From positions 8,559 through 72,558 of the IMG/VR virus record IMGVR_UViG_3300029698_000133: a DNA stretch of 64,000 nt, one strand, 5' to 3'. Positions 1 to 64,000 of this stretch are shown here, in pieces (within the stretch, counting starts at the first letter, position 1; each line of letters opens with the position of its first letter). Below the pieces are notes generated by a model. It did no database searches. It had not been told where the DNA came from and saw only the letters and a list, made by a program, of their open reading frames with translations. The position numbers and the translations under genes are program-made. The stretch is from a virus.

Positions 1-1
1 T

Positions 2-583
2 AATGATTATGAAGGCAGCATAAGGATTAATGGAATAGAAATGAGACAAATAGACAAGGACCAACTTAGGAAAAAAATTTCAATCTTGTTCCAAGATTTC
101 ACTAAATACGAATTATCTCTTGGGGAAAATATTGGAATAAGTGATATTGATAACTTAAGTAACTGTGACAAGCAGAAGCGAATAATTGAGTCCATAGGCC
201 TTAATATGGATTTAGAGCTAACACAGCAGCTGGGAAATTGGTTTGAAAATGGTAAAAACCTATCTGGAGGACAATGGATTAAGGTGGGAATTGGACGTGT
301 TCTGTTTAAAGATGCAGAATTGATTATTTTGGATGAACCTAATGCAGCATTGGATGCGATCTCAGAAATTAATATTTTTAAGGCCATAAAACAAATTGCA
401 AAAAATCGGATCTGCATAGTAATAACACATCGAGTATCTAATGTTCCATTTTATGCAGATAAAGTAATGGTAATTGACGAGGGGAAAGTTGTGGGTTTCG
501 AGACTCATGATTATTTGCTTAAAAATTGCCACATTTATAATGAACTTTATACTGCAGACTTGAAAATAGCAAATCGTGAATAG
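2..583 (+). CDS. ABC transporter ATP-binding domain, C-terminal fragment (gene starts left of window); peptide/bacteriocin-exporter-like
   Basis: ABC signature LSGGQ followed by Walker B (ILDEP) and H-loop (ITHR); ORF is open to the window edge; AT-rich, unlike the rest of the window. Confidence 0.7.
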   Translation, partial: NDYEGSIRINGIEMRQIDKDQLRKKISILFQDFTKYELSLGENIGISDIDNLSNCDKQKRIIESIGLNMDLELTQQLGNWFENGKNLSGGQWIKVGIGRVLFKDAELIILDEPNAALDAISEINIFKAIKQIAKNRICIVITHRVSNVPFYADKVMVIDEGKVVGFETHDYLLKNCHIYNELYTADLKIANRE

Positions 584-1044
584 GAATACTCAGGAATTGT
601 CTTGTCTTTGTAAAATAGTCAATAAATACGTTTCCGGACATATCTTCTGTGAATAGCTATTTTTCATGTAGGGAAATCCCCAAACGAACGCCAGCAAATT
701 GTGCCGTGGGCTAACCAGGAGGACGCTAAGACTGCAACGACCATTATATTGCTGTGCCACCGTTGCGAGATTGGCGTAGATACACTCTCACTGGAATAAC
801 CGAAACCACAGAATATCGGTCTGGCATGTGGGGGATGTTGACAAGATTTAAAGGAGGAGTGCCGCAACTATTTGCTATTTTTGTATTAAGAATTGGCGGA
901 CTGCTCATTTGAAATCGTTTGTGTATACGGGATTAATTGTGCCATACTAGAGTATGATCGTTTAAAACATAGTCAAGTGACAGGTTACCGTCGATGTGGA
1001 TTTATACATTGTGACTTTAGGCCTTGTCAAGAGGTTAGAAACAG

Positions 1045-1272
1045 GTGATGCCGGAGAAAATTGATTCGAAAGATGTGAGACTTGATGTGGTTGACTTTAT
1101 TGTTGCCGGCAAGTGTCTTGATGAGAGCAAAGGTTGCAGTGGAACTAACAAGTACGATGGCGCCACTTGTCTGCAAATTTTCGCTGCCTTCCCGTGCTCC
1201 GATGCGAAACCTCAATTACTACGGGTTTCCACTGTGAAAACGGGACATGCTTCAACACTTAAAACTGTGTAG
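1045..1272 (+). CDS. hypothetical small Cys-containing protein (75 aa) downstream of the transporter fragment
   Basis: ORF with weak RBS (AGAGG); four Cys residues; no recognisable motif. Confidence 0.2.
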   Translation: MMPEKIDSKDVRLDVVDFIVAGKCLDESKGCSGTNKYDGATCLQIFAAFPCSDAKPQLLRVSTVKTGHASTLKTV

Positions 1273-1461
1273 TAAAACTAAAGTAAAAGGCCTATTGCTG
1301 ACCTATGTGAGTATTCCGCGCGAGATTGCGCACCTCAACCGCTCAAATTGAGCATCCATTCCGGCGGGATTGAGCACCCTTGCCGCTGTCGTTGAGCACT
1401 GCGGTAAAATGTAGATATGCGTCAGATTTCTGGCGTAAATATCTACAAGGAGGTCACCTGT

Positions 1462-3000
1462 ATGACCAATTACCGTGAGATCCTCAGGCTCCATAGCCTG
1501 GGACTCAACAAGACCGAGATCGCGTCAAGCTGCCGCTGCGCTCGGAACACTGTGGCAGCAACCCTGCAACGGGCGGCGAACTGCGGCCTGCAATGGCCGC
1601 TGCCGGAGGAAATGTCGGATAAGCAGCTCTCAGAGCGGCTGTTTCCGTCCAGCACCTCAAAGCCTGTCTACAAGATGCCGGACTACGACTATGTCCACAA
1701 GGAACTCCAGCGCAGCGGTGTTACGCTGAACCTGCTGTGGCTGGAATACTGCGACCAGTGCCGGGCGGCGGGCGAGATTCCATACCAATCAACCCAGTTC
1801 AACAAGTACTATGCCGACTATCTGGCAAAGGCCAACGCCACCATGCACCTGAACCACAAACCCGGTGAGGTTATGCAGGTGGACTGGGCCGGCGATACTG
1901 CCGCTGTTATTGACACAGACACCGGTGAAATTATCCCGGCCTATGTGTTCGTGGCAACCTTGCCGTACAGCGGCTACAGCTATGTAGAAGCCTTTTTCTC
2001 CATGAATCAGGAGTCATGGACCACTGCCCATGTGAATGCCTACAAATACTTCGGCGGTGTCACCCGGATCATCCAGTGCGACAACCTGAAAACCGGCGTG
2101 CAAAAGCATGGGAAGGATGAGGTCGTTCTCAACAAATCGTACCAGGAGCTGGCAGAGCATTACGGCACGGCAATTCTGCCTGCCAGAGTCCGCGCACCCA
2201 AGGATAAAGCTGCTGTTGAGGGTACCGTCGGTATCATCTCTACCTTCATACTGGCCGCTCTGCGGAACCGCCAGTTTTTGTCTCTATTGGAACTGAACGA
2301 GGCGATTTGGGACCGTCTGGAGATGTTCAACCACAAACCTTTCCAGAAAAGGGAGGGTAGCCGGGCCAGCAGCTTTGCGGAAGAAAGGCCCTTTCTGCGC
2401 CCTTTGCCGCCCAGACCTTTTGAATTGGCCACCTGGAAAGTGGCAACGGTGGGACCAAATTACCACATTTCTGTGGAGCGTATGAATTATTCTGTTCCCT
2501 TTGAATACATCAAGCAGAAGGTAGATGTCCGGCTCACCAAAGCCACGGTAGAGGTTTTCTACGGTGGAAACCGAATCTGTTCCCATCCCAGGCTGTACGG
2601 ACGGTTTAACCAGTACAGTACGATCCAGGAGCATATGCCGCCAGAGCACCAGAAGTATGTCCAGTGGAATGGTGAACGGTTCATTCACTGGGCCGGTAAA
2701 GTCGGCAGCAACACGCAGGTCGCTGTCCAAGCCATTCTCAGCGGCTACAAAGTAGAGCAGCAGGGCTACAAGTCTTGCATGGGTCTGCTGAAGCTGGCAG
2801 ACAAATACACCCCGGAACGGCTGGAGAATGCCTGCAAACGGGCATTGGAATACACCCCCCGCCCTTCTCTCAAGAATATCCAGGCTATTCTGGCATCTGG
2901 CCAGGATAAAGCCATCCCTGAGCAGAGTGCGGCTACTGCGTCCTCATCCCGGTACGGATTCACCCGTGGAGCTGCGTATTACGGAAGGGGGAACAAGTGA
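1462..3000 (+). CDS. istA: IS21-family transposase IstA
   Basis: N-terminal HTH (LGLNKTEIASS), DDE catalytic region, size about 510 aa; RBS AAGGAGG precedes the ATG at 1462. Confidence 0.85.
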   Translation: MTNYREILRLHSLGLNKTEIASSCRCARNTVAATLQRAANCGLQWPLPEEMSDKQLSERLFPSSTSKPVYKMPDYDYVHKELQRSGVTLNLLWLEYCDQCRAAGEIPYQSTQFNKYYADYLAKANATMHLNHKPGEVMQVDWAGDTAAVIDTDTGEIIPAYVFVATLPYSGYSYVEAFFSMNQESWTTAHVNAYKYFGGVTRIIQCDNLKTGVQKHGKDEVVLNKSYQELAEHYGTAILPARVRAPKDKAAVEGTVGIISTFILAALRNRQFLSLLELNEAIWDRLEMFNHKPFQKREGSRASSFAEERPFLRPLPPRPFELATWKVATVGPNYHISVERMNYSVPFEYIKQKVDVRLTKATVEVFYGGNRICSHPRLYGRFNQYSTIQEHMPPEHQKYVQWNGERFIHWAGKVGSNTQVAVQAILSGYKVEQQGYKSCMGLLKLADKYTPERLENACKRALEYTPRPSLKNIQAILASGQDKAIPEQSAATASSSRYGFTRGAAYYGRGNK

Positions 3001-3746
3001 TGCTGACTGAAACAACGGTATCCAAGCTGCGTGAAATGCGGCTGAGCGTTATGGCCAACGCGCTGAAGGACCAACTTGCCGATCCGCAGTTCCAAAGCAT
3101 GGCCTTTGAGGACCGGCTCGGTCTTTTGGTGGATGCGGAATGGAATGCCCGAAAGAATAACCATCTGAACAAGCTGATCCGGCAGGCAACCTTCTCTGAT
3201 CCGGGAGCTTGTCTGGAGAATGTGGAGTATCTGCCCGACAGAGGTCTGAAACAGGAGGAACTGCTGCGGTTCGGCACCTGCAACTACATCCAGGAGCACC
3301 ACAACATCATCCTGTTGGGTGCCACCGGCAGCGGCAAAACCTATCTCGCCTGCGCTCTGGGCATGGCTGCCGCAAGGCGGTTTTATGCGGTGAAGTACAT
3401 CCGGCTCCCGGATCTGCTGGTAGAGTTCCAAATTGCCAGGGGTAACGGCACCATCCGCAAGCTCATGGCCCAGTACAGGAAGTATGCCCTGCTCATTATT
3501 GACGAATGGCTTCTGTACCCTTTGAAAGAAACGGAAGCCAGGGACTTATTGGAAATCGTGGAGTCCCGGTACAAGCGAAACTCCACGATCTTCTGTTCCC
3601 AGTTTGACATTCCGGGCTGGCCGGAAAAGCTGTCTGACCCACTGCTGGCTGATGCCATCTGCGACCGAATCGTCCACGACGCCTACACCATAGTCATTGG
3701 CGGCAAGGAATCCATGCGCAAGCGGAAGGGGCTGCAAGACATCTGA
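2997..3746 (+). CDS. istB: IS21-family helper ATPase IstB
   Basis: Walker A GATGSGKT, Walker B LLIIDEW; ATGA overlap with istA. Confidence 0.85.
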   Translation: MMLTETTVSKLREMRLSVMANALKDQLADPQFQSMAFEDRLGLLVDAEWNARKNNHLNKLIRQATFSDPGACLENVEYLPDRGLKQEELLRFGTCNYIQEHHNIILLGATGSGKTYLACALGMAAARRFYAVKYIRLPDLLVEFQIARGNGTIRKLMAQYRKYALLIIDEWLLYPLKETEARDLLEIVESRYKRNSTIFCSQFDIPGWPEKLSDPLLADAICDRIVHDAYTIVIGGKESMRKRKGLQDI

Positions 3747-3892
3747 CTCCGACCGTATTTATGATACCTTGACACCTTTGTGCTGTCCATATTCAACCTG
3801 AGCGGTGGGACTGCTCAATCCGGGCGGTCCCATTGCTCAATTCAAGCGGAACCGCTGCTCAATTTCGCCGGTCGAGCTGATTTTGCAGAGCG

Positions 3893-4037
3893 GTGTACGC
3901 ACCTGAAGGACGTGCAGGAGTGGCTGGGACACTCGGACATCAAGATGACCGCGAACATCTACGGCCATCTGGACATACGCCGCAAGCGCTCCATCGCCAA
4001 CGGCTTGGAGCAAGCGTTGCCGCGATTGAAGCCGTAA
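3893..4037 (+). pseudogene. tyrosine recombinase/integrase C-terminal remnant (box II) truncated by the IS21 element
   Basis: THLKDVQEWLGHSDIKMTANIYGHL matches the conserved HxxR...LGH...Y C-terminus of phage integrases; only about 45 aa remain; lies immediately beside the tRNA. Confidence 0.6.
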
Positions 4038-4098
4038 AAACAAAAAAGCGCCAAATCCTTTCGGATTTGACGCTCCTGCTGACCTTGACAGCCATCTT

Positions 4099-4175
4099 TG
4101 GTCCGAGTGGCGAGAGTCGAACTCACGGCCTCTTGAACCCCATTCAAGCGCGCTACCAAACTGCGCTACACCCGG
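4099..4175 (-). tRNA. tRNA-Pro (anticodon GGG)
   Basis: Manual fold: acceptor CCGGGTG/CACTCGG (one G-U), D stem GCGC/GCGC, anticodon stem CTTGA/TCAAG with loop ATGGGGT (GGG, G37), T stem GTGAG/CTCGC with TTCGACT loop, encoded CCA. Confidence 0.8.
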
Positions 4176-4304
4176 TCAACCGGGCTGTCTCGAATCAGCT
4201 TGATTATTATAACTGACTGCACCGAGAATGTCAATAGAAATGTACGAATTTTATAAATATATTTTGCTTTATGACTGATAAAGGAAGGAAAGAAGGGATA
4301 AATC

Positions 4305-4556
4305 ATGCCGAATAGCCTGGAATTGAACGTCTCCCCTGCGCTGTTGCACACCTTTGCCAACCATCCGTTCCATGTTCGCAAGGATATGGAGATGAATGAG
4401 CTGGTGGACAGCATCCGGGAAAGCGGTGTTATTGTTCCGCTGATCGTGCGCACGAGGCCCGAGGGCGGCTATGAGATTATCAGCGGACACCGCAGGTGTG
4501 AGGCCTGCCGGGAGTTTCGTCATAAATCAAGAAATGTGATTATCACACGCAAATAA
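4305..4556 (+). pseudogene. ParB/Srx-like N-terminal domain, truncated (83 aa)
   Basis: VPLIVR...GGYEIISGHRR ParB box; good RBS, but the ORF stops right after the box; full ParB proteins are more than 250 aa. Confidence 0.5.
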
Positions 4557-4707
4557 GACTGATAGTAATTAGACTGATTAGAACGATACAGAAGCCAGAC
4601 GCAAACAGTTATGCAGCTATGGCGTACCTGCGTGGGCGCTGTATCCACCCCAATGTACTGGCTTTCTGCCGCAAGGAGGGCATTTTGTACCAGACGAGCT
4701 TCAAAAA

Positions 4708-4968
4708 TCACCCAAAGCCAAGTGCTTTTGCCTTCTCATACACCTGTGCTCGGAACCGATTATTGCCGATTCCCACCACCAGCAATCCATACTCCTTCCG
4801 CAGCTCCGGCAGATTAGCAAGACCACCAACCACCGGAATGCCGCAGATGTCAGTGCCCACAGGTTGCCCATCGTCTACAAAGGCACAGTCATATTCTATC
4901 ATCGCTTGTTCAGCAACCATACGACCGAAGCCGCCGGCACCGACCAGCAGGAGCTTCTCCTTAGACAT
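4708..4968 (-). pseudogene. NeuD/PglD-family sugar acetyltransferase, N-terminal fragment (86 aa)
   Basis: LLLVGAGGFGRMVAE Rossmann-like N-terminus typical of NeuD/PglD; the hexapeptide C-terminal domain is missing. Confidence 0.4.
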
Positions 4969-5387
4969 TAGGAATACCCTTCGGAAACGCCCTCAGTGCT
5001 TTCAGGCATAAACAGGATTCAACGCTGGTCGCAGAGCAAGCAACCATATTTAGTGTACGTTTATTTCTTCTTGTCAATATATAGTATTTTTCCACGAGGA
5101 CAGGGGTGTCATCAGGAATAAACATCCGTTTAGACACGAGGCAGACTTCTGCCCCTCTCCCCGGCTCCGTCAATTCAGGCACGAGGAAATAGGTGCAGTC
5201 AGGCATAAACACCCTTTCAGACACGAGGCAATCTTCCCAGAAAACACAAAAAGCAGCCCACCGGGTAGCCTTTCCTTCCTGCTGATCTCTCAGCTCGTTG
5301 GAAAGCAACCTGGTGGGCTGCTACATTTTTTATTCAGTTTTCTCTGCGACTGCGGAGCCTAACCGTTTCTTCTCCAGACTCTCACAG

Positions 5388-5822
5388 TCAAATATTCTCT
5401 GTCCCAGAAGTCGTCTGTGCCTGCTCCTGCGTGCTTTCGTTCCCCTTGTCCACCTTCCCCTCGAAGATGGGAATGGCATGGCACAGGTCGTAATTCACGA
5501 GCCTCTGCTGCGGATACTCGACACCCGGCAGCCGGTAGGATCTTGTTCTGTCCCAGCCACAGCTCTGATAGATCAGGCGCACAAAATTCTTGCTTTTGAT
5601 CTCATATCGGTCATCCTGATTTTTCTTCGGAACACGATTGGCCCCCTCTGCGTCCATTCCACACGCTTGTATTGCAAACATCTGCTTGGTCGGATTGTAG
5701 AGGAAGTGATAGAATTCCGGGCGGCCAATAGATTCAAGGGCGCTCCGGAAGACCGTGATGCGACCGTCTGCATATCGAAATGTAATCCCCAGCATATTCT
5801 GCTGCCATGTCTTTGCTGGCAT
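5388..5822 (-). CDS. hypothetical protein; paralog of the C-terminal domain of the 653-aa serine recombinase
   Basis: Shares the conserved block ITF..AC......V......W......CG.....RY..G with ORF 5881-6618 and with residues about 390-520 of the recombinase 6497-8458. Confidence 0.45.
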   Translation of the reverse strand: MPAKTWQQNMLGITFRYADGRITVFRSALESIGRPEFYHFLYNPTKQMFAIQACGMDAEGANRVPKKNQDDRYEIKSKNFVRLIYQSCGWDRTRSYRLPGVEYPQQRLVNYDLCHAIPIFEGKVDKGNESTQEQAQTTSGTENI

Positions 5823-5880
5823 AATTTTTCCTCCTTCCTGAAAAAGGGTAGACTCCCCCCTTGGTGCTCAAATTCAATTT

Positions 5881-6618
5881 TTATAGATTTTGCTGTTGTC
5901 CGGGCATACCCGTAAGCATTCCAACCGAGACAAAACCATCCATTTGCCTCAGCTCAGACTCTTGGCGATGCTGCTCAACAGGCATGCCAAATGTACCCGC
6001 GATGTCATCTGGGTAGTAACCCTTCCGAGGATTCACAGGCTGTTCTTCCGTATTCTCTTCGGCCACTGTCGTAGGTTGTTGATCAGCAGACTGCTTCTTT
6101 TTACACTCGTGGAACACCTCGGCCGCCACAAGGTCAAACACATAGAGAGCTTCGCCCTCGAACTCGATGCGGTATCCGAGGATCTTATACCGGCAGTCAC
6201 CGGACCAATCCATTTCCTTATAAAGCAATTCTGAAAATAACCTGCAGGACATTTTCCGACTCTTACGCTTGTCCGGTTTTGCGATACACCAGCGCAGAGC
6301 ATCCCTGTCATTTTCATTACAGCCTTTAACTACAAGCCGCTTTAAGTCGCTGTTAAACATGATGTTGACGTACACCACATCCTCCAAACCTGCAATGCAG
6401 GCCGTGTTGAATGTGATGCTGTCTTTCCTTATTATAATGGCGGGATCTCGAAGATGTGCAAAAAGTTCCCTCCGGGCGACCTGATAGCCATCATAATCAA
6501 AGGTCTGCTCGATCTCCGTTCTCCTCTGTTCCTGCTCCGACATCTGCTCCGCACTCAGTTCCAACACCTGCGGATTCTCCATCTCCATTGTCTGCTGATT
6601 CGCCAGCTCCATGTTCAT
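5881..6618 (-). CDS. hypothetical protein; second stand-alone copy of the recombinase C-terminal domain
   Basis: Clear alignment with the recombinase C-terminal region (SITFNTACIAG... vs LSFNTACLKK..., MDWSGDCRYK vs MDWDQDLKYR); its 5' end overlaps the recombinase 3' end by about 120 nt. Confidence 0.5.
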   Translation of the reverse strand: MNMELANQQTMEMENPQVLELSAEQMSEQEQRRTEIEQTFDYDGYQVARRELFAHLRDPAIIIRKDSITFNTACIAGLEDVVYVNIMFNSDLKRLVVKGCNENDRDALRWCIAKPDKRKSRKMSCRLFSELLYKEMDWSGDCRYKILGYRIEFEGEALYVFDLVAAEVFHECKKKQSADQQPTTVAEENTEEQPVNPRKGYYPDDIAGTFGMPVEQHRQESELRQMDGFVSVGMLTGMPGQQQNL

Positions 6619-8458
6619 CTGGTATAGGCCACCCTTCTATTATTTTCTCTGCTTCATGTAAAAGTTCTTCAAGGTCTTCTGAGGTCAATGTACTGTATTC
6701 GGCCAGTTCCTTTGCCGGCCGCAAAACATCCCAGTCAGCCGCATAGTGCCTCTGCTCCAGTAGATTAATCTCTCCGATGCTGGTAATCGGTCTTCCAAAT
6801 GTGTCCTCCCATTCCGGAGGCAAAATGTTAATAATCTGCTTAACTGTCCTCCCTGCGATTTCAGCTCGGTCATCTGTTTCAGCTTCTTTAGGCGGAAGAA
6901 CGATGTTCTCCGTCTTTACCATTTCAGGTTCGTCCAGTTGAAACAGCATAACCTTTTGGTCATCATTCTCGATAAAGTCACCACGGAAACGGTATTTCAG
7001 GTCCTGATCCCAATCCATAATGTCAAACAGCGTTTTCGCCAGTCCACGGCACGACTTGGACAGCGCACACCACCGCCCTTCGCGCAGCTTTCCCCAGTGA
7101 ATTGCATTTGGATTGTTCCCATCACACGGTCGAACAGCAATACACCTGTTCACTGAATTCAACAGCAGCTCTACATACTCCACATTCTCAAATTTTTTGA
7201 GGCAGGCCGTATTAAAGCTCAGTTTTCCATCTGCTATTGTCATCGCAGGGTTTTGCGTAGTAGAGAAATACTGAGACCGAACCACCTCATAGCCACGCAT
7301 GTCTAATCCTGCTTTATATTCAATCTGCCGCGTGTCCTCCAACTCGCTCATAACACTTTCAGATGCCTTTTGATATTCATCCGTTGAGAATCCGGTCCAG
7401 TCTTTATCCAGTGGTACATATCCTCGAAGGATTCCATTGTCAACAACGCTTAGTACAGGCAAGGGCCTAGCTTTCTTCGCATAGGCACGTGATGCCCGAA
7501 GAAAATTTGCTGCTTCATATACAGTTCGAGAAACTATGGCTTCATGATGATTTTTTCTTCTAAACTGCGTTCTTTCACCATTGTTCTTTTTGGCTTTGTG
7601 TGTCAAAAAATTAGGGGTAAATGTCTTCCACGCCCTAATGTCACCACAATGACGTTCATTTGCAACAATCTCGGCCAGTGTGCTTGCGCTCCACTCATAA
7701 CTTCCCTGCTTTGTCTTGCGTTTATAGGCTTTAAGCAATTCTGCAATATCAGAAAATGAAACACCATTCAAGTAAAGATAGTAGATTGCTTTTACAGTTT
7801 CAGCTTCGTCCTCATTGACGATAAGGTCACCATCTTCGTCCCGGTCATAGCCAAGCAGCTCTGGTGTTAAAAACAGTCCCTTCCTAAACCGGCGTTCAAT
7901 CGACCAGTTCATAATGACCGATTTTGAATGGGATTCTTCTTCAGCAACCGAGGCCAAAATCGTCAAGATCATTCGTCCATTATTGTCAAGCGTATAAATG
8001 TTGTCTGCTTCAAACTGAACACCTACAGGCGGTTCAAGGTTTTTCAGAAGGTCAATAACAGAAAGGCAATCAACGATGTTTCTTGCAAATCGAGCAATCG
8101 ACTTGGTCATGATCAAATCTATTTTCCCGGCTTTGCAATCCTCAATCATCTGGAGCATGCCTTTTCGGTGTGCAATAGATGTTCCGCTTATACCTTCATC
8201 TGCATAGATTCCAACAAGTTCCCATCTAGGATGTCCTGTAATGTACTCAGTATAATAATTCTTTTGAAGTTCATAAGAAGATGTCTGTTCGTCATTATCC
8301 GTTGAGACCCGAACATAGGCCGCCACACGGCGAATTCCACCGCTCTCCATAAAATCCGCAGTAGGCTTTGCAGGGATTATTTCGATTTCAGACGCATCCG
8401 TGCCTTTATATTTATCACGGATTTTCTGCTTACGGTCTTGTCCACTGTTTTCTTTCAC
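6497..8458 (-). CDS. large serine recombinase (653 aa) with an unusual C-terminal domain; no Cys-rich zinc ribbon recognised
   Basis: Resolvase catalytic N-terminus (RVAAYVRVST, Ser nucleophile) and recombinase domain; C-terminal 250 aa unlike canonical zinc-ribbon/coiled-coil; acidic low-complexity tail. Confidence 0.8.
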   Translation of the reverse strand: MKENSGQDRKQKIRDKYKGTDASEIEIIPAKPTADFMESGGIRRVAAYVRVSTDNDEQTSSYELQKNYYTEYITGHPRWELVGIYADEGISGTSIAHRKGMLQMIEDCKAGKIDLIMTKSIARFARNIVDCLSVIDLLKNLEPPVGVQFEADNIYTLDNNGRMILTILASVAEEESHSKSVIMNWSIERRFRKGLFLTPELLGYDRDEDGDLIVNEDEAETVKAIYYLYLNGVSFSDIAELLKAYKRKTKQGSYEWSASTLAEIVANERHCGDIRAWKTFTPNFLTHKAKKNNGERTQFRRKNHHEAIVSRTVYEAANFLRASRAYAKKARPLPVLSVVDNGILRGYVPLDKDWTGFSTDEYQKASESVMSELEDTRQIEYKAGLDMRGYEVVRSQYFSTTQNPAMTIADGKLSFNTACLKKFENVEYVELLLNSVNRCIAVRPCDGNNPNAIHWGKLREGRWCALSKSCRGLAKTLFDIMDWDQDLKYRFRGDFIENDDQKVMLFQLDEPEMVKTENIVLPPKEAETDDRAEIAGRTVKQIINILPPEWEDTFGRPITSIGEINLLEQRHYAADWDVLRPAKELAEYSTLTSEDLEELLHEAEKIIEGWPIPDEHGAGESADNGDGESAGVGTECGADVGAGTEENGDRADL

Positions 8459-8467
8459 GGTTTCACC

Positions 8468-9439
8468 TTATTCCCTGAGCGTCCAGTACCACTGGCGCAT
8501 TTTTCTATAGCTTTGTATTCCCAGCACATGTTTTGTCTCAGCTATGGTTCTGCGACTTATTCCAGCTTCTCCAAGCCTTTCATAGATTTCTTTTGATGCC
8601 ATATCACCTTTTACAAGATACTGCTTCAAAAGAGCGCAAGCCATTTCCGTTTTTGTCTTATACTCCAAAGTCTGCACTTCTTGTTTTTCATCGCAGCTTT
8701 CAGATATGGAATCCAGCCATTGGAACCCGTAATCCTCTGTTATCGAGAAACTGATTTTAGACCCATCTGGTCCTAAGCTGTTTTTTATCTGGTGAACGAC
8801 ACGGATATCCATGTTTTCTGCATCGCGCTCAATCTGCAACACACTTCTTGCAGCCGCCACCACGTCAATGCTTCCAAGGCTTCTATACAAGCCTTTTATG
8901 CCTTCCTTTTTGTTCAAGTGCCCTATCAGCACAATGGCGCAATCATAGGTAGCCGCCCACATTCCAAGGTGCTGCATCAGCCGCCTTGCTTTTCCAGCAA
9001 TCTGCAAATCGGAGTCACTGGAGAGGTATGCTTGAATTGGGTCAATCACAACAAGCCTCGGTCGAAACGCAACGATTGCATCCCTAATGCGTTCATCATC
9101 GAGTGTCAGCCCACTGTTGACTTCTTCATTGATAAATGCCACTTTGCTGCAGTCTGCGCCCTGTTCTTCCAGACGGGGTTTTATCGTATCCGCAACCCCG
9201 TCTTCTGAGCATTGGTAGATAACCCTCTGTGGTTGCTCCAATGGTTTTCCGTCAGGAAAGGCACCTCCTGTGGTTATTTCAGCAATCAGATTCATCATCA
9301 TTGTAGACTTGCCATCACCGGGGTCTCCCTGTAGCAAGGTTATTTTTCCAATTGCAATATATGGATACCAGAGCCAGCGGACTGGCGATGATTCGACCTC
9401 ACTATACAGCGTCAAAAGTCCTTCTTGCACTCGTCCCAA
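8468..9439 (-). CDS. RecA-like AAA_25-type ATPase with C-terminal HTH (mobile-element RepA-like)
   Basis: Walker A GDPGDGKST, RecA-like core; C-terminal HTH region; 10 nt from the recombinase gene, so likely one operon. Confidence 0.6.
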   Translation of the reverse strand: MGRVQEGLLTLYSEVESSPVRWLWYPYIAIGKITLLQGDPGDGKSTMMMNLIAEITTGGAFPDGKPLEQPQRVIYQCSEDGVADTIKPRLEEQGADCSKVAFINEEVNSGLTLDDERIRDAIVAFRPRLVVIDPIQAYLSSDSDLQIAGKARRLMQHLGMWAATYDCAIVLIGHLNKKEGIKGLYRSLGSIDVVAAARSVLQIERDAENMDIRVVHQIKNSLGPDGSKISFSITEDYGFQWLDSISESCDEKQEVQTLEYKTKTEMACALLKQYLVKGDMASKEIYERLGEAGISRRTIAETKHVLGIQSYRKMRQWYWTLRE

Positions 9440-9513
9440 TCCCCCGTTCCCGCATTGTATAACCCTTAGAGTTCTTCAGTTTTATTATACATCTGCACTG
9501 GCGAGTTGACTGT

Positions 9514-9557
9514 CAAGCAGTAGACGACACGTTTTTCTAAATGTCAACTACTGCTTG
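9514..9557. promoter_or_regulatory. perfect 11-bp inverted repeat TCAAGCAGTAG/CTACTGCTTGA (22-nt spacer) in the divergent control region
   Basis: Seen directly; lies between the divergent XRE gene and the ATPase-recombinase operon; overlaps a TTGACA -35-like hexamer. Confidence 0.5.
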
Positions 9558-9579
9558 ACATTTGATAGAAAATATTCTC

Positions 9580-9619
9580 TAAGGATGCAACACCGTAAGG
9601 GGAGGAAGGTTGCATCCTT
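9580..9619. promoter_or_regulatory. perfect 11-bp inverted repeat AAGGATGCAAC/GTTGCATCCTT (18-nt loop)
   Basis: Seen directly; candidate operator or hairpin in the same divergent region. Confidence 0.45.
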
Positions 9620-9697
9620 ACCGCATTAATTTGCTATGTGTTTTGTTCGGCGCAATAATTGTCTTGTTCTTATGCGGGCCAGTTTGGAGGTAAAGCC

Positions 9698-10039
9698 ATG
9701 CCTATAGACTACCCTGCGCTCGGAAAACGTATAGCGTTTTTTCGGAACCAGTCTCACCTCACGCAAGAAGACTTTGCATACGAGGTTCATCTTTCCCGTC
9801 AATACATCAGTCAGCTCGAAACCGCTGCCTGCCGACCAAGTCTTGAAACAATCGTAGAGATTGCAAACACTCTCGGCGTTTCTACAGATGACTTGCTTGT
9901 CGATAGTCTGACCCACTCCGTTTCCACAGCAGACACCGAAGTTCATCGGCTTCTGATTGACTGCAACGAACTCGAAGCTGAAATTCTCACTCGTACCTTG
10001 AAAGAATTACGCGCCATCCTTTACAGCCTCGGCGTATAA
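9698..10039 (+). CDS. XRE-family HTH transcriptional regulator
   Basis: LTQEDFAYEVHLSRQYISQLE helix-turn-helix; RBS GGAGGTAAAGCC precedes the ATG at 9698. Confidence 0.8.
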   Translation: MPIDYPALGKRIAFFRNQSHLTQEDFAYEVHLSRQYISQLETAACRPSLETIVEIANTLGVSTDDLLVDSLTHSVSTADTEVHRLLIDCNELEAEILTRTLKELRAILYSLGV

Positions 10040-10125
10040 ACAAAAATTGCCCGCATAAGCCACCGCTGCACCTTCTTTTCCAGAGGGTGCTTCTGTGGTC
10101 TATGCAGGCTGTATGTAACCAAGGT

Positions 10126-10494
10126 CTACCTTTTAGTTGAAGTCCAGCAATCGTACAGGAAATCTAACAGCCCTGTGGCTACTGTTTGAACTGTAACCGA
10201 TCCGTTCACCGACTTAAGCTGGGCCTCCATTGTCTGCCATAATTCTGGCGCAAGCTCAGTTTTCTGGCCTACTGCTCCCAGAGCGTATTCTACCGAATCG
10301 TTCACCAAACCAGACAGGGTTCTCCCATCGACCGTCACTGCCCCTCTCTCCAAGCTTATCACTGCATCCATTTTCTTTTTCGCGTCGGACCATGGCAAAT
10401 TCATCAAGTAAACTTTGATTGCTGCGGCAACTACCACTTCTGGCCCAGTCAATCCATAGGATTCAATATGTACCTGTTCAAGTTCATGCTTCAT
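10126..10494 (-). CDS. hypothetical protein
   Basis: ORF with strong RBS (GGGAGGAAC) before MKHELEQ; no recognisable domain. Confidence 0.45.
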   Translation of the reverse strand: MKHELEQVHIESYGLTGPEVVVAAAIKVYLMNLPWSDAKKKMDAVISLERGAVTVDGRTLSGLVNDSVEYALGAVGQKTELAPELWQTMEAQLKSVNGSVTVQTVATGLLDFLYDCWTSTKR

Positions 10495-10565
10495 ACAAGT
10501 TCCTCCCAATCGTGTGTCTCTGGCACCCAGCATAAAGCAAAACTCTATACATAGCAATCCCATCC

Positions 10566-10640
10566 AAAACAAAAAGGCCCACCGGGTCACCATCTTCTTT
10601 TGCTTATTCGCAAAGCCAGAAAGTGACCCGGTGGGCTGTA
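10566..10640 (-). terminator. 14-bp inverted repeat GCCCACCGGGTCAC/GTGACCCGGTGGGC followed by CTTTTT (minus-strand sense), downstream of the recombinase operon
   Basis: Seen directly; large 33-nt loop, so strength is uncertain. Confidence 0.4.
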
Positions 10641-11855
10641 TCAGTTTTTCTCAACTTCAATATGGTCTGGATATACCAGTACCTTCGATACTTCCTTTTC
10701 AAACCGTTCCTGATCCATGTTCAGCCACTCAAGTTCTCGCAGGATTGCATCGATAAGTTCTTCTTCCTTAATAAAGCGGTTGCCGCATCGCTCATTGCCT
10801 TTTCCTTTTTGCCGGTTTCGGCAGTTCCACGCTTTATAGGTGCTTTGCGTCTTGAAACCGCCAGCAGCTTTCAAAGTCCGGCGCAAAAAGGGAGCACCAC
10901 ATTCTCCACAGAATACTTTGCCGTAGAGGAAGTGATGCTCCCTGTTCGTTTTATGAATACCGACCTTTGCCAGTTCTTTTCGTTTTTCCAGAATTTCCTG
11001 TGCCTTATCCCATGTCTCCCGATCTATGATTGCTTCATGGTCATCCCACAGATAATTGGATTCCACCTTCTGATTCGGATTGGGCTTCTTGGTCAGGTAG
11101 TCCAACGGAGCTTTCTTCTGCAACCGCTTGTCACCCACATAGGTTTCATTTGAAACCATGTACCGGAGAGTTTCTACTCCAAACCCCTTTTTACTGTGCA
11201 ACGATTGAGCCCCCAGCTCTTCCAAACCTTTAGCGATTTGCCTATAGCTCTCGCCTTCGATGAATCTGCGGAATACTTCCTTTACAATCCAAGCGTCCTT
11301 GTTGGGAACCAGCTCGCCATCCACACAGTCGTAGCCGAGAATACGATTATTGCCGAGATTGTACTCACCTCGTGCAAATCGGCTTGCATAAGCAGCCTTT
11401 TCATTTTCACTGATAGAATGACTTTCATCCTGTGCCACTGCTGCCAAGATGGATAGGACGAAATCACAGGTTGGATCATCTGTGCGGATATTTTGTTCCT
11501 CAAAAATGATTGTAACCCCCAGCGTTCTAAACCATTTGGCATACTGCTGGCAATCCACCATGTTCCGAGAAAACCGGGAAATACTCTTGCAAATGATAAT
11601 ATCCAGCTTCTTGGCTTCGGCGGCCGCCGCCATTTCCTGAAAGCCCGGTCGATTTTTCACTCGTGTAGCAGAATGCCGGTCAGCATATACCTTAACCAGT
11701 TCCCAGTCGGGATGACTTTGGATCAGCTCCTCGTAATACTTCTGCTGAGTTTCAAAGCTTTCATCCTGCTCGTTGCGAAAAGTGCTGACACGGCAATACG
11801 CGGCCACACGTTTCTTTGCCACTGGGATTTTTGGCATTACCTTTTTAATAATCAT
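10641..11855 (-). CDS. large serine recombinase (404 aa), third of a tandem trio
   Basis: KRVAAYCRVST catalytic motif, recombinase domain, CxxC...C zinc-ribbon region. Confidence 0.85.
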   Translation of the reverse strand: MIIKKVMPKIPVAKKRVAAYCRVSTFRNEQDESFETQQKYYEELIQSHPDWELVKVYADRHSATRVKNRPGFQEMAAAAEAKKLDIIICKSISRFSRNMVDCQQYAKWFRTLGVTIIFEEQNIRTDDPTCDFVLSILAAVAQDESHSISENEKAAYASRFARGEYNLGNNRILGYDCVDGELVPNKDAWIVKEVFRRFIEGESYRQIAKGLEELGAQSLHSKKGFGVETLRYMVSNETYVGDKRLQKKAPLDYLTKKPNPNQKVESNYLWDDHEAIIDRETWDKAQEILEKRKELAKVGIHKTNREHHFLYGKVFCGECGAPFLRRTLKAAGGFKTQSTYKAWNCRNRQKGKGNERCGNRFIKEEELIDAILRELEWLNMDQERFEKEVSKVLVYPDHIEVEKN

Positions 11856-13356
11856 TTGCTGCTACTCCATTCTCCTTGGCACGGAGGTTCTTTGCCGTCT
11901 GCATGGCAGCATTACGCTGTGCCTCCCGCGTATTCACTGACTTCTTATCAGCCCGCACCACGCTCACCGGCTTGTTCTCGCTCCGCTGCGCACGGTCCAG
12001 CGAGTTCCGATAAAGCTCTGCCACATGGGTCGGTTCCTCAACCTTGGATGCATTCAAAGCAACCTCGCTCTCCAGACCACATTTCCAGAGCACCCGCATG
12101 GTGTCCTGTTTAAATTCAATGTGCCCCACCAAGTCATCCAGCCAGTAATACTGGACGGTGTCCAGTTTCGGGCTCTCTGCCTTGATTTCCAGCATCCTCT
12201 GCATAGCTACCGTCCGCTTCTTTTCCTTGATTTCAAGGGTGTTGTAGGCTTCCAGCAGGGCAGCATCCACAAGATACCCTTTGACCGCATACCCACGGCA
12301 GCCGTCCACATCAAAGCAGCCAAGGATGCGCTTGTGGCTGTTTACTTTCATGACCCTCGGAATCATCTTCTTCCCACACAGCGGGCAGACAATGTTTGTA
12401 TCGAAGTAGGGATACCGGCTGTACTCCCCATGCGGAGATTTCAGTTCCATAATGCGCTGTACCTGCTGGTAGGTATGGCGGTCGATAATAGGAACATGGT
12501 GGTTCCTGACGTTGTAGACCGGAATCACAGTCGAGTCGTTCCGGACACTCCTATGGGAAATATGGTCAACACTGACCCATTTCTGAAGCCGCATATCACC
12601 AATGTACTTCTCGTTCTCAAGGAGATACTTAAGGGCGGTCTTGTTCCACGTCTGCTTGCCCCTTGCGGAAGGAGCCTGTATAAAGGTCAGCTCATCCAGA
12701 ATGTCCGTCATGGGGATGCCGTACTGGTACATTTTGAAAATCATCCGCACAATGGCAGCTTCGTCCGGTTCAATGACAATTTCACCGTCCTTGGTCTTCC
12801 GATAGCCATAGGTCTTGGTCCAGCGCGACTCACCACTTTCAAACCGCTTGCGAATGCCCCATTTCAGGTTTTCGGAGATGGAACGGCTTTCCTCCTGTGC
12901 AAAAGCCGCCATGACCGTCAGAATCAGTTCGGACACCGACGTTGCCGTATCCAGTCCTTCCTTTTCAAAGTAAAGCTGGACACCGATGCTCTGAAGATGG
13001 CGCACATAGGACAGACATTCGACCGTGTTGCGGGCAAATCGAGAGATACTTTTTGCCATGATATAATCGACCTTGCCTGCCTCGCAATCCTCCATCATCC
13101 GCAAGAACTCTTTACGCTTTTTCACGCTGGTTCCGCTGATGCCCTCATCGGCGTAGACATCCACCAACATCCAGCCAGGGTGCTGGGCAATCTTAGCGCG
13201 GAAGGCTTTCATCTGCTCCTCCAAGCTGTGGAGCTGAATCTCCTGGTCCGTGCTGACACGGGCATAGACTGCAACGCGGACTGTTTTCAAGGTGCTAAGT
13301 GCCTGAAAGCCAAGCTTCTGTACCCCAGTGTCTACCTTTTCTACTGTAATTTCCAT
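11845..13356 (-). CDS. large serine recombinase (503 aa), second of the trio
   Basis: VRVAVYARVST, YADEGISGTS, recombinase domain and CPLCG zinc ribbon; RBS AAGGAG. Confidence 0.85.
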   Translation of the reverse strand: MEITVEKVDTGVQKLGFQALSTLKTVRVAVYARVSTDQEIQLHSLEEQMKAFRAKIAQHPGWMLVDVYADEGISGTSVKKRKEFLRMMEDCEAGKVDYIMAKSISRFARNTVECLSYVRHLQSIGVQLYFEKEGLDTATSVSELILTVMAAFAQEESRSISENLKWGIRKRFESGESRWTKTYGYRKTKDGEIVIEPDEAAIVRMIFKMYQYGIPMTDILDELTFIQAPSARGKQTWNKTALKYLLENEKYIGDMRLQKWVSVDHISHRSVRNDSTVIPVYNVRNHHVPIIDRHTYQQVQRIMELKSPHGEYSRYPYFDTNIVCPLCGKKMIPRVMKVNSHKRILGCFDVDGCRGYAVKGYLVDAALLEAYNTLEIKEKKRTVAMQRMLEIKAESPKLDTVQYYWLDDLVGHIEFKQDTMRVLWKCGLESEVALNASKVEEPTHVAELYRNSLDRAQRSENKPVSVVRADKKSVNTREAQRNAAMQTAKNLRAKENGVAANDY

Positions 13357-13368
13357 GTACTTTTCTCC

Positions 13369-14310
13369 TTATTGCCATTTGGGGTCGTTCAGGACCTTCT
13401 GCTGTTCATCATTGTATTTTTTTCGTCCGGAGTGGAGCAAGCCCATCTGAATCATGGTCTGCACACGCTCGAACTGTTCTCTGCTGACAATGCCTTCATG
13501 ATGGTCCTCCAGATGAACTTGGGCGCGTTCTCCCCTGTTCCGCTTGCTGTATCGGTGGCCGTTCTTGCCGTAGGCCGTGTAGTAGCAATCCGTCCAGTAA
13601 TCCCCCATGTATGCGACATTTTTCAGCATATTGGGTAGTCGATTTCGATTCTGAGACCATGACACACCGGTATTTTCCTCATCCTCCATCTTATCCAAGC
13701 AAGCTCGGATATCTGCGTAGCAGACTCCTTTTGCCGCTTGGTCAAAGGCATAGCGGACACGGCGGGCCTCGGATTCTTCAATTCTCCATTCACCCTGCTT
13801 GTTGACCCTGCGAAAGCCGTAGGTCACACGGCCGGTCGGAATGCCCTGGTCATGGAGATAGGCGATGCCTGCTCGAACATTCTCACCGATGCTCTTGGAC
13901 TCCTCCTCGGCAATGATGGCAAGGATGTGGAAGAACAGCTCGCTCTGGCCATCCATCGTGTTAATGCCCTCTTTTTCAAAAATGACCGGGATGCCCAGCT
14001 CTTTCAGCTGACGCACCACGGTCACACAGTCAAGCATATTTCGGGAGAAACGGGAGATGGACTTGGTATAGATGATGTCGATTTTGCCATCCATGCAATC
14101 TTGAATCATCTGTCGGAATTCCGGCCGACCCTGCGTACTGCGTCCGCTGCCTTCATCCGCATAGACCTTTACGAGTTCCTCATCGGGGTTATTGGAGAGC
14201 AGCTCTGTGAAGTAGCTTTTCTGAATCTCATAGGAACCTTCCTGACACTCCATGCCGGTGCTGACTCTGCAATAGGCCGCCGCCCTTTTCTGTTTCACTA
14301 CAATTTCCAT
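13369..14310 (-). CDS. serine recombinase (about 313 aa), first of the trio; zinc ribbon not recognisable
   Basis: KRAAAYCRVST catalytic N-terminus plus recombinase domain; start set at MEIVVKQ after RBS AAGGAGG. Confidence 0.8.
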   Translation of the reverse strand: MEIVVKQKRAAAYCRVSTGMECQEGSYEIQKSYFTELLSNNPDEELVKVYADEGSGRSTQGRPEFRQMIQDCMDGKIDIIYTKSISRFSRNMLDCVTVVRQLKELGIPVIFEKEGINTMDGQSELFFHILAIIAEEESKSIGENVRAGIAYLHDQGIPTGRVTYGFRRVNKQGEWRIEESEARRVRYAFDQAAKGVCYADIRACLDKMEDEENTGVSWSQNRNRLPNMLKNVAYMGDYWTDCYYTAYGKNGHRYSKRNRGERAQVHLEDHHEGIVSREQFERVQTMIQMGLLHSGRKKYNDEQQKVLNDPKWQ

Positions 14311-14551
14311 TGCGTCATCCTCCTTGGGGTAGTCGTATAATGCCGCATGTATGGCTGAATAGCAAGTTCTGTCGCCCAGATAAATCGGCATATTACCGAC
14401 AAACTATCTGCCTGACAGAACGCCTGAATTGCAGCATATATGACAAATGTAAAGGGCTTCCCGGTCAAATTGGGAAGCCCAGAGTGCGACGTTTGAATCA
14501 GCCCGGTCTATGTGCCAGAGAGTGCTTTTGTGTCATCGCAACGAGGTGATA

Positions 14552-16024
14552 TTAGACCTTTTTGACGTAATCGAGGCTGATCCAGCCGTTACGCTTGCTG
14601 GCATAGGATTTCAGCAAGCCCCACTTGGATGCGCCCTTGCCTGTTGCCTCCGAAACAATGGTGAACACACCCTTGCCAGTAAAACCACGGGAACCGTAGT
14701 TCGTGCCGGGGCCCTTGCGGATGTGCAGGTCAGAGATGGACACCCGGACCGTGTAGGGCTGAAACACCGTGCTGGTGGGATAGACGACCTTGCCGTTCTC
14801 ATCGAACACAGAATAGCCAGGGTTCTTGTCCGCACACGCTTTTGCGTTACCGAGGTCACGGAACGCACCCTTCTGGGATGCGGCATCCGGCCAATTCTTG
14901 CGCACACGGTACAAGGCCGTAGTGGGCGTAGTGGCTACCGCCGCATCGTACTGGGTCAGGTTCCACTGCTCAATGATCCGGCAAAGGTTCTGTACATAGT
15001 CAAGGCTCGTCGCGTAACCGCCGTCCTTGATGATCTGCACGGCTTTCTTGTAGTCAGTGCAGCCTGCCAGTCCTTCGTACCGCTTTTGGCTGCCGTTCAT
15101 AGCTCCCAGCAGGTAAGCGGAATGGTCGTTGATAGAGTCCTCAATGGAACTGTACTTTCGGAAGTCTGCCGTAATGCTTACATAGCTGCCGTCCGTGTTC
15201 TGCTCCCCGGTTTTCATCGAATACACGGAATGCCCATCCCAGGCAAAACCCGACCAGGTGTTCCCGGAAAGTGATGCCTTCATGCCAAAACAGTTATTGG
15301 CATCCTGTGCCAGCTCGGACTTGCCGTAGCCAGATTCCAGAATGAACTGCGCCATGGACACGCTGGCAAGGATACCGGACTGCCGCTGGTTAGCCATGAA
15401 CATCGATGCCACCTTTGCCACGACAGCCGCTGGCTCCATGTCCTTCAAAGAGGTTGCCTGCAAACCAGTGGACACAGCCGGAGTGCCGAGTGCCGCCGTC
15501 ACCTTAGCAGCCAGATCACCGAGGCGGCTGTACAGCCAGTCGCCGGGGCAGGCTTTGTTCGCATACCAGCGGTGGACGGTCAGAACCATCTCATCAGCCG
15601 CAGGAGCGTAATTGAGAGTTTTATTCTTGTCCCCCAGCCAGAGCAGTTTTGCCTTACCATTCCGCTTGCAGATGTCGGTGCAAAGCTCGATCAGCGAAGT
15701 GTATACTGCACTGTTCATCGCATAAGGGTGGGTCAGGTCGCTGGCGCACTCGATAGTGATAGCCCGCTGGTCGTTTGCTGCACTGGAAGAGCACCAGCTC
15801 CGGTTCTTCTCCTCGACACAAAGCGACACACGACCGTCCTTGCCGATGCCGTAGTTACAGCTTGCCTGCCGGGAGGTACTGGTGAAGCAGCCACAGATAC
15901 TTTCCGCAGACAACTGCCCCACCACACAGTGCGGGGTGATGCGGTCGATGCTGTGTGTCCGCAAGCCGGAATGGTTCGGGCTGAGGTTCGTATAATCCAC
16001 TAAGGGACTGTTAGTGTATGCCAT
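14552..16024 (-). CDS. phage endolysin: N-acetylmuramoyl-L-alanine amidase plus glucosaminidase plus C-terminal cell-wall-binding repeat
   Basis: Amidase_2/PGRP-like N-terminus, central FILESGYGKSELAQDANNCFGMKA glucosaminidase motif, C-terminal YRVRKNW...NAKACADKNPGYSVFDENGKVVYP domain; RBS GGAGGAA before MAYTN. Confidence 0.85.
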   Translation of the reverse strand: MAYTNSPLVDYTNLSPNHSGLRTHSIDRITPHCVVGQLSAESICGCFTSTSRQASCNYGIGKDGRVSLCVEEKNRSWCSSSAANDQRAITIECASDLTHPYAMNSAVYTSLIELCTDICKRNGKAKLLWLGDKNKTLNYAPAADEMVLTVHRWYANKACPGDWLYSRLGDLAAKVTAALGTPAVSTGLQATSLKDMEPAAVVAKVASMFMANQRQSGILASVSMAQFILESGYGKSELAQDANNCFGMKASLSGNTWSGFAWDGHSVYSMKTGEQNTDGSYVSITADFRKYSSIEDSINDHSAYLLGAMNGSQKRYEGLAGCTDYKKAVQIIKDGGYATSLDYVQNLCRIIEQWNLTQYDAAVATTPTTALYRVRKNWPDAASQKGAFRDLGNAKACADKNPGYSVFDENGKVVYPTSTVFQPYTVRVSISDLHIRKGPGTNYGSRGFTGKGVFTIVSEATGKGASKWGLLKSYASKRNGWISLDYVKKV

Positions 16025-16091
16025 AGAAGATTCCTCCAATAGAAAAAAGCCCGGATTTCTCCGGGCCAGATAGTGTAGATTCGATTCTTGG

Positions 16092-16775
16092 TCAGGGCAG
16101 CAGCAGCTTCATACCAATTAGGATGCAGTTGGACGTCAGCCCGTTCAGAGCCCGGATCTCGGTATAGTGGACACCGCTGCCGAGCTTGCGCTCCGAGATA
16201 CGCCAGAGGTTATCGCCGGGAGCTACGGTGTAGACCTCCCTGCCCACAAAGGCGTAAGCGTCCTCGGCATTCAGGACATACGCCACGCCGTCCTCTGCCT
16301 CCGGGCACTTGATCTTCAGCCAGTCCCCACAGTGTTCCAGAACATCCACAATGCAGTTCTTGGCATACACGGCAACCACTTCTGCATCCAGACTCGGTGC
16401 CTTGCGGATGTTCATAAGAGTTTTCAGCTTGCCATAAGCAATGGCATCCGGCAAAGGTTCTGCAGACGGAAACTCCTCAGCCGGGGTGCCCTCCGAAGGC
16501 TGCTCACCTTCCACTGCGGAGTCCTCCTCCGAGGTATTCTCCTCCGGGAAATCCGTTACAGGCTTCTCCTCAGCGTTCTCCTCCCGAGTCGTGGGCTCAT
16601 CCGCCGGGTAGATCACGGTGCCGTCCTCGGCAAAAACATAGCTGCCGGGATTCTCGTCACACTTTGCCTTTGCATTCGCCAGCAGCTTATATGCACCGAG
16701 CTGGGATGCGTCATCGTTCCAATCGGTCCGAACACGATAATAGCCGGTGTTCAGCTTTGCAGGATATTCACTCAT
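16092..16775 (-). CDS. cell-wall-binding protein without a catalytic domain (endolysin CWB-type domain, SH3b-like, LysM)
   Basis: N-terminal YYRVRTDW...NAKAKCDENPGSYVFAEDGTVIYP is paralogous to the endolysin C-terminus; C-terminal YTVAPGDNLWRISERKLG...IRALNGL is LysM-like. Confidence 0.6.
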   Translation of the reverse strand: MSEYPAKLNTGYYRVRTDWNDDASQLGAYKLLANAKAKCDENPGSYVFAEDGTVIYPADEPTTREENAEEKPVTDFPEENTSEEDSAVEGEQPSEGTPAEEFPSAEPLPDAIAYGKLKTLMNIRKAPSLDAEVVAVYAKNCIVDVLEHCGDWLKIKCPEAEDGVAYVLNAEDAYAFVGREVYTVAPGDNLWRISERKLGSGVHYTEIRALNGLTSNCILIGMKLLLP

Positions 16776-16974
16776 AGTCGTTCCTCCATCAAAATTGAGG
16801 GAGAGGTCGCCCTCTCCCAATAGACTCCTTCATAAAGCGCACGATTTTTTGGCTTTTGGGAGGTACTTTTCAGAAAACTTCTCTCATTATGCTTACTGAA
16901 ATTCGGCATTTGGTACCCAGTTCTCCAAATTTTCCTCTCATAAAGCACAATGAAAATGGCGAGAAGTTGTATCG

Positions 16975-17406
16975 TTACACTTCGTTCTCGTCGTTCTTGT
17001 CCGGGATATGCTTCTCGTTGGTCAGCTGGATCAGCATATCTTTCAGCTTCTCCGGGATGGGAATGCCGATCACGGCGGAGTTTTCCAGAATGGACAGGCC
17101 CTCATTGGACAGGTAGAAGAAGACCACAGCGGTACGGATTGCTGCGCCGTTCTGAAGGACCTGCGTGTCGATGATGTTGGCAATCCCAACCAGCAGGAAG
17201 ATGCACACCTTCTTGGCAATGCCCTTGAAGCCCACCTCGCTGGACAGTTCCTTGCGGATACCCGCCGCAAGGATACCGGTGAAGTAGTCGGTCACCACAA
17301 AGACGATGAGCGCGTAGAGGAAGCCATCAAAGCCTCCGAAGAACCAGCCGAGAAAACCACCCAGTGCCGCAAAAGCAAACTGGAGCTTGTCGATTACATT
17401 CTGCAT
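16975..17406 (-). CDS. phage holin (TcdE/phage_holin_4-like)
   Basis: 143 aa with several TM segments and charged C-terminus; sits just upstream of the lysin genes. Confidence 0.7.
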   Translation of the reverse strand: MQNVIDKLQFAFAALGGFLGWFFGGFDGFLYALIVFVVTDYFTGILAAGIRKELSSEVGFKGIAKKVCIFLLVGIANIIDTQVLQNGAAIRTAVVFFYLSNEGLSILENSAVIGIPIPEKLKDMLIQLTNEKHIPDKNDENEV

Positions 17407-17477
17407 ATTTTGTACCTTGCCTTTCCTGCCCGTTTCCAGGCATAAAAAATAGGACGGTTCTCCGCCCTTGTGTAATG

Positions 17478-17502
17478 GTGTTCTATATAAACACAGCCGT
17501 GT
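17478..17502 (-). terminator. hairpin CACAGCC-ACAC-GGCTGTG followed by a U-rich stretch, downstream of the tail-fibre gene
   Basis: Seen directly; minus-strand sense. Confidence 0.4.
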
Positions 17503-17514
17503 GGCTGTGGGGTA

Positions 17515-19509
17515 TTAAATGGCGTTCAGCATACGAGCAAGATTGGCTCCGATCAGCTCGTGTCCGATGGGGTTTGGATGCACACCGTCTACGATATACT
17601 CCGCTTTCACCTTGGCATTTTTCGGACTCAAGCCAACGGTCCAGCCATCCAGCACCGCAAAGCCGAACTCATCGCGTGCCACATCGTAGATAGCCTGTTT
17701 GTACTGAGCCAGTGTAGCTCCCACCTTGTTAGCAGCCTCACTGGAACGATGGAACGGTGTCAGGAAAACGATGCGCTTGCCGGGATACTTCTCGCAAAGC
17801 CCACTACACAGTACATGAAGGGCTCCATAGAACGATACATCCGTAGTGTCGGCAATCGTTCCGAGTGCAACGCCTGTGCCATAGTCATTGGTACCTCCTG
17901 CGATCACGACCATGTCTGCCGCAGCGTCCATACTCGAATATCGCAGAGAAATCGCACCGGTCGGAGACTGGTACGAGGTACTGGAAATGCTGATGCCAGA
18001 CACACCATAGTTTCGGCAGGTCGCTCCCAATCTCTCACAGGCGATTTCACAATAACGCTTTTCAGCCCGCTTATTGGGAGAAGAACCTCCCACAGGGGTA
18101 TACGCTCCATAGGTGATGGAGTCTCCGATAAAGTTGATGGTCTTCCCTCTCCAGTTGGAATTCTGCACCAACAAAGCCTGTTCAATGGATTCCTTCACGG
18201 ATTCGTTCCATTTTGCGAGTTTCTCCTCCACATCCTTGTTCTGATTGTCAATAGCAGTCTTGTTCTCTGCCACCGCAGTCCGAATCGGCTCCAATTCAGT
18301 CTGCTTGTCCTGTTCGATCTTGCTCAGAATCGCCGCCTCTCTCTGGACTGCCCTCCGATCCCTATCCGCACCTACTCGGTTCAAAAGCTCCGTCAGGCAG
18401 TTCATATACGGCGTTCCTTCCGTATCACAAACCACAACCTGTGCTTTCGCCGCTTCCTCCTCGGTCAGATTGATATAGAGATACTTCGCAGAACTGCGGT
18501 TCCATGCGGAAATCGATGTCAGCATCATAATGGCACCGTCATCCATCTCCCTAAAATGCTGGGCAGGAACAATGGACAGTCGTCCAGCGTAATGGAAGTC
18601 TCCCTCCATGCCACCCCAATTACCACGCATAATGGCGGGCTTGCCGCGCAGCCCATAAAAAAGGACATTCAGCTTGGCGTCATGGAGATTCCCGGTCGGA
18701 ATCAACAGATAATAGCCTTCGCCATTGGGATCAACACGCCCCGACATATCATCGCTGGTATTCAGCCCACTAACATCCACATGCCCTTTATAAAAGGTTC
18801 CGCCCCGAATCAGGTCATAGTCGTAGCGCCATTCTTCGTGAATATACTTTGCAAGACTTCCGTGAGCTGTGCCATCCACGGTCTCAGCGTCGGCCCCTGC
18901 ATAGTAGGCATCCACTGCCTTCAGGCGCTCACTCAGATTGGCATAGGTTTTTCCATCTGCATCCACCCGGGCATCAAGGAGCTCTGTATCAGTGGTATTA
19001 CCACCGACAATACTGTTCATCCGAGCTGTAAGCTGATTCTTGGTGGTTTCCAGGTCTTTTCGGCCAGCCACTAGATCATTTCTTGCAGTCGTCACCTGTC
19101 CGGTCAGAGTCGTGGTCGTTTCCTGAAGTTTTTTCGAGATGCGTTGTTCAGTAGCCGAGAGTTCTTGACTGATTGCCTCGTGTGTCTCAGACAACTCATT
19201 GCTCATGGCTGTGTGGGTCTCGGACAGTTCCTTGCTCATCGCAGCCTTAGTCGCATTGACATCAGAATGCATCTGCTGAACATCTGCATCAACATCCTGC
19301 TCCAGATTCCGGACCTGTGCGGAATACTCCGAGCAGATTGCCCAGTATTCCTCGCTGCTCAAAGCAGTACCCGCCGGGACGGACCTGCGGCTGATATAGC
19401 TGTCGCCTGTCTCCGGCTGATACACGATACTGAGCATCTCGTATTTGCTTCTCTTATTCCATGTGCCGCAATGCTTCGGCACAATGCGTCCGCCTACGAA
19501 TTCACCCAT
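17515..19509 (-). CDS. tail fibre / receptor-binding protein with C-terminal SGNH (GDSL) hydrolase domain
   Basis: N-terminal 200 aa nearly co-linear with the 1080-aa fibre; C-terminal GDSxT...GGTNDY...DGVHPN SGNH esterase motifs. Confidence 0.7.
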   Translation of the reverse strand: MGEFVGGRIVPKHCGTWNKRSKYEMLSIVYQPETGDSYISRRSVPAGTALSSEEYWAICSEYSAQVRNLEQDVDADVQQMHSDVNATKAAMSKELSETHTAMSNELSETHEAISQELSATEQRISKKLQETTTTLTGQVTTARNDLVAGRKDLETTKNQLTARMNSIVGGNTTDTELLDARVDADGKTYANLSERLKAVDAYYAGADAETVDGTAHGSLAKYIHEEWRYDYDLIRGGTFYKGHVDVSGLNTSDDMSGRVDPNGEGYYLLIPTGNLHDAKLNVLFYGLRGKPAIMRGNWGGMEGDFHYAGRLSIVPAQHFREMDDGAIMMLTSISAWNRSSAKYLYINLTEEEAAKAQVVVCDTEGTPYMNCLTELLNRVGADRDRRAVQREAAILSKIEQDKQTELEPIRTAVAENKTAIDNQNKDVEEKLAKWNESVKESIEQALLVQNSNWRGKTINFIGDSITYGAYTPVGGSSPNKRAEKRYCEIACERLGATCRNYGVSGISISSTSYQSPTGAISLRYSSMDAAADMVVIAGGTNDYGTGVALGTIADTTDVSFYGALHVLCSGLCEKYPGKRIVFLTPFHRSSEAANKVGATLAQYKQAIYDVARDEFGFAVLDGWTVGLSPKNAKVKAEYIVDGVHPNPIGHELIGANLARMLNAI

Positions 19510-19596
19510 GATTTCATTCTCCTTTCTGCTTGCTCAAAGGCTTACCAACGTCTTTTTCGCAAGCAGGGGGAGGATGAAAATCAGCTTTCAGGAGTA

Positions 19597-19605
19597 CCCC
19601 CCCCC
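19597..19605. repeat. homopolymeric C9/G9 tract in the intergenic region between the two tail-fibre genes
   Basis: Seen directly (ggagtaccccccccccgaaaa, G9 in minus-strand sense). Confidence 0.9.
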
Positions 19606-19651
19606 GAAAATTTTTACCATAATCACGTTCTTATTCATGAAAGCTCCTATC

Positions 19652-22600
19652 TTAGTTTTGCGGCAGTACACATATTGCCATATTTCTAAAAGCAACATCT
19701 GCTATCTGCATATATCCTTCAATTGCCGGATGAACACCATTCGTTCCGACTGCCTCGGTAATCTTATTCCTTGTGTTAACCTGTTTGCTCGTTGCTGGCA
19801 TATTGTATTCGCTATCAAACTGTGTGGCAACGTTCAAAAACTCCACATAATTCTTAAACTCTTCATCATTTGCCAAAGACTGATATGCCAAATTCATTCC
19901 CATTACGCTCCTACTAAGTGCATAGGGATTAGAATATGCACTATTCGCGCCATAGTTAGCTCCAGTTCCTCCATTGAAAGACGGCATTTGAATTCCCATT
20001 ACCTTTACCTTCGCTTCAGGGAATTCATCATGCAGTTTTCTAATGAACTCTTTCGCATTTTCTACATGAATTTTGACTGTATAAGCATCTGGTGTAGAGC
20101 AATATCCGCCAAGAGCATTCCAGCTGAGCAAGGTATAGACATAATCTATCCCTGCAAAGCCATTTCTTTCACAATATGATTTAAAGCTGATCTTATCTTG
20201 CACAGCATCCCAAAACGGATTACCTTCAGCATAACCTGTACTCGTAAAGGCGATTGCTTCCGGGTGAGTCGCATTTGACAAATGAGTTAAGTTCCCTCCC
20301 CCCACAGGCATTTTACCTGTGTGGTTCTGAAACCTGGTAAACTTAATTCTTTTCTTCTCAATCGTCTCCATTTGCCAGACATTTCCATTTTCATCACGCC
20401 AGAGACTGTGTTGGTCCGTATTGTCTTTGTCATGTGTCGAATACACCCACATTCCGAGACTTGTGTTTGACGGTTTGGCAAGGTAACTAGCCCAAGTCCA
20501 GCCACCATAACCTTCGTAGCCTATTTGGCCTCTTTTCTTTGTTCCAATGAACTCAATATTGTTTCTACCCAGACCGCTTGGCGAACCACCCGTTTCGAGG
20601 ACACGTCTTGCCAATTCAACACACCACTCACCACCTGTCGTCAAGCTGTCCCCTATACATAGAATATTTTTCTTTTCTATCGGGCTCTGCCCTGCTTTTC
20701 TGATAGCAAGAGTAGTCGTTGCAGAGGCAATAATTCGGTCACTGCAATCTCGAACATTCAGCGTCAATTTATGTTCACCCTCTTGATCAGCTTTAGGTGT
20801 CACTTCAAAATAGCGATTTGTATTTTTTCCGATATCACAAATGCACTCCAAATTAAAGTTATATGGATTTGGATGTTCTACAATGCCACGGTAGAAAAGT
20901 TGCAGTGTATCATCAACAACGCCATATATCTTGTCTGGCAGAACTACTCTCGGAGGAGTTTCAATGTTCAGCTTTTCAATTTTCTCATCAAAGCCCTGTT
21001 TAACACTCGAAATGGTTTCATCGATTGCAAGTTGCTTGATTGCTGCACCAATTCTCTGCTGGACATTTTCGCTTTGAGGATTGCTCAGTTGGGCTTTATC
21101 CAAGAGGTTTTCTACTACCTCAATGACTTGATCAAGCTGATGCTTCCTCAGTTGATATATACTCTCCAGGTACTCAACAAACATATCAGGTCTATCCTGA
21201 TTGATCAGCTCTGTATCATGAATTGGAAACCAGTCTTTCAGTTCTTTGTCAACTCTGAACGGTCCATCTCCTGCCTGACATATGTAACAGACTGCGCCGT
21301 AATCAGGAGGATTAAGATTCTTGCCTGTATTGCCAAACATAACACTAATATGCTGATCACAGGTAAACCCCGCATAAAGTTCTACTGAATTCTCATTTTC
21401 AATGGGTGTTGAAAAACGAAACTCAATCTTTCTTCTCTCACCAGATTTGATATGGAAACCTTCTCTTGTTTCGTCTGCAAGAATAGCCCCCTTATGATTG
21501 TTTACAGAAACCACACAGCGTATTTTTTCAATATAGGCATTGTTTTCTTTGCGATTTTCTATCGTAAAAACTAGAGTGTTGAAATGCTTGGCTTTCCCAA
21601 TTGGAGCTGCCCAACCAGTAAAGGTTGAAGTTGTATAACTCAAAACAGCATAGGATACAGGCACAAGATTTTGCTCATCCGATACAGCCCATGAATCCTG
21701 AAATGAGTTTTTCAGCTTTGCCAAGCTTTCTTTTATATTTTTCTCAACTTCTCGCCACTTTGCTTTATTCGGATTATAGCCGGTCAGCCATACAGCCAAA
21801 TTGTAACGTCCCCCCGTTGAACAATCTTCCATTTTGGCAAACTGACCGTTCGTGGTATACAAACTACCCGAAGTTGCTTCTTGACTACCAAACACGTTTG
21901 TGCAAATCACATCCGCTTGTAGAAGGATGAAGACTTTTCTTCCTTGTTCAAAGAACAACCCATTCACATCACAGTGAACACGTTTTTCATCGTTAGGCTC
22001 AATTGTGACATTGAGGTACTTGTTAAAGGAGATTTTCTCTTCACTAGCATCATCGAATGCTATTGCAACACGAATTTGACTGATTCTTTCACTACGTGCC
22101 TTGACGATAAATTCAATTCCTGTTACAAGAATACTTTCGTCGATCAAATACGAGGAAACCCAGCCGCTAAAGGTCGATGAATCATATGGATAGTACAATT
22201 CTCCTCCGTGGATTTTCTTTACTTCTGTTTCTAAAAGCTCCTGAACATACTTTTCAGCCAGTTGTTCATGCACAGCCTCCCGCATCTCACCGGCTCTCAG
22301 AGCTCGTATCGCATTTCCAAGAGTATTATGCGTATGACCATACGAATCAACACGAGCATCCAGAATCTCCGCATCCGAGGTCTTTCCCCCGGCAATGCTG
22401 TCCATCCGTTTGTTCAGCGTATCCTTGGCATCCTTCAGTTCCTGCCGGCCGGTGTTCAGGTCGGACTTGGCCTGTTCGACCTTGCCGGTCAACTCTGAAC
22501 TGGTCTGTTCCAGATTCTCATTGACTCGCTGTTCTGTTTCCGACAACTCCTGACTGATTGCCTTGTGCGTATCATCCAGTTCCTTGCTGATCGCCGTATG

Positions 22601-22894
22601 GGTCTCCTTGAACTCCTGACTCATGGCATTTTTGACTGCCGTAACATCACTGTGCATCTGCTGGACATCCACGTCCACGTCCTGTTCCAGCTTCCGCATC
22701 TGTGCGGAATAATGGGCACACAGCGACCAGTAACTCTCATCTGCCAGCGAGATGCCCACAGGCACAGCCTTACGGCTGATATAGCTGTCACCGGTCTCGC
22801 CGTCCAGTACGATCATCAAGGGTTCATAGGTTTTCTTCTGATCCCAGACACCTACATGGTCCGGTACCACCCGTTTGCCAACAAACTCTCCCAT
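19652..22894 (-). CDS. large tail fibre / receptor-binding protein (1080 aa) with SGNH hydrolase domain
   Basis: Shared N-terminal anchor with the 664-aa fibre, coiled-coil segment, SGNH motifs (ILCIGDSLTTGGEW ... GTNGVHPAIEGY). Confidence 0.7.
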   Translation of the reverse strand: MGEFVGKRVVPDHVGVWDQKKTYEPLMIVLDGETGDSYISRKAVPVGISLADESYWSLCAHYSAQMRKLEQDVDVDVQQMHSDVTAVKNAMSQEFKETHTAISKELDDTHKAISQELSETEQRVNENLEQTSSELTGKVEQAKSDLNTGRQELKDAKDTLNKRMDSIAGGKTSDAEILDARVDSYGHTHNTLGNAIRALRAGEMREAVHEQLAEKYVQELLETEVKKIHGGELYYPYDSSTFSGWVSSYLIDESILVTGIEFIVKARSERISQIRVAIAFDDASEEKISFNKYLNVTIEPNDEKRVHCDVNGLFFEQGRKVFILLQADVICTNVFGSQEATSGSLYTTNGQFAKMEDCSTGGRYNLAVWLTGYNPNKAKWREVEKNIKESLAKLKNSFQDSWAVSDEQNLVPVSYAVLSYTTSTFTGWAAPIGKAKHFNTLVFTIENRKENNAYIEKIRCVVSVNNHKGAILADETREGFHIKSGERRKIEFRFSTPIENENSVELYAGFTCDQHISVMFGNTGKNLNPPDYGAVCYICQAGDGPFRVDKELKDWFPIHDTELINQDRPDMFVEYLESIYQLRKHQLDQVIEVVENLLDKAQLSNPQSENVQQRIGAAIKQLAIDETISSVKQGFDEKIEKLNIETPPRVVLPDKIYGVVDDTLQLFYRGIVEHPNPYNFNLECICDIGKNTNRYFEVTPKADQEGEHKLTLNVRDCSDRIIASATTTLAIRKAGQSPIEKKNILCIGDSLTTGGEWCVELARRVLETGGSPSGLGRNNIEFIGTKKRGQIGYEGYGGWTWASYLAKPSNTSLGMWVYSTHDKDNTDQHSLWRDENGNVWQMETIEKKRIKFTRFQNHTGKMPVGGGNLTHLSNATHPEAIAFTSTGYAEGNPFWDAVQDKISFKSYCERNGFAGIDYVYTLLSWNALGGYCSTPDAYTVKIHVENAKEFIRKLHDEFPEAKVKVMGIQMPSFNGGTGANYGANSAYSNPYALSRSVMGMNLAYQSLANDEEFKNYVEFLNVATQFDSEYNMPATSKQVNTRNKITEAVGTNGVHPAIEGYMQIADVAFRNMAICVLPQN

Positions 22895-22911
22895 TTTACT
22901 TCCTTTCCGGC

Positions 22912-23661
22912 TTACGCCTCATTGTATCTCACGATCAAGTGACCTTCATCGTCCATCTCAAAAATCAGACCCAGCGCGTCCCAGCTCTGGAACACCAGAT
23001 GTCCATCCATATTGATGGACGAGGTGACCATGCCCTCCTCGATATCCTTCGCCACCTTATCAATGGTGCTGGACACAGACCCCTGCGCCAGTCCCAGCTT
23101 ATCATCCGAGCGCATCACGAGGTATCCGTCATCGGTGATGAGGAATTCCAGGATGCCCTTGGCGGCAGCATCCAACGCCTGCTTATAGGTCAGCGTGGCG
23201 ATTTTACCGTTCTTGACCGCTGCACGGGCCACATTCAGCACCAGACTGAACGAACCAATCACATCTCCCTCATCGGACAGAAGGTAGATGTCAATCGGGA
23301 ATCTGCCGTATACTTCGGTCATAAAGGATGTGACCGTCAGGATGACCGCACCGTCATCCACGAACACAAGGTCCGGGCGGGTCTCGCTGGAATACTGGAA
23401 CACTGCACCGTCCGGCCGAGTAGCTGAGTAGCTGACGATGGTATCCTTACTGACCTTATACTCCAGCGAGTTCTGATACAGCCGACACCGCACTTTTCGG
23501 GCTTGGTTGTCGTACTGCTTGACCGGGATGTGGGTCGGGATCAGGTTCTCTGTGAATGACAGTTCCACGTCCTGAAACACCGTGAACGACTTAGTCACCA
23601 GTGCCTCCTGCGCCGGTTCCTCCGCTGTCTGTACCACTGCTTTCGCCTTCCTGTTTGCCAT
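22912..23661 (-). CDS. phage hypothetical protein (269 aa) between Tal and the tail fibres
   Basis: Position between Tal and fibres; RBS GGAGGAGG before MANRKAK; no recognisable motif. Confidence 0.45.
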   Translation of the reverse strand: MANRKAKAVVQTAEEPAQEALVTKSFTVFQDVELSFTENLIPTHIPVKQYDNQARKVRCRLYQNSLEYKVSKDTIVSYSATRPDGAVFQYSSETRPDLVFVDDGAVILTVTSFMTEVYGRFPIDIYLLSDEGDVIGSFSLVLNVARAAVKNGKIATLTYKQALDAAAKGILEFLITDDGYLVMRSDDKLGLAQGSVSSTIDKVAKDIEEGMVTSSINMDGHLVFQSWDALGLIFEMDDEGHLIVRYNEA

Positions 23662-25531
23662 CTTCTTCGCCTCCTCCCTCTGTCGGGGTATCCGGGTCGG
23701 GCTCAGGTTCCGGTGGCTCATAGCCTACCGTCTGCCAAATTTCTCCGTCCCACAGCTTCAGCCGCAGGGCGGTTGTATCGACCCAGAGTGCATTTGTTTT
23801 CGGATTCTTTGGTGCTGCCTCCTGCGCACAGATGGCCGGAGCATACCGCTCATCCAGTTTCGCCAGCAGCGTTTCGGACAGCTTATCTGCTGTTCCGTAC
23901 CGCTCGTCCAGCTTTTTAATCAGCTCTTCTGACAAGACGGATGCTGTCTTATATCGCTCATCCAACTGTGCAAGCAGCTCCTCGGACAGCTTATCTGCCG
24001 TACCGTATCGTGCGTCCAGGCTTTTGATGAGTTCTTCGGACAAGGCGGATGCCGTCTTATACCGCTCATCCAACTGTTCGAGCAGTTCTTCAGTCAGTTC
24101 TCCGGCTTTCTTATAGCGTTCATCCAGCTCCTGCAGAGTGTTCTCCAGCAGCAACGCCGTCTTGACCGGGGAATCGTCTTTTTCCCAGCCATAGCCCCAT
24201 GTTTTTCCGCCGTCCGTGGAAATGAAAAATCCCGCTGGGCTGTTTTTCCACGCAAAGGTAGACTTTGCCAGTGACCCGGCATTGAAGGCATACCGCACGG
24301 TTTCGCCGTTCACCTCGGTCACGTTCTGGTAGTGCAGGCCGAACAGGCCGGCCAGCAGGGTGCCGTCATAGACCATCGACACGGAAATGCCGCCGATCTG
24401 CTCACCCATGCTGGTCTCTACACGGAGCGCGGTGTTGTAGGCTTCATTGGCTGTGTTCCGGATGCTGCTCAGTGCCGTGGTCAGTGACGAGTTCCGGCTG
24501 CTGACCGTGGAGTTCGATAGCGTGATGCCTTCGTAGCGTTCCAGCAGACAGTCGTATTGTGTTTCGGTCACCTTGGAGCTGACCTCGATGCCGAGCTTGG
24601 AAATAAACACATGGACGGTATCGCACAGACTCACCTGCTCCGCTTCCACCACATCCTCATAGTCCGGGGTATTCCAGAGCTGGATAAAGTCGATGTCGAT
24701 ATCCACCTGTGGCTCGGTCAGGCTGGTGTTCTTCAGATAATCCTGTGCAAAGGAGCGCATCATCTCATCCGTGGGCTTATCCTGAAATCCACTGGTGCAA
24801 TCCAGTACTGTGATCTTCTGGTACGGCACCGACCGCTGCTCCACCAACACCACCTTTTCCGGCAACTCCGTCACCTCGCCGGTCTCGGAATTCTGCCAGT
24901 ACGGATGTACACCCGTGATTACGCTCTCAATGTTCCTCTCCATCTTGAAGTCGATGAGGTTTTTGCCGTAGACGATATGCACGCCGTGGTCTGCGCCCCG
25001 GTGATGATGGAGCTTGACGGTGTATCGGTCCCACTCGTACTCTCCGCCAAAGGTGTCCAGCACCGAGCCGTCGATACCGCCGAGGCAGTTCCGAAAAGAG
25101 GACGGCTCCGAGAGCCGAAAAGAGGCGCTGGAGGAGATATCCGTCCAGACCTCAAAGGGGCACTCGGATGCCGCGTGGTTTCCCAGCCCCGCCAGCGCAC
25201 CGGTGCAGCTGGTCGTGGCAAAAGGAGAAACCGTAATGAAGTTTAGCTGATACGAGATGTGCCTTGCCTTGACAGTCAGCTTGCCGTCAATCGGCGTTGC
25301 GATTTTGTAGATACGGAACGGCTGCGATCTGCCTGTGTCGGATGGCTTTGCAAGGATGATGTTCCCTTCTTCCAGCTGATCCGCATGGATACCATCTGCT
25401 GGGTAGACCATCTCCAGCTCAAAGCTGCCATTGCGCTTTTCCGTCACCACACAGGAATGAGCATCTGCCATCTTGCCGATGCCGTTGTTGTCAAACTTTT
25501 TCTCCATGGATGCATACAGACAAGGGATCAT
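23591..25531 (-). CDS. tail-associated protein (Tal-like minor structural protein) with C-terminal 18-aa tandem repeats
   Basis: Siphovirus Tal-type N-terminus after Dit; five to six copies of LDERYxTAxxLSEELLxx (54-bp DNA repeats, about 23835-24130). Confidence 0.65.
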   Translation of the reverse strand: MIPCLYASMEKKFDNNGIGKMADAHSCVVTEKRNGSFELEMVYPADGIHADQLEEGNIILAKPSDTGRSQPFRIYKIATPIDGKLTVKARHISYQLNFITVSPFATTSCTGALAGLGNHAASECPFEVWTDISSSASFRLSEPSSFRNCLGGIDGSVLDTFGGEYEWDRYTVKLHHHRGADHGVHIVYGKNLIDFKMERNIESVITGVHPYWQNSETGEVTELPEKVVLVEQRSVPYQKITVLDCTSGFQDKPTDEMMRSFAQDYLKNTSLTEPQVDIDIDFIQLWNTPDYEDVVEAEQVSLCDTVHVFISKLGIEVSSKVTETQYDCLLERYEGITLSNSTVSSRNSSLTTALSSIRNTANEAYNTALRVETSMGEQIGGISVSMVYDGTLLAGLFGLHYQNVTEVNGETVRYAFNAGSLAKSTFAWKNSPAGFFISTDGGKTWGYGWEKDDSPVKTALLLENTLQELDERYKKAGELTEELLEQLDERYKTASALSEELIKSLDARYGTADKLSEELLAQLDERYKTASVLSEELIKKLDERYGTADKLSETLLAKLDERYAPAICAQEAAPKNPKTNALWVDTTALRLKLWDGEIWQTVGYEPPEPEPDPDTPTEGGGEEDGKQEGESSGTDSGGTGAGGTGD

Positions 25532-25549
25532 CCCGCTCCACCTCCTTCC

Positions 25550-26335
25550 TCACAGCGTCCACCAGCGCGGAGTCACTTCCACCGCCGTAATACCGCCCGT
25601 CCATGCGATCTGCGTCTTTCCTGCCGGCAGTTCCGGGAAATCATCCGAGAGGATGGTCTCATTGCAAAAGCCGCCCTCATTGTAGGCATTGTGCGTCTCG
25701 CAATTCAGCAGAACATAATCCTTAATGCTGTGGATGGTAATGGATTCATCGCCCACATACAGCACACCGCCCGAATCTCCGTAGACCTTGAAGACGGGCT
25801 GTGACGGGAATGCGAAGGGGTTCATGAGGTTGCTCCGGCTTTCCAGCCGTACCGTCCTCTGTCCTTCCACACTCCACCGCTGAGGCTTGCAATTGAACAC
25901 CAGATCCATCTTTGCGGCTTTCTGTGCCGTCACATCGAACTCCATCGCTTCGGTGCAGACCGCCATTCGGAAGAAGTCCGGGTCATAGGTATCCTGCAAT
26001 TTCTGGTAGCCGACCGGAGATAGTAGCCACGACTTGACCGCTGCGGTCTTGGCGGGCAGACCGTTGAAGAAGAACGCCTCATACTTGATATCCACATTCT
26101 GATACCGCCGCCGACCTGCTCTTGCATTCTCGCTGATGATGTCTCCGTTTCTGCCAGGGACCGATGTGCTTTCCACATCCGCTGCCGGGGAATCGTACAC
26201 ACCGGGTCCGGACAAATATAAAAGGAAGTCCTTGCTGGACTTACCGGCAAAGGACAGATACTGCCGTGCAAACCTGCCCTTCAGATCAAACTGGGATACT
26301 GTCTTTTTCTCAGGCAAATAGCCCATACGCATCAC
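25550..26335 (-). CDS. distal tail protein (Dit)
   Basis: Size and position immediately after the tape-measure gene; sipho tail-component-like. Confidence 0.6.
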   Translation of the reverse strand: MMRMGYLPEKKTVSQFDLKGRFARQYLSFAGKSSKDFLLYLSGPGVYDSPAADVESTSVPGRNGDIISENARAGRRRYQNVDIKYEAFFFNGLPAKTAAVKSWLLSPVGYQKLQDTYDPDFFRMAVCTEAMEFDVTAQKAAKMDLVFNCKPQRWSVEGQRTVRLESRSNLMNPFAFPSQPVFKVYGDSGGVLYVGDESITIHSIKDYVLLNCETHNAYNEGGFCNETILSDDFPELPAGKTQIAWTGGITAVEVTPRWWTL

Positions 26336-26338
26336 CTC

Positions 26339-29300
26339 TTACTTGTAAACCGAATCGTCCTGGTCGATCATCTCATTGATCTTGTCAGCTACGATCTGTG
26401 CCAGCTCGTTATCGTTCCGGGCGTTGTAGCCGTTCACCGTGATGTGAACGCCGCCCAGATTCGTGTTCTTTGTTGTTCCGCCGCCGGCCAGAGCAGCCTG
26501 CGGAAGATTCCAACCGCTTGTGTTCATCCGGGGCATATTGATCTCTGGCAGGCTGAAGGAGCAGATTCCCGCCATCCCCTGCTGAACCTTAGAGGCCATA
26601 GATCGGATCTGCTTCAGCAGACCGTCCTCGCTGTCCCTGATGCCTCCAGTCAGCAGCCTCATGAAGTCAGGCATATAGGTGTCGGCATCGGCCAGCGGTC
26701 CTTCGTCCGGCACCGAGAAGTGCAGGAAACTGCGGATGCCGTTTGCCACGCTCTTAGCGGCATTGCCGACCCACGACACGCCTTTCTTGATGCCTCCAGC
26801 GATACCGCTGACCACATCCTTGCCCCATTTCACCGCCGAGGAAGCCACGTTCTTGACGCCGCTCCAGATGGAGGATGCCACGTTGCCGATGGCAGACGCC
26901 GCATTGGAGATGCCATTCTTAATGGCAGTCACACCATTGGAGAACACAGAAGTGACTTTATTCCAGATGTTGGTCACGCCCTCACGGAAACCATCGCAGT
27001 TCTTCCAGAGAGCGGTCAGCCCAAGGCCGACACCGCCGACTGCGGCCACCGCAATACCAGCAGGGCCAGCAAGACCAGCCAGTGCTGTACCTGCCGAGGC
27101 AAGCACACCGCCAGCCGAAGAAGCGATACCAGCCAATGCACTGCCTGCACCGGCTGCAAGACCAGACACCGTTGTGCCAACAGAACCGAACAGCCCCGCA
27201 ATCGCAGAACCAGCTGAGCCAGCGATGCCGGCCAGCGTGGAGCCTACACCGGAGAGCAGCCCGGACAGGCTGCTGCCAACACCGCCGAGCTTGGAGAGAA
27301 CACCAGTCGTAACGCTGCCGAGGTTCGACAAGATGCCGGTTCCGCTGCTGCCAAGGCTGCCCAGCTTCGAGATGACACCGGTGACACCTTGTCCCAGACC
27401 ACCCATCTTGGAGGTCAGCCCGGAGATCAGATTGCCGAAGTTCGAGACGATCTGTCCGCCATCGGCGTTGCCGATTTTCGACAGGAAACTCCCCATCTTC
27501 GACAGCAGACCACCGCCGCCATCCGTTCCCAGTGCATTGCCGAGGTTCGTGAGCGTCTCGCCCAAGCTGCCGAAGGTACTCTTCATGGAGCCGAGCTTGT
27601 CCACGATTCCGGTGACAGTACTGACCGTATCGCCCACCTTACTGATACCCTCACCCAGACCTTTCAGGAAATCCGAGTTGAAGGTGTCACCGAGGCTGCG
27701 GATCGCGTTGCCCAGAGAACTGGTCTGGTCGCTCAAGTCTCCGATAGAGGTCTTCATGTCGGAGAATCCCTGCTTCACTTCATCGCTCATGCTGCTAACC
27801 GATGTTTTGGTGATCTTTTCAAGGTCACTCCAGACAGACCTAAACTCGCTGGTCATGCCGTCCAGACCATTCATAAGCCCAGTTCGGATGCCGGATGCCA
27901 GCCCGCTTGCAGCCGACCGAACTCTACTTGTGCTGCCGCTGATCGTAGAGGCAAAGCCACTCACCACCGACTTCACCTTGTCGCCCATGTCTCCCACGGG
28001 CGTGTTCAGGTTGGTCTTCATGGAGCCAGACAATGTCTTGACGGCCTTGACGACCTTGTCTTGATTCTTCTTGATGCCGCTTGCCAGCAGCTTCATGAAG
28101 TCAGGCATATACTCGTCCGCATCAGACAGAGGGCCAGTGTCAGGCACAGAGAAGTGCAGCAGACTTCTGACTTTGCTTGCCACGTTCTCTGCGGCCCGGA
28201 CGACCGAGCCTGCCGCCGCACGAACACCGGCCGCCATCTGGGAGCAGATGTCACTGCCCCAGCTGTATGCCGAAGAAGCAATGGAGCTGAGAGAGTTGAA
28301 GTTGCTCTTGATGCTGGACACACCGGAAGAGACCGTGGAGCGCAGATTGGACATGGCACCGGACACCACCGACTGCACGCCGGAGAAGGTAGAGCTAGTC
28401 GTGGACTTCACGCCGTTCCAGCCCGAAGAAACCGTAGACTTCACTGCGTTCACAGCCGAAGATGCCGTGCTGCGGATGGTGTTCCAGCTGGAACTGAGTA
28501 CCGACTGGATGCTCGACCAACTGCTGCTGGTCAGGCTGCGGAGGTTGTTCCATCCCGCCGTGACGGAACTCTTGACCGCATTGACTGAGCTGGTGGTTGC
28601 ACTCTTGATGCTGTTCCAGCTCGTATTCAGCACGGTCTGGATGGAATTCCAACTGGACGTTGTCAAACTTCGCAGATTCGTCCACCCGGTCGTGACGGAA
28701 GTTTTCACTGCGTTGACCGATGCTGTTGTCGCACTCTTGATGCTGTTCCAGCTCGTGTTCAGTGCCGTTTGGATGGAACTCCAACTGGATGTTGTCAACG
28801 TGCGCAGGTTTGTCCATCCATTGGTAACGGAAGTCTTCACTGCGTTCACGGCTGTGGTGCTTGCCGTTTTAATGGAATTCCAGCTTGCCGTCAGGCTCGA
28901 CTGGATGCTGGACCAGCTGGATACCGTCAGGGAACGAAGCTGTGTCCAGCCGTTCGTCACTGCGGTCTTCACACTGTTCAGGCTGGTTGTCACGAAAGTC
29001 GTAATTCCGGTCCATGCCGTAGTGAGGTTGGTCTTGACCGCATTCCATGCCGTAGTGGTATCCGAAGCGATGCCGGACCACGCTGCCGACATGGATGCCT
29101 TGATGCTGTCGATCTGGGTCGTCACAGACTGTGCCATGCCAGTACAGGCAGTCGATACGGAGGTAGACACACCCGACCATGCGGTCTGGGCTTCCGCCTC
29201 CACACCGGACCATGCGTTAGAGGTATCCGTTTTCATCTGGGTGGTAGAGTCACTGGTCTTGCCGGTGATGGCATCCCAGATACCACCAAAGAATCCGGAG

Positions 29301-37387: not shown

Positions 37388-38593
37388 TCAGCCGCCGGCA
37401 GCCATCTGGAGGAGCTGCACGGACTCGGGCAGGATCAGCTTGCCATCGACACGCTGAGTGGTCAGGAAGCCGACCTGATCCGTGCGGGCATACAGCTCGT
37501 TCAGGCGACGGAAAGTGCGGTTCTGGCGGTCAGCCACCCAGTAGTAGCTGTAGTCACCAAAGGCCATGACCTTGTTGCCGCCCTTGATCTCCGGCATGAA
37601 GGCGGAGGTCTTCAGAGGACGGTTCAGCAGAGTATCGGGCTTGCCGATCTCCAGACCCGGCTTCCAGATATAGTTGCCGTTGTTGTCCTTGATGGTCATC
37701 AGCTGCAGCACCAGTGCCTCGTTGCAGAGGAACTGCGCCTTCTTGCGATAAGGAGCCTTCAGCGCATAGTACAGCTTGAAGATCTCATCAAAGGTGACAG
37801 CATCCTGCTTGGCAGCCTTGACACCGACCTTTGCGCCGCCGGTCTCAGCCAGCAGACCCAGAGGCTTACCAACACCGTCACCGGTGATGAAGGCGCGCTC
37901 CTCCGCATTGCCCATACGCACACCGAAACGGCGGGCAATATAGGTGGCGAGGTCAAAGGCGGAGTCGTTCAGCAGCTCGTTGGAGATCTTGATCATGGTA
38001 CCCAGCTTGTAAGCGGACAGCATGGTCTGACCGAAGGTCGCATCGCTTTCGGGGATCTCCTCGCCCTCATCGATCCAGCTTGCCTCGCCGGTATCCTCTG
38101 CAATGGGAATCTTGCGGGTGCCGGAGCTGGTACGGATGACAGTCGCCATGCCACGGAAGATGTTGTTCTCCTCCAGTGCCTCCACCAGCTTCTTTTCGAA
38201 CTCATCGGGAACGGTAAAGCCGCCCTCGGTATCCTCGCCCACAGACAGAGCGTTGCGGACCTCGCCGTAGTGACCACGGTTGCGGATCATGTTCCAGAAG
38301 TTCTCGGCGTACTCGGCAGTGGCAGTCGGCTTTACATCCTTCTTTGCACCGTTCTTAGGATCGGCATGGACGGGGTTGGAAGTGGGCGCAGACAGCTGTG
38401 CCTCGATCTGTGCCTGCTGTTCCAGCCGCTCGATCTCAGTACCCAGGTCCTTGACCTCCTGTGCCATCTTGTTGTACTGCTCCACAGCCTCGGCCTTGAC
38501 CAGACCGTTATCGCCGCGGTTCTTTTCCAGGAAATCCTTGGTCTGCTCCCAGAGGGTATTGCGCTTGGTGCGCAGTTCCAGAATCTTACTCAT
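37388..38593 (-). CDS. major capsid protein, HK97 family
   Basis: HK97-fold pattern after a ClpP-type protease gene; about 100-aa delta-like N-terminus with coiled-coil; RBS GGAGGTACAACACT. Confidence 0.85.
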   Translation of the reverse strand: MSKILELRTKRNTLWEQTKDFLEKNRGDNGLVKAEAVEQYNKMAQEVKDLGTEIERLEQQAQIEAQLSAPTSNPVHADPKNGAKKDVKPTATAEYAENFWNMIRNRGHYGEVRNALSVGEDTEGGFTVPDEFEKKLVEALEENNIFRGMATVIRTSSGTRKIPIAEDTGEASWIDEGEEIPESDATFGQTMLSAYKLGTMIKISNELLNDSAFDLATYIARRFGVRMGNAEERAFITGDGVGKPLGLLAETGGAKVGVKAAKQDAVTFDEIFKLYYALKAPYRKKAQFLCNEALVLQLMTIKDNNGNYIWKPGLEIGKPDTLLNRPLKTSAFMPEIKGGNKVMAFGDYSYYWVADRQNRTFRRLNELYARTDQVGFLTTQRVDGKLILPESVQLLQMAAGG

Positions 38594-38647
38594 AGTGTTG
38601 TACCTCCATGAATTTCGTATTTTCGGCATGAAAAAAGCCGGGGCGCA

Positions 38648-39499
38648 TCATTTCATGCACTCCAGCTGTTTCATCAGGACGTTATAGGAGTAATCCCCTT
38701 CCTCCGTCTTTCCGTCCATGTCAAGGACAGGACCGGCTTCCGCAGGGAGATCACTGGGCGGCTCCGTTTGAGCCGCAGGGGTATCAGGCTTGACTCCCAG
38801 ACGATTCAGGACGATTAGATCCATCTGACGGCTGGAGAAAAGGTGCCCTGCCGTATCCTGTTGGAACGGCTTCTTTTCTTCGCCCTCGCCCGGTTCTTCA
38901 TCGGGAGTCTTCTCCGGCTTATCGGGGTTCACCGGGTCACTGTCAGGTTCATCCTCTTTCTTTGAGAAAAGGATTTCATCCGCAAAGCCCAATTCCACGG
39001 CTTTCTTCGCATTCATCCACGTTTCGTTGGACATGAGGTTTGCGATTCGGGCATGGGACAGGCCACTCTTGGATGCGTAGGCGTTGATGATGCTCTCCTT
39101 GACCTCGTTCAACACCTCGATAGCTTTCTCCATATCCTTGGTGTTCCCCATCGCAACGGTACTGGGGTCATGGATCATCAGCATAGCAACCGGGCTCATC
39201 TGGACGGTATCTCCGGCCATGGCAACAACGGACGCCGCAGATGCAGCAATCGCATCGATCTTGACCGTGATGCTGCCCTTGTAGTCCTTGAGCATGGTAT
39301 AGATCTCGGCAGCAGCAAACACATTGCCGCCCGGGCTGTTGATCCAGACGGTCACATCACCCTCACCGGCATTCAGCTCATCCCGGAACATCTGCGGTGT
39401 AATTTCATCACCCCAGAAAGATTCCTCGTCGATGGGGCCTTCCAGCCGAAGGGTTCTGGTCTCGTCACTGTCCTTGATCCAGTTCCAGAACTTTTTCAT
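38648..39499 (-). CDS. ClpP-family prohead (head maturation) protease
   Basis: ClpP/S14 core (INSPGGNVFAAAEIYTML...MLMIHDPS), Ser-His catalytic context; overlaps the portal gene end. Confidence 0.85.
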   Translation of the reverse strand: MKKFWNWIKDSDETRTLRLEGPIDEESFWGDEITPQMFRDELNAGEGDVTVWINSPGGNVFAAAEIYTMLKDYKGSITVKIDAIAASAASVVAMAGDTVQMSPVAMLMIHDPSTVAMGNTKDMEKAIEVLNEVKESIINAYASKSGLSHARIANLMSNETWMNAKKAVELGFADEILFSKKEDEPDSDPVNPDKPEKTPDEEPGEGEEKKPFQQDTAGHLFSSRQMDLIVLNRLGVKPDTPAAQTEPPSDLPAEAGPVLDMDGKTEEGDYSYNVLMKQLECMK

Positions 39500-40896
39500 A
39501 TTGCTCTCCTTTCTTTCTGTCGTTTTGGCGTACTCTCACTCTGCCGGTTTTCGCTGTCAGGGGTTTCTTCCTCCGGCTGTGTCTGCTGAGGCTGATTCTG
39601 CTGGGCCGCGGCAGCCTTGTTCTGCTGCGCCAGTCCAGCATTCTTCAGCTTCACATAGCCACCGTTGAGGTAGTAGTCATCACCGCCCTGGTCAGCCGGG
39701 ATCAGATCCATGTTTTCCAGACGATGGATATCGTTGGGAGACAGAAAACCATTGCTGATGCCGGTGGCATAGCCGTTCATCCGGCTCTGGTAGTCGCCGC
39801 GCAGCAGACCGTCCACATTGAACTTCGGAAAGTAGGTATCCTGCTCTTCCTCCAGCAGCAGATCCTTGATGATGCCCTGCTCAATGCGGACAAGCCACGG
39901 AGTCAGGGAATGCATCACGAAGTTCAGCGACTGGTATTCGATGTTGGAGAAGGTCGCATGGGACAGATCCGCTACCAGATGCGGAGGCACACGGAAAATG
40001 CGACATATCTCCGTGACGGAGAACTGCTTGGATTCAAGGAACTGACTGTCTTCCGGCGGCAGCGATACAGGCTTGTAGGTCATGCCTTCTTCGAGAACCG
40101 CCACACGATGGGCGTTGGCTGCGCCACCGTATGCCGCTTCCCAGTTATCCCGGACTCGGTTCGGGTCTTTCATGACGCCGGGATGTTCCAGCACACCGCT
40201 GGGCTGAGCGCCGTTCTTGAAGAACGCCGAGCCGTACTTATCCACCGCAATGGAGGTGCCAAGGCTGTTTTTCATCATGGCAATCGGTGAGAAACCGATC
40301 AGGCCATTGAAGCCCAACCCCGGCACATGGAATATCTCATCCCGGCGAAAGTAGATATCCTTGTTCTGCTCTCCCGGAACTTCATCCGTATAGGCGTGGT
40401 AGATGTAGTACAGTTCTCCGCTTTCATCGCGATCCACTTCGACGTTTTCCGGCAGCAGCGGATACAGACCCAGTACCGTGTTCTTTCCATCCCGGACGAT
40501 CTGTGCGTAGGCATTGCCCCAGAGGAGCAGATGGGTCATCAGGGTCTCCCAGAAGACGAAAGCCGTCATCTCCGGGTTCGGCTGCCGATACAGGATTTTG
40601 TACAGCGGATGATCCCGTGCCTTTTCCTTGTTGCCGTTGTCATCCGTCACCCGATACAGATGCAGCGGCAGGGCCGCAATGGACTCTGCCAGCAGTCGAA
40701 CACAGGCATACACGGTCGGGATCTGCATGGCGGCTTTTTCGTCCACCTGCTCTCCTGCATTGGAACGACCAAACACAAAGGTCTGCCCGGAATCGCGGAC
40801 ATTGTCCGTGACCTCTGGCAGACCTTGTTTGGGTGGTGATTCTGTTTTGGGGGAGTCCCTTGGGTTTTCAAAACCTAGCCATTCCCAGAATGTCAT
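39496..40896 (-). CDS. portal protein, HK97 family
   Basis: 466 aa; portal motif pattern; positioned between terL and the protease. Confidence 0.85.
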   Translation of the reverse strand: MTFWEWLGFENPRDSPKTESPPKQGLPEVTDNVRDSGQTFVFGRSNAGEQVDEKAAMQIPTVYACVRLLAESIAALPLHLYRVTDDNGNKEKARDHPLYKILYRQPNPEMTAFVFWETLMTHLLLWGNAYAQIVRDGKNTVLGLYPLLPENVEVDRDESGELYYIYHAYTDEVPGEQNKDIYFRRDEIFHVPGLGFNGLIGFSPIAMMKNSLGTSIAVDKYGSAFFKNGAQPSGVLEHPGVMKDPNRVRDNWEAAYGGAANAHRVAVLEEGMTYKPVSLPPEDSQFLESKQFSVTEICRIFRVPPHLVADLSHATFSNIEYQSLNFVMHSLTPWLVRIEQGIIKDLLLEEEQDTYFPKFNVDGLLRGDYQSRMNGYATGISNGFLSPNDIHRLENMDLIPADQGGDDYYLNGGYVKLKNAGLAQQNKAAAAQQNQPQQTQPEEETPDSENRQSESTPKRQKERRAI

Positions 40897-40942
40897 TTTT
40901 CAGCAAATCCTTTCATTTTTTCTTTCCTTGTGTTCCAACAAG

Positions 40943-40951
40943 TGGTATAAT
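40943..40951 (+). promoter_or_regulatory. extended -10 promoter element TGGTATAAT upstream of the Abi gene
   Basis: TGnTATAAT consensus 34 nt upstream of ATG 40985. Confidence 0.5.
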
Positions 40952-40984
40952 ATAGTCTATACTGTTGCTTACGGAGGTTTTTCC

Positions 40985-41956
40985 ATGCTGACGATAAATC
41001 AGTTGATGCGATATCTGCGTTCCAAACATCATATTACTGTCAAAAGCAATCAGTCCCAGTCATTGCGCAACATGGGCTACTATCATGGTTTTAAGGGCTA
41101 TCGGTTTATCCGAACCCCGAACCAAAGGATTGCTTTTTCTTCGTTTGATGAAGTCTCTGCTTTAAACAATTTCGATATGAAATTGAAAGCGTTGTTTTAC
41201 CCTAAGGTCATGTTTATCGAAACTGCATTAAAGAGCTATGTGATTGAAGCCACACTTAAGGATTCTCATTCTGAGAACATCGACACAATCTTCGGTAAAT
41301 CAATCACAAACTACCGTTCCTTCACTCCAGGTAGCAGAAACTATCATCAGGAATACGCAAAACGCATGTCGCTTCGTAGCAAAATCAATAGTGCTTTGCT
41401 TCGTGATTATGGAAACAAAAAGCAAACCGTCAATCATTTTTTTGACACCGACCGGTCCATACCTATTTGGGCGGCTTTTGAATCCCTGGCACTAGGTGAA
41501 TTCGGAACTTTCTTTGCGTGTGCAAACGCGAATGTCAAAAAGAGTACTTCTGCAATACTTCACCTGCCCAGTCAACTTGACGCTGATGGAAGAATTACAG
41601 AGTTCATTATTTATTCAATCAAAGACCTCCGTAATGCTGTTGCTCACAACAACACTATTTTCGACACGCGGTTCCAAACTGGTGAGATCAATCAGCGTCT
41701 TGTTGCACTTTTAGAAACCGAAATAGGCATTTCAAATCTGGATTTCAAATATATTTATTCATACGTCATACTCCTAACCTACGTTCTCAGAAAAATGGGT
41801 GAAACCAAAACATCCTGCAAGCAATTTTTGAATGCGTATATTGCCTTGACCGATGAATTGCGCACACAACTCCCGGCAAATGTCTGCAATCAAATTCTAG
41901 GCACTCAGCAACGTCCACATCTGCGCCAGCTGCAAAATTTCATTTCCAATTCGTAA
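40985..41956 (+). CDS. abortive-infection protein, Abi_2 (AbiD/AbiD1/AbiF) family
   Basis: N-terminal block QSLRNMGYYHGFKGYRF...FDMKLKALFYPKVMFIETALKS matches the Abi_2 pattern (YY..gY...f...fD..LR..l...iE..lr); 323 aa; AT-rich; opposite strand to all surrounding phage genes. Confidence 0.7.
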   Translation: MLTINQLMRYLRSKHHITVKSNQSQSLRNMGYYHGFKGYRFIRTPNQRIAFSSFDEVSALNNFDMKLKALFYPKVMFIETALKSYVIEATLKDSHSENIDTIFGKSITNYRSFTPGSRNYHQEYAKRMSLRSKINSALLRDYGNKKQTVNHFFDTDRSIPIWAAFESLALGEFGTFFACANANVKKSTSAILHLPSQLDADGRITEFIIYSIKDLRNAVAHNNTIFDTRFQTGEINQRLVALLETEIGISNLDFKYIYSYVILLTYVLRKMGETKTSCKQFLNAYIALTDELRTQLPANVCNQILGTQQRPHLRQLQNFISNS

Positions 41957-41964
41957 GATTCTCT

Positions 41965-41992
41965 TGCATAATTTCTTTTCTTGTGGTATAGT
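41965..41992 (+). promoter_or_regulatory. second promoter TTGCAT-16-TGgTATAGT immediately downstream of the Abi stop codon
   Basis: Seen directly; would start a transcript at about 42000. Confidence 0.4.
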
Positions 41993-41997
41993 ATAGC

Positions 41998-42068
41998 TAT
42001 GAATTGCGGTGGTCGTCTTCGGACAACACCTTGAAAGAGCCTGATGCGTCGGGCTCTTTTTCTTTTTG
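41998..42068 (+). ncRNA. candidate 65-70-nt small RNA between the second promoter and the terminator
   Basis: Promoter, imperfect hairpin with TTCG loop (GGTGGTCGTC-TTCG-GACAACACC), then the terminator hairpin; no ORF. Confidence 0.25.
42034..42068 (+). terminator. rho-independent terminator (AAGAGCC stem / 10-nt loop / GGCTCTT followed by TTTTCTTTTTG)
   Basis: Perfect 7-bp stem plus a T-run of 11 with one C. Confidence 0.65.
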
Positions 42069-42072
42069 TCTT

Positions 42073-42309
42073 TTATTCTTTCTCCAGCTCCGGCAGACCG
42101 GCCAGACTGGTACCGAGGGAGGCCACGCCCGCCACGATCGCTGCGCTGCCTACCGCCATCCAGTCCACCGTACCGCTGGGCATCTGGGTCACGACCAGAG
42201 CTGCACCGGTCTGGAACATGGTCTTTGCGGCGCGGATACTTGCTGCGCGCCACCAGTCTGCACTCATCAGATACTTCATATTCTTATCCTCCATGATTTT
42301 GTATATCAA
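42073..42309 (-). CDS. small holin-like membrane protein (78 aa) between terL and portal
   Basis: Basic N-terminus (WWRAASIRAAKT), two predicted TM helices, acidic C-terminus; start overlaps the terL stop (ATGA). Confidence 0.4.
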   Translation of the reverse strand: MIYKIMEDKNMKYLMSADWWRAASIRAAKTMFQTGAALVVTQMPSGTVDWMAVGSAAIVAGVASLGTSLAGLPELEKE

Positions 42310-43931
42310 AAAACGATCATGTCACGTTCATCGTAGATGCTGCCCTGCTGCTGTCCTTCATTTCGGATGCAGCGGTCCAGTGCCATGATCGCAGCGACGA
42401 TACCGTCGATTTTCTCCGGCGACTTTACCTTGGTAGGCTTAATATTGCCGGCCGGATCAGTGTCCACGACCACATTGCCGGCCATCCATGCCATGATGGG
42501 GTTGCCGCCGTGAACGATACGTCCTTCCATCAGGAGCTTATAGAACTCCTTGGTGGGCGGGCTCATATCCTTAAACCCTTGTCCGAAAGGCACGACCGTG
42601 AATCCCATCCCCTCTAAGTTCTGGGTCATCTGCACCGCTCCCCATCGGTCAAAGGCGATTTCCAAAATATGATAAGTCTTGCCCAGTTCTTCGATGACTT
42701 TTTCGATGAACCCGTAATGGATGACATTGCCCTCGGTCGCCATCAGGTAGCCCTGCTGGAACCAAATGTCATAGGGCACAGATGCCCTGCGCACACGCTG
42801 GGGAATCGTATCCTCCGGAATCCAGAAGAACGGCAGCATGATGTACTTTTCCTCCGGGGTTCTGGGCGGGAACATCAGCACAAAAGCCGTGATGTCACCG
42901 GTGCTGGACAAGTCCAGTCCACCGTAACAGTCACGGCCTTTGAGGGCTTCCATATCGATTGGCTGGTTGCCGAGGTCATAGATGTGTTCCGGGATAAATC
43001 GGGTCAGAGAGGACACCCACATATTCAGACGGAGCTGCTTGAATACATTCTCCTCTGCTGGGTTGTCCAGTGCCTCTTGGTAAGCATCCCGGACGCGCTG
43101 GATCTGGATGGTCTGTCCCAGTGAGGGGTTGGCCTTATACCAGTTGACTTCATCGTGCCAGTCATCCTCATCGGTCAGACCATAGACCACCGGGTAAAAG
43201 GTGTGGTCAATTTTCCGACCGTTCAGCAGGTCAAGGGCTTTCATGTGCAGCTCATAGCAGATACTCTCCTTGTCCGTGCCGGCCGTGGTAATCAGGAAGA
43301 ACAGCGGCTGTTCACGGGCGTCACCGGAACCTTTGGTCAGGACATCGTAGAGCTTGCGGTTGGGCTGGGCATGGACCTCATCCAGCACCAGACCGGACAC
43401 ATTCAAGCCGTGCTTCGTGCCGACTTCCGCTGACAACACCTGATAGAACCCGGCGTTGCTGTAATTCACAATGCGTTTGGTTGCCGCCATAATCTTGCAG
43501 CGTTTCATGAGTGCCGGCGTCATCTGCACCATCTGGTTGGCAACGTCAAAGACGATGGATGCCTGCTGCCGGTCGGCGGCAGCGCCATAGACTTCTGCGG
43601 AGGGCTCGTTATCGGCAAACAGCAGATACAATGCCACCGCAGCGGCCAGCTCCGACTTGCCGTTCTTCTTTCCGATTTCGACATAAGCTGTGCGGAACTG
43701 TCTGTTTCCGCGCTCATCCACAATACCGAAAACATCCCGGATGATCTGCTCCTGCCAAGGGAGCAGCCAGAACCGCTTGCCCGCCCACTTGCCTTTGGTG
43801 TGTCGGAGGTTTTCGATAAAGCGCACGGCGCGGTCGGCCTTGGCTTTATCGTAGTGACAGGTCGGCAGCATGAAGCGGCTGGGCTTGTAGTCTTTGAGTT
43901 TTGGGTAGTTCTTCGGTCTGCTCTCCATCAT
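42306..43931 (-). CDS. terL: terminase large subunit
   Basis: Terminase_1-type ATPase (Walker A region VEIGKKNGKSE, LVLDEVH Walker B) and nuclease C-terminal half; 541 aa. Confidence 0.9.
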   Translation of the reverse strand: MMESRPKNYPKLKDYKPSRFMLPTCHYDKAKADRAVRFIENLRHTKGKWAGKRFWLLPWQEQIIRDVFGIVDERGNRQFRTAYVEIGKKNGKSELAAAVALYLLFADNEPSAEVYGAAADRQQASIVFDVANQMVQMTPALMKRCKIMAATKRIVNYSNAGFYQVLSAEVGTKHGLNVSGLVLDEVHAQPNRKLYDVLTKGSGDAREQPLFFLITTAGTDKESICYELHMKALDLLNGRKIDHTFYPVVYGLTDEDDWHDEVNWYKANPSLGQTIQIQRVRDAYQEALDNPAEENVFKQLRLNMWVSSLTRFIPEHIYDLGNQPIDMEALKGRDCYGGLDLSSTGDITAFVLMFPPRTPEEKYIMLPFFWIPEDTIPQRVRRASVPYDIWFQQGYLMATEGNVIHYGFIEKVIEELGKTYHILEIAFDRWGAVQMTQNLEGMGFTVVPFGQGFKDMSPPTKEFYKLLMEGRIVHGGNPIMAWMAGNVVVDTDPAGNIKPTKVKSPEKIDGIVAAIMALDRCIRNEGQQQGSIYDERDMIVF

Positions 43932-44404
43932 CCGCCACCTCCCAGCAGGTTTTCCATCTCATCAGCAGCATCCGCAGGGCTGCAATCCGAGGCAATGATC
44001 CGGCTTCGGGAGGATGGGGTCAGACCGAACTGCTCGGCAAAGCGGTTCATGATTTTCAGATAGGTCTGTGCAATGGAGACCTGCGGCACCTGCTGCCAAT
44101 AGCCGGAGGGCGTTTTGACGATGGTGCCGTGCTGGGTGATGAATTCTTCTGCTTCTTTCCATCGTGCGTATGCCTGACAATAGCCGGCGAAGGCAGCCAT
44201 GTCCACTTCGGTCAGGATGCCGATGGCTTCCATCTGCTTGGCAAGACGCCGCCATTCTTTTTTTGCTTCCGGCTCCAGCCATTTCGGACACGCCGGTGCT
44301 TTCTTTGTGGGCTTCGGTTCGCTGGTATTCAGCGGATGCTTGCCCGGATTGCCTTCCAGTTCCTTCATGGCGGTCGGCTTCGGTTTTCTGCCTCTGGTAG
44401 CCAT
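43928..44404 (-). CDS. terS: terminase small subunit (P27 family)
   Basis: 158 aa; KPKPTAMKELEGNPGK N-terminus typical of P27-family TerS; overlaps terL. Confidence 0.75.
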   Translation of the reverse strand: MATRGRKPKPTAMKELEGNPGKHPLNTSEPKPTKKAPACPKWLEPEAKKEWRRLAKQMEAIGILTEVDMAAFAGYCQAYARWKEAEEFITQHGTIVKTPSGYWQQVPQVSIAQTYLKIMNRFAEQFGLTPSSRSRIIASDCSPADAADEMENLLGGGG

Positions 44405-44439
44405 TGGCTATCCCTCCCTTCTGTAAAAATGGGCAAAAG

Positions 44440-44476
44440 AAAAAGGACCTCCGAAGAAGTCCTTTGTATATCAAAC
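44440..44476 (-). terminator. hairpin AAAGGAC-loop-GTCCTTT followed by TTTTCTTTTG (minus-strand sense)
   Basis: Seen directly between gene 44526-44903 and terS. Confidence 0.5.
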
Positions 44477-44525
44477 ACGGCGGATACGAGACACAGCCCC
44501 CTGCGGGGCGTGTGTCCTTTATTGG

Positions 44526-44903
44526 TTATGCGTTGGGGTTGGCTTCTTTCCAAGCCTCGTACTCATCGACCAGCTCTGCCTCCTCGATGACCTGCCAGAC
44601 CGCGCAGAATCGGATGCGCTGGCGTTCTATGTCCTCGGCCGTCCAGCTCTCCGGCTTGTGGCTCATGTCGTGGTAGGCATCCATCTCGGCTCTCGTCCGC
44701 TGGAAAAGGATGTCCTTGAGCTGCAGGGTTTCGGCGTTGTTCCGCAGGGTGTACCGCTTGTCCTCGGCTGCCCGGCAAAGTTTGCCAAGGTCATCGCAGT
44801 TGATGCTCATGTCCTGCTTGAACATGAGCTCAATGCCGGTCAGCTCTCGCTCGGTGGCAGCCGCCTGAATGCTGGCAAGGTAGGTTTTGGCTTTCTTCAT
44901 CAT
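44526..44903 (-). CDS. hypothetical protein (125 aa), first gene behind promoter cassette 1
   Basis: RBS GGAGGATACAGACC; coiled-coil-like. Confidence 0.5.
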   Translation of the reverse strand: MMKKAKTYLASIQAAATERELTGIELMFKQDMSINCDDLGKLCRAAEDKRYTLRNNAETLQLKDILFQRTRAEMDAYHDMSHKPESWTAEDIERQRIRFCAVWQVIEEAELVDEYEAWKEANPNA

Positions 44904-44944
44904 GGTCTGTATCCTCCGTATGCTTTGTTTTCCGTGGGGCTTCT

Positions 44945-45045
44945 CCCCTTCGGTGTGACTGTATATTACCGTCACTGGGGAAGTATATCAAGCGGCTATG
45001 ATACACGATCATTCGCCCACAGTCTTGTCGGATATGTGTATATCC
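44945..45045 (-). promoter_or_regulatory. repeat cassette copy 1: operator-like TGATCGTGTATCA, then -35 TTGATA, 17-nt spacer, -10 TAATAT, then leader hairpin GGGGAGAAGCCCC
   Basis: -35 at 44986-44991 and -10 at 44963-44968 (minus sense); one of 8 homologous copies. Confidence 0.6.
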
Positions 45046-45106
45046 TGCGCACGGAAGATCTGCCGCAACGAGCAAAAGCCCCCCGCAGGGAGCCCCCGCC
45101 CATATC

Positions 45107-45391
45107 TCAGTGTGCGTTCCGGATGCACCATTCGATGGCGTGTCCGGCATCCGAGAAGACCTCATCCGAAATCTTCAGCAGTTCCAGTCGGCACTCGATC
45201 GATGAAAGCCCTTCCTTGGGGTCCTCAGCGAATCCGTAAACCGCAGCCTCCACGCCGCCCTTCCAGTTCGTTTTGGCAACCAGAACCCGGTCGCCAAACT
45301 GCAGGATGCTGTCGTTGCAGGGACTGAGCAGGTCGTAGTAGCTCTCGATGCTGATGCTGTGTTCCGGGAAGTTGTTCAGATGCTTCTTCAT
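45107..45391 (-). CDS. hypothetical protein (94 aa)
   Basis: RBS ACGGAGGAT, downstream of cassette 2. Confidence 0.5.
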   Translation of the reverse strand: MKKHLNNFPEHSISIESYYDLLSPCNDSILQFGDRVLVAKTNWKGGVEAAVYGFAEDPKEGLSSIECRLELLKISDEVFSDAGHAIEWCIRNAH

Positions 45392-45429
45392 GGTGAAATC
45401 CTCCGTGTTTTTTCATTCCGTAGGGTCTT

Positions 45430-45525
45430 CCCCTTTCGGTATGCACATATTACCGTCATGTGGGGAGGATAGCAAGCGGCTATGCTGCACGATCATCCGC
45501 CCGGAATACCGGGCAGAATGTACAT
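45430..45525 (-). promoter_or_regulatory. repeat cassette copy 2 (TTGCTA-17-TAATAT, leader GGGGAAGACCC)
   Basis: Homologous to copy 1. Confidence 0.6.
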
Positions 45526-45749
45526 CACTCTCCGTCCTCGGCATCCTGTTCAATGAATTCCCGGATTACTTCATAAAAGAGCTGGGGGTCGTATTCCAGC
45601 GGCTCACGACCTTGGGAAAAATCAATTTCAATCTGGTCCTTGACCATCTCCTTGGCAGCTTCCAGCGTGAAGCCAGCCTTATCCTCGTCATTCATATTGT
45701 TGTAGATGTCCACGATAAGGTCCATGACTCTTTCGTCGTTCATACTCAT
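45525..45749 (-). CDS. hypothetical acidic protein (about 74 aa)
   Basis: RBS GGAGGA before MSMNDERV. Confidence 0.45.
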   Translation of the reverse strand: MSMNDERVMDLIVDIYNNMNDEDKAGFTLEAAKEMVKDQIEIDFSQGREPLEYDPQLFYEVIREFIEQDAEDGE

Positions 45750-45862
45750 TCCTCCGTTGCCCCACCACCTCGCCACACAGCCCCTGTGTGGGGCTTGTGC
45801 GGTTTGGTTGGGGGAGTTTGTTGGCTTGCATCTGCGCCCCCTTTGTGGGGGCTGTGTCGGGC

Positions 45863-46057
45863 TTACTTCTCCGCCTTGCCCAGAAGGTAGGCTTCCTCCA
45901 TGGCTTTCTGGATGCCCCAGACGGGAACCTCGATGAAATCCTCACTGTCGCAGCCGTGCGCTTCAAGGTCGCCTCGGTTTTCCACCTCCACCATCAGGCG
46001 CTTTGCGATGTCCAGCAGGGCTTTCTGCTGCTTCCTGGTCAGGGTCTGCTTTTTCAT
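45863..46057 (-). CDS. hypothetical protein (64 aa)
   Basis: Downstream of cassette 3. Confidence 0.45.
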   Translation of the reverse strand: MKKQTLTRKQQKALLDIAKRLMVEVENRGDLEAHGCDSEDFIEVPVWGIQKAMEEAYLLGKAEK

Positions 46058-46077
46058 GTCTATGTACCTCGCTTTCG

Positions 46078-46160
46078 TTTTTGTGACTGTATATTACCGT
46101 CACGTCCCGCAGATAGCAAGGCCGCAGATTACACGATCATTCACGCCAGGATCGGTGTAT
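46078..46160 (-). promoter_or_regulatory. repeat cassette copy 3 (TTGCTA-17-TAATAT, short leader)
   Basis: Homologous. Confidence 0.55.
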
Positions 46161-46225
46161 ATTTGAGAGCCCTAGCACAGGAAAAGGGGCCGCCCTTTCA
46201 GGCAAGCCCCCCCGCAGTTTTCTGC

Positions 46226-46714
46226 TCAGTAGTCTTCTTCCTCATCGTAGTCGTCTTCGCAGTCGTCGTAGTCCTCTTCCTCATCGTAGTCGTCTTCGCA
46301 GTCGTCGTAGTCCTCTTCCTCATCGCAGCTGTCGTCCCAGTCTTCCGCCATATCGCGGTAATCCCACATATCCTTGGTGGGCTGGCTGCGAAGGTCGGGG
46401 TTCTGCTTGATGTAGTCGGCAACCGCACCCTCAAGGGTATCCAGAACCTTTTCGTAGGCATCCTCGCTGAAGATCTCCCAAAGGGCTACGGTCAGGCTGC
46501 TGATTTCTGCGTTGCCCTTGGCGATCAGGAACCGGGCCGCGGGGTTGCAGGTTTCTTTGCCGTAGCCCTGGTTGACCATGTCGCCGTCGTTGAAGAATCG
46601 GTACCCGATCCGTGCGGTGGCTCTGACCAGTTCTCCGGCGAGGCTATCCGCCTTGCCGCTCGTGGGAACCAGTTCCTCGAAAAGCTTATTGATGCGGTTT
46701 TCATTCTTCGTCAT
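46226..46714 (-). CDS. acidic protein with C-terminal D/E/Y/C-rich tandem repeats
   Basis: C-terminus DYDDCEDDYDEEEDY encoded by about 2.5 copies of a 42-bp tandem repeat (46226-46330); RBS GGAGGATACAAAA. Confidence 0.5.
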   Translation of the reverse strand: MTKNENRINKLFEELVPTSGKADSLAGELVRATARIGYRFFNDGDMVNQGYGKETCNPAARFLIAKGNAEISSLTVALWEIFSEDAYEKVLDTLEGAVADYIKQNPDLRSQPTKDMWDYRDMAEDWDDSCDEEEDYDDCEDDYDEEEDYDDCEDDYDEEEDY

Positions 46715-46759
46715 TTTTGTATCCTCCAGCGTGTTTTTTGTGTTTTCCGTGGGTTTTTC

Positions 46760-46848
46760 CCTTTCGGTATGCACATATTACCGTCACTTTCGCACACTAT
46801 CAAGCGGCTATGATACACGATCATTCGCCCCTAGATTTGTGTACATTC
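46760..46848 (-). promoter_or_regulatory. repeat cassette copy 4 (TTGATA-17-TAATAT; leader GGGAAAAACCC)
   Basis: Homologous. Confidence 0.6.
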
Positions 46849-46918
46849 AGGCGGTATGACATTGGACGGACACGAGCAAAAGGCCGGTTTCCCAGCCCCT
46901 TGCCCCTATCCGTCCGGT

Positions 46919-47179
46919 TTACTTGCGGATTTCGAGGTAGCTTGTATTGCCCCAGCAATCGGTGGTCTTGAACCGCACCTTCTGTTCGGTTTCCCGGTCG
47001 AGGGCAACCTTCTTCAGAAGTTTCATCTTCTGGATGCGCCGCAGAAGGTCTGCTGCGTTCTCGGCATCTTCGATGGCATCCTGGATCTCGACCACCGAGC
47101 AGTCGGTGCCGTACCAAAGATTGCTGAGTGCCTCCGGAATGCCGTTGGCAGTGAAAAGTCGGATGTTCGTGTAGGTCAT
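46919..47179 (-). CDS. hypothetical protein (about 86 aa)
   Basis: RBS AGGAAGATAAACACC. Confidence 0.45.
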   Translation of the reverse strand: MTYTNIRLFTANGIPEALSNLWYGTDCSVVEIQDAIEDAENAADLLRRIQKMKLLKKVALDRETEQKVRFKTTDCWGNTSYLEIRK

Positions 47180-47199
47180 GGTGTTTATCTTCCTTCGTT

Positions 47200-47290
47200 T
47201 TTGTGATTGTATATTACCGTCACTCAAGGGTGATAGCAAGCGGCTAATGTACACGATCATCTAGCCCAGCACTCCGGAAAATGTGTCACT
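47200..47290 (-). promoter_or_regulatory. repeat cassette copy 5 (TTGCTA-17-TAATAT)
   Basis: Homologous. Confidence 0.6.
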
Positions 47291-47840
47291 TTGCGCCGTC
47301 GTGGTATTCCTCGATATACTGCCTTCCGTCCGGTTCGGTGACCACCGCAGGGTAGCGCACACGGCTGCCGTGCCGGGTCAGGAGCTCGGCGGCAAGGTCT
47401 GCAAGTTCTCCGAGGATCTCCATGTTCCATTGGAGGTCGTCATCCTCCGCCATGACCTTGCAGAATTCATACGCAGCGTTGTAGATCTCATCGTTGCGGG
47501 CACTCTGGGCATCCGAAAGCTCCAGTTCCTCGTCCGTCTCCGGCGCCGTGGATTTCGGGCACTCTGCCCAGCGCCCTTCGTAGGTCTCGCCAGCCTCACA
47601 GCCGTCGGCGTCGTATTCGTTGACCCGAACCCACCGGTTCGACTGGAACACTCGCTCGGTGATGCCGTTCTTCCGGATGCTGAGCATCACCTTCTCCCCA
47701 TTTTCATTGACACCCCACAGGGCATCCGGGTAATCCCCGAACTCCTGAATCATCTGACGGCGAGTGGCAAGGTCGCCAAAATTGGCGGCCAATACATTGA
47801 GCCGGATCGTGTCCAGCTTCTTGTCCAGTTCCATTTTCAT
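47286..47840 (-). CDS. hypothetical protein (184 aa)
   Basis: RBS AAAGGGGAGAACGAAC; stop overlaps the next cassette. Confidence 0.5.
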   Translation of the reverse strand: MKMELDKKLDTIRLNVLAANFGDLATRRQMIQEFGDYPDALWGVNENGEKVMLSIRKNGITERVFQSNRWVRVNEYDADGCEAGETYEGRWAECPKSTAPETDEELELSDAQSARNDEIYNAAYEFCKVMAEDDDLQWNMEILGELADLAAELLTRHGSRVRYPAVVTEPDGRQYIEEYHDGAK

Positions 47841-47857
47841 GTTCGTTCTCCCCTTTC

Positions 47858-48064
47858 TCAAAATTCCAAGGTTTCCAGAACCTCGTCCGTGCCGGTCTCC
47901 CAGTCGTGGCGGGTCAGGCGGATGCGGCTGTACATCTCGGCGCTGTCCGGCTCATCGAAAAGCCGGAAGCATTCTCTGGCAACCCCCTCATCGGTGTACT
48001 GCTGGGTCTCGTCGGGCTGGCCGTCCAGCCGGGTGAAGGTGATCTCGTAGGTGTAGCGTTCCAT
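47858..48064 (-). CDS. hypothetical protein (68 aa), coupled to the downstream gene
   Basis: ATGA overlap with gene 47286-47840. Confidence 0.45.
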   Translation of the reverse strand: MERYTYEITFTRLDGQPDETQQYTDEGVARECFRLFDEPDSAEMYSRIRLTRHDWETGTDEVLETLEF

Positions 48065-48084
48065 GTTTTTTCCTTCCTTTCCGT

Positions 48085-48185
48085 TTCGGTATGTGCATAT
48101 TACCGTCGTTTCGGCATAATAGCAAGGCCATAAAACGTCATATTATCGACGATCATCAGCCCATATCTTTGGTGGATCTATGTCG
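48085..48185 (-). promoter_or_regulatory. repeat cassette copy 6 (TTGCTA-17-TAATAT)
   Basis: Homologous. Confidence 0.6.
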
Positions 48186-48825
48186 ATAAATGGCCTTGAT
48201 AAATATGGTATCGGCTTTCATTGTAATGTGCCGTTCTGCCGTAGTTTGCGTGGTTGCCGGCGTACCAGATGTCGGCAAGCTCGGTCATGGTCGTCGGCTT
48301 TCTCTTGTTCAGCTGGTCAAGGAATCGGGGGTCGACCACTCGGTAGTACTGTCCGGTTCTGCCTGCATCGATGCGAATCGCTCTGCCGATCTGTTCTTCG
48401 TGGGCGGCCATGATGTTGACCAGATTCCGCAGGGTCTTGGGGGTGTGGTTGCCCTTGCCGATGTGGATGTGAACGCCGCATCCCCGGCTGGGGCTGGACT
48501 TTGCGCCAGCCTTGCGGAGCAGTCGGATGATCGCCTGCAAGGTCTCGATATCCTCGTAGGTAAGGATGGGGGTCACCATCTCGCACTTTTCAGCTTCCGG
48601 TCCGTGGATGCTGATGTCTCGCTGGAATTTCCAAACCCTGCCCTGCTGGTCCTTGCAAGCCCAGCTCATGTACCCGTACTCGCCGGCTGCGTACCATGCG
48701 GTCGTCCCGAAGAACTCGGCAACCTTTCTGGCGGCTTTCTCGCGGGTGATGTTGTTCATCTCAACCTCGACCCCGATGGTCTGCATCTTCATGGCTTCGA
48801 TCTGCTCTCTGGTCTTATCGTTCAT
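48178..48825 (-). CDS. amidoligase-family protein (Amidoligase_2 / glutamine-synthetase-like)
   Basis: N-terminal TIGVEVEMNNITREKAARKVAEFFG and CGVHIHIG blocks typical of the phage/plasmid putative-amidoligase family; RBS AAGGAGATAAACACC. Confidence 0.55.
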   Translation of the reverse strand: MNDKTREQIEAMKMQTIGVEVEMNNITREKAARKVAEFFGTTAWYAAGEYGYMSWACKDQQGRVWKFQRDISIHGPEAEKCEMVTPILTYEDIETLQAIIRLLRKAGAKSSPSRGCGVHIHIGKGNHTPKTLRNLVNIMAAHEEQIGRAIRIDAGRTGQYYRVVDPRFLDQLNKRKPTTMTELADIWYAGNHANYGRTAHYNESRYHIYQGHLST

Positions 48826-48859
48826 GGTGTTTATCTCCTTTTGTCTTGTTCTGTTCCCC

Positions 48860-48958
48860 TTGCGGTATGTGCATATTACCGTCATGTGGGCAGGATATCA
48901 AGGCCATAAAGGGTCAAATAATCACCGATCATTCAGAGCAAAGATCGTGTACATTATG
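48860..48958 (-). promoter_or_regulatory. repeat cassette copy 7 (TTGATA-17-TAATAT; leader GGGGAACAG)
   Basis: Homologous. Confidence 0.6.
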
Positions 48959-49056
48959 GTGAAAAACACACTTGATACTGTACATTTTCAGAGTTAATAT
49001 CGGTACAATGGAAGAAGCTCTCGCTTATCCAGCGGCCCCCATAAGGGGTCAGGAGC

Positions 49057-50205
49057 TTACGCTCCCGCCTCCTGCGCCTGGGGTGCGCCGTCAGCCCCAC
49101 AGTCGGGCTGTGTGGGGGCTTCCGCTGCCGCTTCGGCCGTTTCCTCGGCGGCAGAAACGCCGCCGTGTGTCGCCTGTTTTGCGACTTTCAGCGCATCTCG
49201 TTTTGCCTTTTCCTTGACCCGGAACTTTTCGGCATCTTCCTTGGTGCGGAATGCCGCATGACCGGTAAGGTTCTGCATCAGGAGCTTGCGGATGGTCTTG
49301 TGTTCATCCCCGTTCAGACCCAGTCGGATCAGCCAGATGCGAAGTGCGTACTTCTCATTGGCATCGTTGACGGTCTTTGCCTGAATCCGCTTTTGGGTAA
49401 CTGCCATCCGGTTCATAGCGGAACAAAGTTCTGTGTATGCACTCACCTTCTCCTGCGTCAGCGGACCGGCAAAGGTCAGGCTGATTTTTTCTGCCGTGAT
49501 AGAGATTCCAGTCATGCCGGTTGTGCCGGCACCCAGGCGGTACTCTTCCAGCTCATCCAGCATCTCCTCCACCGTGCGGGTAGATGCCTGTTCCACGGCA
49601 TCCAGCAGGCTGTTCGATACCGAGAAGTTCGTGCCCATTGCTTTGTTCAACAAAGGACCGCGGCTGTACATCAGGTTCAGGAAGTTGCGGATGCTCTGGG
49701 CGGTATGCCCAGACATCGGAAGGCTGATGGTCAGCTCGTCCACATCCTGCAAGGTCGGCTGTTCGGTCGGAACAGGTGCCTCGTCCGCATCGGTGTCGTT
49801 CACGGTGTCCATCGACTCATCCACGTCCACCGGTTCCTGAGCTTCCGGGGATTCCTCGGCAGTTGCGCCCGGTTCCACGGTGGGCTGGGTATCTTCGGTG
49901 CCGTCCACAGTCTCATCTGACTCTTCACACTCCGATTCCGTGGCCTCCCCACAGGTGGCTTCCGTTTCCGGAGTCCCCGGGGTTTCCGCACCTTCCTCAC
50001 GGATGATGCCCTCGTCCAGCAGCGTCCGGATGATCTCCGGCGCAGCGCTGTCTTCGATCACAAGCGTTCCCTCCTTTTCTACGGTGTAGCTGCCGACGAT
50101 GTAAGCGCAGCGCAGCATGAAAGTGTACCGGGAATGAAGCCCGGTCAACTCCATCAGGCGGCTTACCAGAACCTTGCGGTCATCAATATTCAGTGCATAC
50201 TTTTT
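49057..50205 (-). CDS. hypothetical protein (about 382 aa) with central acidic Thr/Glu/Pro-rich linker
   Basis: RBS AAAGGGG before MKKYALN; no recognisable catalytic motif. Confidence 0.5.
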   Translation of the reverse strand, partial: KKYALNIDDRKVLVSRLMELTGLHSRYTFMLRCAYIVGSYTVEKEGTLVIEDSAAPEIIRTLLDEGIIREEGAETPGTPETEATCGEATESECEESDETVDGTEDTQPTVEPGATAEESPEAQEPVDVDESMDTVNDTDADEAPVPTEQPTLQDVDELTISLPMSGHTAQSIRNFLNLMYSRGPLLNKAMGTNFSVSNSLLDAVEQASTRTVEEMLDELEEYRLGAGTTGMTGISITAEKISLTFAGPLTQEKVSAYTELCSAMNRMAVTQKRIQAKTVNDANEKYALRIWLIRLGLNGDEHKTIRKLLMQNLTGHAAFRTKEDAEKFRVKEKAKRDALKVAKQATHGGVSAAEETAEAAAEAPTQPDCGADGAPQAQEAGA

Positions 50206-50229
50206 CATGGCTTTGTGCCCCTTTCTTTG

Positions 50230-50365
50230 TTTTCGGTAGCACATATATCGCTCTGAATCGATGAAATAGCAAGGCCATTTCTCGACATTCTTCATATTCG
50301 ACCTTTTACACGATCCGTGCAAAACACGACTGTGCAAGATCATCCGATATGTACGCCCACTGTAT
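50230..50365 (-). promoter_or_regulatory. repeat cassette copy 8 (degenerate)
   Basis: Retains the TTGCTA box and the GATCGTGTA upstream box. Confidence 0.4.
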
Positions 50366-50412
50366 CACGGGGTCATTCTAACCTCGCAATACGGTGGGCC
50401 GTTTTATTGGTT

Positions 50413-51219
50413 TCAGCCGGCTCTTGCTTCCAGCGCAGCGATGCGACGCTCAAACTCTGCCGCCTGGTTTTCCAGTGCTTCGAGTCTCTCGGCATCCGTC
50501 TTGGGCTTTTCCTCGGTTTCTCCGTCAAGGATCAGGTAGCGTTCCATGACATATCCGGGAATGGTGTCGTAGGTTACAGTACACCAGCCGTCTCCCTGCC
50601 CGGTCACATCCAGCCGGGCACCGTTGGGAATCCACGCCAGACGGTCAGAGGTCTTGGACGGAGCCTGACGCAGACTCAATCGACCACCTGTGACAGTCGC
50701 CTTGTTTCTGATCTCCTGCATCTTGACTTCGCTCATCTCTGCTTCCTCCCGAATCATTCCATAGTCGATGCCCTTCAGCCGGCCGCCATATCTCCACTTG
50801 CCGAGCATTGCATCCCGGTGGATGCTGTTGCCGTTCACTGTAGTAGAGCAATGTGTGATCTCCAGCGGATGCACCTTGGTGACAACGCCCACATGGTAGT
50901 AGTCCAGCAAATCATCGCCGACCTTGTAACGGTCTGGCAGACTATAGCTGCTGTCTCCCGGCTTTCGGGCTTTATAGATAACTTCGCCAACAAACAAATC
51001 TGCGGCTTTGATTTCTCCAAAGTCCGCCATTTGTTTCCGGGCTGCATAGTTGCTGCCGTGGATGCCTGTCCAGCTCCCACCAGCCCTGCGGACTGCGCCG
51101 ATGATAAGACCAATGCAGTCACAGGTACCATCCGTACCGCTGCCGCCGATGCGATAGTCCGGTTTCGTGGCACAGATGGTTTCGAGCTGCTCACGAAAAG
51201 CAGTCAGGGTGATGCTCAC
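50413..51219 (-). CDS. NlpC/P60 (C40) peptidase with C-terminal SH3b domain
   Basis: Catalytic Cys context GTCDCIGLI and His YHVGVV; SH3b-like TVTGGRLSLRQAP...GWCTV; GTG start 3 nt after the MTase stop. Confidence 0.65.
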   Translation of the reverse strand: MSITLTAFREQLETICATKPDYRIGGSGTDGTCDCIGLIIGAVRRAGGSWTGIHGSNYAARKQMADFGEIKAADLFVGEVIYKARKPGDSSYSLPDRYKVGDDLLDYYHVGVVTKVHPLEITHCSTTVNGNSIHRDAMLGKWRYGGRLKGIDYGMIREEAEMSEVKMQEIRNKATVTGGRLSLRQAPSKTSDRLAWIPNGARLDVTGQGDGWCTVTYDTIPGYVMERYLILDGETEEKPKTDAERLEALENQAAEFERRIAALEARAG

Positions 51220-53564
51220 TCCGATTCACTCCCATTCTCAGGCGATCCGGCCACCCAGACGATGCCGGACAGTACAAAAAAGACACACGGCAGTGCGACA
51301 CCATTGCCCCAGAGCTTATACTCTGCGGCATCCGAATACGGATCAGCCAGCCATTTCCGGATCTGCTTTTCCGTCTTCGGCTTCTTGGCCTGAGTCACAA
51401 GTCTGCGGTGCGTTTCAAACACATCCCGCCAGAAAGAGATTTCTTCTTCCGTGGGATTCTCAGTTTCGAGGTCACGGCACCACCAGTCCGGGAACCCCTG
51501 CAGCCGAGCGCACTCGGTCGGGGTCAGACGACGAACCGTATAGGACACTGGAACCGGCTGTGCGTCCGGGTTATCGATGACCAGCCGGTCATTGAAAGCG
51601 TCCTGCCCGTTGAAGCCGCTGGGATGTGCCCCGGTCGCCACCGTTCCCGACACGCCATCGTTCAGGTGCGGCACCGGTGCTATGGTGGCAGGGTCTTTAA
51701 AGTCCCGGGCCATAAGGGTGGGAGACACATTCTCCTCGATCCTCATGAAGGAGCCGGTGGTCATGGCGTAGACATCCTCCGGTGCGCAGACTGCGTGACG
51801 GTCAGTGGCATCCAGCGTAAAGCAGACATCTTCGTTGATGCCGTCGCCTTGCGGACCATTCTCGTCTTTGCGGCCGATCATGTTGCCCTGCAGCACGAAG
51901 GTCTGCATCTGGTCGCTTCGGGTCGCCATGAGCGCACCGGACTTTCCATGCAGGTCGATCAGCTCATTGCGCTGATTCACATGGAATGCCGTCACGTCAT
52001 CCGGCTGCGCCACAAAGGTCTGCTGTTTCATTCCCGGCTGTGCAGACAGCGAACCCGCTGTTTCGCCCAGATCCCGGACTTCATCCCGCTGGTTCTGGGT
52101 AAAGGCTACTGCCGGTGCGCCGCCATGGGTGCAGGCCAGAGGCGGTGCCACCTGTTCGTCTACCGTGCAGTTCGACTTGCCTCCACCCTGATCCACGCAG
52201 ACAACAGGTTCACAGATACACAGCCCGCCCTGATTGCAGGTCGGGTCACCGCCACTGCGATCCAGCGTCCGGGAAGTTTCCGCTTCATAGAATCCGCTGT
52301 GGGGGTTATCCGACATCATGGAATGGCTGGCTTTCGAGCAGACACCGTAGCACTTCGGGACGAATACAGTTTGGTCATTGTTGCAGCCGAGGGTGGCGGA
52401 CTTATCCTCCTGCCAGATGGCGCCCTTGCCGCCTCCTTCACACCCAGAGCGAATCTTCAGCGTGACGGCCGGCAAGTTTTCCACCCCTTCCCTACTGTTT
52501 TCTACGCCATCCAGAACCAGCGGAACATTGCCTCCACCCGTACCGCATCTGCTGGTCAGCGTCTGTACCTTGCCATCCCTTGCGATCTTCACCCGGCTAT
52601 CAGTCGGATGATTTTCCAGAGCGATGGCGGCAGGCACGACTCCGGCACGGAGGGTGGGAGAACGTTCTTCCTCATATCCGATGCTCCTCGCATTGGCGGA
52701 GTGTTCGGTACAAAAACCTGCGGATTCCAGAACGCAAGGCGGGTGATGTGCCTCTGCCTGGAGAGTGGAGGTCACCTCCTCGGTCACATCCATCCTCTCC
52801 CCGCCCTGGTCGTTCAGGCAGATTCTTCCGCAGCAGCCTGCCGTTCCAGTGCTGCCTTCAGCACCGGAGGCAGCTCTTTGCCACGCACGGAAGCTCTCCG
52901 CAGAATACCCAGACACGCCTTCGGACTCAAATAATATTTTGGGGGCACCGTGGTCTGCAAAATCTGCGACAAGGTAGATGCGTTTTCTCCTTTGGGGTAC
53001 GCCCCACCATTGAGCGTCAAGAACTCGATACGCGACGCTCCATCCGTCTCCCAGATAGTAATCCGCATCGGGCCAGCCTTTTTTGTCAGGTGCAGGCACC
53101 TCGGCGGACGGTTCCTTAACACCGATGACGGCTTCGAGGACGGCTTTGAAGTCCTGTCCTTTGTTTGAGGAGAAGGCCCCCGGCACGTTCTCCCACACGA
53201 TAAATCTTGGTTTTGCTCCATTGGTCTTACACCTCATTTCCTTCACGATGCGAATTGCTTCATAGAACAGGCTGGACCGTGAACCATCCAGACCGTCTCT
53301 TTTGCCGGCAATGGACATATCCTGACAAGGACTGCCAAAGGTGATGATGTCCACCGGCGGCAGGTCTGCGCCGTTGATGGCGGACACATCCCCGTAGTGC
53401 TTTACCTCCGGCAGACGCTTGGTCGTGACCCGGATGGCGAAGGGTTCCACTTCGCTGCTCCACAGCGGTGTGATACAACCTGTCAGTAAACCGCCCAAAG
53501 GAAAACCCCCGGAGCCATCAAAGAGGCTGCCGAGGGTCAGTTGGATATTCGATTCGGTGCTCAT
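51216..53564 (-). CDS. DNA (cytosine-5)-methyltransferase, unusually large (782 aa), possibly multispecific
   Basis: Motif I LFDGSGG, motif IV GSPCQDMS, motif VI ENV, C-terminal TVRRLTPTECARLQGFPDWW; about 450 aa between motifs VIII and IX. Confidence 0.85.
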   Translation of the reverse strand: MSTESNIQLTLGSLFDGSGGFPLGGLLTGCITPLWSSEVEPFAIRVTTKRLPEVKHYGDVSAINGADLPPVDIITFGSPCQDMSIAGKRDGLDGSRSSLFYEAIRIVKEMRCKTNGAKPRFIVWENVPGAFSSNKGQDFKAVLEAVIGVKEPSAEVPAPDKKGWPDADYYLGDGWSVAYRVLDAQWWGVPQRRKRIYLVADFADHGAPKILFESEGVSGYSAESFRAWQRAASGAEGSTGTAGCCGRICLNDQGGERMDVTEEVTSTLQAEAHHPPCVLESAGFCTEHSANARSIGYEEERSPTLRAGVVPAAIALENHPTDSRVKIARDGKVQTLTSRCGTGGGNVPLVLDGVENSREGVENLPAVTLKIRSGCEGGGKGAIWQEDKSATLGCNNDQTVFVPKCYGVCSKASHSMMSDNPHSGFYEAETSRTLDRSGGDPTCNQGGLCICEPVVCVDQGGGKSNCTVDEQVAPPLACTHGGAPAVAFTQNQRDEVRDLGETAGSLSAQPGMKQQTFVAQPDDVTAFHVNQRNELIDLHGKSGALMATRSDQMQTFVLQGNMIGRKDENGPQGDGINEDVCFTLDATDRHAVCAPEDVYAMTTGSFMRIEENVSPTLMARDFKDPATIAPVPHLNDGVSGTVATGAHPSGFNGQDAFNDRLVIDNPDAQPVPVSYTVRRLTPTECARLQGFPDWWCRDLETENPTEEEISFWRDVFETHRRLVTQAKKPKTEKQIRKWLADPYSDAAEYKLWGNGVALPCVFFVLSGIVWVAGSPENGSESE

Positions 53565-54331
53565 ACAGCCTCCTCTCCGAGCATCTGCTCTTTTGCTTTC
53601 AGGTAGAAGTCCCTGGACACTTCAAATCCGTAGCTGTCACGTCCCAGTTCTCTGGCCGCGCGGAGCGTTGCCCCGCTGCCGGCGCAAGGGTCGATGACCA
53701 CATCTCCGGGATCGGTAAAGATCTCGATCAGGCGTTTCAGCACGGACACCGGTTTCTGAGACGGATGAATCTTCGGATAGTCCTTGCCATCCCGTTTCCA
53801 GTCAAACCAATTGAAGATCATGTGGGACTTGCCGTCTTCACCGACGTTGTTGAACTTCGGGAGCTTGCCCCGGTAGAGGACCAGCGCATACTCCGTTGCA
53901 CCCACGATCTTCATGTTGGCTTTCAAGACCTGCGGGCTGTAGTTCTTACAGAAGGTCAGCGGGATATAGTTTTTGAATCCGTACTTCTCAGCTTCCGTGA
54001 TGACCTTGGGGATCTGCTGGAACGCACAGAACACGATCATGCACGGTGCGCCCTTTTTCCCTTTCATGGGTTCTTTCTTCAGCAGCCGGTTACAGAAATG
54101 GAAGTATTCTGCGATATTGAAAGTGAAGTCGGTGTTGAATGCCGCTTTCCGGGCCTTATCGCTCTCTCCGTTCCGGTTATCTCCGTCCACATACCAATCC
54201 GGGCGACTGGCGTAGAAGTCCGACCCGATGTTATACGGGATGTCGGCAATCACCAGCTGTGCCTTGGGGATGTTGTAGGACTTGAAGTTCTGGAAGTTGT
54301 CATGGAACAGGACACATCTGGGTTCAGTCAT
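53561..54331 (-). CDS. DNA methyltransferase (N6-adenine or N4-cytosine, beta class)
   Basis: Motif IV variant DIPYN precedes motif I DPCAGSGAT; RBS GGAGGACGCAG. Confidence 0.75.
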   Translation of the reverse strand: MTEPRCVLFHDNFQNFKSYNIPKAQLVIADIPYNIGSDFYASRPDWYVDGDNRNGESDKARKAAFNTDFTFNIAEYFHFCNRLLKKEPMKGKKGAPCMIVFCAFQQIPKVITEAEKYGFKNYIPLTFCKNYSPQVLKANMKIVGATEYALVLYRGKLPKFNNVGEDGKSHMIFNWFDWKRDGKDYPKIHPSQKPVSVLKRLIEIFTDPGDVVIDPCAGSGATLRAARELGRDSYGFEVSRDFYLKAKEQMLGEEAV

Positions 54332-55592
54332 CTGCGTCCTCCTGTTCCGGCTGGAATGATGCCACCTCATCGAACTTCAGCTTTTGACCGCTACGGAGGA
54401 CATACACATCCTCGTAGCGGTCTGCGCTGTGCTCGATATAGCGCTTGACGATGACATCCACGAATTTGGGGTCAAGCTCAATGCCCCGGCACACCCGGTC
54501 AGTCTCCTCACAGGCGATCAAAGTCGAGCCGCTGCCGAGGAAGGGGTCAAGGACGATGCCGTTGGTCATGGTGGAGTTGCGGATGGGATAGCTCATCAGG
54601 CCGATGGGCTTCATGGTCGGGTGATCCTTGTTGGCCTTGGGACGGTCGTACTCCCAGATGGTGGTCTGCTTACGGTCGGAGTACCACTGGTGCTTGCCCT
54701 TCAGTTTCCACCCATAGAGGCAGGGTTCATGCTGCCACTGATAGGGACTGCGACCCAGCACCAGAGCATTCTTTTTCCAGATACAGCACCCGGACAGATA
54801 GAATCCCGCATCCTTGAACGCCTTTCGGAAATTCAGACCTTCCGTATCGGCGTGGAAGATGTAGATGGAACCGTCATCCGCCAGATGACCGTGCATTTGC
54901 TTGAACGATGCCAGCAGGAACTCGTAGAATTCCGAGTCGCCCATGTTGTCGTTCATGATCTTACCGGCCGTTTCTTCCACATCTACATTGTACGGGGGAT
55001 CGGAAAGCACAAGGTTGGCCTTCACGCCGTCCATCAGGGTATCGTAGCACTCCGCCTTCGTGGAATCACCGCACAGAACACGGTGCCGGCCCAGCATCCA
55101 AAGGTCACCTGCCTGCGAGAAGGTCGGCTGTTTCAGCTCAGATTCCACATCGAAGTCATCTTCCTTGATGTCCTTGTCGTGGACCTTGTTGAACAGCGTC
55201 TCGATCTCAGGCGGCTCAAAGCCCGTCTTGCCCAAGTCGAAGTTGGAGTTCTCGATATCTTTCAGCAGGTCAGCCAGCAGGGAATCATCCCATGCGCCGG
55301 TGATCTTGTTGAGCGCGATGTTCAGAGCTTTTTCTCGGGTCTTGTCGATGTCCACCACCGCACAAGGCACTTCAATATAGCCCAGTGCCATTGCAACGGT
55401 CAGGCGTTGATGGCCGCCGATGATCGTCATATCGGCATTGACCACCAGCGGATCGGCAAAACCGAACTCCTCAATGGAGTTTTTGATCTTCTCGTACTCC
55501 TTGTCCCCCGGCTTCAGCTTTTTCCGGGGATTGTATGCCGCCGGCTTGAGTACGGACACCGGCAGCATTTTCAGTTCAGCAGTTGCTTTCAT
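54324..55592 (-). CDS. ParB-like nuclease domain fused to an N6A/N4C DNA methyltransferase
   Basis: N-terminal ParB box (IIGGHQRLTVA), SDPPYN motif IV, C-terminal LDPFLGSGST motif I. Confidence 0.8.
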   Translation of the reverse strand: MKATAELKMLPVSVLKPAAYNPRKKLKPGDKEYEKIKNSIEEFGFADPLVVNADMTIIGGHQRLTVAMALGYIEVPCAVVDIDKTREKALNIALNKITGAWDDSLLADLLKDIENSNFDLGKTGFEPPEIETLFNKVHDKDIKEDDFDVESELKQPTFSQAGDLWMLGRHRVLCGDSTKAECYDTLMDGVKANLVLSDPPYNVDVEETAGKIMNDNMGDSEFYEFLLASFKQMHGHLADDGSIYIFHADTEGLNFRKAFKDAGFYLSGCCIWKKNALVLGRSPYQWQHEPCLYGWKLKGKHQWYSDRKQTTIWEYDRPKANKDHPTMKPIGLMSYPIRNSTMTNGIVLDPFLGSGSTLIACEETDRVCRGIELDPKFVDVIVKRYIEHSADRYEDVYVLRSGQKLKFDEVASFQPEQEDADD

Positions 55593-55836
55593 GTAGTTCC
55601 TCCCAGTTTAGATTCACACACGCATGACCTCAGAGAACGGAACAAAAAAGGAGCCGAACTCAAAGCCCGACTCCAGTTCATCGCTGTCCCCGCCCATCTC
55701 CGACTGCGGTTTTTCCGTAATCGGATACCATTCCGGGGCTATCCCGTTCATGGAAGCAAGGACTCTGTCCTCTGCATGGTCAATCTCATGTACACAGATG
55801 CCTGCGGTGTTGCAGACTGCAAATACGCCGATCACT

Positions 55837-56139
55837 TTATTTTCCAATGCTGCTTTCTCCCTTCGCCCTGCCCTTATTGGCACAGGCTCGACTGCAATAT
55901 TTTCTTGGAAGTCCGTACTGGTGGCGGTAGGAAAACTCTCTGCCGCACATCGGGCAGACCTTTGACCGCACGGTCTTCCAGTTCTGCGGTCTTGGGTGGG
56001 TGTTGTTCCACTTGGATCGGCATTCCGGGGAACAGAATTTTCTCGGTCGTCCCCGATGGTTCGGAACGATGGCAGCACCACACTGCGGACAGAAGGAAAA
56101 TGCCATGTCCTTGATCATCTCGGCCGTGTAATCTTCCAT
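55837..56139 (-). CDS. zinc-ribbon protein (two CxxC...CxxC modules)
   Basis: CPQCG...CSPECR and CPMCG...CSRACA. Confidence 0.5.
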   Translation of the reverse strand: MEDYTAEMIKDMAFSFCPQCGAAIVPNHRGRPRKFCSPECRSKWNNTHPRPQNWKTVRSKVCPMCGREFSYRHQYGLPRKYCSRACANKGRAKGESSIGK

Positions 56140-56539
56140 CCATCCTCACCCCGTCCTCATTTTTCGCCGTTTCTATGTCGGTTCCAGTGGAAAATCTCAA
56201 AAAGCATACGAAAAGAAGCGAAGCGGCAGCCGGCCCTGCCCCGCCGGGTTAGTTTGTTTTTGCGGCGTCCGGCTGCTGCTGGCTTCTCCATGTCCCGGAA
56301 CAAGCTAAAACGTGCGAAAAAGCCCATGTTGCAAGGGTTTTCACACGCTTTGGTTCATTTCGGGGGAAAACAAAAGGCACCGGAGCGTTCACCCCGATGC
56401 CCTCATCTTCACCTTGTTCATTTTGCGCCGTTAATTCCGGGACCCCCGGCCTATGAATTTTGCGTTTTTTTACACGAAAGGGGCCACCGGTCTTCTGTTG
56501 ACTTCACCACAGAGAAGTGACCCCGGCCCCCGGTGGGGG

Positions 56540-56899
56540 TCAGTAGTGGTACACCGGGTGGATGTCTTTGGTCAAAGTCTTGCGGTCATGGCATTGCTTA
56601 CACATCGGTTGCCAGTTAGCTTCGTCCCAGAAAAGTCCGGGATCGCCACGGTGCGGTGTGATATGGTCTACCACGGTGGCTTTCGTGTATCTCCCCTGCC
56701 TCATGCACTCGGCGCAGAGCGGATGGGCTTGGAGGTACTGCCTGCTTATTTTTTGCCACTGCCGTGTATAGCCACGCTTACCCGCCGGGCGTGTAACTTC
56801 CGGGTGCAGCGGCAGGTGCTTTACACAGTAGAGGTTGCCCGGCTCAACGAGCTCCGGGCAACCGGGGTGTCGGCACGGCACCTTGGGTCTGCGGGGCAC
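56540..56899 (-). CDS. HNH endonuclease
   Basis: CxxC...VDHITPH...N...CKQCHDRKT zinc-finger HNH motif. Confidence 0.8.
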   Translation of the reverse strand: MPRRPKVPCRHPGCPELVEPGNLYCVKHLPLHPEVTRPAGKRGYTRQWQKISRQYLQAHPLCAECMRQGRYTKATVVDHITPHRGDPGLFWDEANWQPMCKQCHDRKTLTKDIHPVYHY

Positions 56900-56902
56900 G
56901 GG

Positions 56903-57970
56903 TCATTCCTCCCACGGCAGACCGGGCTTGCCGAAGTGACCGTAGGCACTGACCTTGTTGTAGTCCACGTCCAGCAGCCCCAGACGCTGGATGATACCCT
57001 GCGGGGTCAGGTCGTAGCTGTCCTTGACGTAAGCCTGGATGAAGTCAAGCGGCTGGTGTTCCGTGCCGAAGCACTCCACCGCCACGCCCACCGGCTGTAC
57101 CACACCGATGGCATACGCCAGCTGGACTTCGCACTTGTCAGCGTAACCTGCCTGCACGATATCCTTGGCGATCTTCCGTGCCATATACGCTGCGGACCTG
57201 TCCACCTTGGTGGGGTCTTTGCCGCTCAGAGCACCGCCGCCCATTCGACCGATGCCCCCGTAGGTATCGCACGCCAGCTTACGGCCGGTGACACCACAGT
57301 CGGCGTAGCTGCCGCCCAGCACGAACCGGCCGGTGGGGTTCACCAGTTTCTGGAAGTTCCCGTCCAGACCGTATTCACAGGCAGCCAGCACCATCATGGA
57401 TTCGATGATGTGGCGGAAGTCGCTGACCTCCACGTCCGGGCCATGCTGCACAGAACAGAGGAAGGTGGTGATCCGGCCGGTGTCGTAGTCGTAGCTGACC
57501 TGTGCCTTGGCATCTGCCCGGAACATCTTGGACGGATGGTTCTTCAGCAGTTGCAGGAACTTGGTGGCGACCATGTAGGGGATCGGCATCTGCTCTGCCG
57601 TCTCGTTGGTGGCGTAGCCGTACATGATGCCCTGGTCACCGGCACCGCCCTTATCCACGCCCAGTGCGATATCCGGCGACTGCTTATCGACCAGGATGCC
57701 GATGCGGAGCAGTTCCCGGAAATCAAAGCCCATCTTGTCAACACCGATGCGGGTGATGACCTCATGGACGAGCTGCTGGTAGTTGGGCTGGTAGTCGGTG
57801 GTGACCTCGCCGGCAATAAAGAGCTGGCTGCGTTTCAGCAGACACTCGATTGCCACACGGGCGTTCTTGTCGTGCTGGAGGATGTCGGTCACAATGGCGT
57901 CTGCGATCTGGTCACAGATCTTGTCTGGATGACCATTGCTGACCTGCTCACAGGTGATAATCTTGCTCAT
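56903..57970 (-). CDS. metK: S-adenosylmethionine synthetase (MetK), compact 355-aa form
   Basis: GHPDKICDQI, GAGDQG, DTYGG, GGGALSGKD and KVDRSAAY motifs co-linear with bacterial MetK. Confidence 0.85.
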   Translation of the reverse strand: MSKIITCEQVSNGHPDKICDQIADAIVTDILQHDKNARVAIECLLKRSQLFIAGEVTTDYQPNYQQLVHEVITRIGVDKMGFDFRELLRIGILVDKQSPDIALGVDKGGAGDQGIMYGYATNETAEQMPIPYMVATKFLQLLKNHPSKMFRADAKAQVSYDYDTGRITTFLCSVQHGPDVEVSDFRHIIESMMVLAACEYGLDGNFQKLVNPTGRFVLGGSYADCGVTGRKLACDTYGGIGRMGGGALSGKDPTKVDRSAAYMARKIAKDIVQAGYADKCEVQLAYAIGVVQPVGVAVECFGTEHQPLDFIQAYVKDSYDLTPQGIIQRLGLLDVDYNKVSAYGHFGKPGLPWEE

Positions 57971-58077
57971 AGCTGTTCCTCGCTTTCATGTATCACAAAG
58001 CAGGCCGCCTTTGCCGTTGCCCACAAACGTAGGCTCCCACAAAAGCTGCCAGCTAAGTATCGTGTGGCTTCCATTTT

Positions 58078-58338
58078 TCTGTTGCTGGTCTGTTGCCGGT
58101 TCTTCCCTCACAAAATGAGGGGTCAGATTCTTAAAAAGCATTGTTATTACGATGTTTTTAAGGCTTTCATTCTACTCTTTTTATCTTTTGTTGCTAATGT
58201 TGCTGGTAAAAAGTAAATCGCATATAAAAGAAAAGAATAATAAAAAAATAGGGTTTTGAGTCGCAACATCAGCAACACATCCAAAAGCGCCGATATATCA
58301 GCGTTTTTTCGTTGCCGGTCTGTTGCCGATGTTGCTGG
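58078..58338. repeat. iteron-like array of TGTTGCYGRT 10-mers (direct and inverted) in an AT-rich intergenic region upstream of the primase
   Basis: At least 6 copies (58080-58100, 58189-58208, 58265-58279 inverted, 58301-58331) in the only long AT-rich non-coding stretch of the replication module. Confidence 0.5.
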
Positions 58339-58442
58339 TCGAAGCTCAGAAGCGGCCTTGCGGAGCTGCAAAAACCAACTTTTATGGTCAGGACGAGCCG
58401 CTATCACGGCTGAGTCTTGCCGCCCTTGTGGTCATGCCTAGA

Positions 58443-60851
58443 TCACTCCGGCACTACATTGAAGTCGCCTTTTGTGGTTTCGGAGAGGCAGAACTCCACG
58501 CCCAAAACGATCTGTGTCGTACTGCCGACACCATCCGCCGGACGCTTTTTCTGAACGGTGTACCTCTTGTCGATCTCGGCATTCAGCGCCTTGGCCGAGT
58601 CTGCCCTGTACCCGTTTTCAGCACACCATTCCTTGTAGCGTGTATAAACGGCAGCACGGCGAAGCTCACTATCTGCTTTCGGTTGGAGACATTCACTGAA
58701 GAACTGCCCCATCTTATCCGAGAACATCTGGTAGTCCATGGTGGCCTGCACGACAGAATCCGGCATCTCCAGACCCTGACTGCGAAACAACTTATACCCT
58801 TCCAGCATCCAGTTCAGGATACCAGACATATTTTCCGGTTCCGCAAAGAAGCCCTTCAATCCCTTATCCTGCTCTTTTTCATCAAAGTGGCGGTCAAAGG
58901 GAATGATTTTGATACGACCGGACTCGAACAAGGTCAGGTCCGTGATGTTCGGACGGTGGTTCGTGTTGATGAAGATCTTGAAGTTCGGACGGAACTCGAA
59001 GCTATTCTCATGCAAATATCGGGCCGTAATGGTGTCGTTACCAGTCAGGCGTTTGGTCAGGGCAGCATCCAGCGTGATCTTCTTCTCCGGCTCTGAGATA
59101 TTGACAAACCGGGAGCCGGCAAGGCGAGCGATTTCCTCAGACGGTCCACCACTTTGGGCATTGAACTTTGCCTGCAGCATGGTGGGGTCGGCGTTTTTGC
59201 CGTACTCGCCCATGATCCGCAGGATGCTTTCCATGGTGGTACCCTTGCCATTTCGGGAAGTAGGACCATAGAGGATGAACAGACATTCCATCCTCGTATC
59301 GCCAGTCAAGGCATATCCGATGGCTTTTTGCAGATAGTCGGCTCTCGCCTTATCCCCTTGCATGATCTCTGTGATGAAAGTCCGCCAGCGAGGGCAGTCT
59401 GCTTTCGGGTCATAGATGACCGGAGACACCTTTGTGAGGTAGTCGTCCGGGCGGTGTTCCCGGAACTCCATCGTCCGCAGATCCAGCGTTCCGTTCTGGC
59501 AGTTGAACAGGTAGATGTCCCGGTCGTAGTGTTTCATGGACAGTGGAAACACAGACTTTGCATCCTTCAGCATGGTTTCCCGATGCTTTCGGAGCTGGAG
59601 CTTCCGCACCCGGTCGATGAATCGCTTTCGGGCATCCTCCTCTGTGATCGTCAGGGCAAACACATACAGCTTGTCCGCCAGCAGCTTCGCCAGTTCCGCC
59701 ACCTTGAGGTTTTCGGTGTCCGGCTGCCAGACCTTCCCGTCATAGACATACCAGATGCCGCGCTCACTGTTATACCGGGCGATGGGCTTGAAGAAATCGG
59801 CAAACATATTGCCCATGCCGATCTCATCCCTGCCGTATCTGGGATTGGTGTGCGGAGCCATCTCATCCAGTGACAGGGTGAGCTTTGTGATGTCCGGCTG
59901 GAACTCCGGGGATTTAGACTCCGGGTCAAGGTTTGTGAACTCCTCGTCCACGATGTCCTGTGCGTTGACTGGAACGTACACCGCTGCACAGGTGTTGACG
60001 GTGTTCCGAATGGAGATCGCACCGTAAGTCGTACCGGCCTGCCGACGATCCCACTTGTCACGCATCAGGCCGGAGGTGCGAAAGATGCGGTCCATCTGTT
60101 CTTCATCGCAGCCGCACCAGAACGCAAGGATGGACAGAAGTGCCATGTCCGCATCCGACTGGCTGTCATAGAGTTCTTCCCAGTCACCGGCATAGAGCTT
60201 CTTGAACTTGTCACCGTTGCTGGCCTCCTCTGCGTGGGCAATGACTGCGTCATCGTCCAGATACGAGTGATGCCGAAGCTGGGTGTTCTGCACCTGCTTG
60301 TTGCGCTTCATCAGCGAATCCAGCAAGGTGGTCATCGCCGTCTCATCGTTGGGGATCTCCCCTGTGCGGTAAACATCTCCCGTCACGGTGACGAAGCGGT
60401 TTGTCGCACCGGGCATATACACTTCCAGCCCTTTGCTTCGGTTGTTGATGTAATAGACTGTCTTGTCGTAGATAAAATCTTCCGGCACACCAAAAAAGCC
60501 TCGCAGTCCCTTACCGGACGGAGACTTCTCAACGTATGCCGTGGGGAAAATGGAAAGGACGGTCGCTGCTGTGTCGTTCAGCGTCCCATCCTCTCTGAAA
60601 CAGTGGTCGATATCAAAAGCACCGATGCCGTTGCCGACCGCAATGCCGATGCCGTCGTACCCGCCCATGGCATAGGTCATGAGGGTAGTCTTGAAATCGG
60701 CAAATGTGCGCAGGTCGTTGATTCTGGCACGGTCACCGTTGGCCGGGTTGTACGGCATCTTGGTCTTCTGACCGCTTCGCTTTTCAAACTTCCAGACGCA
60801 GAACCGGCAGTCACTTTTCAGTCTCGCAGGGATATTTTTGATGTCTACCAC
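58443..60851 (-). CDS. bifunctional primase-polymerase / P4(D5)-type helicase (phage primase)
   Basis: N-terminal prim-pol domain (GIGIAVG...FDIDH), C-terminal D5_N plus SF3-type Walker A ILYGPTSRNGKGT; 802 aa. Confidence 0.85.
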   Translation of the reverse strand: MVDIKNIPARLKSDCRFCVWKFEKRSGQKTKMPYNPANGDRARINDLRTFADFKTTLMTYAMGGYDGIGIAVGNGIGAFDIDHCFREDGTLNDTAATVLSIFPTAYVEKSPSGKGLRGFFGVPEDFIYDKTVYYINNRSKGLEVYMPGATNRFVTVTGDVYRTGEIPNDETAMTTLLDSLMKRNKQVQNTQLRHHSYLDDDAVIAHAEEASNGDKFKKLYAGDWEELYDSQSDADMALLSILAFWCGCDEEQMDRIFRTSGLMRDKWDRRQAGTTYGAISIRNTVNTCAAVYVPVNAQDIVDEEFTNLDPESKSPEFQPDITKLTLSLDEMAPHTNPRYGRDEIGMGNMFADFFKPIARYNSERGIWYVYDGKVWQPDTENLKVAELAKLLADKLYVFALTITEEDARKRFIDRVRKLQLRKHRETMLKDAKSVFPLSMKHYDRDIYLFNCQNGTLDLRTMEFREHRPDDYLTKVSPVIYDPKADCPRWRTFITEIMQGDKARADYLQKAIGYALTGDTRMECLFILYGPTSRNGKGTTMESILRIMGEYGKNADPTMLQAKFNAQSGGPSEEIARLAGSRFVNISEPEKKITLDAALTKRLTGNDTITARYLHENSFEFRPNFKIFINTNHRPNITDLTLFESGRIKIIPFDRHFDEKEQDKGLKGFFAEPENMSGILNWMLEGYKLFRSQGLEMPDSVVQATMDYQMFSDKMGQFFSECLQPKADSELRRAAVYTRYKEWCAENGYRADSAKALNAEIDKRYTVQKKRPADGVGSTTQIVLGVEFCLSETTKGDFNVVPE

Positions 60852-61411
60852 GTTCTCGCCTCCTTCTTGGTAGTAGTGTCGGCAGTGCCCATGTTAAAGA
60901 ACACCACGATTGCCAGCTCCACTTCCCTCTGCTTGGCGGTAGAGGTCAAGCTGCCCAGCTTGTTCAGCAGGGCGTTCTTTCCGATGGTCGTGACCTGCTC
61001 TGCCAGTGCGACAGAGTTGCGCAGATACGCATGGTCATTGATCATCTGGCAGTCTGCCTCTGCAATCTGGATGTGCGTGGGCAGACCCAGCTTCTTCTGC
61101 ACGGTGGTCAGGGGGATCACCGTGAGCGTGCTGGAAAACCGATTTGCCACATCGTTGCTGATGACCAGCACAGGGCGGCTGCCGCTTTGCACGGAACTGC
61201 CGTAATGGTTGCCCAGCTCGGCAAACCAGATCTCGAACCGCTGCACGATCTGCTGCGGAGAATCCTGCTGCGATATGTCCTGCCGCAACGCTTCCTTCTG
61301 GGCAGACTTTTCAGTCCGGGCTGTGCGCTGCTTGCGCAGCAGCCGCCCTTTCTGGTTGATGTATTTATTCACATGAGGTCTTGAACGACCGTTTTTATTC
61401 TTGCGACCCAA
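60845..61411 (-). CDS. MazF/PemK-family endoribonuclease-like protein with about 55-aa basic N-terminal extension
   Basis: EIWFAELG...GSRPVLVISNDVANRFSSTLTVIPLTT...LPTHIQI matches the PemK/MazF fold signature; 7-nt overlap with the primase start. Confidence 0.6.
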   Translation of the reverse strand: MGRKNKNGRSRPHVNKYINQKGRLLRKQRTARTEKSAQKEALRQDISQQDSPQQIVQRFEIWFAELGNHYGSSVQSGSRPVLVISNDVANRFSSTLTVIPLTTVQKKLGLPTHIQIAEADCQMINDHAYLRNSVALAEQVTTIGKNALLNKLGSLTSTAKQREVELAIVVFFNMGTADTTTKKEARTW

Positions 61412-61668
61412 TGAAAACTCACCTTTTTTCCCGGTCGATAGACCTTAGGTTGATGTAAAAGTAAAAAGCCGGACAGAGAAGGCACAGCTTTGGCGGCGAA
61501 TCGATCGCCGCAACAAAAAAGCCGAAGCAAAATCATTTCTGACTGCCTCGGCAATACGTTTCTCTATCCAGCTTTTCCAGTATAAATTATACCAAATTGC
61601 GGACGTACCGTAAACAAGAAAAATGTTCAATCAAGTACGGTCGGCGTACAACGATGCTCGGAAAGTGT

Positions 61669-62121
61669 TCACTTTCCAAGAATAATTTTTTCCTTGCTTT
61701 CAAGATCCGGGAGAATCTTCTCCAGTTCCCTGGCAAACCCCCGGATTCCGACCTTCTTGTAGTGCGTTGCCGTGGTGCGGCTCATGGTCTTACCGCAGCC
61801 AATCTCGATAGCTTTGAGGGGTTGGCCCCGGATGAAATGCTGCTCCAGCACCATCCGTGCCTTGAATGGCTCCACCTTCTGCAAAGCGATATTGAAGTCT
61901 CGCCGCCACTGATAGGCCATGAGGCAGCGTGTCGAAGTGTCCGCCGCCAGCTTCTCGTACATGGCTTTCTCCTTTGGATAAATTGCTTCATTTTCTGACT
62001 TTGCGTGCTTGTGGAGTTCAGCCTGGGCTTTCTGCTCTTCGGCTTCAATCATGCGGTATTTCTCGCAAGCAGAGACCACTGTGGCAAGCATGGCCTCCGT
62101 TACCTTCTCTGTATCTTTCAA
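61669..62121 (-). CDS. putative phage transcriptional regulator (sigma-70 region-4-like HTH; ArpU/RinA-like?)
   Basis: C-terminal LKAIEIGCGKTMSRTTATHYKKVGIRGFA HTH; 150 aa. Confidence 0.35.
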   Translation of the reverse strand: MKDTEKVTEAMLATVVSACEKYRMIEAEEQKAQAELHKHAKSENEAIYPKEKAMYEKLAADTSTRCLMAYQWRRDFNIALQKVEPFKARMVLEQHFIRGQPLKAIEIGCGKTMSRTTATHYKKVGIRGFARELEKILPDLESKEKIILGK

Positions 62122-62123
62122 AA

Positions 62124-62678
62124 TTACGCCTCCAATCGTTCCAGCGTCTGGGCAATTCCAGTAAGTGCCCTCTCCCGCTCAGCCTCCACGGTCTTCCGAC
62201 CCAGCGGTTTCCCGGCACCGTCCTCCACCGTGGGGATGGCTTTCCGCTGCACAAAGAGCTGCTGGGCAACGAGCTGTGTCCGCCCTCGCAGACTGCGCAA
62301 CCCGATTTCAAACAACTCGATTTCCTCACAGACCCGGCGGTACGGAGTGATCAGCTCCTCATCCCGTCGCTCCTGAATTTCCCGGTTCATGGATGCCAGC
62401 ACCTTGTCGCAGTTGAGGACGGTGCGCTCCACCGGGTTGGATGTGCCGCTGGTATGGACACGCTCGCCCTGCTCATGCGCTCCCTGCGACAGCTTGTAGA
62501 TGACCTCGTCCCGGGTATAGAACCATGCATGGGATTCATCGATCTGCCGCTTGAGTTCCTGCTTTCTCGCCAGAAGCTGTGGATAGGAATCGGCCAGTTC
62601 TCTGGCTTTTTCCATATAATCCGGTGCCCCAACAGAGGTCTGCATCTCACCGGGATGTGTTTCTTCGCTCATGGTCAA
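62124..62678 (-). CDS. hypothetical protein (184 aa)
   Basis: ORF with coiled-coil character; operon position. Confidence 0.45.
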   Translation of the reverse strand: MTMSEETHPGEMQTSVGAPDYMEKARELADSYPQLLARKQELKRQIDESHAWFYTRDEVIYKLSQGAHEQGERVHTSGTSNPVERTVLNCDKVLASMNREIQERRDEELITPYRRVCEEIELFEIGLRSLRGRTQLVAQQLFVQRKAIPTVEDGAGKPLGRKTVEAERERALTGIAQTLERLEA

Positions 62679-62705
62679 GCCCTCCTTTCTGACCGATGTT
62701 CTGTA

Positions 62706-63035
62706 TCACATGACTGCCGCAGCCGAGAGATTCTTTTTAGCAGCTTTTCTCTCGGCTCGTTCCCGTGCCTTTACCCTGCCTCGCTCCCAGCGTTCAACAT
62801 TGATATCTGCCTGCCGCTTTGCCTCCTGCATGAGGATCGCAGGGTCCAAATCGGTCAGGGTGCGATACCACTTCGAGTGGAAGAATCGCTCCAGTTTCTT
62901 TTTGCTGGACCGGTGTTTCCATTCTTCCGGCTCCTGCACCAGCTTGAACAGTGCCTTCCGATAATCCTTGAATGCCTGCAAAACGATGGCGTTTGCCAGT
63001 TCTGCATAGCACTCGGCATACTCAACATTTCCCAT
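62706..63035 (-). CDS. hypothetical protein (about 109 aa)
   Basis: RBS AAGGAG before MGNVEYAE. Confidence 0.45.
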   Translation of the reverse strand: MGNVEYAECYAELANAIVLQAFKDYRKALFKLVQEPEEWKHRSSKKKLERFFHSKWYRTLTDLDPAILMQEAKRQADINVERWERGRVKARERAERKAAKKNLSAAAVM

Positions 63036-63816
63036 CGGCGTGCTCCTTGCTGTTCTTGCGAACCCCACTGACTGTGTCATACCAAGGCTCCGGCACCTGA
63101 TCCTTGGTCATCCCAAAGCGGTAGATGCAGATGATGTGCCATGCAGCTTCGTACATCATGTCCAGCACTCTGCGGTTAGGTTCCGGCAGGGCTGCGGCAT
63201 ACTGAATGAAGTCCTCCATAAACCGGGATTCCTGCAGGTTCTTCGTTCCGCCGTTCTTCTGGCGTGCAATGATAACCTCGGCAAACCGGAAGCATCTCTT
63301 TTTGTTCTGCTGGATCCAGTCGTATTTCCAGGTGACAGCGTTCAAGATGGCCTTGCGCTGCTCCTGCGTGGTGACCTTGGGCGCATCGACCGACACGCCC
63401 TTCTCCGTCATCCGAGTGTAGTGCTCCATTGCCCGATCTTCCTTGCACATGTGTATCTGGCAGCGAATCTCGTTCAGGCGTGTGCTGCACATCATCTGCT
63501 CGATCGTGTGCTCATAGGCTTCCTTCATCAAGAAGTCGAGGTTCATTTTGAGGTCTGCACAGCGGCGCACCGGGTTATCGCCCAGCAGCTCACAGAGCAA
63601 GCCCGGCACTTGGATGGGGCGGAACATCGCATACGGAACAAAGAACCCCACCTCATCCCGCTTGGGCTTCGTGCCCGTCACGGGAGCCGCTTTCTTGTAG
63701 ACGTACTCCCGAGTTCCGGCATTCGTCTCCGATGCCGCCATGCGGTCGGCTTCCTTCAAAAACAAAATCTTATCCATTCTCTTTCCTCCGAACGATCTCT
63801 TTCCTCGTGTTTTCAT
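63022..63816 (-). CDS. hypothetical protein (264 aa)
   Basis: ATGA overlap with the upstream helicase gene stop. Confidence 0.45.
   Translation of the reverse strand: MKTRGKRSFGGKRMDKILFLKEADRMAASETNAGTREYVYKKAAPVTGTKPKRDEVGFFVPYAMFRPIQVPGLLCELLGDNPVRRCADLKMNLDFLMKEAYEHTIEQMMCSTRLNEIRCQIHMCKEDRAMEHYTRMTEKGVSVDAPKVTTQEQRKAILNAVTWKYDWIQQNKKRCFRFAEVIIARQKNGGTKNLQESRFMEDFIQYAAALPEPNRRVLDMMYEAAWHIICIYRFGMTKDQVPEPWYDTVSGVRKNSKEHADGKC

Positions 63817-64000: not shown

Follow-up and report, generated by a model that had tools for sequence, protein, structure and literature searches.

Three adjacent large serine recombinase (LSR) genes in a tailed phage of gut Clostridia, here called LSR1, LSR2, and LSR3, are best explained as an old, co-inherited three-subunit serine-integrase module. 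This module most likely acts at J, a conserved DNA motif downstream of the genes, and the module of a fourth serine recombinase (LSR4) in the same region would be cargo; we give this reading a probability of roughly 0.55. The window analyzed is a stretch of 64,000 nucleotides (positions 8,559 to 72,558 of IMG/VR record IMGVR_UViG_3300029698_000133), and the carrier is a large temperate phage of >69 kb that extends past the right end of the window. Directly established are the integrity of the genes, their conservation as an ordered unit, their domain make-up, the association of J with the trio, and the joining of J to several different flanks. That the trio rather than LSR4 acts at J, and that its three proteins act as a heteromer, we infer from sequence.

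The trio is co-directional on the minus strand and comprises LSR1 (13369-14310, 313 aa), LSR2 (11845-13356, 503 aa), and LSR3 (10641-11855, 404 aa), each a serine recombinase by the open reading frame (ORF) list and Pfam. ORF inspection found no frameshifts or internal stops in any of the three. As the initial annotation had described, the genes have these sizes, are tightly packed (a 12-nt gap between LSR1 and LSR2 and an 11-nt overlap between LSR2 and LSR3), each carry the R-x-A-x-Y-x-R-V-S-T motif, and lie next to the lysis module (14552-17406, minus strand), which adjoins them on the upstream side. By Pfam, this module holds an endolysin with Amidase_2 and Glucosaminidase domains (14552-16039), 241 nt from LSR1, a LysM/SH3 protein (16092-16820), and a holin (16975-17406), all on the minus strand. 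Although the longest LSR1 ORF encodes 340 aa (13369-14391), the start at 14310 is supported by an AAGGAGG ribosome-binding site 8 nt upstream, by the extra 27 upstream codons being out of frame in a relative (L013), and by family lengths of ~310 to 320 aa.

At least 10 independent lineages preserve the order 1-2-3, and in every trio locus listed (L045/46, L047/48, L049/50/176, L052, L054, L055, L177, L178/179, L180, L181, L182, and L183) LSR1, LSR2, and LSR3 find their best matches in the first, second, and third gene, respectively. An NJ tree of 60 sequences resolved three position-specific clades with matching internal branching, which, together with the fixed gene order, indicates that the trio is a co-evolving unit. 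The same tree sets LSR pairs apart from these three clades. Phages, a satellite-like element, and a relaxase element carry trios, which also stand by themselves between host genes. In the satellite-like element, which encodes a DUF927 primase and a capsid, the trio is the only recombinase seen, and two 99.8%-identical satellite-like copies join different host DNA 445 nt after LSR3. The trio lies directly at the junction in L179, L045, L182, and L183. Polysaccharide operons often adjoin trio cassettes, and the flanks of stand-alone trios include VanZ, Bac_transf, and glycosyltransferase genes. The 148 deposited phage records that matched LSR1 gave 328 LSR places, many with two to four LSR genes after the lysis genes; such arrays, first taken to be unusual for a siphovirus, are thus common in Firmicutes phages. 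Comparison of the 4.6-kb region with deposited phage and plasmid DNA returned just short, weak matches to LSR cores. Scanning genome contigs with the LSR1 alignment, the patterns of which were too generic and brought up mostly ordinary LSR pairs (a Streptococcus locus, L119, held a pair and no more), yielded three extra trios.

All three proteins match the Resolvase and Recombinase domains of Pfam (E values of 1e-12 to 1e-36). The catalytic domain (PF00239) is matched at 2e-33, 6e-36, and 4e-32 and the Recombinase domain (PF07508), which follows the alpha-E helix, at 2.5e-12 to 2.4e-21, in agreement with the original domain call. The RVST serine and the SRF(S/A)RN arginines are invariant within each of the three families in family alignments, and LSR1, LSR2, and LSR3 all appear catalytically competent. 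Two roles had been envisaged for the extra proteins, and the retention of catalytic serine and arginines in all three fits the first, a heteromeric integrase, better than the second, in which one member would be a non-catalytic directionality factor.

The proteins differ in what follows the recombinase domain. LSR1 is built of catalytic domain, alpha-E helix, and recombinase domain, without zinc ribbon or coiled-coil; R9, S17, R87, and R90 are invariant in the alignment of its family, and its AF2 model (pLDDT 84.8) terminates after the recombinase domain, so the absence of a zinc ribbon from the first protein, remarked on previously, is real. This short type is a conserved family of >3,000 proteins of stable length. 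LSR2 has a divergent zinc ribbon, a predicted beta-ribbon without a Pfam match, in which C324, C327, C347, and C353 are, like S35, invariant across 24 homologues. Its AF2 model places strands at 321-359, helices at 360-373 and 383-394, and then strands at 410-433, and the coiled-coil position is occupied by a stub of roughly 35 aa with two helices of 14 and 12 residues. LSR3 alone of the trio matches Zn_ribbon_recom (PF13408; E value of 5e-12); ortholog alignment shows this ribbon followed by a helix and terminal strands with no coiled-coil insert, and similarity to the C-terminal domain of the A118 integrase ends 23 aa short of the protein end. A canonical long coiled-coil was found in none of the three, on the evidence of alignments and of AF2 models for LSR1 and LSR2 and of a PDB match and the ortholog alignment for LSR3.

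The trio had been placed at the prophage end. In fact, ~12 related, near-identical IMG/VR viral contigs stay collinear with the window to ~4978-4996, 5.66 kb beyond LSR3. The intervening DNA has seven ORFs, three small ones among them, of which the HTH gene is divergent and the other six are co-directional. Directly after LSR3 lies a terminator-like hairpin (10577-10636, minus strand) with a GCCCACCGGGTCAC stem and a T-run, and a similar stem recurs at 5252-5322. These two GCCCACCGGGT hairpins were considered as att sites flanking the LSR4 module, a proposal rejected as unsupported because both resemble ordinary terminators with T-runs. Next comes orf155, at 10126-10593 on the minus strand, with its start probably at M34 (10494). 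The LSR4 module opens with an HTH_3 (Cro/CI-type) regulator gene (9659-10039, plus strand; Pfam), which accompanies AAA_25 and LSR4 in many loci, and continues with an AAA_25 (RepA/KaiC-like) ATPase (8468-9439, minus strand; Pfam E value of 5e-26) and LSR4 itself (6497-8458, minus strand, 653 aa), a serine recombinase identified by Pfam, tblastn, and the NJ tree, in which its clade differs from those of the trio. Constant companions of LSR4 are the downstream orf245 (5881-6618, minus strand), a paralogue of its C-terminal domain (aa 351-558), and orf144 (5388-5822, minus strand). LSR4 was also seen without the trio and in tandem arrays. It lies closer to J than the trio does, in the usual place of an integrase, and a 29-kb derivative (L021/L143) retains LSR4 and J, with LSR1, LSR2, and half of LSR3 gone; both observations count against the trio acting at J.

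The motif J, TGTTTATGCCTGAAAGCACCGAGGG, is conserved and marks the prophage-host junction at 4996-5014. Repeat analysis of the surrounding region (4978-5236, minus strand) found three direct copies of TGTTTATGCCTGA(A/C)(A/T)GCAC, at 5211-5193, 5124-5106, and 5014-4996, and the junction falls just past copy 1, at ~4980-4984, where GTTTCCGA meets AGG. Homology to relatives stops at J, and the flanking DNA varies between contigs: the sequence after TTTCCGA differs among the window, L007, L008, L010, L142, and L047, which identifies the site where the phage recombined with host DNA. The junction was thereby mapped to within a few bases, immediately after TTTCCGA, with a putative crossover position near CCGA; attL lies outside the window. 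In contig L002 the join is at the third repeat of J, not the first, and the P-arm of J is identical in L047 despite proteins that are just 50 to 58% identical. The junction flanks are repeatedly polysaccharide-locus genes, represented in the window by a NeuD-like fragment (4708-4968) and at another flank by an epimerase gene. J varies in a codon-like pattern (ILF(M/L/F)PESTEGV in our reading of the alignments), and its conservation may therefore partly reflect coding. At the other prophage end, ~20 kb walked beyond the right end of the window revealed no clean attL or lone P' arm, and the early region covered was mosaic. Contigs with a complete J may be the attP of a circularly permuted ~76-kb genome or may be attR at a primary host site; the latter draws on L180 and on a similar sequence with both arms that precedes VanZ in L182, L183, and L045.

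Loci without LSR4 tie J to the trio. J follows the trio as an exact 18-mer match in L180 and as a diverged copy in L045, whereas L181 has it 4.4 kb downstream of the trio, with different cargo between. L182 and L183 carry 15/16 of the J core 60 to 100 nt after the LSR3 terminator, a match that we estimate to arise by chance at about 4e-4 per locus. The motif is absent from the trio-free LSR4 lineages L144-149 and L150-152. Since J follows the trio where LSR4 is missing, the trio is probably the integrase at J and the LSR4 module its cargo.

The most credible alternative, which we nevertheless regard as unlikely, makes LSR4 the real integrase of the phage and the trio an autonomous recombinase-only mini-element of ~3.9 kb (~14325 to ~10380) that moves itself alone and was inserted between a phage promoter and a small accessory gene. 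It starts from the left boundary of the trio unit (14324-14370, minus strand), a conserved, promoter-like phage-side arm (ACTTGCTAT...GACTACCCC) followed by an AA dinucleotide at 14325-14324, which precedes the LSR1 ATG by 15 nt. This arm can be aligned to the left attB/attL arm at the empty and occupied sites of L151 and L150. Over ~9.8 kb of common sequence these two are 99.9% identical, the sole difference being a precise 5,041-bp cassette that contains one ORF and the N-terminal part of an orf155-like gene in addition to two LSRs, and for this sister cassette alone a 2-bp AA core was reconstructed. The precise presence and absence of a two-LSR cassette at the homologous position indicates that such cassettes can be self-contained insertions. 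Moreover, orf155 is homologous to the fused ORF spanning the L150 cassette junction, its N-terminal half resembling the cassette-borne part and its C-terminal half the phage-borne part; were the trio an inserted cassette, its right junction would be predicted at ~10375-10385. LSR4 is also the only LSR seen near the lysis genes in L151. With L180, a stand-alone trio on a chromosome, DNA homology begins exactly at the AA site (14325), although a start at AAGGAGG may reflect nothing more than the ribosome-binding site. Some trios (L045, L049, and L182) occupy ≤3.9 kb by themselves between host genes, but ortholog alignment shows LSR3 to be truncated in the stand-alone trios of L045, L183, and L177, which therefore look like remnants and not active elements, and the trios of L049 and L176 share one locus at 91 to 93% nucleotide identity, a divergence about that of the host genes that argues for long residence rather than mobility. 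An empty-site scan found 16/16 viral contigs with the left arm to be occupied and no trio-free allele. J goes with the trio and not with LSR4 in five LSR4-free lineages, and trio-free LSR4 lineages lack it. The divergence of L046 from L045 was discarded as a marker of the right end of the trio; an IS insertion in L046 explains it and makes it uninformative there.

A further reading, unlikely and distinctly tentative, is that the trio and J together form a self-sufficient mini-element of three serine recombinases alone. Such an element would home to polysaccharide-operon leaders and to a specific promoter-proximal phage site, would have been repeatedly co-opted for integration by phages, satellites, and ICEs, and might control synapsis and direction through heteromer composition rather than a coiled-coil.

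It is improbable that the trio and LSR4 are two independent systems, whether both integrate the phage, at different sites between which it could choose, or one serves integration and the other excision or resolution. Both modules are intact and co-inherited down to 50 to 58% protein identity (L047; L054), J is joined to many different flanks, in L002 through its third repeat instead of its first, and in L180 J is intact, yet the host boundary lies at the 5' end of the trio. However, the phage contigs showed no second type of phage-host junction, and the LSR4 module is separable, occurring in tandem arrays (L145, L147, and L162), at trio-free loci, and beside iterons. Scarcely credible is the idea, raised in part by the initial annotation, of recent duplicates or pseudogenes decaying without joint function: LSR1 without a zinc ribbon and LSR3 without a coiled-coil could in isolation resemble truncations, but conservation rules this out, as the paralogues are just 33 to 38% identical in pairwise comparison, trees match between positions, the large short-LSR1 family keeps its length and catalytic residues, and the trio has no fragmented member, its three genes being intact and their order kept across lineages.

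Under the preferred reading, a three-subunit integrase module, the cognate recombination site of the trio would be J (4996-5014), which lies 5.6 kb downstream, and the stretch that separates LSR3 from J (HTH, AAA_25, LSR4, orf245, and orf144) would be a variable cargo slot, filled here by a separate recombinase/replication module. The DNA-binding equipment of the proteins is apparently unequal, with the recombinase domain only in LSR1, a zinc ribbon and stub in LSR2, and a zinc ribbon without coiled-coil in LSR3. Because of this inequality, we propose that they assemble into a heteromeric synaptic tetramer whose subunits would recognize different half-sites, and subunit composition may replace the long coiled-coil in the control of synapsis and direction.

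Set beside published descriptions, the trio belongs with the serine-integrase triplets of Firmicutes ICEs, as a new example that is carried by a phage. Triplets in streptococcal ICEs/IMEs (Tn5252/Tn1549-type) lie at element ends, their proteins cluster by position, and "one or several CDSs" are allowed between triplet and junction (PMC4701971, Ambroset et al. 2016); S. suis ICEs also carry serine-integrase triplets (PMC5053989, PMC13089153), one type of which was found at three target genes (PMC13089153). The general comparison with multi-recombinase cassettes made earlier was apt, but these streptococcal triplets (PMC4701971) are a closer precedent than ccrAB. Common to both are three adjacent co-oriented Resolvase+Recombinase genes, clustering of the proteins by triplet position (external, middle, internal), some members without a Pfam zinc ribbon, extra CDSs that may part triplet from junction, and occurrence of one triplet type at several targets. 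Unlike the streptococcal cases, the carriers here are a tailed phage of gut Clostridia and stand-alone copies, the junction is 5.6 kb off with a fourth LSR between, and a conserved candidate site motif can be named. We know of no study of how serine-integrase triplets work or of why three proteins are needed.

Streptococcus phage Phi1207.3 carries an overlapping LSR pair right after holin and lysin (PMC4260502), the position that LSRs occupy in the window. Like the trio, this pair and CcrA/CcrB of SCCmec are tandem, often overlapping LSRs thought to cooperate in integration and excision, but they are pairs, with both members full-length (~450 to 560 aa). Single integrases (phiC31, Bxb1, A118/LI, and SPbeta SprA) share with the trio the catalytic domain, alpha-E helix, and recombinase domain (PDB matches), the zinc ribbon of LSR2 and LSR3, and a gene near the phage attachment site; they differ in forming homodimers/homotetramers, with a separate directionality factor and a long coiled-coil for synapsis and direction that the trio lacks. 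TnpX/TndX of Tn4451/Tn5397 are single LSRs of 530 to 707 aa that use several target sites resembling the element joint, with a GA-like dinucleotide at the junction; the likeness is one of junction behavior (immediately after CCGA here) and might concern LSR4 rather than the trio. Recombinase-in-trio (RIT) elements consist of three adjacent, unidirectional, overlapping recombinase genes in compact form, sometimes with nothing else, and are similar by analogy alone, being tyrosine recombinases of another fold and chemistry, whereas Pfam assigns the trio to the serine recombinases.

Serine-integrase triplets were already on record from antibiotic-resistance ICEs in streptococci, and this locus adds the phages and chromosomes of gut Clostridia, where modules of this kind are widespread. 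Its proteins form a clean series of domain layouts, in which LSR1 lacks a zinc ribbon, LSR2 has one with a stub, and LSR3 has one but no coiled-coil; a candidate cognate DNA site, J, can be named, and natural junctions at several targets are seen. Together these make the question of why three proteins are used testable. Should the trio work without a coiled-coil, this would be relevant to directional control in serine integrases and to genome engineering with them, and if the mini-element reading is true, the trio would be a serine counterpart of the tyrosine recombinase-in-trio elements. Repeated landing by polysaccharide operons may matter for phage-host surface interactions.

Three intact, co-directional serine recombinase genes are found on the minus strand directly after a holin-LysM/SH3-endolysin lysis module: LSR1 (13369-14310; 313 aa), LSR2 (11845-13356; 503 aa), which begins 12 nt after LSR1, and LSR3 (10641-11855; 404 aa), which overlaps LSR2 by 11 nt. 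Minus-strand open reading frames and Pfam matches bore out the coordinates, sizes, spacing, and motifs reported in the initial annotation; all three proteins contain Resolvase and Recombinase domains, and LSR3 alone of the trio has a zinc-ribbon match. A 340-aa form of LSR1 was rejected, as the longer form is not kept in the relative L013 (L-numbers denote loci or contigs compared with the window). Given this non-conserved extension, the AAGGAGG site 8 nt upstream of the 313-aa start, and the uniform length of the family (~310 to 320 aa), LSR1 is, from its sequence, best taken as the 313-aa form. In an AF2 model (pLDDT, 84.8), LSR1 ends after the recombinase domain. In LSR2, four cysteines are invariant and a beta-ribbon is predicted, and where phiC31/A118-type integrases have their ~70-aa coiled-coil there are just two short helices, of 14 and 12 residues; in LSR3, the zinc ribbon and the next helix are followed at once by the terminal strands, with no insert between. 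Thus, all three members lack the canonical coiled-coil, which in single large serine recombinases (LSRs) mediates synapsis and direction control.

The trio had been placed at the end of the prophage. However, about 12 IMG/VR contigs, 93 to 98% identical, remain collinear with the window on to ~4978-4996, 5.66 kb beyond LSR3. This interval holds orf155, a divergent HTH gene, an AAA_25 ATPase gene, a fourth serine recombinase gene (LSR4; 6497-8458; 653 aa), orf245 (a stand-alone paralogue of the LSR4 C-terminal domain, aa 351 to 558), orf144, and orf115. Positions 5388-10039, from the HTH gene through orf144, form a separable module that occurs in other viral contigs without any trio, is arrayed in tandem in L145, L147, and L162, and in the trio-less phages L150 and L151 is followed by iterons (AAATAAGTGA…TCACTTA); it resembles a small replicative/integrative element carried by the phage. 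Terminator-like hairpins after LSR3 (10577-10636) and orf144 (5252-5322) have a common stem, GCCCACCGGGT, also found after orf144 in L150/L151 and, as a degenerate copy, after the chromosomal trio L180. Left of ~4980 are a truncated NeuD-like gene, a ParB-like fragment (4305-4556), an inverted 17-mer resembling the junction motif J described below (4207-4223), tRNA-Pro(GGG) (4099-4175) beside the C-terminal remnant of a tyrosine integrase (3780-4037), and IS21 (IstA, 1417-3000; IstB, 2997-3746), such that 1417-4556, outside the prophage, is an accumulation of mobile-element pieces.

To the right of the trio, tail, head, terminase, methylase, SAM-synthetase, and primase genes continue to the end of the window, and the phage extends at least 10 to 17 kb past position 64000. 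Among these genes are an amidoligase (48178-48885), three DNA methyltransferases (51216-55592), of which one is a C5 enzyme of 782 aa and another an N6/N4 enzyme fused to ParB, a SAM synthetase (56903-57970), and a D5/NrS-1-type primase-polymerase (58443-60851). Derivatives of ~29 kb also occur: in L021/L143 (IMGVR_UViG_3300029092_000252; 29.3 kb), window position ~61836 is fused to LSR3 codon ~220, with all structural genes, LSR1, and LSR2 gone, and L032/L036 shows an inversion of the orf245-orf144-orf115-J block with respect to the early genes.

Five types of context were seen for the trio cassette. In phages, it follows the lysin (the window, L013, L142, L047, L054, and L181); in L179, it lies at one end of a satellite-like element that has a capsid gene and a DUF927 primase; in L052, it comes after a relaxase; in L177, it is at an island edge; and in L045/L183, L049/L176, L182, and L180, it stands alone between host genes in no more than 3.9 kb. 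LSR3 is shortened in some of the stand-alone trios, and one such trio, L049/L176, has diverged at the pace of the host DNA flanking it. Polysaccharide-locus genes (VanZ-Bac_transf, glycosyltransferases, CapD-like epimerase, and NeuD) repeatedly adjoin stand-alone trios and junction flanks, as in the window (NeuD-like fragment, 4708-4968), L047 (19541-20143), L045, L182, L178/179, and L180. In L178, a truncated Bac_transf gene gets a new start from the element.

The prophage boundary region carries three direct copies of TGTTTATGCCTGA(A/C)(A/T)GCAC (J; copy 1 at 4996-5014), one in each of the ~57-nt direct repeats at 4996-5236, which in one frame translate into a recurring peptide, …F(M/I)P(D/E)xT…. 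The boundary of one related contig, L002/L133, falls at copy 3 rather than copy 1. After copy 1, the window, L007, L008, L010, L142, and L047 diverge immediately past …TTTCCGA; because the flanks differ right after it, this is the predicted recombination point, and several targets have been used. J probably belongs to the trio, with the interval between LSR3 and J serving as a cargo slot, since J follows trios free of LSR4, is absent from lineages with LSR4 but no trio, and has an unchanged arm in L047, where proteins are down to 50 to 58% identity. Specifically, the stand-alone trios L182 and L183 have J with its continuation 60 to 100 nt after the LSR3 terminator (core, 15/16), J is exact in L180 and diverged in L045, and in phage L181 it lies 4.4 kb after LSR3, across genes unrelated to the LSR4 module. 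Against this assignment, LSR4 is closer to J than the trio is, L021/L143 retains LSR4 and J after loss of most of the trio, and the motif varies in a codon-like manner. In L180 (15048-15247), a conserved sequence of ~90 nt (…GCTGCTGAGGACGATTAGTAGAGCTTTATAAGGAATAAACGGCTC…) immediately precedes a host glycosyltransferase operon; in phage contig L009 (16720-16812), it comes right after J. It could be either phage DNA or the leader element of an operon, an ambiguity that makes “complete J” forms readable as attP or attR.

Alternatively, the trio could itself be a discrete inserted LSR cassette, spanning ~14325 to ~10380, which we consider unlikely, at roughly one chance in four. The phages L150 and L151, 99.9% identical, differ by a single precise 5,041-bp cassette (L150 1080-6121 versus L151 6122) containing two LSRs, one 341-aa open reading frame, and the N-terminal part of an orf155-like gene. 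The two contigs provide a natural comparison of an occupied and an empty site for an LSR-only element, which lies between a promoter and the start codon of a 95-aa gene, and their junctions fit a 2-bp AA core (attB, CCCA-AA-AGCATT; attL, CCCAAA/GAGAAG; attR, GAGAGT/AAAGCATT). The window upstream of LSR1 aligns with the left arm of this pair, with the AA falling at 14325-14324, exactly where DNA homology to L180 begins, and orf155 is homologous to the fused frame spanning the right junction of the L150 cassette. This slot can therefore take LSR cassettes as discrete insertions, of which the trio may be an example. However, no trio-free allele of the window phage was found among the 16 viral contigs that carry the left arm, and the start of L180 homology is also the ribosome-binding-site position, which weakens it as a cassette boundary.

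Recent duplication or decay of the trio is ruled out at the level of sequence by low pairwise identity (33 to 38% among the four LSRs), fixed order, matching clades, and catalytic residues invariant within each of the LSR1, LSR2, and LSR3 families. In every case traced, each short LSR1 homologue is followed by an LSR2-type and then an LSR3-type gene. A distance tree resolves three position-specific clades with matching internal branching (the window and L180, then L045, L047, L049, and others), and neither LSR4 nor the common LSR pairs group within them. The proposed heteromeric integrase is a reasonable but unproven reading of the trio; a role for one member as directionality factor is less likely, because three catalytic centres are intact.

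Multi-recombinase sets had been thought unusual for a siphovirus integrase module, yet LSR1 matched 148 deposited phage records with 328 LSR places, and such arrays after lysis genes are not rare. Among these records are Streptococcus phages in which the LSRs are paired and gut phages of the “Ca. Heliusvirales” that have three or four such units; the arrays are not discussed in the paper defining that order. In one “Ca. Heliusvirales” phage (PV036459.1; L131 10778-14608), an annotated 1,276-aa protein comprises two complete LSR units in one frame, preceded by two more LSR genes after the endolysin. The trio has its closest precedent in the serine-integrase triplets of streptococcal ICEs/IMEs (PMC4701971, PMC5053989, PMC9585547, and PMC13089153), sharing with them, on the features compared, layout, position-specific clades, zinc-ribbon-less members, and several targets; the ordered clades mirror those of the ICE triplets of Ambroset et al. 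(PMC4701971). CcrAB and the Phi1207.3 pair (PMC4260502) are two-gene analogues, and RIT elements, with tyrosine rather than serine recombinases, are an analogy only. Serine-integrase triplets are already known as a kind of module, and the trio of phages and chromosomes in Clostridia is a new addition to that kind.

Follow-up and report, generated by a model that had tools for sequence, protein, structure and literature searches.

An Abi_2 cassette between prophage packaging genes carries a conserved trailing RNA that may act as its antitoxin

The 64,000-nt window, which is the whole stretch of viral DNA analyzed here, contains a plus-strand gene of the abortive-infection type inserted into the minus-strand packaging and head module of a 55%-GC prophage. 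Downstream of this gene, the original prediction had pointed to a second promoter followed by two hairpins, and to a small RNA that might regulate the gene or serve as an antitoxin-like partner. The locus thus raises the question of whether such an RNA element is real and what it could do for the gene that it trails. Our results indicate that the RNA most likely keeps the Abi protein, a presumed toxin, in check. We favor, at a probability of roughly 0.6, the reading that the cassette is a type III-like toxin/RNA-antitoxin pair of the AbiF kind with inverted gene order.

The cassette and its Abi_2 protein

The cassette reaches from the start codon of the portal gene to the stop codon of a small holin-like gene (Table 1). 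As foreseen, abi is read against the portal gene, the holin-like ORF and TerL, and it lies in an AT-rich island of about 40% GC: the GC fraction is 0.38–0.43 over positions 40850–42050 and 0.52–0.59 on either side. Comparison with 80 phages related through the holin-like gene reveals a mobile, discrete low-GC insertion. The site is empty in ~70 of them, where the holin-like stop codon overlaps the portal start codon with nothing between; 7 carry the ~1.18-kb abi insertion, with abi alleles that are 100, 91, 90, and 75% identical, and 3 carry the promoter and the RNA only, without abi. For prophage biology this is a clean case of a mobile, presumably defensive cassette set between translationally coupled packaging genes.

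Table 1 Features of the abi cassette and its flanks in the window
Feature	Position	Strand	Description or basis
Portal gene	39496–40896	-	Flanks cassette
Cassette (moron)	40897–42072	.	~1.18 kb, ~40% GC; portal start codon to stop of small holin-like gene
P_abi, extended -10 box TGGTATAAT	40943–40951	+	Sequence; predicted promoter, 33 nt 5' of ATG
abi RBS GGAGG	40973–40977	+	Sequence
abi gene	40985–41956	+	ATG 40985, TAA 41954–41956; 323-aa Abi_2 (AbiD/AbiF group) HEPN protein, presumed RNase toxin
HEPN active-site codons, R216-N-A-V-A-H221	41630–41647	+	Alignment
P_sRNA	41964–41992	+	TTGCAT 41964–41969, 17-nt spacer, TG-extended -10 TGgTATAGT 41984–41992; predicted
~65-nt RNA	41999–42066	+	Predicted start ~41999–42001, end in U-run after 42060
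Single-stranded 5' leader GAAUUGC	42001–42007	+	Conserved sequence
Hairpin 1	42008–42030	+	4-bp outer stem, 3x2 internal loop, 3-bp inner stem, UUCG tetraloop
Hairpin 2	42033–42060	+	12-bp terminator stem, apex GA-UGCG-UC, then U-run to ~42067; terminator scan
Small r1t-holin-like ORF	42073–42309	-	Flanks cassette
TerL	42306–43931	-	
TerS	43928–44404	-	

The plus-strand ORF encodes the predicted 323-aa protein with both motifs on which its assignment had been based, NMGYYHGFKGYRF and FDMKLKALFYP. The profile search suggested as a check matches Pfam Abi_2 (PF07751) with an E value of 1.9e-27 and 97.2 bits (cut-off 25.6), and the match covers the whole domain (profile positions 2–184 of 184). 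PADLOC identifies the protein as AbiD (6.8e-23) and it matches PHROG 2158 ('abortive infection resistance', 2.9e-29), while a search of NCBIfam gave no name. The catalytic Rx4-6H motif of HEPN proteins is present as R216-NAVA-H221. R216, N217, and H221 are invariant in 15 sequences of 20–80% identity, including the AbiF protein of C. difficile (AbiFCd), which has RNQCAH at this place. In AbiFCd the equivalents of R216 and H221, R202 and H207, are required for toxicity (PMC12373285). An AlphaFold2 model of the monomer, made from a shallow alignment of sequences at 61–85% identity, has a pLDDT of 84 and a pTM of 0.84. When this model is compared to the PDB with Foldseek, the sole significant match is to PbAbiF in complex with ncRNA, 8vz6_A (E 1e-4, probability 1.00, TM 0.55/0.59), and the modeled fold is the all-helical HEPN fold of the AbiF type. 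Profiles, HEPN motif and fold together place the protein in the Abi_2/AbiD-AbiF group. A near counterpart of its abi gene, with 98% identity, is found in Lawsonibacter asaccharolyticus (L001). By analogy with its relatives it is presumably an RNase toxin, and the cassette may confer phage resistance by abortive infection.

The trailing RNA and its predicted promoter

Two promoters are predicted within the cassette. P_abi is the extended -10 box that had been noticed upstream of abi. A well-placed -35 element is absent; a TTTCAT block similar to the -35 of the RNA promoter is 29 nt off. Of 45 distinct relatives, 25 have a TGnTAnWWT box at most 70 nt before the ATG, 21 of these at 29–33 nt, and P_abi probably acts as a promoter. 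The abi 5' UTR that would result is ~25 nt long and unstructured. The second promoter, P_sRNA, is present as originally described except for two details: it begins 7 and not 9 nt past the abi stop codon, and its spacer is 17 and not 16 nt. Over 47 distinct upstream regions its hexamers are fixed in position, whereas the spacer is free in sequence and 16–18 nt long. The TG extension of the -10 box is found in 32 of these regions, and the promoter is kept at loci where abi is lost. Direct repeats D2 and D7 tie P_abi to P_sRNA. We regard P_sRNA as a promoter conserved in position and better than P_abi, from which transcription would be expected.

The hairpin with a TTCG loop and the terminator beyond it, a 12-bp stem with a T-run, are both found where they had been placed after abi. 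The covariance model R1 matches positions 42001–42065 with 81.6 bits (E 4e-20), its only strong match in the window, and the 68-nt RNA has a folding energy of -25.3 kcal/mol (z -3.8), with 0 of 200 shuffled sequences equally stable. In the leader, G1, A2, A3, U4, and G6 are each at least 90% conserved across phyla (alignment A1), and the leader is kept in a one-hairpin version of the RNA in the Streptococcus satellite phage Javan277. Hairpin 1 is the most conserved part of the RNA. All 7 of its base pairs are supported, 6 by changes on both sides, and it is likely to be the protein-binding core. Hairpin 2 has changes on both sides in 9 of 12 pairs around a fixed apex, GAUGCGUC. Pairing holds in 92.9% of the cells of an alignment of 21 diverse sequences, and both partners change at 13 of 19 pairs, a result that 0 of 500 shuffles reach, with slid controls at 42–59%. 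The covariation analysis of homologous 3' regions envisaged in the original prediction, carried out on 46 sequences aligned to the model, gives 97.5% paired cells and 15 of 19 pairs changed on both sides. The unpaired nucleotides are conserved in sequence, as would be expected for a protein-contact surface. Leader and hairpin 1 are 84–100% identical in most Firmicutes relatives (two at 68–74%), and the abi coding DNA is 62–72% identical in the same comparison; the RNA is therefore more conserved than the gene in most of them. The proposed ~65-nt RNA thus emerges as a real, conserved and covarying structured element with its own predicted promoter, and its transcription appears probable.

The claim that the stretch between promoter and terminator holds no ORF is nearly correct. 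An ATG at the predicted transcription start, position 41999, opens an 11-codon frame that could encode a leaderless peptide, MNCGGRLRTTP (41999–42034). This ATG is missing in many relatives (loci L010–L014 have AAGAATTG), so the frame is not conserved, and substitutions obey base-pairing and not codon logic. We consider the chance that the element encodes a peptide to be negligible.

An Rfam 15 search (E ≤ 10) around the RNA of the window returns no family, only chance-level matches to eukaryotic snoRNAs and miRNAs. RF03085, the known abiF RNA, has no match at E ≤ 10 in positions 40700–42300 of the window and none at E ≤ 1 in 10 related loci, and it is absent from 6 further loci; the positive controls were found at 37.6 and 58.5 bits. 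Judged by sequence and covariance searches, the trailing RNA is a previously uncatalogued family distinct from RF03085.

Of the 122 subfamily loci, 116 have the leader and the two UNCG-capped hairpins downstream of abi and in the same orientation, with the RNA beginning 44–47 nt past the stop codon. The Abi_2 subfamily comprises 138 clusters at 50% identity (E ≤ 1e-30) from several phyla, in prophages, satellites and plasmids. The RNA also lies 3' of abi in 4 of 4 plasmid homologs with 30–33% protein identity, and accompanies phage abi homologs at 29–33% identity. Its hosts include Clostridia, Bacilli, Spirochaetes, Bacteroidota, and Desulfovibrionaceae, and the genomic contexts differ. A conserved structured non-coding RNA is thus stably linked to abi, as in AbiF modules. 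Locus L016 has two RNA units in tandem, the second one weak (20.9 bits), which resemble type III antitoxin arrays; otherwise the unit is single. Where abi is truncated (L117 and L124) the RNA is gone. At L065 and L104, both on short metagenomic contigs, abi is apparently intact and a complete RNA was not found nearby, which is unexpected if an unopposed toxin is lethal. More distant Abi_2 proteins (~25% identity) were found with neither the trailing RNA nor RF03085.

A candidate antitoxin and its copies without abi

In the mechanism that we propose, an HEPN RNase toxin of the Abi_2 family would be bound and silenced by a small structured RNA. The toxin gene would come first, behind a weak promoter that has an extended -10 box only. 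There is no terminator between abi and the RNA, which therefore makes up the 3' end of each abi mRNA; it would also be produced separately from the better promoter just past the stop codon and so outnumber the toxin. Bound by this RNA, the Abi dimer would stay inactive in the lysogen. An incoming phage that stops transcription in the host, destroys the RNA or provides a trigger would free Abi, which would then cut cellular RNA, so that growth stops and the infection is aborted. By the same logic, loss of the prophage would be penalized (addiction). The original idea of an antitoxin-like RNA matches the 2025 experiments on two other Abi_2 proteins (PMC12373285; the work of Zilberzwige-Tal et al., as reviewed in PMC12737573 and PMC13064643). 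Since nothing in the RNA detectably resembles RF03085, the AbiF antitoxin motif, we argue for its binding to Abi by analogy, and neutralization, toxicity and a defense phenotype would follow the same model.

The same RNA might instead regulate by base-pairing, as a type I-like antisense RNA of the abi mRNA or as an sRNA acting in trans on host or phage transcripts. It is small, ends in a terminator and has its own predicted promoter, and its 5' end is single-stranded and conserved, as in many sRNAs that carry a seed. However, RNAduplex places the duplex with the cognate abi mRNA at a different site in each of 12 loci, and in the window the duplex is no better than shuffled sequences (-37.3 versus a mean of -39.2, in a crude test with unrestricted duplex length). 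The abi 5' UTRs are unrelated from locus to locus while the RNA stays constant, and a leader of 7 nt that is kept from phylum to phylum would have to find a target just as universal. These observations make regulation by base-pairing very unlikely, and the lack of conserved complementarity to the abi mRNA favors a protein-binding over an antisense mode. Extended cis-antisense pairing, as in type I toxin–antitoxin systems, was rejected: the RNA lies on the same strand as abi, and its duplex sites are unconserved and no better than shuffles.

Copies of the RNA without abi bear on its function. The RNA is kept after deletion or replacement of abi at L202, L206/207, L220, and L231. Promoter-to-promoter recombination was considered as the origin of RNA-only loci, and the junction at L206 matches neither promoter of the sampled alleles. 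Fully structured orphan copies scoring 43–80 bits are present in viral contigs lacking abi. Unannotated ones are also found in SPO1-like Bacillus phages, which are strictly lytic (SPO1, SP8, SP82G, CampHawk, Goe2/3/9/10 and others). The orphan RNA of SPO1, at about 28975–29035 of NC_011421.1, and that of Goe3 each lie inside a tRNA gene cluster, and Rfam 15 finds nothing but tRNAs at the SPO1 copy. BLAST of the window RNA against cultured phages gave no match; the SPO1 group was reached by BLAST from a more AT-rich orphan copy. Orphan copies are akin to the abi-linked RNA of the matching host lineage, with 82% identity between Goe3 and a Bacillales locus and 87% between an AT-rich phage orphan and a Clostridium locus. 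Bacillales loci with both abi and the RNA include a Psychrobacillus allele (L025). Some orphan copies directly follow other genes and show no obvious promoter; in L213 the preceding gene encodes an endolysin.

Could the element be a cis-acting 3' end only, that is, the terminator and a stabilizing hairpin of the abi mRNA, with the 'promoter' an incidental AT-rich sequence? Hairpin 2 is a canonical intrinsic terminator, the RNA is the 3' UTR of the abi mRNA in any case, and orphans such as that of L213 would fit this explanation. Ordinary terminators, however, do not preserve an internal loop, the sequences of two loops and a 5' leader from phylum to phylum as their stems covary. The -35 and -10 hexamers are fixed around a free spacer and survive the deletion of abi, and the SPO1 copy, which has no U-run and lies in a tRNA cluster, cannot serve as a terminator there. 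We therefore judge a purely cis-acting role distinctly unlikely.

A different view is that the Abi RNase needs the RNA as a cofactor, sensor or guide-like activator, and not as an inhibitor alone. Without the RNA, Abi would lack activity or specificity, and an infecting phage would exert its effect through the RNA. RNA-guided Cas13 is considered to descend from AbiF (PMC12737573), and the conserved RNA-encoding region of lactococcal AbiF systems is essential to their antiphage effect (PMC13064643), so the RNA may do more than inhibit. The intact abi genes without RNA at L065 and L104 would be more easily tolerated, and the tight linkage and conservation fit an activator as well as an antitoxin. 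Against this, the RNA neutralizes toxicity in both characterized relatives, RNA-only remnants and phage orphans make little sense when the protein is absent, and the leader is too short and too invariant for a variable guide. We regard an activator role as unlikely.

Read with the antitoxin model, the orphan copies suggest phage-borne antitoxin decoys. It remains a tentative proposal, one that we hold to be less probable than the antitoxin function itself, that a widespread Abi_2 subfamily has this RNA as its antitoxin and that phages have captured it repeatedly as a decoy disarming that defense. If true, the decoy RNA would be a natural and widespread anti-defense element that can be tested in a model phage, and the copies in SPO1-like phages would offer a tractable test of natural antitoxin-RNA mimicry by lytic phages.

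Comparison with known toxin–RNA systems

HEPN toxin/RNA-antitoxin pairs of the AbiF type were characterized only in 2025 and are described as Cas13 ancestors (PMC12737573). In the accounts cited here, they rest on one RNA motif, RF03085, upstream of the gene. The cassette in the window would add a second, unrelated RNA partner for a distinct Abi_2 subfamily, in which the toxin comes first and the RNA is a 3' UTR with its own predicted promoter. This would broaden the picture of RNA recruitment by HEPN toxins and supplies a ready covariance model for annotation.

PbAbiF and the AbiF protein of C. difficile are the experimentally RNA-neutralized toxins in the accounts given by PMC12373285, PMC12737573, and PMC13064643. 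As related in these same papers, PbAbiF is a HEPN homodimer that hairpin RNAs neutralize, one for each monomer (Zilberzwige-Tal et al., Cell 2025). PbAbiF/AbiFr (8VZ6) is the only significant structural neighbor of the window protein, at 18% identity and a TM of ~0.57. A search with a PbAbiF fragment yielded short gene fragments only, one of which gave a usable locus; this close relative has RF03085 (58.5 bits) 20 nt upstream of the ATG. The RF03085 consensus, a hairpin with a 6-nt 3' bulge and CCCGCCAAGCCUCUCAACGAUGCUCAAAUCGGCGGGU, is unrelated in sequence and shape to the leader and two UNCG hairpins found here.

The AbiFCd/RCd22 pair of prophage phi027 and phage phiC2 is a like cassette, a prophage-borne single Abi_2/HEPN toxin gene among late genes. 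The two proteins share the HEPN R...H residues and are 20% identical. RCd22 is a ~100-nt structured RNA with a SigA-type promoter and an intrinsic terminator (Saunier et al. 2025, PMC12373285). It lies upstream of abiF, in the 5' leader, where it also attenuates transcription, whereas the RNA in the window is downstream with its own predicted promoter and the abi 5' UTR is only ~25 nt. RCd22 contains two copies of the RF03085 motif, detected in phiC2 and absent at the window locus, which lacks the AbiF-module arrangement of an RNA upstream in the leader with a terminator between RNA and gene.

The lactococcal AbiF systems, compared here by their description, belong to the same Pfam and PADLOC family. 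Conservation is higher in their flanking non-coding region than in the gene (68–80% versus 46–65%; PMC13064643), the same pattern as in most Firmicutes relatives of the window cassette. They are plasmid-borne with the conserved RNA region upstream, whereas here the cassette is prophage-borne with the RNA downstream.

The enterobacterial sRNAs DapZ and MicL are 3'-UTR sRNAs that have an internal promoter at the end of the coding region and share the terminator of the mRNA. Such sRNAs act by Hfq-dependent base-pairing on trans targets. Their layout is like that predicted for the window RNA, with the sRNA gene lying within the 3' part of an mRNA, a promoter of its own and a common terminator, but base-pairing of this kind is not evident for the window RNA in duplexes with its own abi mRNA at 12 loci.

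In the classical type III systems (ToxIN, AbiQ, CptIN, TenpIN) an RNase toxin is inhibited by a cognate RNA in excess, as we propose here. Their toxins have the ToxN/AbiQ fold, whereas the window protein is a HEPN protein and not ToxN-like, and their antitoxins are upstream tandem repeats processed by the toxin, in contrast to the single downstream unit here (two in L016); the window locus thus has no tandem-repeat RNA upstream of a ToxN/AbiQ-fold endoribonuclease. The RNA-to-toxin ratio, set in the classical systems by a terminator between the genes, would here be set by the second promoter. Phages can escape such a system by an antitoxin-like RNA, the pseudo-ToxI of PhiTE (Blower et al. 2012, as cited in PMC13064643). 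The decoys proposed here would be analogous to pseudo-ToxI, which in PhiTE was selected in the laboratory.

The abi cassette and its insertion site

The product of abi matches the full Pfam Abi_2 profile (PF07751) with E 1.9e-27, in line with the original prediction, whose quoted motifs the ORF contains. Further matches are PADLOC AbiD and PHROG 2158, annotated 'abortive infection resistance protein'. Among 1.84 billion cluster representatives, phmmer finds 138 clusters with E<=1e-30, a number that rises to 689 at E<=1e-3. R216, N217 and H221 are invariant down to 20% identity, including in C. difficile AbiF (AbiFCd), and AbiF toxicity needs equivalent residues of this R216/H221-type motif (PMC12373285). 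The AlphaFold2 model (pLDDT 84, pTM 0.84) is a predicted structure whose sole significant PDB neighbour is 8VZ6, PbAbiF bound to its ncRNA (E 1e-4, probability 1.00, TM 0.55/0.59, 18% identity); by sequence search alone this relation is barely detectable (E 0.019). The protein itself is an unremarkable representative of a known family, and its group is a distinct, moderately sized Abi_2 subfamily outside the PbAbiF and AbiFCd clades.

The abi cassette is a mobile insertion. All its neighbours are minus-strand packaging or head genes, in the order TerS, TerL, a 78-aa r1t-holin-like ORF, then portal, ClpP-type protease and major capsid protein, and the remaining prophage genes share that strand. 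The predicted AT-rich island is borne out by a sharply delimited drop in GC to 0.38-0.43, against 0.52-0.59 outside. The small holin-like gene was used to collect 80 related viral contigs. About 70 have an empty site, the holin-like stop codon directly overlapping the start codon of portal; in seven there is an insertion of ~1.18 kb whose abi alleles share 100, 91, 90 or 75% identity with the window protein, and three have an insertion of 134-141 nt that holds promoter and RNA between the holin-like gene and portal without an abi ORF. The holin-like gene is translationally coupled to portal in phages lacking the cassette; insertion swapped out its final few codons and gives portal a new ribosome-binding region. 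The unit of abi and RNA recurs in unrelated contexts: genomes of Clostridia, Erysipelotrichia, Spirochaetes, Bacteroidaceae and Desulfovibrionaceae, streptococcal satellite phages, a Streptococcus gallolyticus phage, and Enterococcus and Streptococcus plasmids.

Three other features were recorded. The holin-like ORF (PHROG 443 holin, 4e-12; below threshold for Pfam r1t holin) lies between TerL and portal and not in a lysis module, and the window has a single tRNA gene. Inside the 5' end of portal is a near-perfect hairpin of ~100 nt (folding at -42.5 kcal/mol, z -5.1, as mRNA and at -53.1 for the opposite strand), kept with compensatory changes in related phages both with and without the cassette. 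It has no relation to abi and could be a packaging or regulatory signal.

Locations of the features discussed (L-numbers denote compared loci)
Feature	Location	Strand
tRNA-Pro(GGG)	window 4099-4175	-
Portal-gene hairpin	window 40750-40855	
Region of low GC (exact extent)	window 40850-42050	
Cassette	window about 40897-42072	
Cassette promoter repeats	window 40910-40955 and 41963-41996	
abi ORF (323 codons)	window 40985-41956	+
RNAVAH motif	window 41630-41647	
78-aa holin-like ORF	window 42073-42309	-
RNA-only copies	L202:1293-1357; L206 and L207:2738-2802	-
Site with MazE/AbrB-PIN pair	L231 (IMGVR_UViG_3300023487_000088), about 1720-2580	
Tandem RNA units	L016:4029-4093 and 4102-4176	
abi, no RNA	L065:1277-2381	
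abi, RNA cut off	L104:2467-3068	
SPO1 copy	NC_011421.1 about 28975-29035 = L239:2506-2566	
Goe3 copy	KY368640.1 31700-31769 = L237:1501-1564	
SPO1L4 copy	OQ921339.1 = L238:1500-1563	

Conservation and promoter of the trailing RNA

Conservation of the sequence after the abi stop reaches far beyond that of the gene. Down to 29-35% protein identity the loci share a promoter, a GAAUUGC leader, hairpin 1 (capped by UUCG and interrupted by an internal loop), a short linker and, last, a terminator hairpin of fixed apex (GA-UGCG-UC) and variable stem. In most Firmicutes relatives the identity of leader plus hairpin 1 is 84-100% (two have 68-74%), compared with 62-72% for the coding DNA. A hand-drawn structure of 21 diverse sequences has 92.9% of cells paired and 13 of 19 pairs changed on both sides; none of 500 shuffles equals it, and sliding the partner strand gives 42-59% pairing. 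R1, the covariance model built for the RNA, scores the single window copy at 81.6 bits (E 4e-20) and matches all four plasmid homologues (30-33% identity). The small RNA of the original prediction proves to be a conserved, covarying element: 116 of 122 loci each have exactly one strong match, which lies on the strand of abi and begins 44-47 nt beyond the stop codon. For 46 distinct sequences, 97.5% of cells are paired and covariation is seen at 15 of the 19 pairs, figures biased towards the R1 structure to which they were fitted. Judged by these comparisons, the trailing RNA is real. Extended -10, RBS, second promoter, UUCG hairpin and terminator lie where they had been placed, apart from two trivial counting slips; the observation is confirmed and its interpretation supported.

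The RNA appears to be served by a promoter of its own. Across 47 distinct upstream regions, two boxes hold their positions: a -35 of the TTG type, in most cases TTGCAT, and a -10 of TATATT or TATAGT, which has a TG extension in 32; the spacer varies freely in sequence at a length of 16-18 nt, and the -10 box sits 6-9 nt ahead of the RNA's first base. As abi and the RNA have no terminator between them, the abi mRNA carries the RNA as its 3' end as well. The abi promoter has an extended -10 box only, and in the window it resembles a copy of the RNA promoter with the -35 block shifted about 12 nt out of register. The two form imperfect direct repeats (83% over 23 nt, 93% over 14 nt), which points to a duplicated promoter whose toxin copy is deliberately weaker. 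Because the abi promoter is limited to this box and the RNA would be made both within abi mRNA and from its own promoter, the layout is predicted to yield more RNA than toxin mRNA.

Function of the RNA and its orphan copies

Protein homology and the analogous arrangement make it most likely that the trailing RNA is an RNA antitoxin, which would bind the HEPN dimer. Antisense action is disfavoured, because RNA and abi share a strand, the 5' UTR varies from locus to locus, and the duplexes predicted with abi mRNA are neither conserved nor better than shuffles; an encoded peptide is excluded. The patterns of decay are compatible with a toxin-antitoxin pair. Two truncated abi genes (L117, L124) lack the RNA, and promoter and RNA are kept after abi deletion in L202, L206/207 and L220. 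At the same phage site in L231, a MazE/AbrB antitoxin and PIN toxin pair stands in place of the abi ORF; the RNA (83.9 bits) and its promoter are retained, as are the final ~25 nt of abi. The abi-RNA linkage is otherwise strict with two exceptions, both on short metagenomic contigs: an apparently intact abi has no RNA in L065, and in L104 the RNA is cut off after its first 7 nt. That the RNA is instead an activator or sensor of Abi is conceivable; these intact genes without a complete RNA argue against strict dependence of abi on it.

Scanning viral contigs with the hairpin-1 pattern yields 26 contigs: 14 with abi, four with a remnant left where abi used to be (L220, L231 and the RNA-only pair L235/L236), and eight with no abi within the sampled flanks, including a copy directly behind an endolysin gene and copies behind large ORFs of unknown function. 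BLAST with one orphan finds a match in unannotated DNA of strictly lytic SPO1-like Bacillus phages (about 30 phage records), with R1 scores of 59 bits (SPO1L4), 53 (Goe3) and 46 (SPO1). Leader, UUCG loop and GAUGCGUC apex are conserved in these copies and the stems have compensatory changes; the SPO1 and Goe3 copies are located inside the phage tRNA gene cluster, and that of SPO1 is without a U-run. No homologue of the window abi subfamily was found in the SPO1-like phages. In sequence, the orphans are similar to abi-linked RNAs from the corresponding host lineage (Goe3 and Psychrobacillus 82%; an AT-rich phage and a Clostridium locus 87%). The simplest reading, by analogy, is that they are captured antitoxin RNA that would act as an anti-Abi decoy; an independent function of the RNA is equally plausible.

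Comparison with known RNA-toxin systems

The trailing RNA is not the known RNA of AbiF systems, the Rfam abiF motif RF03085. This motif scored upstream of abiF in phage phiC2 (37.6 bits) and 20 nt upstream in a close PbAbiF relative (58.5 bits) as positive controls, and was absent from the window region (E<=10) and the 16 related loci searched. Its consensus, a single hairpin with a 6-nt 3' bulge, does not resemble the trailing RNA. Published AbiF, AbiD and AbiD1 RNAs lie upstream of the gene (PMC13064643); a downstream partner is not described in the literature searched, and the supplement of the primary Cell 2025 paper may list this clade. The RNA partner, its position, its promoter logic and the orphan copies in model lytic phages are absent from Rfam 15 and that literature. 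Distant Abi_2 genes (about 25% identity) in Javan62, Enterococcus phage IME197, Erysipelothrix phage SE-1 and Javan333 (L127-L130) have neither RF03085 nor the trailing-RNA family within 700 nt. Other Abi_2 clades may have further RNA partners, or none.

The orphans are likened to pseudo-ToxI of phage PhiTE, an antitoxin-like RNA whose capture as a decoy has been demonstrated in the laboratory (Blower et al. 2012, cited in PMC13064643). In a Spirochaetes MAG (L016) two RNA units follow abi in tandem, the second with a different terminator hairpin (20.9 bits), a layout reminiscent of type III antitoxin repeat arrays and of RCd22 with its double motif. Classical type III systems have the reverse gene order, with a terminator between RNA and toxin gene, and in this way arrive at the same excess of RNA over toxin (PMC12373285); the window cassette places the toxin first and would rely on a second promoter.

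Follow-up and report, generated by a model that had tools for sequence, protein, structure and literature searches.

Seven accessory-gene units of a gut Clostridia prophage are headed by the same predicted promoter-leader cassette

Introduction

Repeated promoter cassettes are known from T4-like phages, where they are called PeSLs (PMC2839356), and repeated promoter-operator units form the EGeRS2 of plasmid p576 (PMC8708921). Here we describe cassettes resembling both the T4 PeSLs and the p576 EGeRS2 regulon in a 64,000-nucleotide stretch of viral DNA (IMG/VR record IMGVR_UViG_3300029698_000133), hereafter the window. They are a new example of repeated promoter cassettes, unrelated to those known from T4-like phages. 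An initial annotation of this DNA had considered the module unlike that of any described phage and thereby overlooked both systems. Reg576 (p576) and Aca are encoded behind their own promoters, whereas no such gene is found among the cassette-led families here.

The array and its genes

The host element, a siphovirus-type prophage of a gut Clostridia bacterium, carries serine recombinase genes elsewhere. Between its DNA-methylase genes and terS/terL, directly upstream of the DNA-packaging genes, lie seven consecutive accessory-gene units (44.9-48.9 kb, minus strand), each headed by the same expression unit of ~100 bases. The cassettes are spaced ~0.4-0.9 kb apart in a single orientation, and seven good promoters serve ten genes. 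Just outside the array, terS (43928-44404, minus strand; Pfam Terminase_4, E = 2e-31) starts the packaging and structural module and is followed by TerL, portal, ClpP and capsid genes.

The core of the seven minus-strand copies consists of CTTGMTA, a 12-nt variable spacer and GACGGTAATAT, and reads TTGMTA-17 nt-TAATAT. GACGGTAATAT is exact at 44963, 45447, 46091, 46775, 47211, 48097 and 48873, and a TTGATA or TTGCTA stands exactly 17 nt before each of these copies, as the initial annotation had described; with at most one mismatch, the window holds 10 matches (0.39 expected). An nhmmer model made of 297 cassettes from other genomes, with the window excluded, matched all seven copies over ~72 nt (E 1.9e-14 to 4.4e-20) and gave no further match in the 64 kb beyond them. 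Eight copies had been proposed; seven hold (E 1e-14 to 4e-20), but the eighth, at ~50.25 kb, is degenerate, the model matching its -35 part only (E = 1.9). Averaged over all pairs of the seven, identity is 0.92 in the -35, 1.00 in GACGGTAATAT and 0.44 in the spacer; it reaches 0.57 in the 21 nt that precede the -35 and 0.60 in the 15 nt after the -10, compared with 0.32-0.35 in the flanks, so the similarity is not limited to the hexamers.

All cassettes and genes of the array are on the minus strand. The degenerate cassette H (50206-50345), in which the alignment places TTGCTA (50267-50272), ~17-18 nt and GAGCGATATAT, heads g1 (49057-50208; 383 aa), a gene that matches PHROG 2443 ('amidoligase enzyme') at profile positions 164-426, has no Pfam domain in a Pfam search and adjoins an SH3 gene in relatives, a conserved arrangement. 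Cassette G (type 2, 48823-48957; TGTACA 48948-48953, -35 48896-48901, -10 48873-48878, ATG 48825; E = 1.4e-16) precedes the Amidoligase_2 gene g2 (48178-48825; Pfam PF12224, E = 4e-43, profile positions 2-207 of 245), which bears out the earlier assignment of an amidoligase-family protein. Back to back with cassette G, a promoter scan found a promoter-like site on the plus strand (TTGATA-17-TAATAT, 48972-49000) that points towards the 3' end of g1 and coincides with a partial inverted match to the nhmmer model (48947-48977); such divergent sites lie upstream of 41/368 cassettes and 0/368 controls. Behind cassette F (type 2, 48062-48202; -35 48120-48125, -10 48097-48102, ATG 48064; E = 1.4e-15), two ORFs with RBS form one unit (47286-48064), g3 (47858-48064, 68 aa) and g3b (47286-47840, 184 aa), neither of which had a match in family searches, Pfam and PHROG among them.

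Cassette E (type 1, 47177-47288; GTGTACA as proximal box, -35 47234-47239, -10 47211-47216, ATG 47179; E = 1.2e-16) leads the orphan g4 (46919-47179, 86 aa), followed by a terminator-like hairpin (46864-46915; RNA fold -44.9 kcal/mol, z = -7.0, then UUUUG; inverted repeat I2). Cassette D (type 1, 46712-46848; TGTACA 46840-46845, -35 46798-46803, -10 46775-46780, leader hairpin, ATG 46714; E = 3.9e-19) leads g5 (46226-46714, 162 aa), whose translation confirms the acidic protein with a D/E/Y tandem-repeat C-terminus noted earlier (39-nt repeat family D1). The third commonest cassette-led family (47 loci), g5 has 149 or 162 aa in relatives, and a hairpin (46182-46214; GGGGGGC...GCCCC, then UUUU) follows it. 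Cassette C, a type 1 variant with a short leader (46055-46163; -35 46114-46119, -10 46091-46096, ATG 46057; E = 1.9e-14), precedes g6 and g6b (45525-46057). The former (45863-46057, 64 aa) is a DUF6900 protein (Pfam PF21841, E = 7e-17) with a low-confidence structure model of two helices; RNA folding of the intergenic region placed hairpins at 45775-45857, before g6b (45525-45743, 72 aa).

Cassette B (type 1, 45389-45526; TGTACA 45519-45524, -35 45470-45475, -10 45447-45452, ATG 45391; E = 4.4e-20), which also has a GC hairpin (45497-45516) and a leader hairpin, heads the Nmad4 domain gene g7 (45107-45391, 94 aa; Pfam PF18756, E = 3.6e-20), behind which a promoter/terminator scan and RNA folding located a terminator-like hairpin (45069-45101). 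Finally, cassette A (type 1, 44901-45043; -35 44986-44991, -10 44963-44968, ATG 44903; E = 7.3e-18), with a GGGG-AGAAG-CCCC leader hairpin and then ACGGAGGAT, drives, by prediction, the last array gene before terS, g8 (44526-44903, 125 aa, all-helical). This second commonest cassette-led family (48 loci; exact protein in 3544 blocks of the collection) was modelled by AF2 as a bundle of five helices (pLDDT 88.7), for which a structural search gave no PDB match and no match to a DNA-binding fold. Two hairpins follow (44442-44516, minus strand), a region whose only Rfam match is a weak one to a terminator-like ctRNA; the second hairpin (44442-44465) is a canonical intrinsic terminator that separates the array from terS, 38 nt before the terS ATG, and no promoter proper to terS lies in between.

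The genes had been described as small, which suits most of them but neither the 383-aa g1 nor g2, the latter being a 215-aa truncation of a protein of 311-312 aa in relatives (L016, L220-L227). These accessory genes are of types that also occur in 'polyvalent protein' regions and in the establishment regions of conjugative elements.

Conserved elements and distribution

The core pattern has 437 occurrences, spread over 219 sequences (the window and 218 fetched loci), from gut Clostridia hosts comprising Faecalibacterium, Lawsonibacter, Blautia, Wujia, Eubacterium, Acetatifactor and Acutalibacteraceae. Copies often come in arrays of 3-7, and at 381/437 sites an ORF start with RBS and ATG lies 20-70 nt after the -10. 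Some 30 credible gene families stand behind the core, including amidoligase, Nmad4, DUF6900, LPD28 and orphans. The exact core is kept in 211/254 other copies of the same loci (ascertainment-corrected). Cassettes that precede one gene family have a similarity of 0.66 between different phages, compared with 0.45 for cassettes ahead of different families; for paralogous cassettes within one phage it is 0.57.

The -35 and the 11-mer hold constant while the spacer is unconstrained (0.0-0.6 bits). GACGG and CCGAAAGGG, a motif conserved at ~+2, do not change from one host family or GC content to another, and the core is retained in a 40% GC Eubacterium phage. In off-consensus copies the -10 changes at position 4 (TAACAT, TAAGAT) while T1, A2 and T6 are kept, the TTG of the -35 is retained, and GACGG becomes GATGG, the canonical TGn extended -10; as far as the sequences go, this is the pattern of sigma-70/sigma-A selection. 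A proximal GTGTA box precedes the -35 by 14 or 24 nt (KTGTA at 14 nt in 115 cassettes, at 24 nt in 34), and the 100 nt upstream of 312 cassettes contain 231 KTGTA matches, as against 13 in a coding control. Further out, a TACAM box peaks at 30, 40 and 50-51 nt upstream of the -35, at variable spacing from the proximal box. Leader hairpins, where present, begin 0-4 nt from the predicted +1, the mean leader folding energy being -6.5 kcal/mol versus -2.7 kcal/mol for shuffles. A CCGAAAGG-like motif occurs in 104/138 long leaders, among them 27 of the 29 unable to form a hairpin.

Several elements first proposed as general turned out to be particular to some copies. The ATGTACA box is recognisable as exact TGTACA upstream of B, D and G, but lies within the proximal box in E and reads ATATACAC in A and C. 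The suggested TGAT...ATCA operator is broken in B, C and E and is no general feature. The GGGG...CCCC leader hairpin exists in A, B and D only (3/8 copies), and ACGGAGGAT precedes the ATG in two copies, with CTGGAGGAT in a third. GAATGATCGTGTATCATAGCCGC is exact in A and D only; F, G and H have a variant with ~10 extra nt.

Proposed function and alternatives

To explain the observed sequence architecture, conservation pattern, distribution and indel boundaries, we favour, with a probability of roughly 0.55, autonomous promoter-leader-RBS units that are read by the host housekeeping polymerase and form one regulon of swappable units. Each self-contained cassette would be recognised by host RNA polymerase of the sigma-A/sigma-70 type. 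From its 5' end it would present the distal TACAM box (often TGTACA, ~30, 40 or 50 nt before the -35), the proximal GTGTA box (at 14 or 24 nt), the near-consensus -35 TTGMTA and a 17-nt spacer ending in GACGG, a putative -16/extended -10-like element with G at -14; transcription is predicted to start ~7 nt beyond the -10 TAATAT. The leader opens with ACCGAAAGGG, which is Shine-Dalgarno-like, often closes into a 5' hairpin and is most likely a 5' mRNA stabiliser; its last part would be an A-rich spacer that leads to a strong RBS and the ATG. Hairpins follow g4, g5, g6, g6b, g7 and g8, and since most units would thus be closed by a GC-rich terminator-like hairpin, the array can be read as a string of insulated, co-expressed transcription units, in agreement with the earlier claim that each cassette drives its own.

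One common factor probably binds the phased boxes, from the same side of the DNA as RNA polymerase. Candidates are the C-terminal domains of the polymerase alpha subunit, with the boxes as an UP-like element, or a phage or host regulator; with either factor the seven units would act as one regulon, for which co-regulation and an anti-defence role of the genes are predicted; that the genes are early, as initially annotated, is an assumption. The single regulator proposed initially is compatible with these boxes, but no regulator could be tied to them. Searches of the window and relatives detected neither a phage RNA polymerase nor a complete sigma factor; the one sigma-related protein, from a relative and just outside the window, has region 4 only. 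Against housekeeping promoters we count that the phage family encodes this sigma-70 region-4 protein and several XRE proteins, and that terS lacks a promoter of its own (see below). Moreover, GACGG, CCGAAAGGG and the boxes show tighter conservation than a plain sigma-A promoter needs, and a dedicated factor may be a requirement and not just an option.

Essentially the model of the initial annotation, a repressor-controlled regulon is a plausible though clearly less likely alternative: strong sigma-A promoters, off in the lysogen, would fire briefly on infection or induction under a repressor of their own that occupies the GTGTA/TACAC boxes and perhaps also the conserved start region. The layout of the Reg576 operators (PMC8708921) is matched by a box set at a fixed, helically phased distance directly ahead of the -35, together with a further conserved stretch at the start; in 19% of cassettes, versus 2% of controls, the boxes pair as inverted repeats of 7 bp or more; the genes are establishment- or anti-defence-like (amidoligase, DpnD-PcfM, DUF3846, DUF4314, Nmad4, LPD28); and strong promoters in a prophage must be silenced or tolerated. 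However, Pfam and PHROG searches of the cassette-led families revealed no DNA-binding domain and no HTH or RHH protein, unlike Reg576 and Aca behind their own promoters, and the g8 model resembles no DNA-binding fold. The boxes are also absent from the XRE/sigma-region-4 early region of one relative, the TGAT...ATCA dyad lacks conservation and the inter-box spacing varies. We consider it unlikely that these are middle or late promoters dependent on a phage factor, for instance an antiterminator or the region-4 protein whose gene opens the replication module, with modified polymerase loaded at the cassettes reading past the terminators between units as far as terS and the structural genes. The array does abut terS, which lacks its own promoter past the terminator, so late transcription may enter through the array, and the units would then be part of a late or antitermination circuit; the invariance of GACGG and CCGAAAGGG is expected of a phage-encoded recognising factor, and a region-4-only protein occurs on at least 4 contigs, counted within cassette-bearing contigs. 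Yet the -35, spacing and -10 are already near consensus, whereas activator-dependent promoters usually have a poor -35, and the variation pattern fits sigma-A. Lacking region 2, the region-4 protein cannot read the -10, and the window yielded no Q-like or ArpU/RinA-like protein.

Lower still we place lysogenic-conversion morons, expressed constitutively from the resident prophage to the benefit of the host, for example by superinfection exclusion, rather than for lytic growth. The promoter-gene-terminator layout, the strong terminator shielding the late operon and the failure to find an operator-repressor pair suit such morons, but at 0.55 the array is close in GC content to the phage (0.525) and unlike the obvious Abi_2 moron (40.9-42.0 kb; 0.40), it is conserved and syntenic in the phage lineage rather than sporadically inserted, and its gene families are ones usual in invading DNA rather than in host protection. 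That the repeats are non-regulatory, whether scars left by recent tandem duplication, integron-like sites of a site-specific recombinase or a mobile miniature element, is highly improbable. Regular units in one orientation and the serine recombinase genes might suggest it; against this, conservation is mosaic, with fixed hexamers and a free spacer, is kept in hundreds of diverged genomes before unrelated genes and holds a constant position relative to RBS and ATG. An adjacent integrase, terminal inverted repeats and target duplications are all absent, and integron cassettes are promoterless whereas these carry promoters.

Gain, loss and rearrangement of units

Under the favoured reading of autonomous housekeeping-promoter units, promoter and gene would together be the unit of inheritance, and the shared ~100 nt could give homology for gain, loss and swapping of units, as for the PeSLs in T4-like phages. 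In relatives, the edges of gene gains, losses and replacements coincide with cassette edges. Comparison of homologous prophages revealed different genes behind the same cassette, as the initial annotation had anticipated: an F-type cassette drives a 58-aa ORF in place of g3, g3b with cassette E is an indel, and L174 has g3 behind a type-1 cassette and lacks both g3b and cassette E. The case for homologous recombination between cassettes is circumstantial and drawn from such comparisons; the proposed role of cassette homology in shuffling agrees with the coinciding edges, but not with the sole rearrangement private to the window, a 3.1-kb deletion whose junction shows only the 4-nt microhomology CATA and no cassette homology. 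Array gene order is largely conserved in relatives, so shuffling is limited. L016 and L113 (92-95% identical) hold the 3.1 kb extra at the deletion junction (48179-48207), which overlaps an inverted copy of the cassette -35 region (TATCAAGGCCAT); inverted repeat I1 pairs 48120-48142 with 48179-48201.

A predicted promoter and leader cassette recurs along the array

The minus-strand cassette, a unit of about 100 nt comprising promoter, leader and ribosome binding site (RBS), is built around the core CTTGMTA-N12-GACGGTAATAT, which reads as TTGMTA-17 nt-TAATAT. In the window, GACGGTAATAT occurs seven times as an exact match and on the minus strand only, at positions 44963, 45447, 46091, 46775, 47211, 48097 and 48873 (copies A to G); at up to one mismatch, there were 10 matches versus 0.39 expected. 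TTGATA or TTGCTA lies exactly 17 nt upstream of GACGGTAATAT in each of the seven copies. The initial annotation had described eight copies with a -35 to -10 spacing of exactly 17 nt, and this spacing indeed holds in all seven. A profile built from 297 unique cassettes of other genomes, with the window excluded, matched the seven copies over approximately 72 nt (E-values from 1.9e-14 to 4.4e-20) and nothing further anywhere in the 64 kb, while the eighth copy, H, in which a -35 at 50267-50272 is followed by GAGCGATATAT, reached only E = 1.9.

Conservation among the seven copies is mosaic. The mean pairwise identity was 0.92 for the -35 hexamer, 0.44 for the 12-nt spacer and 1.00 for GACGGTAATAT, with 0.57 over the 21 nt upstream of the -35 and 0.60 over the first 15 nt after the -10, compared to 0.32-0.35 in the cassette flanks. 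The similarity therefore extends well past the two hexamers and is not confined to them. Several elements initially ascribed to the whole array turned out to be shared by fewer copies. GAATGATCGTGTATCATAGCCGC is exact in copies A and D only, and F, G and H carry a variant with about 10 extra nucleotides; a GGGG/CCCC leader hairpin is restricted to A, B and D; and for the proposed upstream ATGTACA box, an exact TGTACA was present upstream of B, D and G, with E having TGTACA inside its proximal box. The inverted repeat TGAT...ATCA is broken in B, C and E, and we rejected this dyad as an operator because the copies do not conserve it. Lastly, two matches elsewhere in the window are not cassettes: the one at 41031 is inside a low-GC plus-strand insertion encoding an Abi_2 protein, and the one at 14390 is weak and located upstream of a serine recombinase gene.

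The cassette is widespread among gut and rumen Clostridia

Among the matches listed, more than 115 IMG/VR contigs contain the core pattern, as do 103 DNA stretches of species-representative genomes; nearly all of these sequences are from Clostridia of the gut or rumen. Between three and seven copies form arrays in Faecalibacterium intestinale, Lawsonibacter, Blautia, Wujia, Eubacterium and Acetatifactor. We collected 437 core instances in 219 sequences (218 related loci plus the window), and the cassette-led open reading frames (ORFs) grouped into 37 clusters, a few of them spurious calls, corresponding to about 30 credible families. The commonest were the amidoligase (65 loci), g8 (48), g5 (47), Nmad4 (44) and DUF6900 (38), followed by g3 (29), a large serine recombinase (22) and a 58-aa ORF (20); further families carry LPD28, DUF7678 or DUF7698. 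At least one array gene was shared with the window in 162 of the 218 loci, and the stored DNA of 84 of them contained terS, terL or portal. At blastn sensitivity, cassette D had no match among GenBank phages and PLSDB plasmids. The 'Ca. Heliusvirales' gut phages (NatCom) share 67-70% identity with the window at the amidoligase DNA, and one of them, NatCom_991, has a diverged TGGATA-17-TAATAT before this gene, with AGAGG replacing GACGG.

The core varies like a sigma-70 promoter and is accompanied by phased boxes

To a large extent, the core is invariant: 211 of the 254 further copies in multi-copy loci keep it exactly, and it persists in a 40% GC Eubacterium phage, while the 12-nt spacer is almost unconstrained. 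In the off-core copies, the -10 is altered at position 4 (TAACAT, TAAGAT) with T1, A2 and T6 retained, the -35 keeps its TTG (TTGACA, TTGCTT, TTGAAT), and GACGG becomes GATGG, GGCGG or CATGG with the G at -14 retained; the GATGG variant constitutes a canonical TGn extended -10. Such variation is expected of a housekeeping-sigma promoter with a -16 or extended -10-like element, and the variation is in this sense sigma-70-like.

Upstream of the cassettes, the box KTGTA gave 231 matches compared to 13 in a coding control, and it was located 14 nt from the -35 in 115 cassettes and 24 nt from it in 34; a second box, TACAM, lies at 30, 40 or 50-51 nt. Given these 10-nt steps, the boxes stay on one face of the helix, which would fit a protein facing RNA polymerase; this could be a regulator or the polymerase's own alpha C-terminal domains. 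A/T conservation is strongest at about -56, -53/-52 and -42/-41, which would be near the centres of the two UP-element subsites.

In a 200-nt stretch upstream, 41 of 368 cassettes had a promoter-like site on the opposite strand, compared to none of 368 controls. One such site is found in the window at 48972-49000 (plus strand), back to back with cassette G, and the related locus L220 has such sites (TTGATA-17-TAATAT or GAATAT) at 6250-6330 and 6680-6760. Some are directed at the 3' end of the preceding unit and others at a small divergent gene that they would drive; antisense RNA may result.

Leaders share a sequence motif and most units end in a terminator-like hairpin

Of 138 long leaders, 104 open with a CCGAAAGG-like motif at a distance of 1-5 nt from the predicted start; about a third of all cassettes have a short leader that lacks this motif. 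Where the leader can form a hairpin, the motif supplies the 5' arm and CCC, CCCC, CCCT or GCCC the 3' arm; folding at -4 kcal/mol or better was predicted for 91 of the 138 long leaders. The 104 leaders with the motif include 27 of the 29 unable to form the hairpin, and RNAalifold returned no consensus structure on MAFFT alignments of the leaders. We therefore dropped the idea of a conserved leader RNA structure, as the hairpin is optional, its 5' arm AAAGGG is a conserved sequence and there is no covarying stem; what is conserved in the leader is sequence and not structure. GAAAGGGG resembles a Shine-Dalgarno sequence. In Firmicutes, 5'-proximal sequences of this kind and 5' hairpins stabilise mRNA, and we infer that the leader motif may act as such a 5' stabiliser.

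Outside the conserved cassette, terminator-like hairpins follow 6 of the 10 array genes (g4, g5, g6, g6b, g7 and g8), the one after g4 reaching -44.9 kcal/mol (z = -7). Two strong hairpins follow g8 within 44405-44525 and thereby precede terS, the small terminase subunit gene; the second (44442-44465) is a canonical terminator 38 nt before the terS start codon, and no promoter was found between it and the terS ATG. A scan of 42-52 kb with Rfam 15 detected no family in the leaders, and its sole match, the terS-proximal terminator, was sub-threshold (27.6 bits versus a gathering score of 50).

The genes behind the cassettes

Going from copy H towards terS, the units comprise g1 behind H (383 aa, no Pfam domain); the Amidoligase_2 gene behind G (48178-48825, 215 aa); g3 (68 aa) and g3b (184 aa) behind F; g4 behind E (86 aa); g5 behind D (162 aa, with an acidic D/E/Y repeat tail); the DUF6900 gene (g6, 64 aa) and g6b (72 aa) behind C; the Nmad4 gene (g7, 94 aa) behind B; and g8 behind A (125 aa). 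The C-terminal part of g5 contains a 39-nt tandem repeat (46226-46345) encoding DYDDCEDDYDEEE, and since the protein is either 149 or 162 aa long among relatives, the repeat number varies. For g8, the identical protein sequence appears in 3544 blocks of the collection; its AF2 model is confident and consists of five helices, and Foldseek gave no fold match in the PDB (best E-value 1.0). The DUF6900 model is of low confidence. PDB sequence searches with g5, g6, g7 and g8 gave nothing significant. We take the cassette-led families to belong to polyvalent-protein and conjugative-establishment regions, which suggests anti-defence or establishment roles for the array genes.

The amidoligase of the window is a truncation. 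Loci L016, L113 and L220-L227, which are 92-95% identical to the window, have 3.1 kb more at window position 48203/48207 (corresponding to L016 5349-8484 and L220 2984-6676), except that L224 shares the deletion. This extra DNA encodes the amidoligase C-terminus, DpnD-PcfM, two GGACT proteins (gamma-glutamyl cyclotransferase-like), DUF4314, DUF3846 and, on the opposite strand, a small 82-aa acidic protein with a back-to-back cassette-like promoter, TTGATA-17-GAATAT. The deletion junction has the microhomology CATA only. In L222 (1-3486), three tyrosine recombinase genes in a row, resembling a recombinase-trio element, split the amidoligase gene.

The array lies between the DNA methylase and packaging genes of a prophage

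On the same strand and downstream of the array, terS (43928-44404) is followed by genes for TerL, portal, a ClpP-type protease, an HK97-type capsid protein, a tail tube protein and a tape measure protein of 1957 aa. Upstream of the array are genes for an SH3 protein, a C5 DNA methylase and two N4/N6 DNA methylases, as well as a SAM synthetase, an HNH endonuclease and a D5-type primase-helicase. In a near-identical relative, SNF2, DUF932, PolA, a ssDNA-binding protein and a PDDEXK nuclease are encoded beyond the point where the window ends on the right; PolA, SNF2 and the PDDEXK nuclease lie just upstream in L228, with TerL, portal, ClpP and capsid in the window. The element is a siphovirus-like phage of Clostridia, and as the same phage was found inside contigs of 439 and 511 kb, it is a prophage. 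The amidoligase and the acidic proteins had suggested a conjugative leading region with single-strand promoters; we rejected this reading in view of the phage genes next to the array (terS, terL, portal, protease, capsid and tape measure).

Four paralogous large serine recombinase genes (6497-8458, 10641-11855, 11845-13356 and 13369-14391, minus strand) are found at the prophage's left end. Elsewhere, a serine recombinase gene is preceded by the cassette core and a long structured leader in 22 loci; in the window, by contrast, the DNA preceding 14391 contains no more than GTCGGTAATAT and a TTGCTA-17-CATTAT site.

Proposed autonomous expression cassettes and the alternatives

We assign a probability of roughly 0.55 to the reading that the units are autonomous cassettes transcribed by host sigma-A, which would express accessory genes and act as portable modules. 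In each, phased upstream boxes, a strong promoter, a 5' stabiliser, a strong RBS and, mostly, a terminator would together provide simultaneous, insulated and high expression of the accessory genes, and the cassettes would double as recombination-prone modules. Were they instead non-functional repeats or recombination sites, they would still have to be reconciled with the RBS and ATG-initiated ORF located 20-70 nt after the -10 at 381 of the 437 core instances. Integron gene cassettes do not match the units either, as these carry their own promoters, no integron integrase was found next to the array and no attC-like imperfect repeats were found at the 3' ends of the array genes. Morons expressed from the prophage represent a further rival. 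Described in lambdoid and other temperate phages (the Juhala/Hendrix concept), these are sporadic and compositionally foreign genes, each with its own unrelated promoter, and the array resembles them in having autonomous promoter-gene-terminator units between core modules; here, however, one homologous cassette serves all units, the GC content is phage-like and the arrangement is conserved across the lineage. A classic moron is present elsewhere in this prophage: between terL and portal, a low-GC gene (0.40 versus 0.525) lies in the opposite orientation at about 40900-42000 (plus strand). The gene at this position in the near-identical loci L221 and L224 encodes an Abi_2 (abortive infection) protein of 323 aa, and the insertion is absent from other relatives.

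The two remaining rivals involve a dedicated regulator. If the array were a transient regulon under a repressor, the boxes would be candidates for its operators, but only 19% of cassettes, versus 2% of controls, have the two boxes arranged as an inverted repeat of 7 bp or more; their logos have little in common beyond GTGTA, and no strict dyad or direct-repeat structure was found in them. No DNA-binding domain was detected when every array gene and the small ORFs close to the array were compared with Pfam, PHROG and NCBIfam, 24 further cassette-led families included no HTH or RHH protein, and the models of g8 and of DUF6900 (the latter of low confidence) showed no DNA-binding fold. We also rejected the divergent 82-aa gene of the relatives as the regulator, given that it encodes an acidic protein. 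Alternatively, the units might be factor-dependent late promoters or subject to antitermination. We consider it unlikely that the GTGTA/TACAM boxes, GACGG and CCGAAAGGG at +2 are the recognition and loading site of a phage-encoded factor, carried by the lineage across bacterial families. Such a factor could be a sigma-70 region-4-only protein or an unrecognised antiterminator, and might switch on the seven units together and carry polymerase through the terminators into a packaging operon otherwise lacking a promoter. A candidate of the former kind exists just past the right end of the window in relatives (L228 378-1115; L230 2216-5415): a 245-aa protein whose only recognisable domain is a C-terminal sigma-70 region 4 HTH, the remaining 170-aa N-terminal part being unmatched. 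Its gene heads the replication module, with three XRE-type HTH genes further upstream, and the cassette boxes are absent from this early region of the relatives. If the phage-factor reading were true, phages that are among the most prevalent in the human gut would have a regulatory circuit of a new type, and the cassette would be an expression module that is portable and independent of the host. At L230 7580-7700 (IMG/VR contig 3300029700_000244), the early region with the region-4 protein and DUF7768 directly abuts a segment with the g7 terminator, cassette A, g8 and terS. We rejected the idea that a cassette had relocated to the replication module here, as the contig is either a derivative with a deletion of about 25 kb or a chimeric assembly.

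Comparison with other repeated promoter units

The initial annotation did not recognise a promoter module repeated before nearly every gene from any described phage. T4-like myoviruses do, however, contain promoter-early stem-loop (PeSL) cassettes of unrelated sequence (Arbiol, Comeau & Krisch 2010, PMC2839356; Comeau 2014, PMC4122927). PeSLs are composites of about 100 bp, consisting of a sigma-70 promoter, a G/C stem-loop and a Shine-Dalgarno sequence, that precede ORFans and mediate shuffling, and their promoter/terminator activity and mini-circle formation were demonstrated experimentally (PMC2839356; PMC4122927). Both systems are conserved composites of about 100 bp in which an upstream region is followed by a sigma-70-like promoter, a stem-loop of a G-run and a C-run (in some copies only here), a Shine-Dalgarno sequence and ATG, repeated many times in a plastic region before small accessory genes, with terminators insulating the units and indels between relatives bounded by the motif. 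In contrast to PeSLs, with which it has no sequence homology and whose function was shown by experiment, the present cassette is known from sequence alone. PeSLs occur in about 50 scattered copies in lytic T4-like myoviruses, whereas the array is one compact block of largely conserved gene order in a temperate siphovirus-type prophage of Gram-positive gut anaerobes. Moreover, the stem-loop is integral to PeSLs but an optional leader hairpin here (three of the eight copies in the window; 91 of the 138 long leaders), and the phased GTGTA/TACAM boxes, GACGG and CCGAAAGGG are extras of the present cassette. We therefore regard it as an analogue of PeSLs and not as a member.

Gram-positive mobile elements provide another parallel. 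On the Bacillus plasmid p576, EGeRS2 units with a strong sigma-A promoter and an operator abutting the -35 are repeated before four establishment operons, which the autoregulated repressor Reg576 controls (Val-Calvo et al. 2021, PMC8708921). Like EGeRS2/Reg576 and acr-aca systems, the array combines a putative strong sigma-A promoter with a conserved box just upstream of the -35, sometimes with a second one at the start, repeated before several operons with a variable content of anti-defence or establishment genes, which are putative in the array. Yet EGeRS2 belongs to a conjugative plasmid and not a phage, its box is TTATCCCnnTTATCCC instead of a GTGTA-type box 14 or 24 nt from the -35, and both EGeRS2 and acr-aca systems include a cognate RHH or HTH repressor gene driven by one of the repeated promoters, while none was found behind any copy here.

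Small-gene sets are also coordinated by many copies of one motif in the early-promoter arrays of lytic phages (the SPO1 host-takeover module, T7 A1-A3 and T5 pre-early) and in mycobacteriophages, whose genome-wide repeated motifs include stoperators (Cluster A; repressor sites without promoters) and start-associated sequences (Cluster K). These are other phage types with other motif architectures, and to our knowledge none of them has the present cassette. A full-text literature search for ACGGTAATAT returned nothing relevant, and papers on the Heliusvirales phages mention neither promoters nor repeats; in these two sources, we found no description of the cassette.

Metagenomes of the human gut very frequently contain this phage lineage, and the cassette provides a searchable flag for its accessory/anti-defence island and for new members, with about 30 families, most of unknown function. 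If active, it would be a compact, naturally optimised promoter/leader/RBS part, apparently usable across Oscillospiraceae and Lachnospiraceae, for which genetic tools are scarce. It would also extend the PeSL idea, namely that repeated cassettes express accessory genes and help to exchange them, to temperate phages of Gram-positive anaerobes.

Promoter and gene are inherited as a unit

Outside the ascertained core, cassette identity was 0.66 before the same gene family in different phages, 0.45 before different families and 0.57 among paralogous cassettes within one phage. These values indicate that promoter and gene are inherited as a unit, perhaps with some homogenisation of cassettes within genomes. 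Along a conserved backbone (amidoligase ... g3, g4, g5, DUF6900, Nmad4, g8, terS), units come and go. Homologous prophages can carry different genes behind the cassette, a comparison that the initial annotation had proposed. In L084, a 58-aa ORF is driven by the F-type cassette, whose inverted upstream part is retained; after this ORF come a hairpin and then a type-1 cassette. L174 continues this arrangement, with g3 behind the type-1 cassette and g4 directly after it, g3b and cassette E being missing. In both loci, homology with the window breaks at cassette edges, which is circumstantially suggestive of a PeSL-type picture.

About 4 kb of the array in L174 (Faecalibacterium intestinale CLA-AA-H281), which has seven cassette copies, is 94-96% identical to the arrays in L135 and L184 (Blautia sp. 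HCP28S3_G10), even though these isolate assemblies are assigned to Oscillospiraceae/Ruminococcaceae and Lachnospiraceae, respectively. Such near-identity could reflect a cross-family host range, recent transfer or contamination.

Follow-up and report, generated by a model that had tools for sequence, protein, structure and literature searches.

The C5-cytosine methyltransferase (MTase) of this prophage is, judged from its sequence, a hyper-modular form of a known kind of enzyme, lying within an already documented gene module: it looks unusual in having about 12 swappable target-recognition modules, against three or four in the enzymes studied so far. The module as a whole, we think with reasonable though limited confidence, serves DNA modification in a temperate phage, combining three orphan MTases, among them a C5 enzyme with multiple target-recognition domains (TRDs), with an accessory S-adenosylmethionine (SAM) synthetase, MetK.

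The window analyzed, a 64,000-nucleotide stretch of IMGVR_UViG_3300029698_000133, contains an HK97-like prophage in which a six-gene block lies on the minus strand between primase and terminase; downstream on the same strand are TerS, TerL, portal, ClpP protease and capsid genes, placing the block in a phage context. The initial annotation had proposed six ORFs at 51216-57970, and all were found there on the minus strand, each of the six assignments being confirmed with Pfam, NCBIfam and PHROGs. From the C5 gene to metK, and including two terminator-like hairpins, the features are:

51216..53564, minus strand: C5-cytosine MTase, 782 aa, orphan type by annotation (PF00145, 6.9e-41, in three stretches)
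53561..54370, minus strand: N6A/N4C MTase, beta-class, 269 aa (PF01555, 4e-25; phrog_67)
54324..55592, minus strand: ParB N-terminal domain fused to a beta-class amino-MTase, 422 aa (PF02195 and PF01555)
55650..55674, minus strand: terminator-like hairpin, 11 pairs plus T-run, in the interval between the Zn-ribbon and ParB-MTase genes (consensus scan)
55837..56139, minus strand: small Zn-ribbon protein, 100 aa, with two CxxC...CSxxC motifs (phrog_2308)
56373..56404, minus strand: terminator-like hairpin, 14 pairs, after the HNH gene (consensus scan)
56540..56899, minus strand: HNH endonuclease, 119 aa (PF01844, 1e-9; phrog_144, 2e-36)
56903..57970, minus strand: MetK, compact SAM synthetase, 355 aa (PF00438, PF02772 and PF02773)

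As had been described, the metK stop is separated by 3 nt from the HNH start, and the MTase starts and stops overlap: by 4 nt between the N6A/N4C and C5 genes, and by 47 nt between the ParB-MTase and N6A/N4C genes, the latter shrinking to 8 nt if Met14 is the start. The overlap of the C5 gene with the next gene is 4 nt. The genes of the proposed methylation block are thus all present, but the block is less contiguous than its name implies: gaps of 400 and 244 nt, each with one of the terminator-like hairpins, part MetK-HNH from the Zn-ribbon gene and the latter from the three MTases. The hairpins come from a scan by consensus only, which gave 13 sites against 7.9 +/- 3.6 expected. Inclusion of the HNH and Zn-ribbon genes in a methylation block holds as far as their presence goes, but the HNH protein is probably a packaging accessory; its gene adjoins metK in most of the 80 related IMG/VR loci with a long enough flank. 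The position of the Zn-ribbon gene is likewise conserved across IMG/VR loci; Pfam zinc-ribbon matches to its product are all sub-threshold, and it also resembles the Zn-ribbon parts of HNH PHROGs.

Three MTases of different classes had been claimed; all three are there, and their classes amount to two chemistries. Both amino-MTases have motif IV before motif I, the beta-class order: LSDPPYNV then LDPFLGSGST in the ParB-fused enzyme (ParB_N, 6e-8; PF01555, 9e-28; phrog_498, 2e-185; PADLOC MTase_II PDLC03229, 5e-171), and ADIPYNIG, with a DIPY variant of motif IV, then IDPCAGSGAT in the 269-aa enzyme. In 60 of 61 species genomes, a long C5 MTase has the ParB-MTase next to it. The second amino-MTase slot is optional, being filled in 38 and empty in 20 of 58 related viral loci; in NatCom_17901 it is taken by a PAPS-reductase-like gene. 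Restriction endonuclease families were not found in the block, which lacks the adjacent cognate enzyme expected of a restriction-modification system: the C5 MTase matches the PADLOC orphan-MTase model (oMTase PDLC03715, 1e-278), and the HNH protein is of the phrog_144 type.

Assignment of the C5 enzyme itself is secure (PF00145, 141 bits against a cut-off of 22; TIGR00675, 138 bits against 100.65), and its motifs FDGSGG, PCQ, ENV, QRRKR, RRLTPTE and GNG are in canonical order and invariant in 122 homologs. Within the gene, the following parts can be distinguished:

52950..53564, minus strand: catalytic lobe, motifs I-VIII, aa 1-205 (aligns to M.HhaI and M.HaeIII)
51573..52817, minus strand: about 12 tandem TRD-like units of 21-49 aa, aa 250-664 (motif, homolog cassettes and profiles)
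51888-51906 and 52005-52023, no strand assigned: 19-nt direct repeat with a spacing of 117 nt, bracketing one 39-aa unit (repeat search)
51219..51542, minus strand: aa 675-782, motifs IX and X, separated by an insert of about 55 aa (alignments)

The variable region, put at about 450 aa in the initial annotation, is indeed large, measuring 482 aa from motif VIII (QRRKR, aa 191-195) to motif IX (RRLTP, aa 678). Rather than the single unrelated domain that would have undone the earlier proposal, it contains an array of TRD-like units as in the enzymes of SPR, rho11s and H2, and the suggested domain parsing for tandem TRDs resolved about 12 of them. A signature derived from the Bacillus phage enzymes, [SA].T[LIV], occurs 7 times in the region against 0.93 in shuffles (7.5-fold, P ~1e-4) and 0 times elsewhere in the protein; in the variable regions of SPR, rho11s, H2 and SPBc2 it occurs 3, 4, 4 and 2 times, once per visible TRD-like unit, counts that presumably equal the published TRD numbers. 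Profile scores between units exceed 12 in 19 of 66 pairs, compared with 2 of 66 in reversed controls (Wilcoxon p 3e-6). In hhalign, a Bacillus TRD profile is matched by unit 10 with E 1e-5 and 83% probability and by the other units with E 0.002-0.4; by BLAST, the match of unit 10 to an SPR TRD is weak (E 0.39). The T-L motifs are spaced about 34 aa apart on average (range 23-43), compared with 30-48 aa in the Bacillus enzymes.

Natural variation in the array is modular. From an alignment of 122 sequences, 8 cassettes can be classed as core and at least 9 as accessory; all have a T-L-type motif, and one type is found at three different positions. Between homologs that are 76-97% identical, whole units are cleanly present or absent, duplicated or relocated. 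In near-identical modules, the C5 enzyme can be as short as 620 aa or as long as 824 aa. Across 60 cluster representatives, each further motif goes with about 40 aa more of variable region (r = 0.71). The 39-aa unit between the direct repeats (aa 515-553) is absent from P0031 and from 71 of the 122 homologs, and the repeats around it may be a trace of recombination. At the sequence level, then, the hallmarks of a multispecific-type enzyme were found: contiguous T(L/I/V)-signature units within one enlarged region, and natural modularity of those units.

How many of the units recognize a target is another matter. One possibility, to which we give appreciable but clearly minor weight, is that few of the roughly 12 are working TRDs, the rest being decayed pseudo-domains, spacers or TRD halves, leaving an enzyme of 2-4 specificities plus debris. 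The rho11s and H2 enzymes have a fourth TRD-like unit beside the other three; in the Trautner-lab literature, rho11s reportedly has three specificities, the fourth unit being an inactive “pseudo-domain.” Of the units in the present enzyme, some are so short that they may not be complete TRDs (unit 5, for example, at 21 aa); five have degenerate signatures (VQTL, APPL, AGSL, SGAL, CFTL); and the array is predicted to be disordered. Against this, eight units are present in at least 100 of the 122 homologs at 48-97% identity, with invariant residues such as F582, T583, L584, D588 and H590, which points to selection rather than decay, and accessory units have been gained as well as lost. 

The AlphaFold prediction, made with the 122-sequence input, bears on a second possibility as well. 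The catalytic lobe has pLDDT mostly of 70-95, with dips at aa 40-49, 81-96 and 186-192, and the C-terminal part about 70-80 at aa ~700-740 and 34-56 beyond; aa 217-697 are at 20-28, with no TRD-like fold modeled for the units. Such low confidence would fit a flexible, low-specificity DNA tether, as would the richness of the region in Gly, Ser and Thr, making the enzyme a promiscuous C5 counterpart of the prophage adenine methylase M.EcoGII. Relaxed-specificity phage orphan MTases have precedent, M.EcoGII being one. This seems quite improbable for the present enzyme: the units are conserved in sequence and sharply bounded as cassettes, they bear the TRD signature, profile comparison links them to Bacillus TRDs, and invariant aromatic, His and Asp positions are not normal in disordered tethers. 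An array of TRD-like modules, some of them perhaps incomplete, is the reading retained here. A literature search on C5 enzymes with this unit array found no functional data.

The phage MetK is predicted to be a catalytically intact SAM synthetase. The earlier description of it as complete but compact is borne out by its three domains, its score of 400 bits against a TIGR01034 equivalog cut-off of 309.4, its coverage of positions 2-346 of 346 in phrog_1569 (E 1e-134), and its alignment with E. coli MetK (7ll3/1fug; 3e-96), in which the catalytic residues are aligned. Inactivating substitutions had been named as grounds for abandoning the proposal; the motifs listed (GHPDK, GAGDQG, DAK, D.G.TGRK, GGGA.SGKDP.KVDRS) are intact, with one conservative change, GGGALSGKD for the expected GGGAFSGKD. 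Relative to the E. coli enzyme there are short deletions of 5, 4 and 3 aa, the 5-aa one adjoining the flexible loop.

Two of the original characterizations are unsupported or overstated. The block is hardly “self-sufficient”: MetK lies within 8 kb in just 28 of 61 C5-bearing loci of related species genomes, while in the other 33 no MetK was found in the 8 kb preceding a C5 MTase of equal length; and MetK-HNH, with promoter-like sites and a terminator apparently of its own, looks like a separate transcription unit. MetK is an optional accessory, not a requirement. Nor is this a “less-documented strategy,” since phage metK and dcm have been reported as a common auxiliary-gene pair, this lineage included; the two viral genes occur together, both under purifying selection.

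What MetK does for the phage can be argued either way. We infer that it may raise SAM to feed methylation. A less favored explanation, unlikely though far from negligible, is that it has a general auxiliary metabolic or lysogenic-conversion function, with possible effects on host methionine/SAM metabolism, quorum sensing or surface phenotype, or serves phage enzymes other than the MTases that use SAM. In favor of this are the patchy distribution of MetK and its apparent transcriptional separation; viral metK is also interpreted in the literature as an organosulfur auxiliary gene, and in one relative (H4) a radical-SAM gene adjoins the C5 gene. In Streptococcus agalactiae, where a prophage endonuclease-metK was mutated, a related prophage metK affected aggregation and biofilm, and aggregation and glycocalyx were partly restored by prophage metK; this suggests a role in host phenotype and counts against the methylation-feeding explanation. 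On the other hand, MetK has a constant place, directly preceding the MTase genes, in Streptococcus prophages as in elements of Clostridia and Bacillaceae, it lies among lytic-cycle genes on the lytic strand, and all 28 MetK-positive loci have both the ParB-MTase and the C5 MTase. C5 length is greater where MetK is present (709 aa, against 669 aa where it is absent; p 0.026), but 13 copies of one element confound this comparison.

Taking the methylation reading as the working model, the carrier would be a temperate HK97-like siphophage of gut Clostridia, of a TerL lineage common to Ca. Heliusvirales and MetK-carrying Streptococcus prophages. The module would be transcribed with the replication-to-packaging genes, and would thus act on replicating phage DNA before packaging; this DNA would be marked by the three orphan MTases, protecting progeny from restriction in the next host cell. 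The mark set would come from a near-universal ParB-fused adenine-type enzyme, an optional second amino-MTase and one C5 enzyme; in the last, about 12 short TRD-like modules, arranged as a flexible array, separate motif VIII from motif IX of a single core. If the enzyme works as do those of SPR, phi3T, rho11s and H2, each module that is functional may pair with the core in turn and recognize a different short target, allowing one C5 polypeptide to cover many restriction specificities; the array evolves by gain, loss, duplication and relocation of cassettes. For MetK, expressed from a unit that it shares with HNH, the most plausible role is to supplement SAM at a time when numerous genome copies need fast methylation. 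A number of GC-rich palindromes are still rarer in the prophage than expected, which is at odds with blanket protection; 5mC decay could be an alternative cause of the shortage.

The gene content of the block is not new. The same succession of genes, from primase through MetK, HNH, Zn-ribbon, ParB-MTase and an optional N6/N4 MTase to the C5 MTase, is seen in 80 IMG/VR contigs, in NatCom genomes of Ca. Heliusvirales and in Streptococcus Javan426. In a 2024 paper, the auxiliary genes listed as most frequent in Heliusvirales are those of the C5 MTase (67%) and MetK (58.9%). The TerL of this prophage shares 76.7% identity with that of NatCom_42228 and is equally close to those of Streptococcus Javan prophages (75-77% in both groups). 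Gene order between the replication and terminase genes is the same in Ca. Heliusvirales and in Streptococcus Javan and group-A prophages, where MetK is equally compact; their MetK is 53-61% and their C5 MTase 43-56% identical to those here, and the Javan426 C5 gene is short and split, unlike the 782-aa one of this prophage. Published work on MetK and C5 in Heliusvirales and Streptococcus prophages consists of KEGG-number lists or host phenotypes; a TRD array or a test of SAM supply for methylation was not found in the papers covered. The ParB-MTase matches the phrog_498 ParB-fused beta-class phage enzymes over its full length, in domain order and in its DPPY and FxGxG motifs, with no feature distinguishing the prophage copy.

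For the C5 enzyme, the closest parallels in kind are M.SPRI, M.Phi3TI/M.SPBetaI, M.Rho11sI and M.H2I: all are phage orphan C5 MTases with one catalytic core, an enlarged region between motifs VIII and IX, and tandem units of the form ..G.S.T(L/I/V)T....h.h(E/P), and their natural variants also differ by whole units. Unit 10 here (EDVCFTLDATDRHAV) resembles a unit common to all of the Bacillus enzymes (EPAFTVNTIDRHGVA). There are differences as well: the variable region has 482 aa and about 12 units, compared with 186-279 aa and 2-4 units; the units are on average shorter than Bacillus TRDs; the catalytic domains share only about 30% identity; motifs IX and X are separated by an additional 55 aa or so; and the host is an anaerobic gut member of the Clostridia.

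With respect to SAM, the contrast originally drawn with T3/T7-like phages applies to T3: of the two, only T3 is known to encode a SAM-cleaving enzyme, and T7 uses the DNA mimic Ocr. Through its SAMase, T3 manipulates the host SAM pool in the conflict with restriction-modification and BREX (bioRxiv 10.1101/2023.02.27.530186). It destroys SAM and blocks host MetK, disabling SAM-dependent defense; the prophage described here, in the opposite sense, encodes a predicted SAM-making enzyme.

The initial annotation read six genes as a self-sufficient methylation block. All six are present on the minus strand at the positions it gave, with Pfam, PHROGs and NCBIfam backing each assignment:

56903-57970, minus strand: S-adenosylmethionine (SAM) synthetase, MetK (Pfam, PHROGs and NCBIfam concordant)
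56540-56899, minus strand: HNH protein (Pfam, PHROGs and NCBIfam concordant)
55837-56139, minus strand: double zinc-ribbon protein, 100 aa (sub-threshold Pfam zinc-ribbon hits, PHROGs match; conserved position)
54324-55592, minus strand: fusion of a ParB N-terminal domain with an N6_N4 methyltransferase (MTase; Pfam, PHROGs and NCBIfam concordant)
53561-54370, minus strand: second N6_N4 MTase, 269 aa (Pfam, PHROGs and NCBIfam concordant)
51216-53564, minus strand: C5 MTase, 782 aa (Pfam, PHROGs and NCBIfam concordant)
56373-56404 and 55650-55674, minus strand: predicted terminators (consensus scan)

The junctions are likewise as described, with 3 nt between MetK and HNH and overlaps of 4-47 nt among the three MTases and the next gene. 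There are 472 nt in front of MetK, 400 nt in front of the zinc-ribbon gene and 244 nt in front of the ParB-MTase, and the last two of these gaps contain good terminator-like hairpins on the coding strand (by consensus scan only); the six genes are not one tight operon, and MetK and HNH look like a transcription unit of their own. An Rfam search of these three gaps gave no credible SAM riboswitch or other RNA. The HNH protein falls in a PHROG family annotated as HNH endonuclease, with one related family annotated as terminase-associated; in HK97-like phages such proteins assist the terminase in cos cleavage, and this one is probably a packaging accessory rather than a part of the methylation machinery. 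No function could be assigned to the zinc-ribbon protein from its Pfam and PHROGs matches.

Downstream on the same strand are genes for a P27-type small terminase, TerL, portal, a ClpP-like protease and an HK97-type capsid, followed by a 1957-aa ORF of tape-measure size, judged by length alone; upstream of the block are a D5/primase-helicase and a MazF-like toxin. By its gene content the window is a prophage, an origin in a conjugative element being ruled out by the terminase, portal, protease and capsid genes and the tape-measure-sized ORF. Its left end carries an IS21-type element (1417-3746, plus strand; an rve/Mu-transposase-C ORF and an IstB ATPase) and a tRNA gene (4102-4175, minus strand), possible signs of the prophage boundary or attachment site. 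The MazF/PemK-like gene (60845-61411, minus strand), just upstream of the primase, has an N-terminal extension of ~55 aa and a similarly placed MazF-like counterpart in Clostridium phage NatCom_42228. On the opposite strand, in a low-GC island that separates the portal gene from TerL, is an abortive-infection-like Abi_2 gene (PF07751, 1.9e-27; 40990-41956, plus strand); it has the look of a moron, and as such would give the lysogen protection.

The nearest annotated genomes, by C5 MTase, MetK and TerL, are the Ca. Heliusvirales “NatCom” gut phages and Streptococcus Javan/group-A prophages, which have in common the order replication genes, MetK, (HNH), adenine MTase, C5 MTase, small genes, TerS, TerL. 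A MetK 71-99% identical to that of the window is found on 80 IMG/VR contigs, and loci with long enough flanks run primase, MetK, HNH, zinc ribbon, ParB-MTase, optional N6N4 MTase, C5 MTase, orf428, amidoligase. The slot of the 269-aa MTase is filled in 38 of 58 related viral loci and empty in 20, and in one relative it holds a PAPS-reductase-like gene; an NlpC/SH3 gene after the C5 MTase was detected only in the closest IMG/VR loci. In the window itself the C5 MTase is followed directly downstream by a second modification-type module (45107-51219, minus strand). It is made up of an NlpC/P60-like plus SH3 protein (50413-51219), two phrog_2443 proteins, one of 428 aa and one an Amidoligase_2, whose genes are conserved alongside the MTases across IMG/VR loci, and a protein with an Nmad4 “nucleotide modification associated” domain (45107-45391). 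A gamma-glutamyl cyclotransferase joins this module in relatives.

Among species-representative genomes, long C5 homologs occur in Blautia faecis and Faecalibacterium intestinale (83% identity), in Clostridium fessum, and in many Lachnospiraceae and Oscillospiraceae, while Bacillaceae and soil Clostridium carry a conserved 709-aa form. In the genome loci labeled L131 and L134-L145, this form is 52-53% identical to the window enzyme in each case, with MetK ~1.3 kb upstream and TerL downstream; the hosts are Robertmurraya, Heyndrickxia, Lysinibacillus, Niallia, Bacillus thermotolerans, several Clostridium species and Dehalobacter, an unusually wide range for a single element. Public annotation is off in places: the MetK of NatCom_42228 (locus L168, PV036444.1 29804-30853) is called “peptidase,” and the long C5 MTases of NatCom_991 and NatCom_42228 “hypothetical protein” (locus L002, PV036413.1 26821-29010).

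As gene content, the methylation block is already on record for this lineage. De Jonge et al. (2024; PMC11283538) name the C5 MTase (67% of genomes) and MetK (58.9%) as the commonest putative auxiliary genes of Ca. Heliusvirales. Kieft et al. (bioRxiv 10.1101/2021.01.05.425418) found viral metK to be widespread, under purifying selection and with its substrate-binding motifs kept, and metK and dcm to be co-carried by Streptococcus suis phages. In a Streptococcus agalactiae prophage, deletion and complementation of an endonuclease-metK pair affected aggregation and biofilm (PMC8223999). A MetK homolog is present in 137 of 50,697 GenBank phage records (90 of them Streptococcus), and a 346-position PHROGs family matches the window MetK end to end. 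Our literature searches found neither experimental work on phage MetK supporting methylation or counter-defence nor a described giant multi-TRD (target-recognising domain) phage MTase, although in both cases absence is unproven.

The description of MetK as complete but compact is borne out. It scores 400 bits against a metK equivalog cut-off of 309, its residues 4-354 align with E. coli MetK (3e-96), and substrate- and metal-binding motifs are kept in that alignment; three short deletions (5, 4 and 3 aa) together with a shortened C-terminus account for a length of 355 aa rather than the 384 aa of E. coli MetK. The phage protein is predicted to be active. In some relatives (loci L108, L110, L132, L149 and L164) the MetK match spans only ~200 aa, which could point to phage MetK genes that are truncated or of a short form.

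How closely is MetK tied to the methylases? A position just upstream of the MTases is common to the Streptococcus, Clostridia and Bacillaceae elements. Among 61 species genomes chosen because they carry a long C5 homolog with 6 kb or more of sequence upstream of it, 28 have MetK within 8 kb upstream of the long C5 gene, and both ParB-MTase and C5 enzyme are present in 28 of these 28 loci; in the other 33 no MetK was found in that range. “Self-sufficient” overstates the case: the fixed position of MetK and its constant partners speak for a tie, while its lack within 8 kb in 33 of the 61 and its apparent separate unit with HNH speak against a strict one. The median C5 span is 709 aa in MetK-positive and 669 aa in MetK-negative genomes (p 0.026), a difference confounded by 13 copies of one element. 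With 148-432 copies of typical 4-5-bp GC-rich sites in the 59-kb region, a dozen specificities plus two amino-MTases would place a few thousand methyl groups on each genome, and a burst of ~100 would bring methyl demand to the order of 10^5, both rough estimates on our own assumptions, which suggest a genuine demand. The bacterial SAM pool is also about 10^5 in size, so that a role for MetK in supplying methylation is plausible.

The C5 enzyme has canonical catalytic motifs, invariant across 122 homologs. Motifs VIII (aa 191-195) and IX (aa 678) are separated by 482 aa in which Pfam finds no further domain, a region previously noted as long enough for several TRDs; domain parsing by eye resolves it into ~12 tandem TRD-like units of 21-49 aa, each of the form ..(S/T/A)x(T/S/P)L x(A/S/T) .. 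variable loop .. hydrophobic strand. The TRDs of the multispecific Bacillus phage enzymes SPR, rho11s, H2 and SPBc2 have the same shape, and the motif derived from them, [SA].T[LIV], is present in the respective variable regions in 3, 4, 4 and 2 copies, one for each TRD-like unit visible in sequence. These counts reportedly equal the TRD numbers known from Trautner-lab work, the pseudo-domain of rho11s and H2 included.

The variable region showed no internal repeats in a self-BLAST, and an HMM from seven Bacillus TRDs gave only three weak hits; the repeats being too short and divergent for either method, motif statistics and profile-profile comparison were used. The variable region holds seven [SA].T[LIV] motifs against 0.93 +/- 0.94 in shuffles (2 of 20,000 reach seven) and the other 295 aa of the enzyme none; five more units have a relaxed motif (VQTL, APPL, AGSL, SGAL, CFTL). 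When the 12 unit alignments were compared profile to profile, the mean score was 11.0, versus 7.8 for reversed-sequence controls, with 19 of 66 pairs scoring above 12 versus 2 of 66 (paired Wilcoxon p 3e-6); this hhalign comparison was run on query columns only, and the high score between units 7 and 8 may still reflect alignment ambiguity. Unit 10 (..EDVCFTLDATDRHAV..) matches the Bacillus TRD profile at E 1e-5 (plain BLAST of the same pair, E 0.39), the Bacillus unit concerned, EPAFTVNTIDRHGVA, being common to all four phage enzymes. All four are reported to methylate GGCC, and any assignment of a target to unit 10 would be speculation.

A sequence search of the PDB with units 10-11 returned zero matches at E up to 10. 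AlphaFold2 with 32 close homologs gave a whole model of mean pLDDT 29, and with 122 sequences (48-97% identity) a confident catalytic lobe and pLDDT 20-28 over aa 217-697; the units may fold as TRDs, form beads on a string or be partly disordered. T-L motifs lie ~34 aa apart on average, more closely than in the Bacillus enzymes, and some units may be partial or inactive. The family is already catalogued, in that a REBASE-derived PADLOC “orphan MTase” model (719 positions) matches the enzyme at 1e-278; a literature search turned up no account of how it is built or what it recognises.

Variation among relatives follows the units. At E up to 0.001 the family has 37,040 cluster representatives, of which 4,073 remain at a limit of 1e-30; more than 8,000 relatives share words with the window enzyme, the top 120 being at least 72% identical and 726-825 aa long. 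Length differences are clean cassettes coinciding with units: the 122-sequence alignment contains 8 core and at least 9 accessory units, all with a T-L-type motif, and one accessory type (ENHSQDTRY..TV..TYGMGGNNQPFVV) sits at three different sites in different proteins. Units 5-6 are tandemly duplicated in one protein, and unit 9 (39 aa), missing in many relatives, is bracketed by a 19-nt direct repeat with 117-nt spacing. Across 60 full-length cluster representatives (variable regions of 117-701 aa) length grows by ~40 aa per motif (r = 0.71), and viral modules that are otherwise near-identical have C5 genes encoding anything from 620 to 824 aa.

In Markov-corrected counts covering window positions 5001-64000 only, CCWGG (0.29), GGWCC (0.38), CGCG (0.40), ACGT (0.47) and GGCC (0.51) are under-represented and GTGCAC is absent (22 expected), with CCGG, GCGC and GCSGC at expectation. 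This shortage of palindromes could reflect restriction avoidance or decay of methylated cytosines.

By analogy with the Bacillus phages, each functional unit would work together with the one catalytic core and direct methylation to a sequence of its own, and the marks would shield progeny DNA from restriction. Position and strand suggest expression in lytic growth, between replication and packaging; that MetK raises SAM supply for the methylation burst is the weakest step. The initial observation holds, and the interpretation first offered is supported in part. What the analysis establishes is the gene identities, the intact motifs, the phage context, the conserved synteny, the tandem arrangement of TRD-like units and their variation by cassette; the module as a whole is not new to this phage lineage. 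We somewhat doubt that most of the units are functional, and the fuller proposal, a hyper-multispecific cytosine methylase in which most of the ~12 cassettes have their own target and MetK sustains the methyl demand, is offered tentatively.

If true, hyper-multispecificity would extend to thousands of C5 relatives in gut Bacillota prophages; a single gene would immunise the phage against many Type II specificities, helping to explain how temperate Clostridia phages cross strains with different restriction systems, and, as cassettes are gained, lost and shuffled, the array would keep pace with the local hosts' restriction repertoire. It could then be read as a natural library pairing TRDs with motifs, and the resulting catalogue of short modules and m5C targets would be useful for specificity prediction and enzyme engineering; MetK would represent phages boosting, not destroying, a cofactor pool for counter-defence. 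Should most units work, no other known DNA methyltransferase would match these enzymes in multispecificity, and they would be found in one of the human gut's most widespread prophage lineages; should only two or three work, this would be an ordinary phage anti-restriction module, already listed in the lineage.

Modular behaviour of the TRD region in the Bacillus enzymes is said to have been described by Walter et al. in 1992 and Trautner et al. in 1996. Judged by its sequence, the C5 enzyme of the prophage belongs to this known multispecific kind, as a hyper-modular variant whose array of TRD-like units varies in the same way at three to four times the scale.
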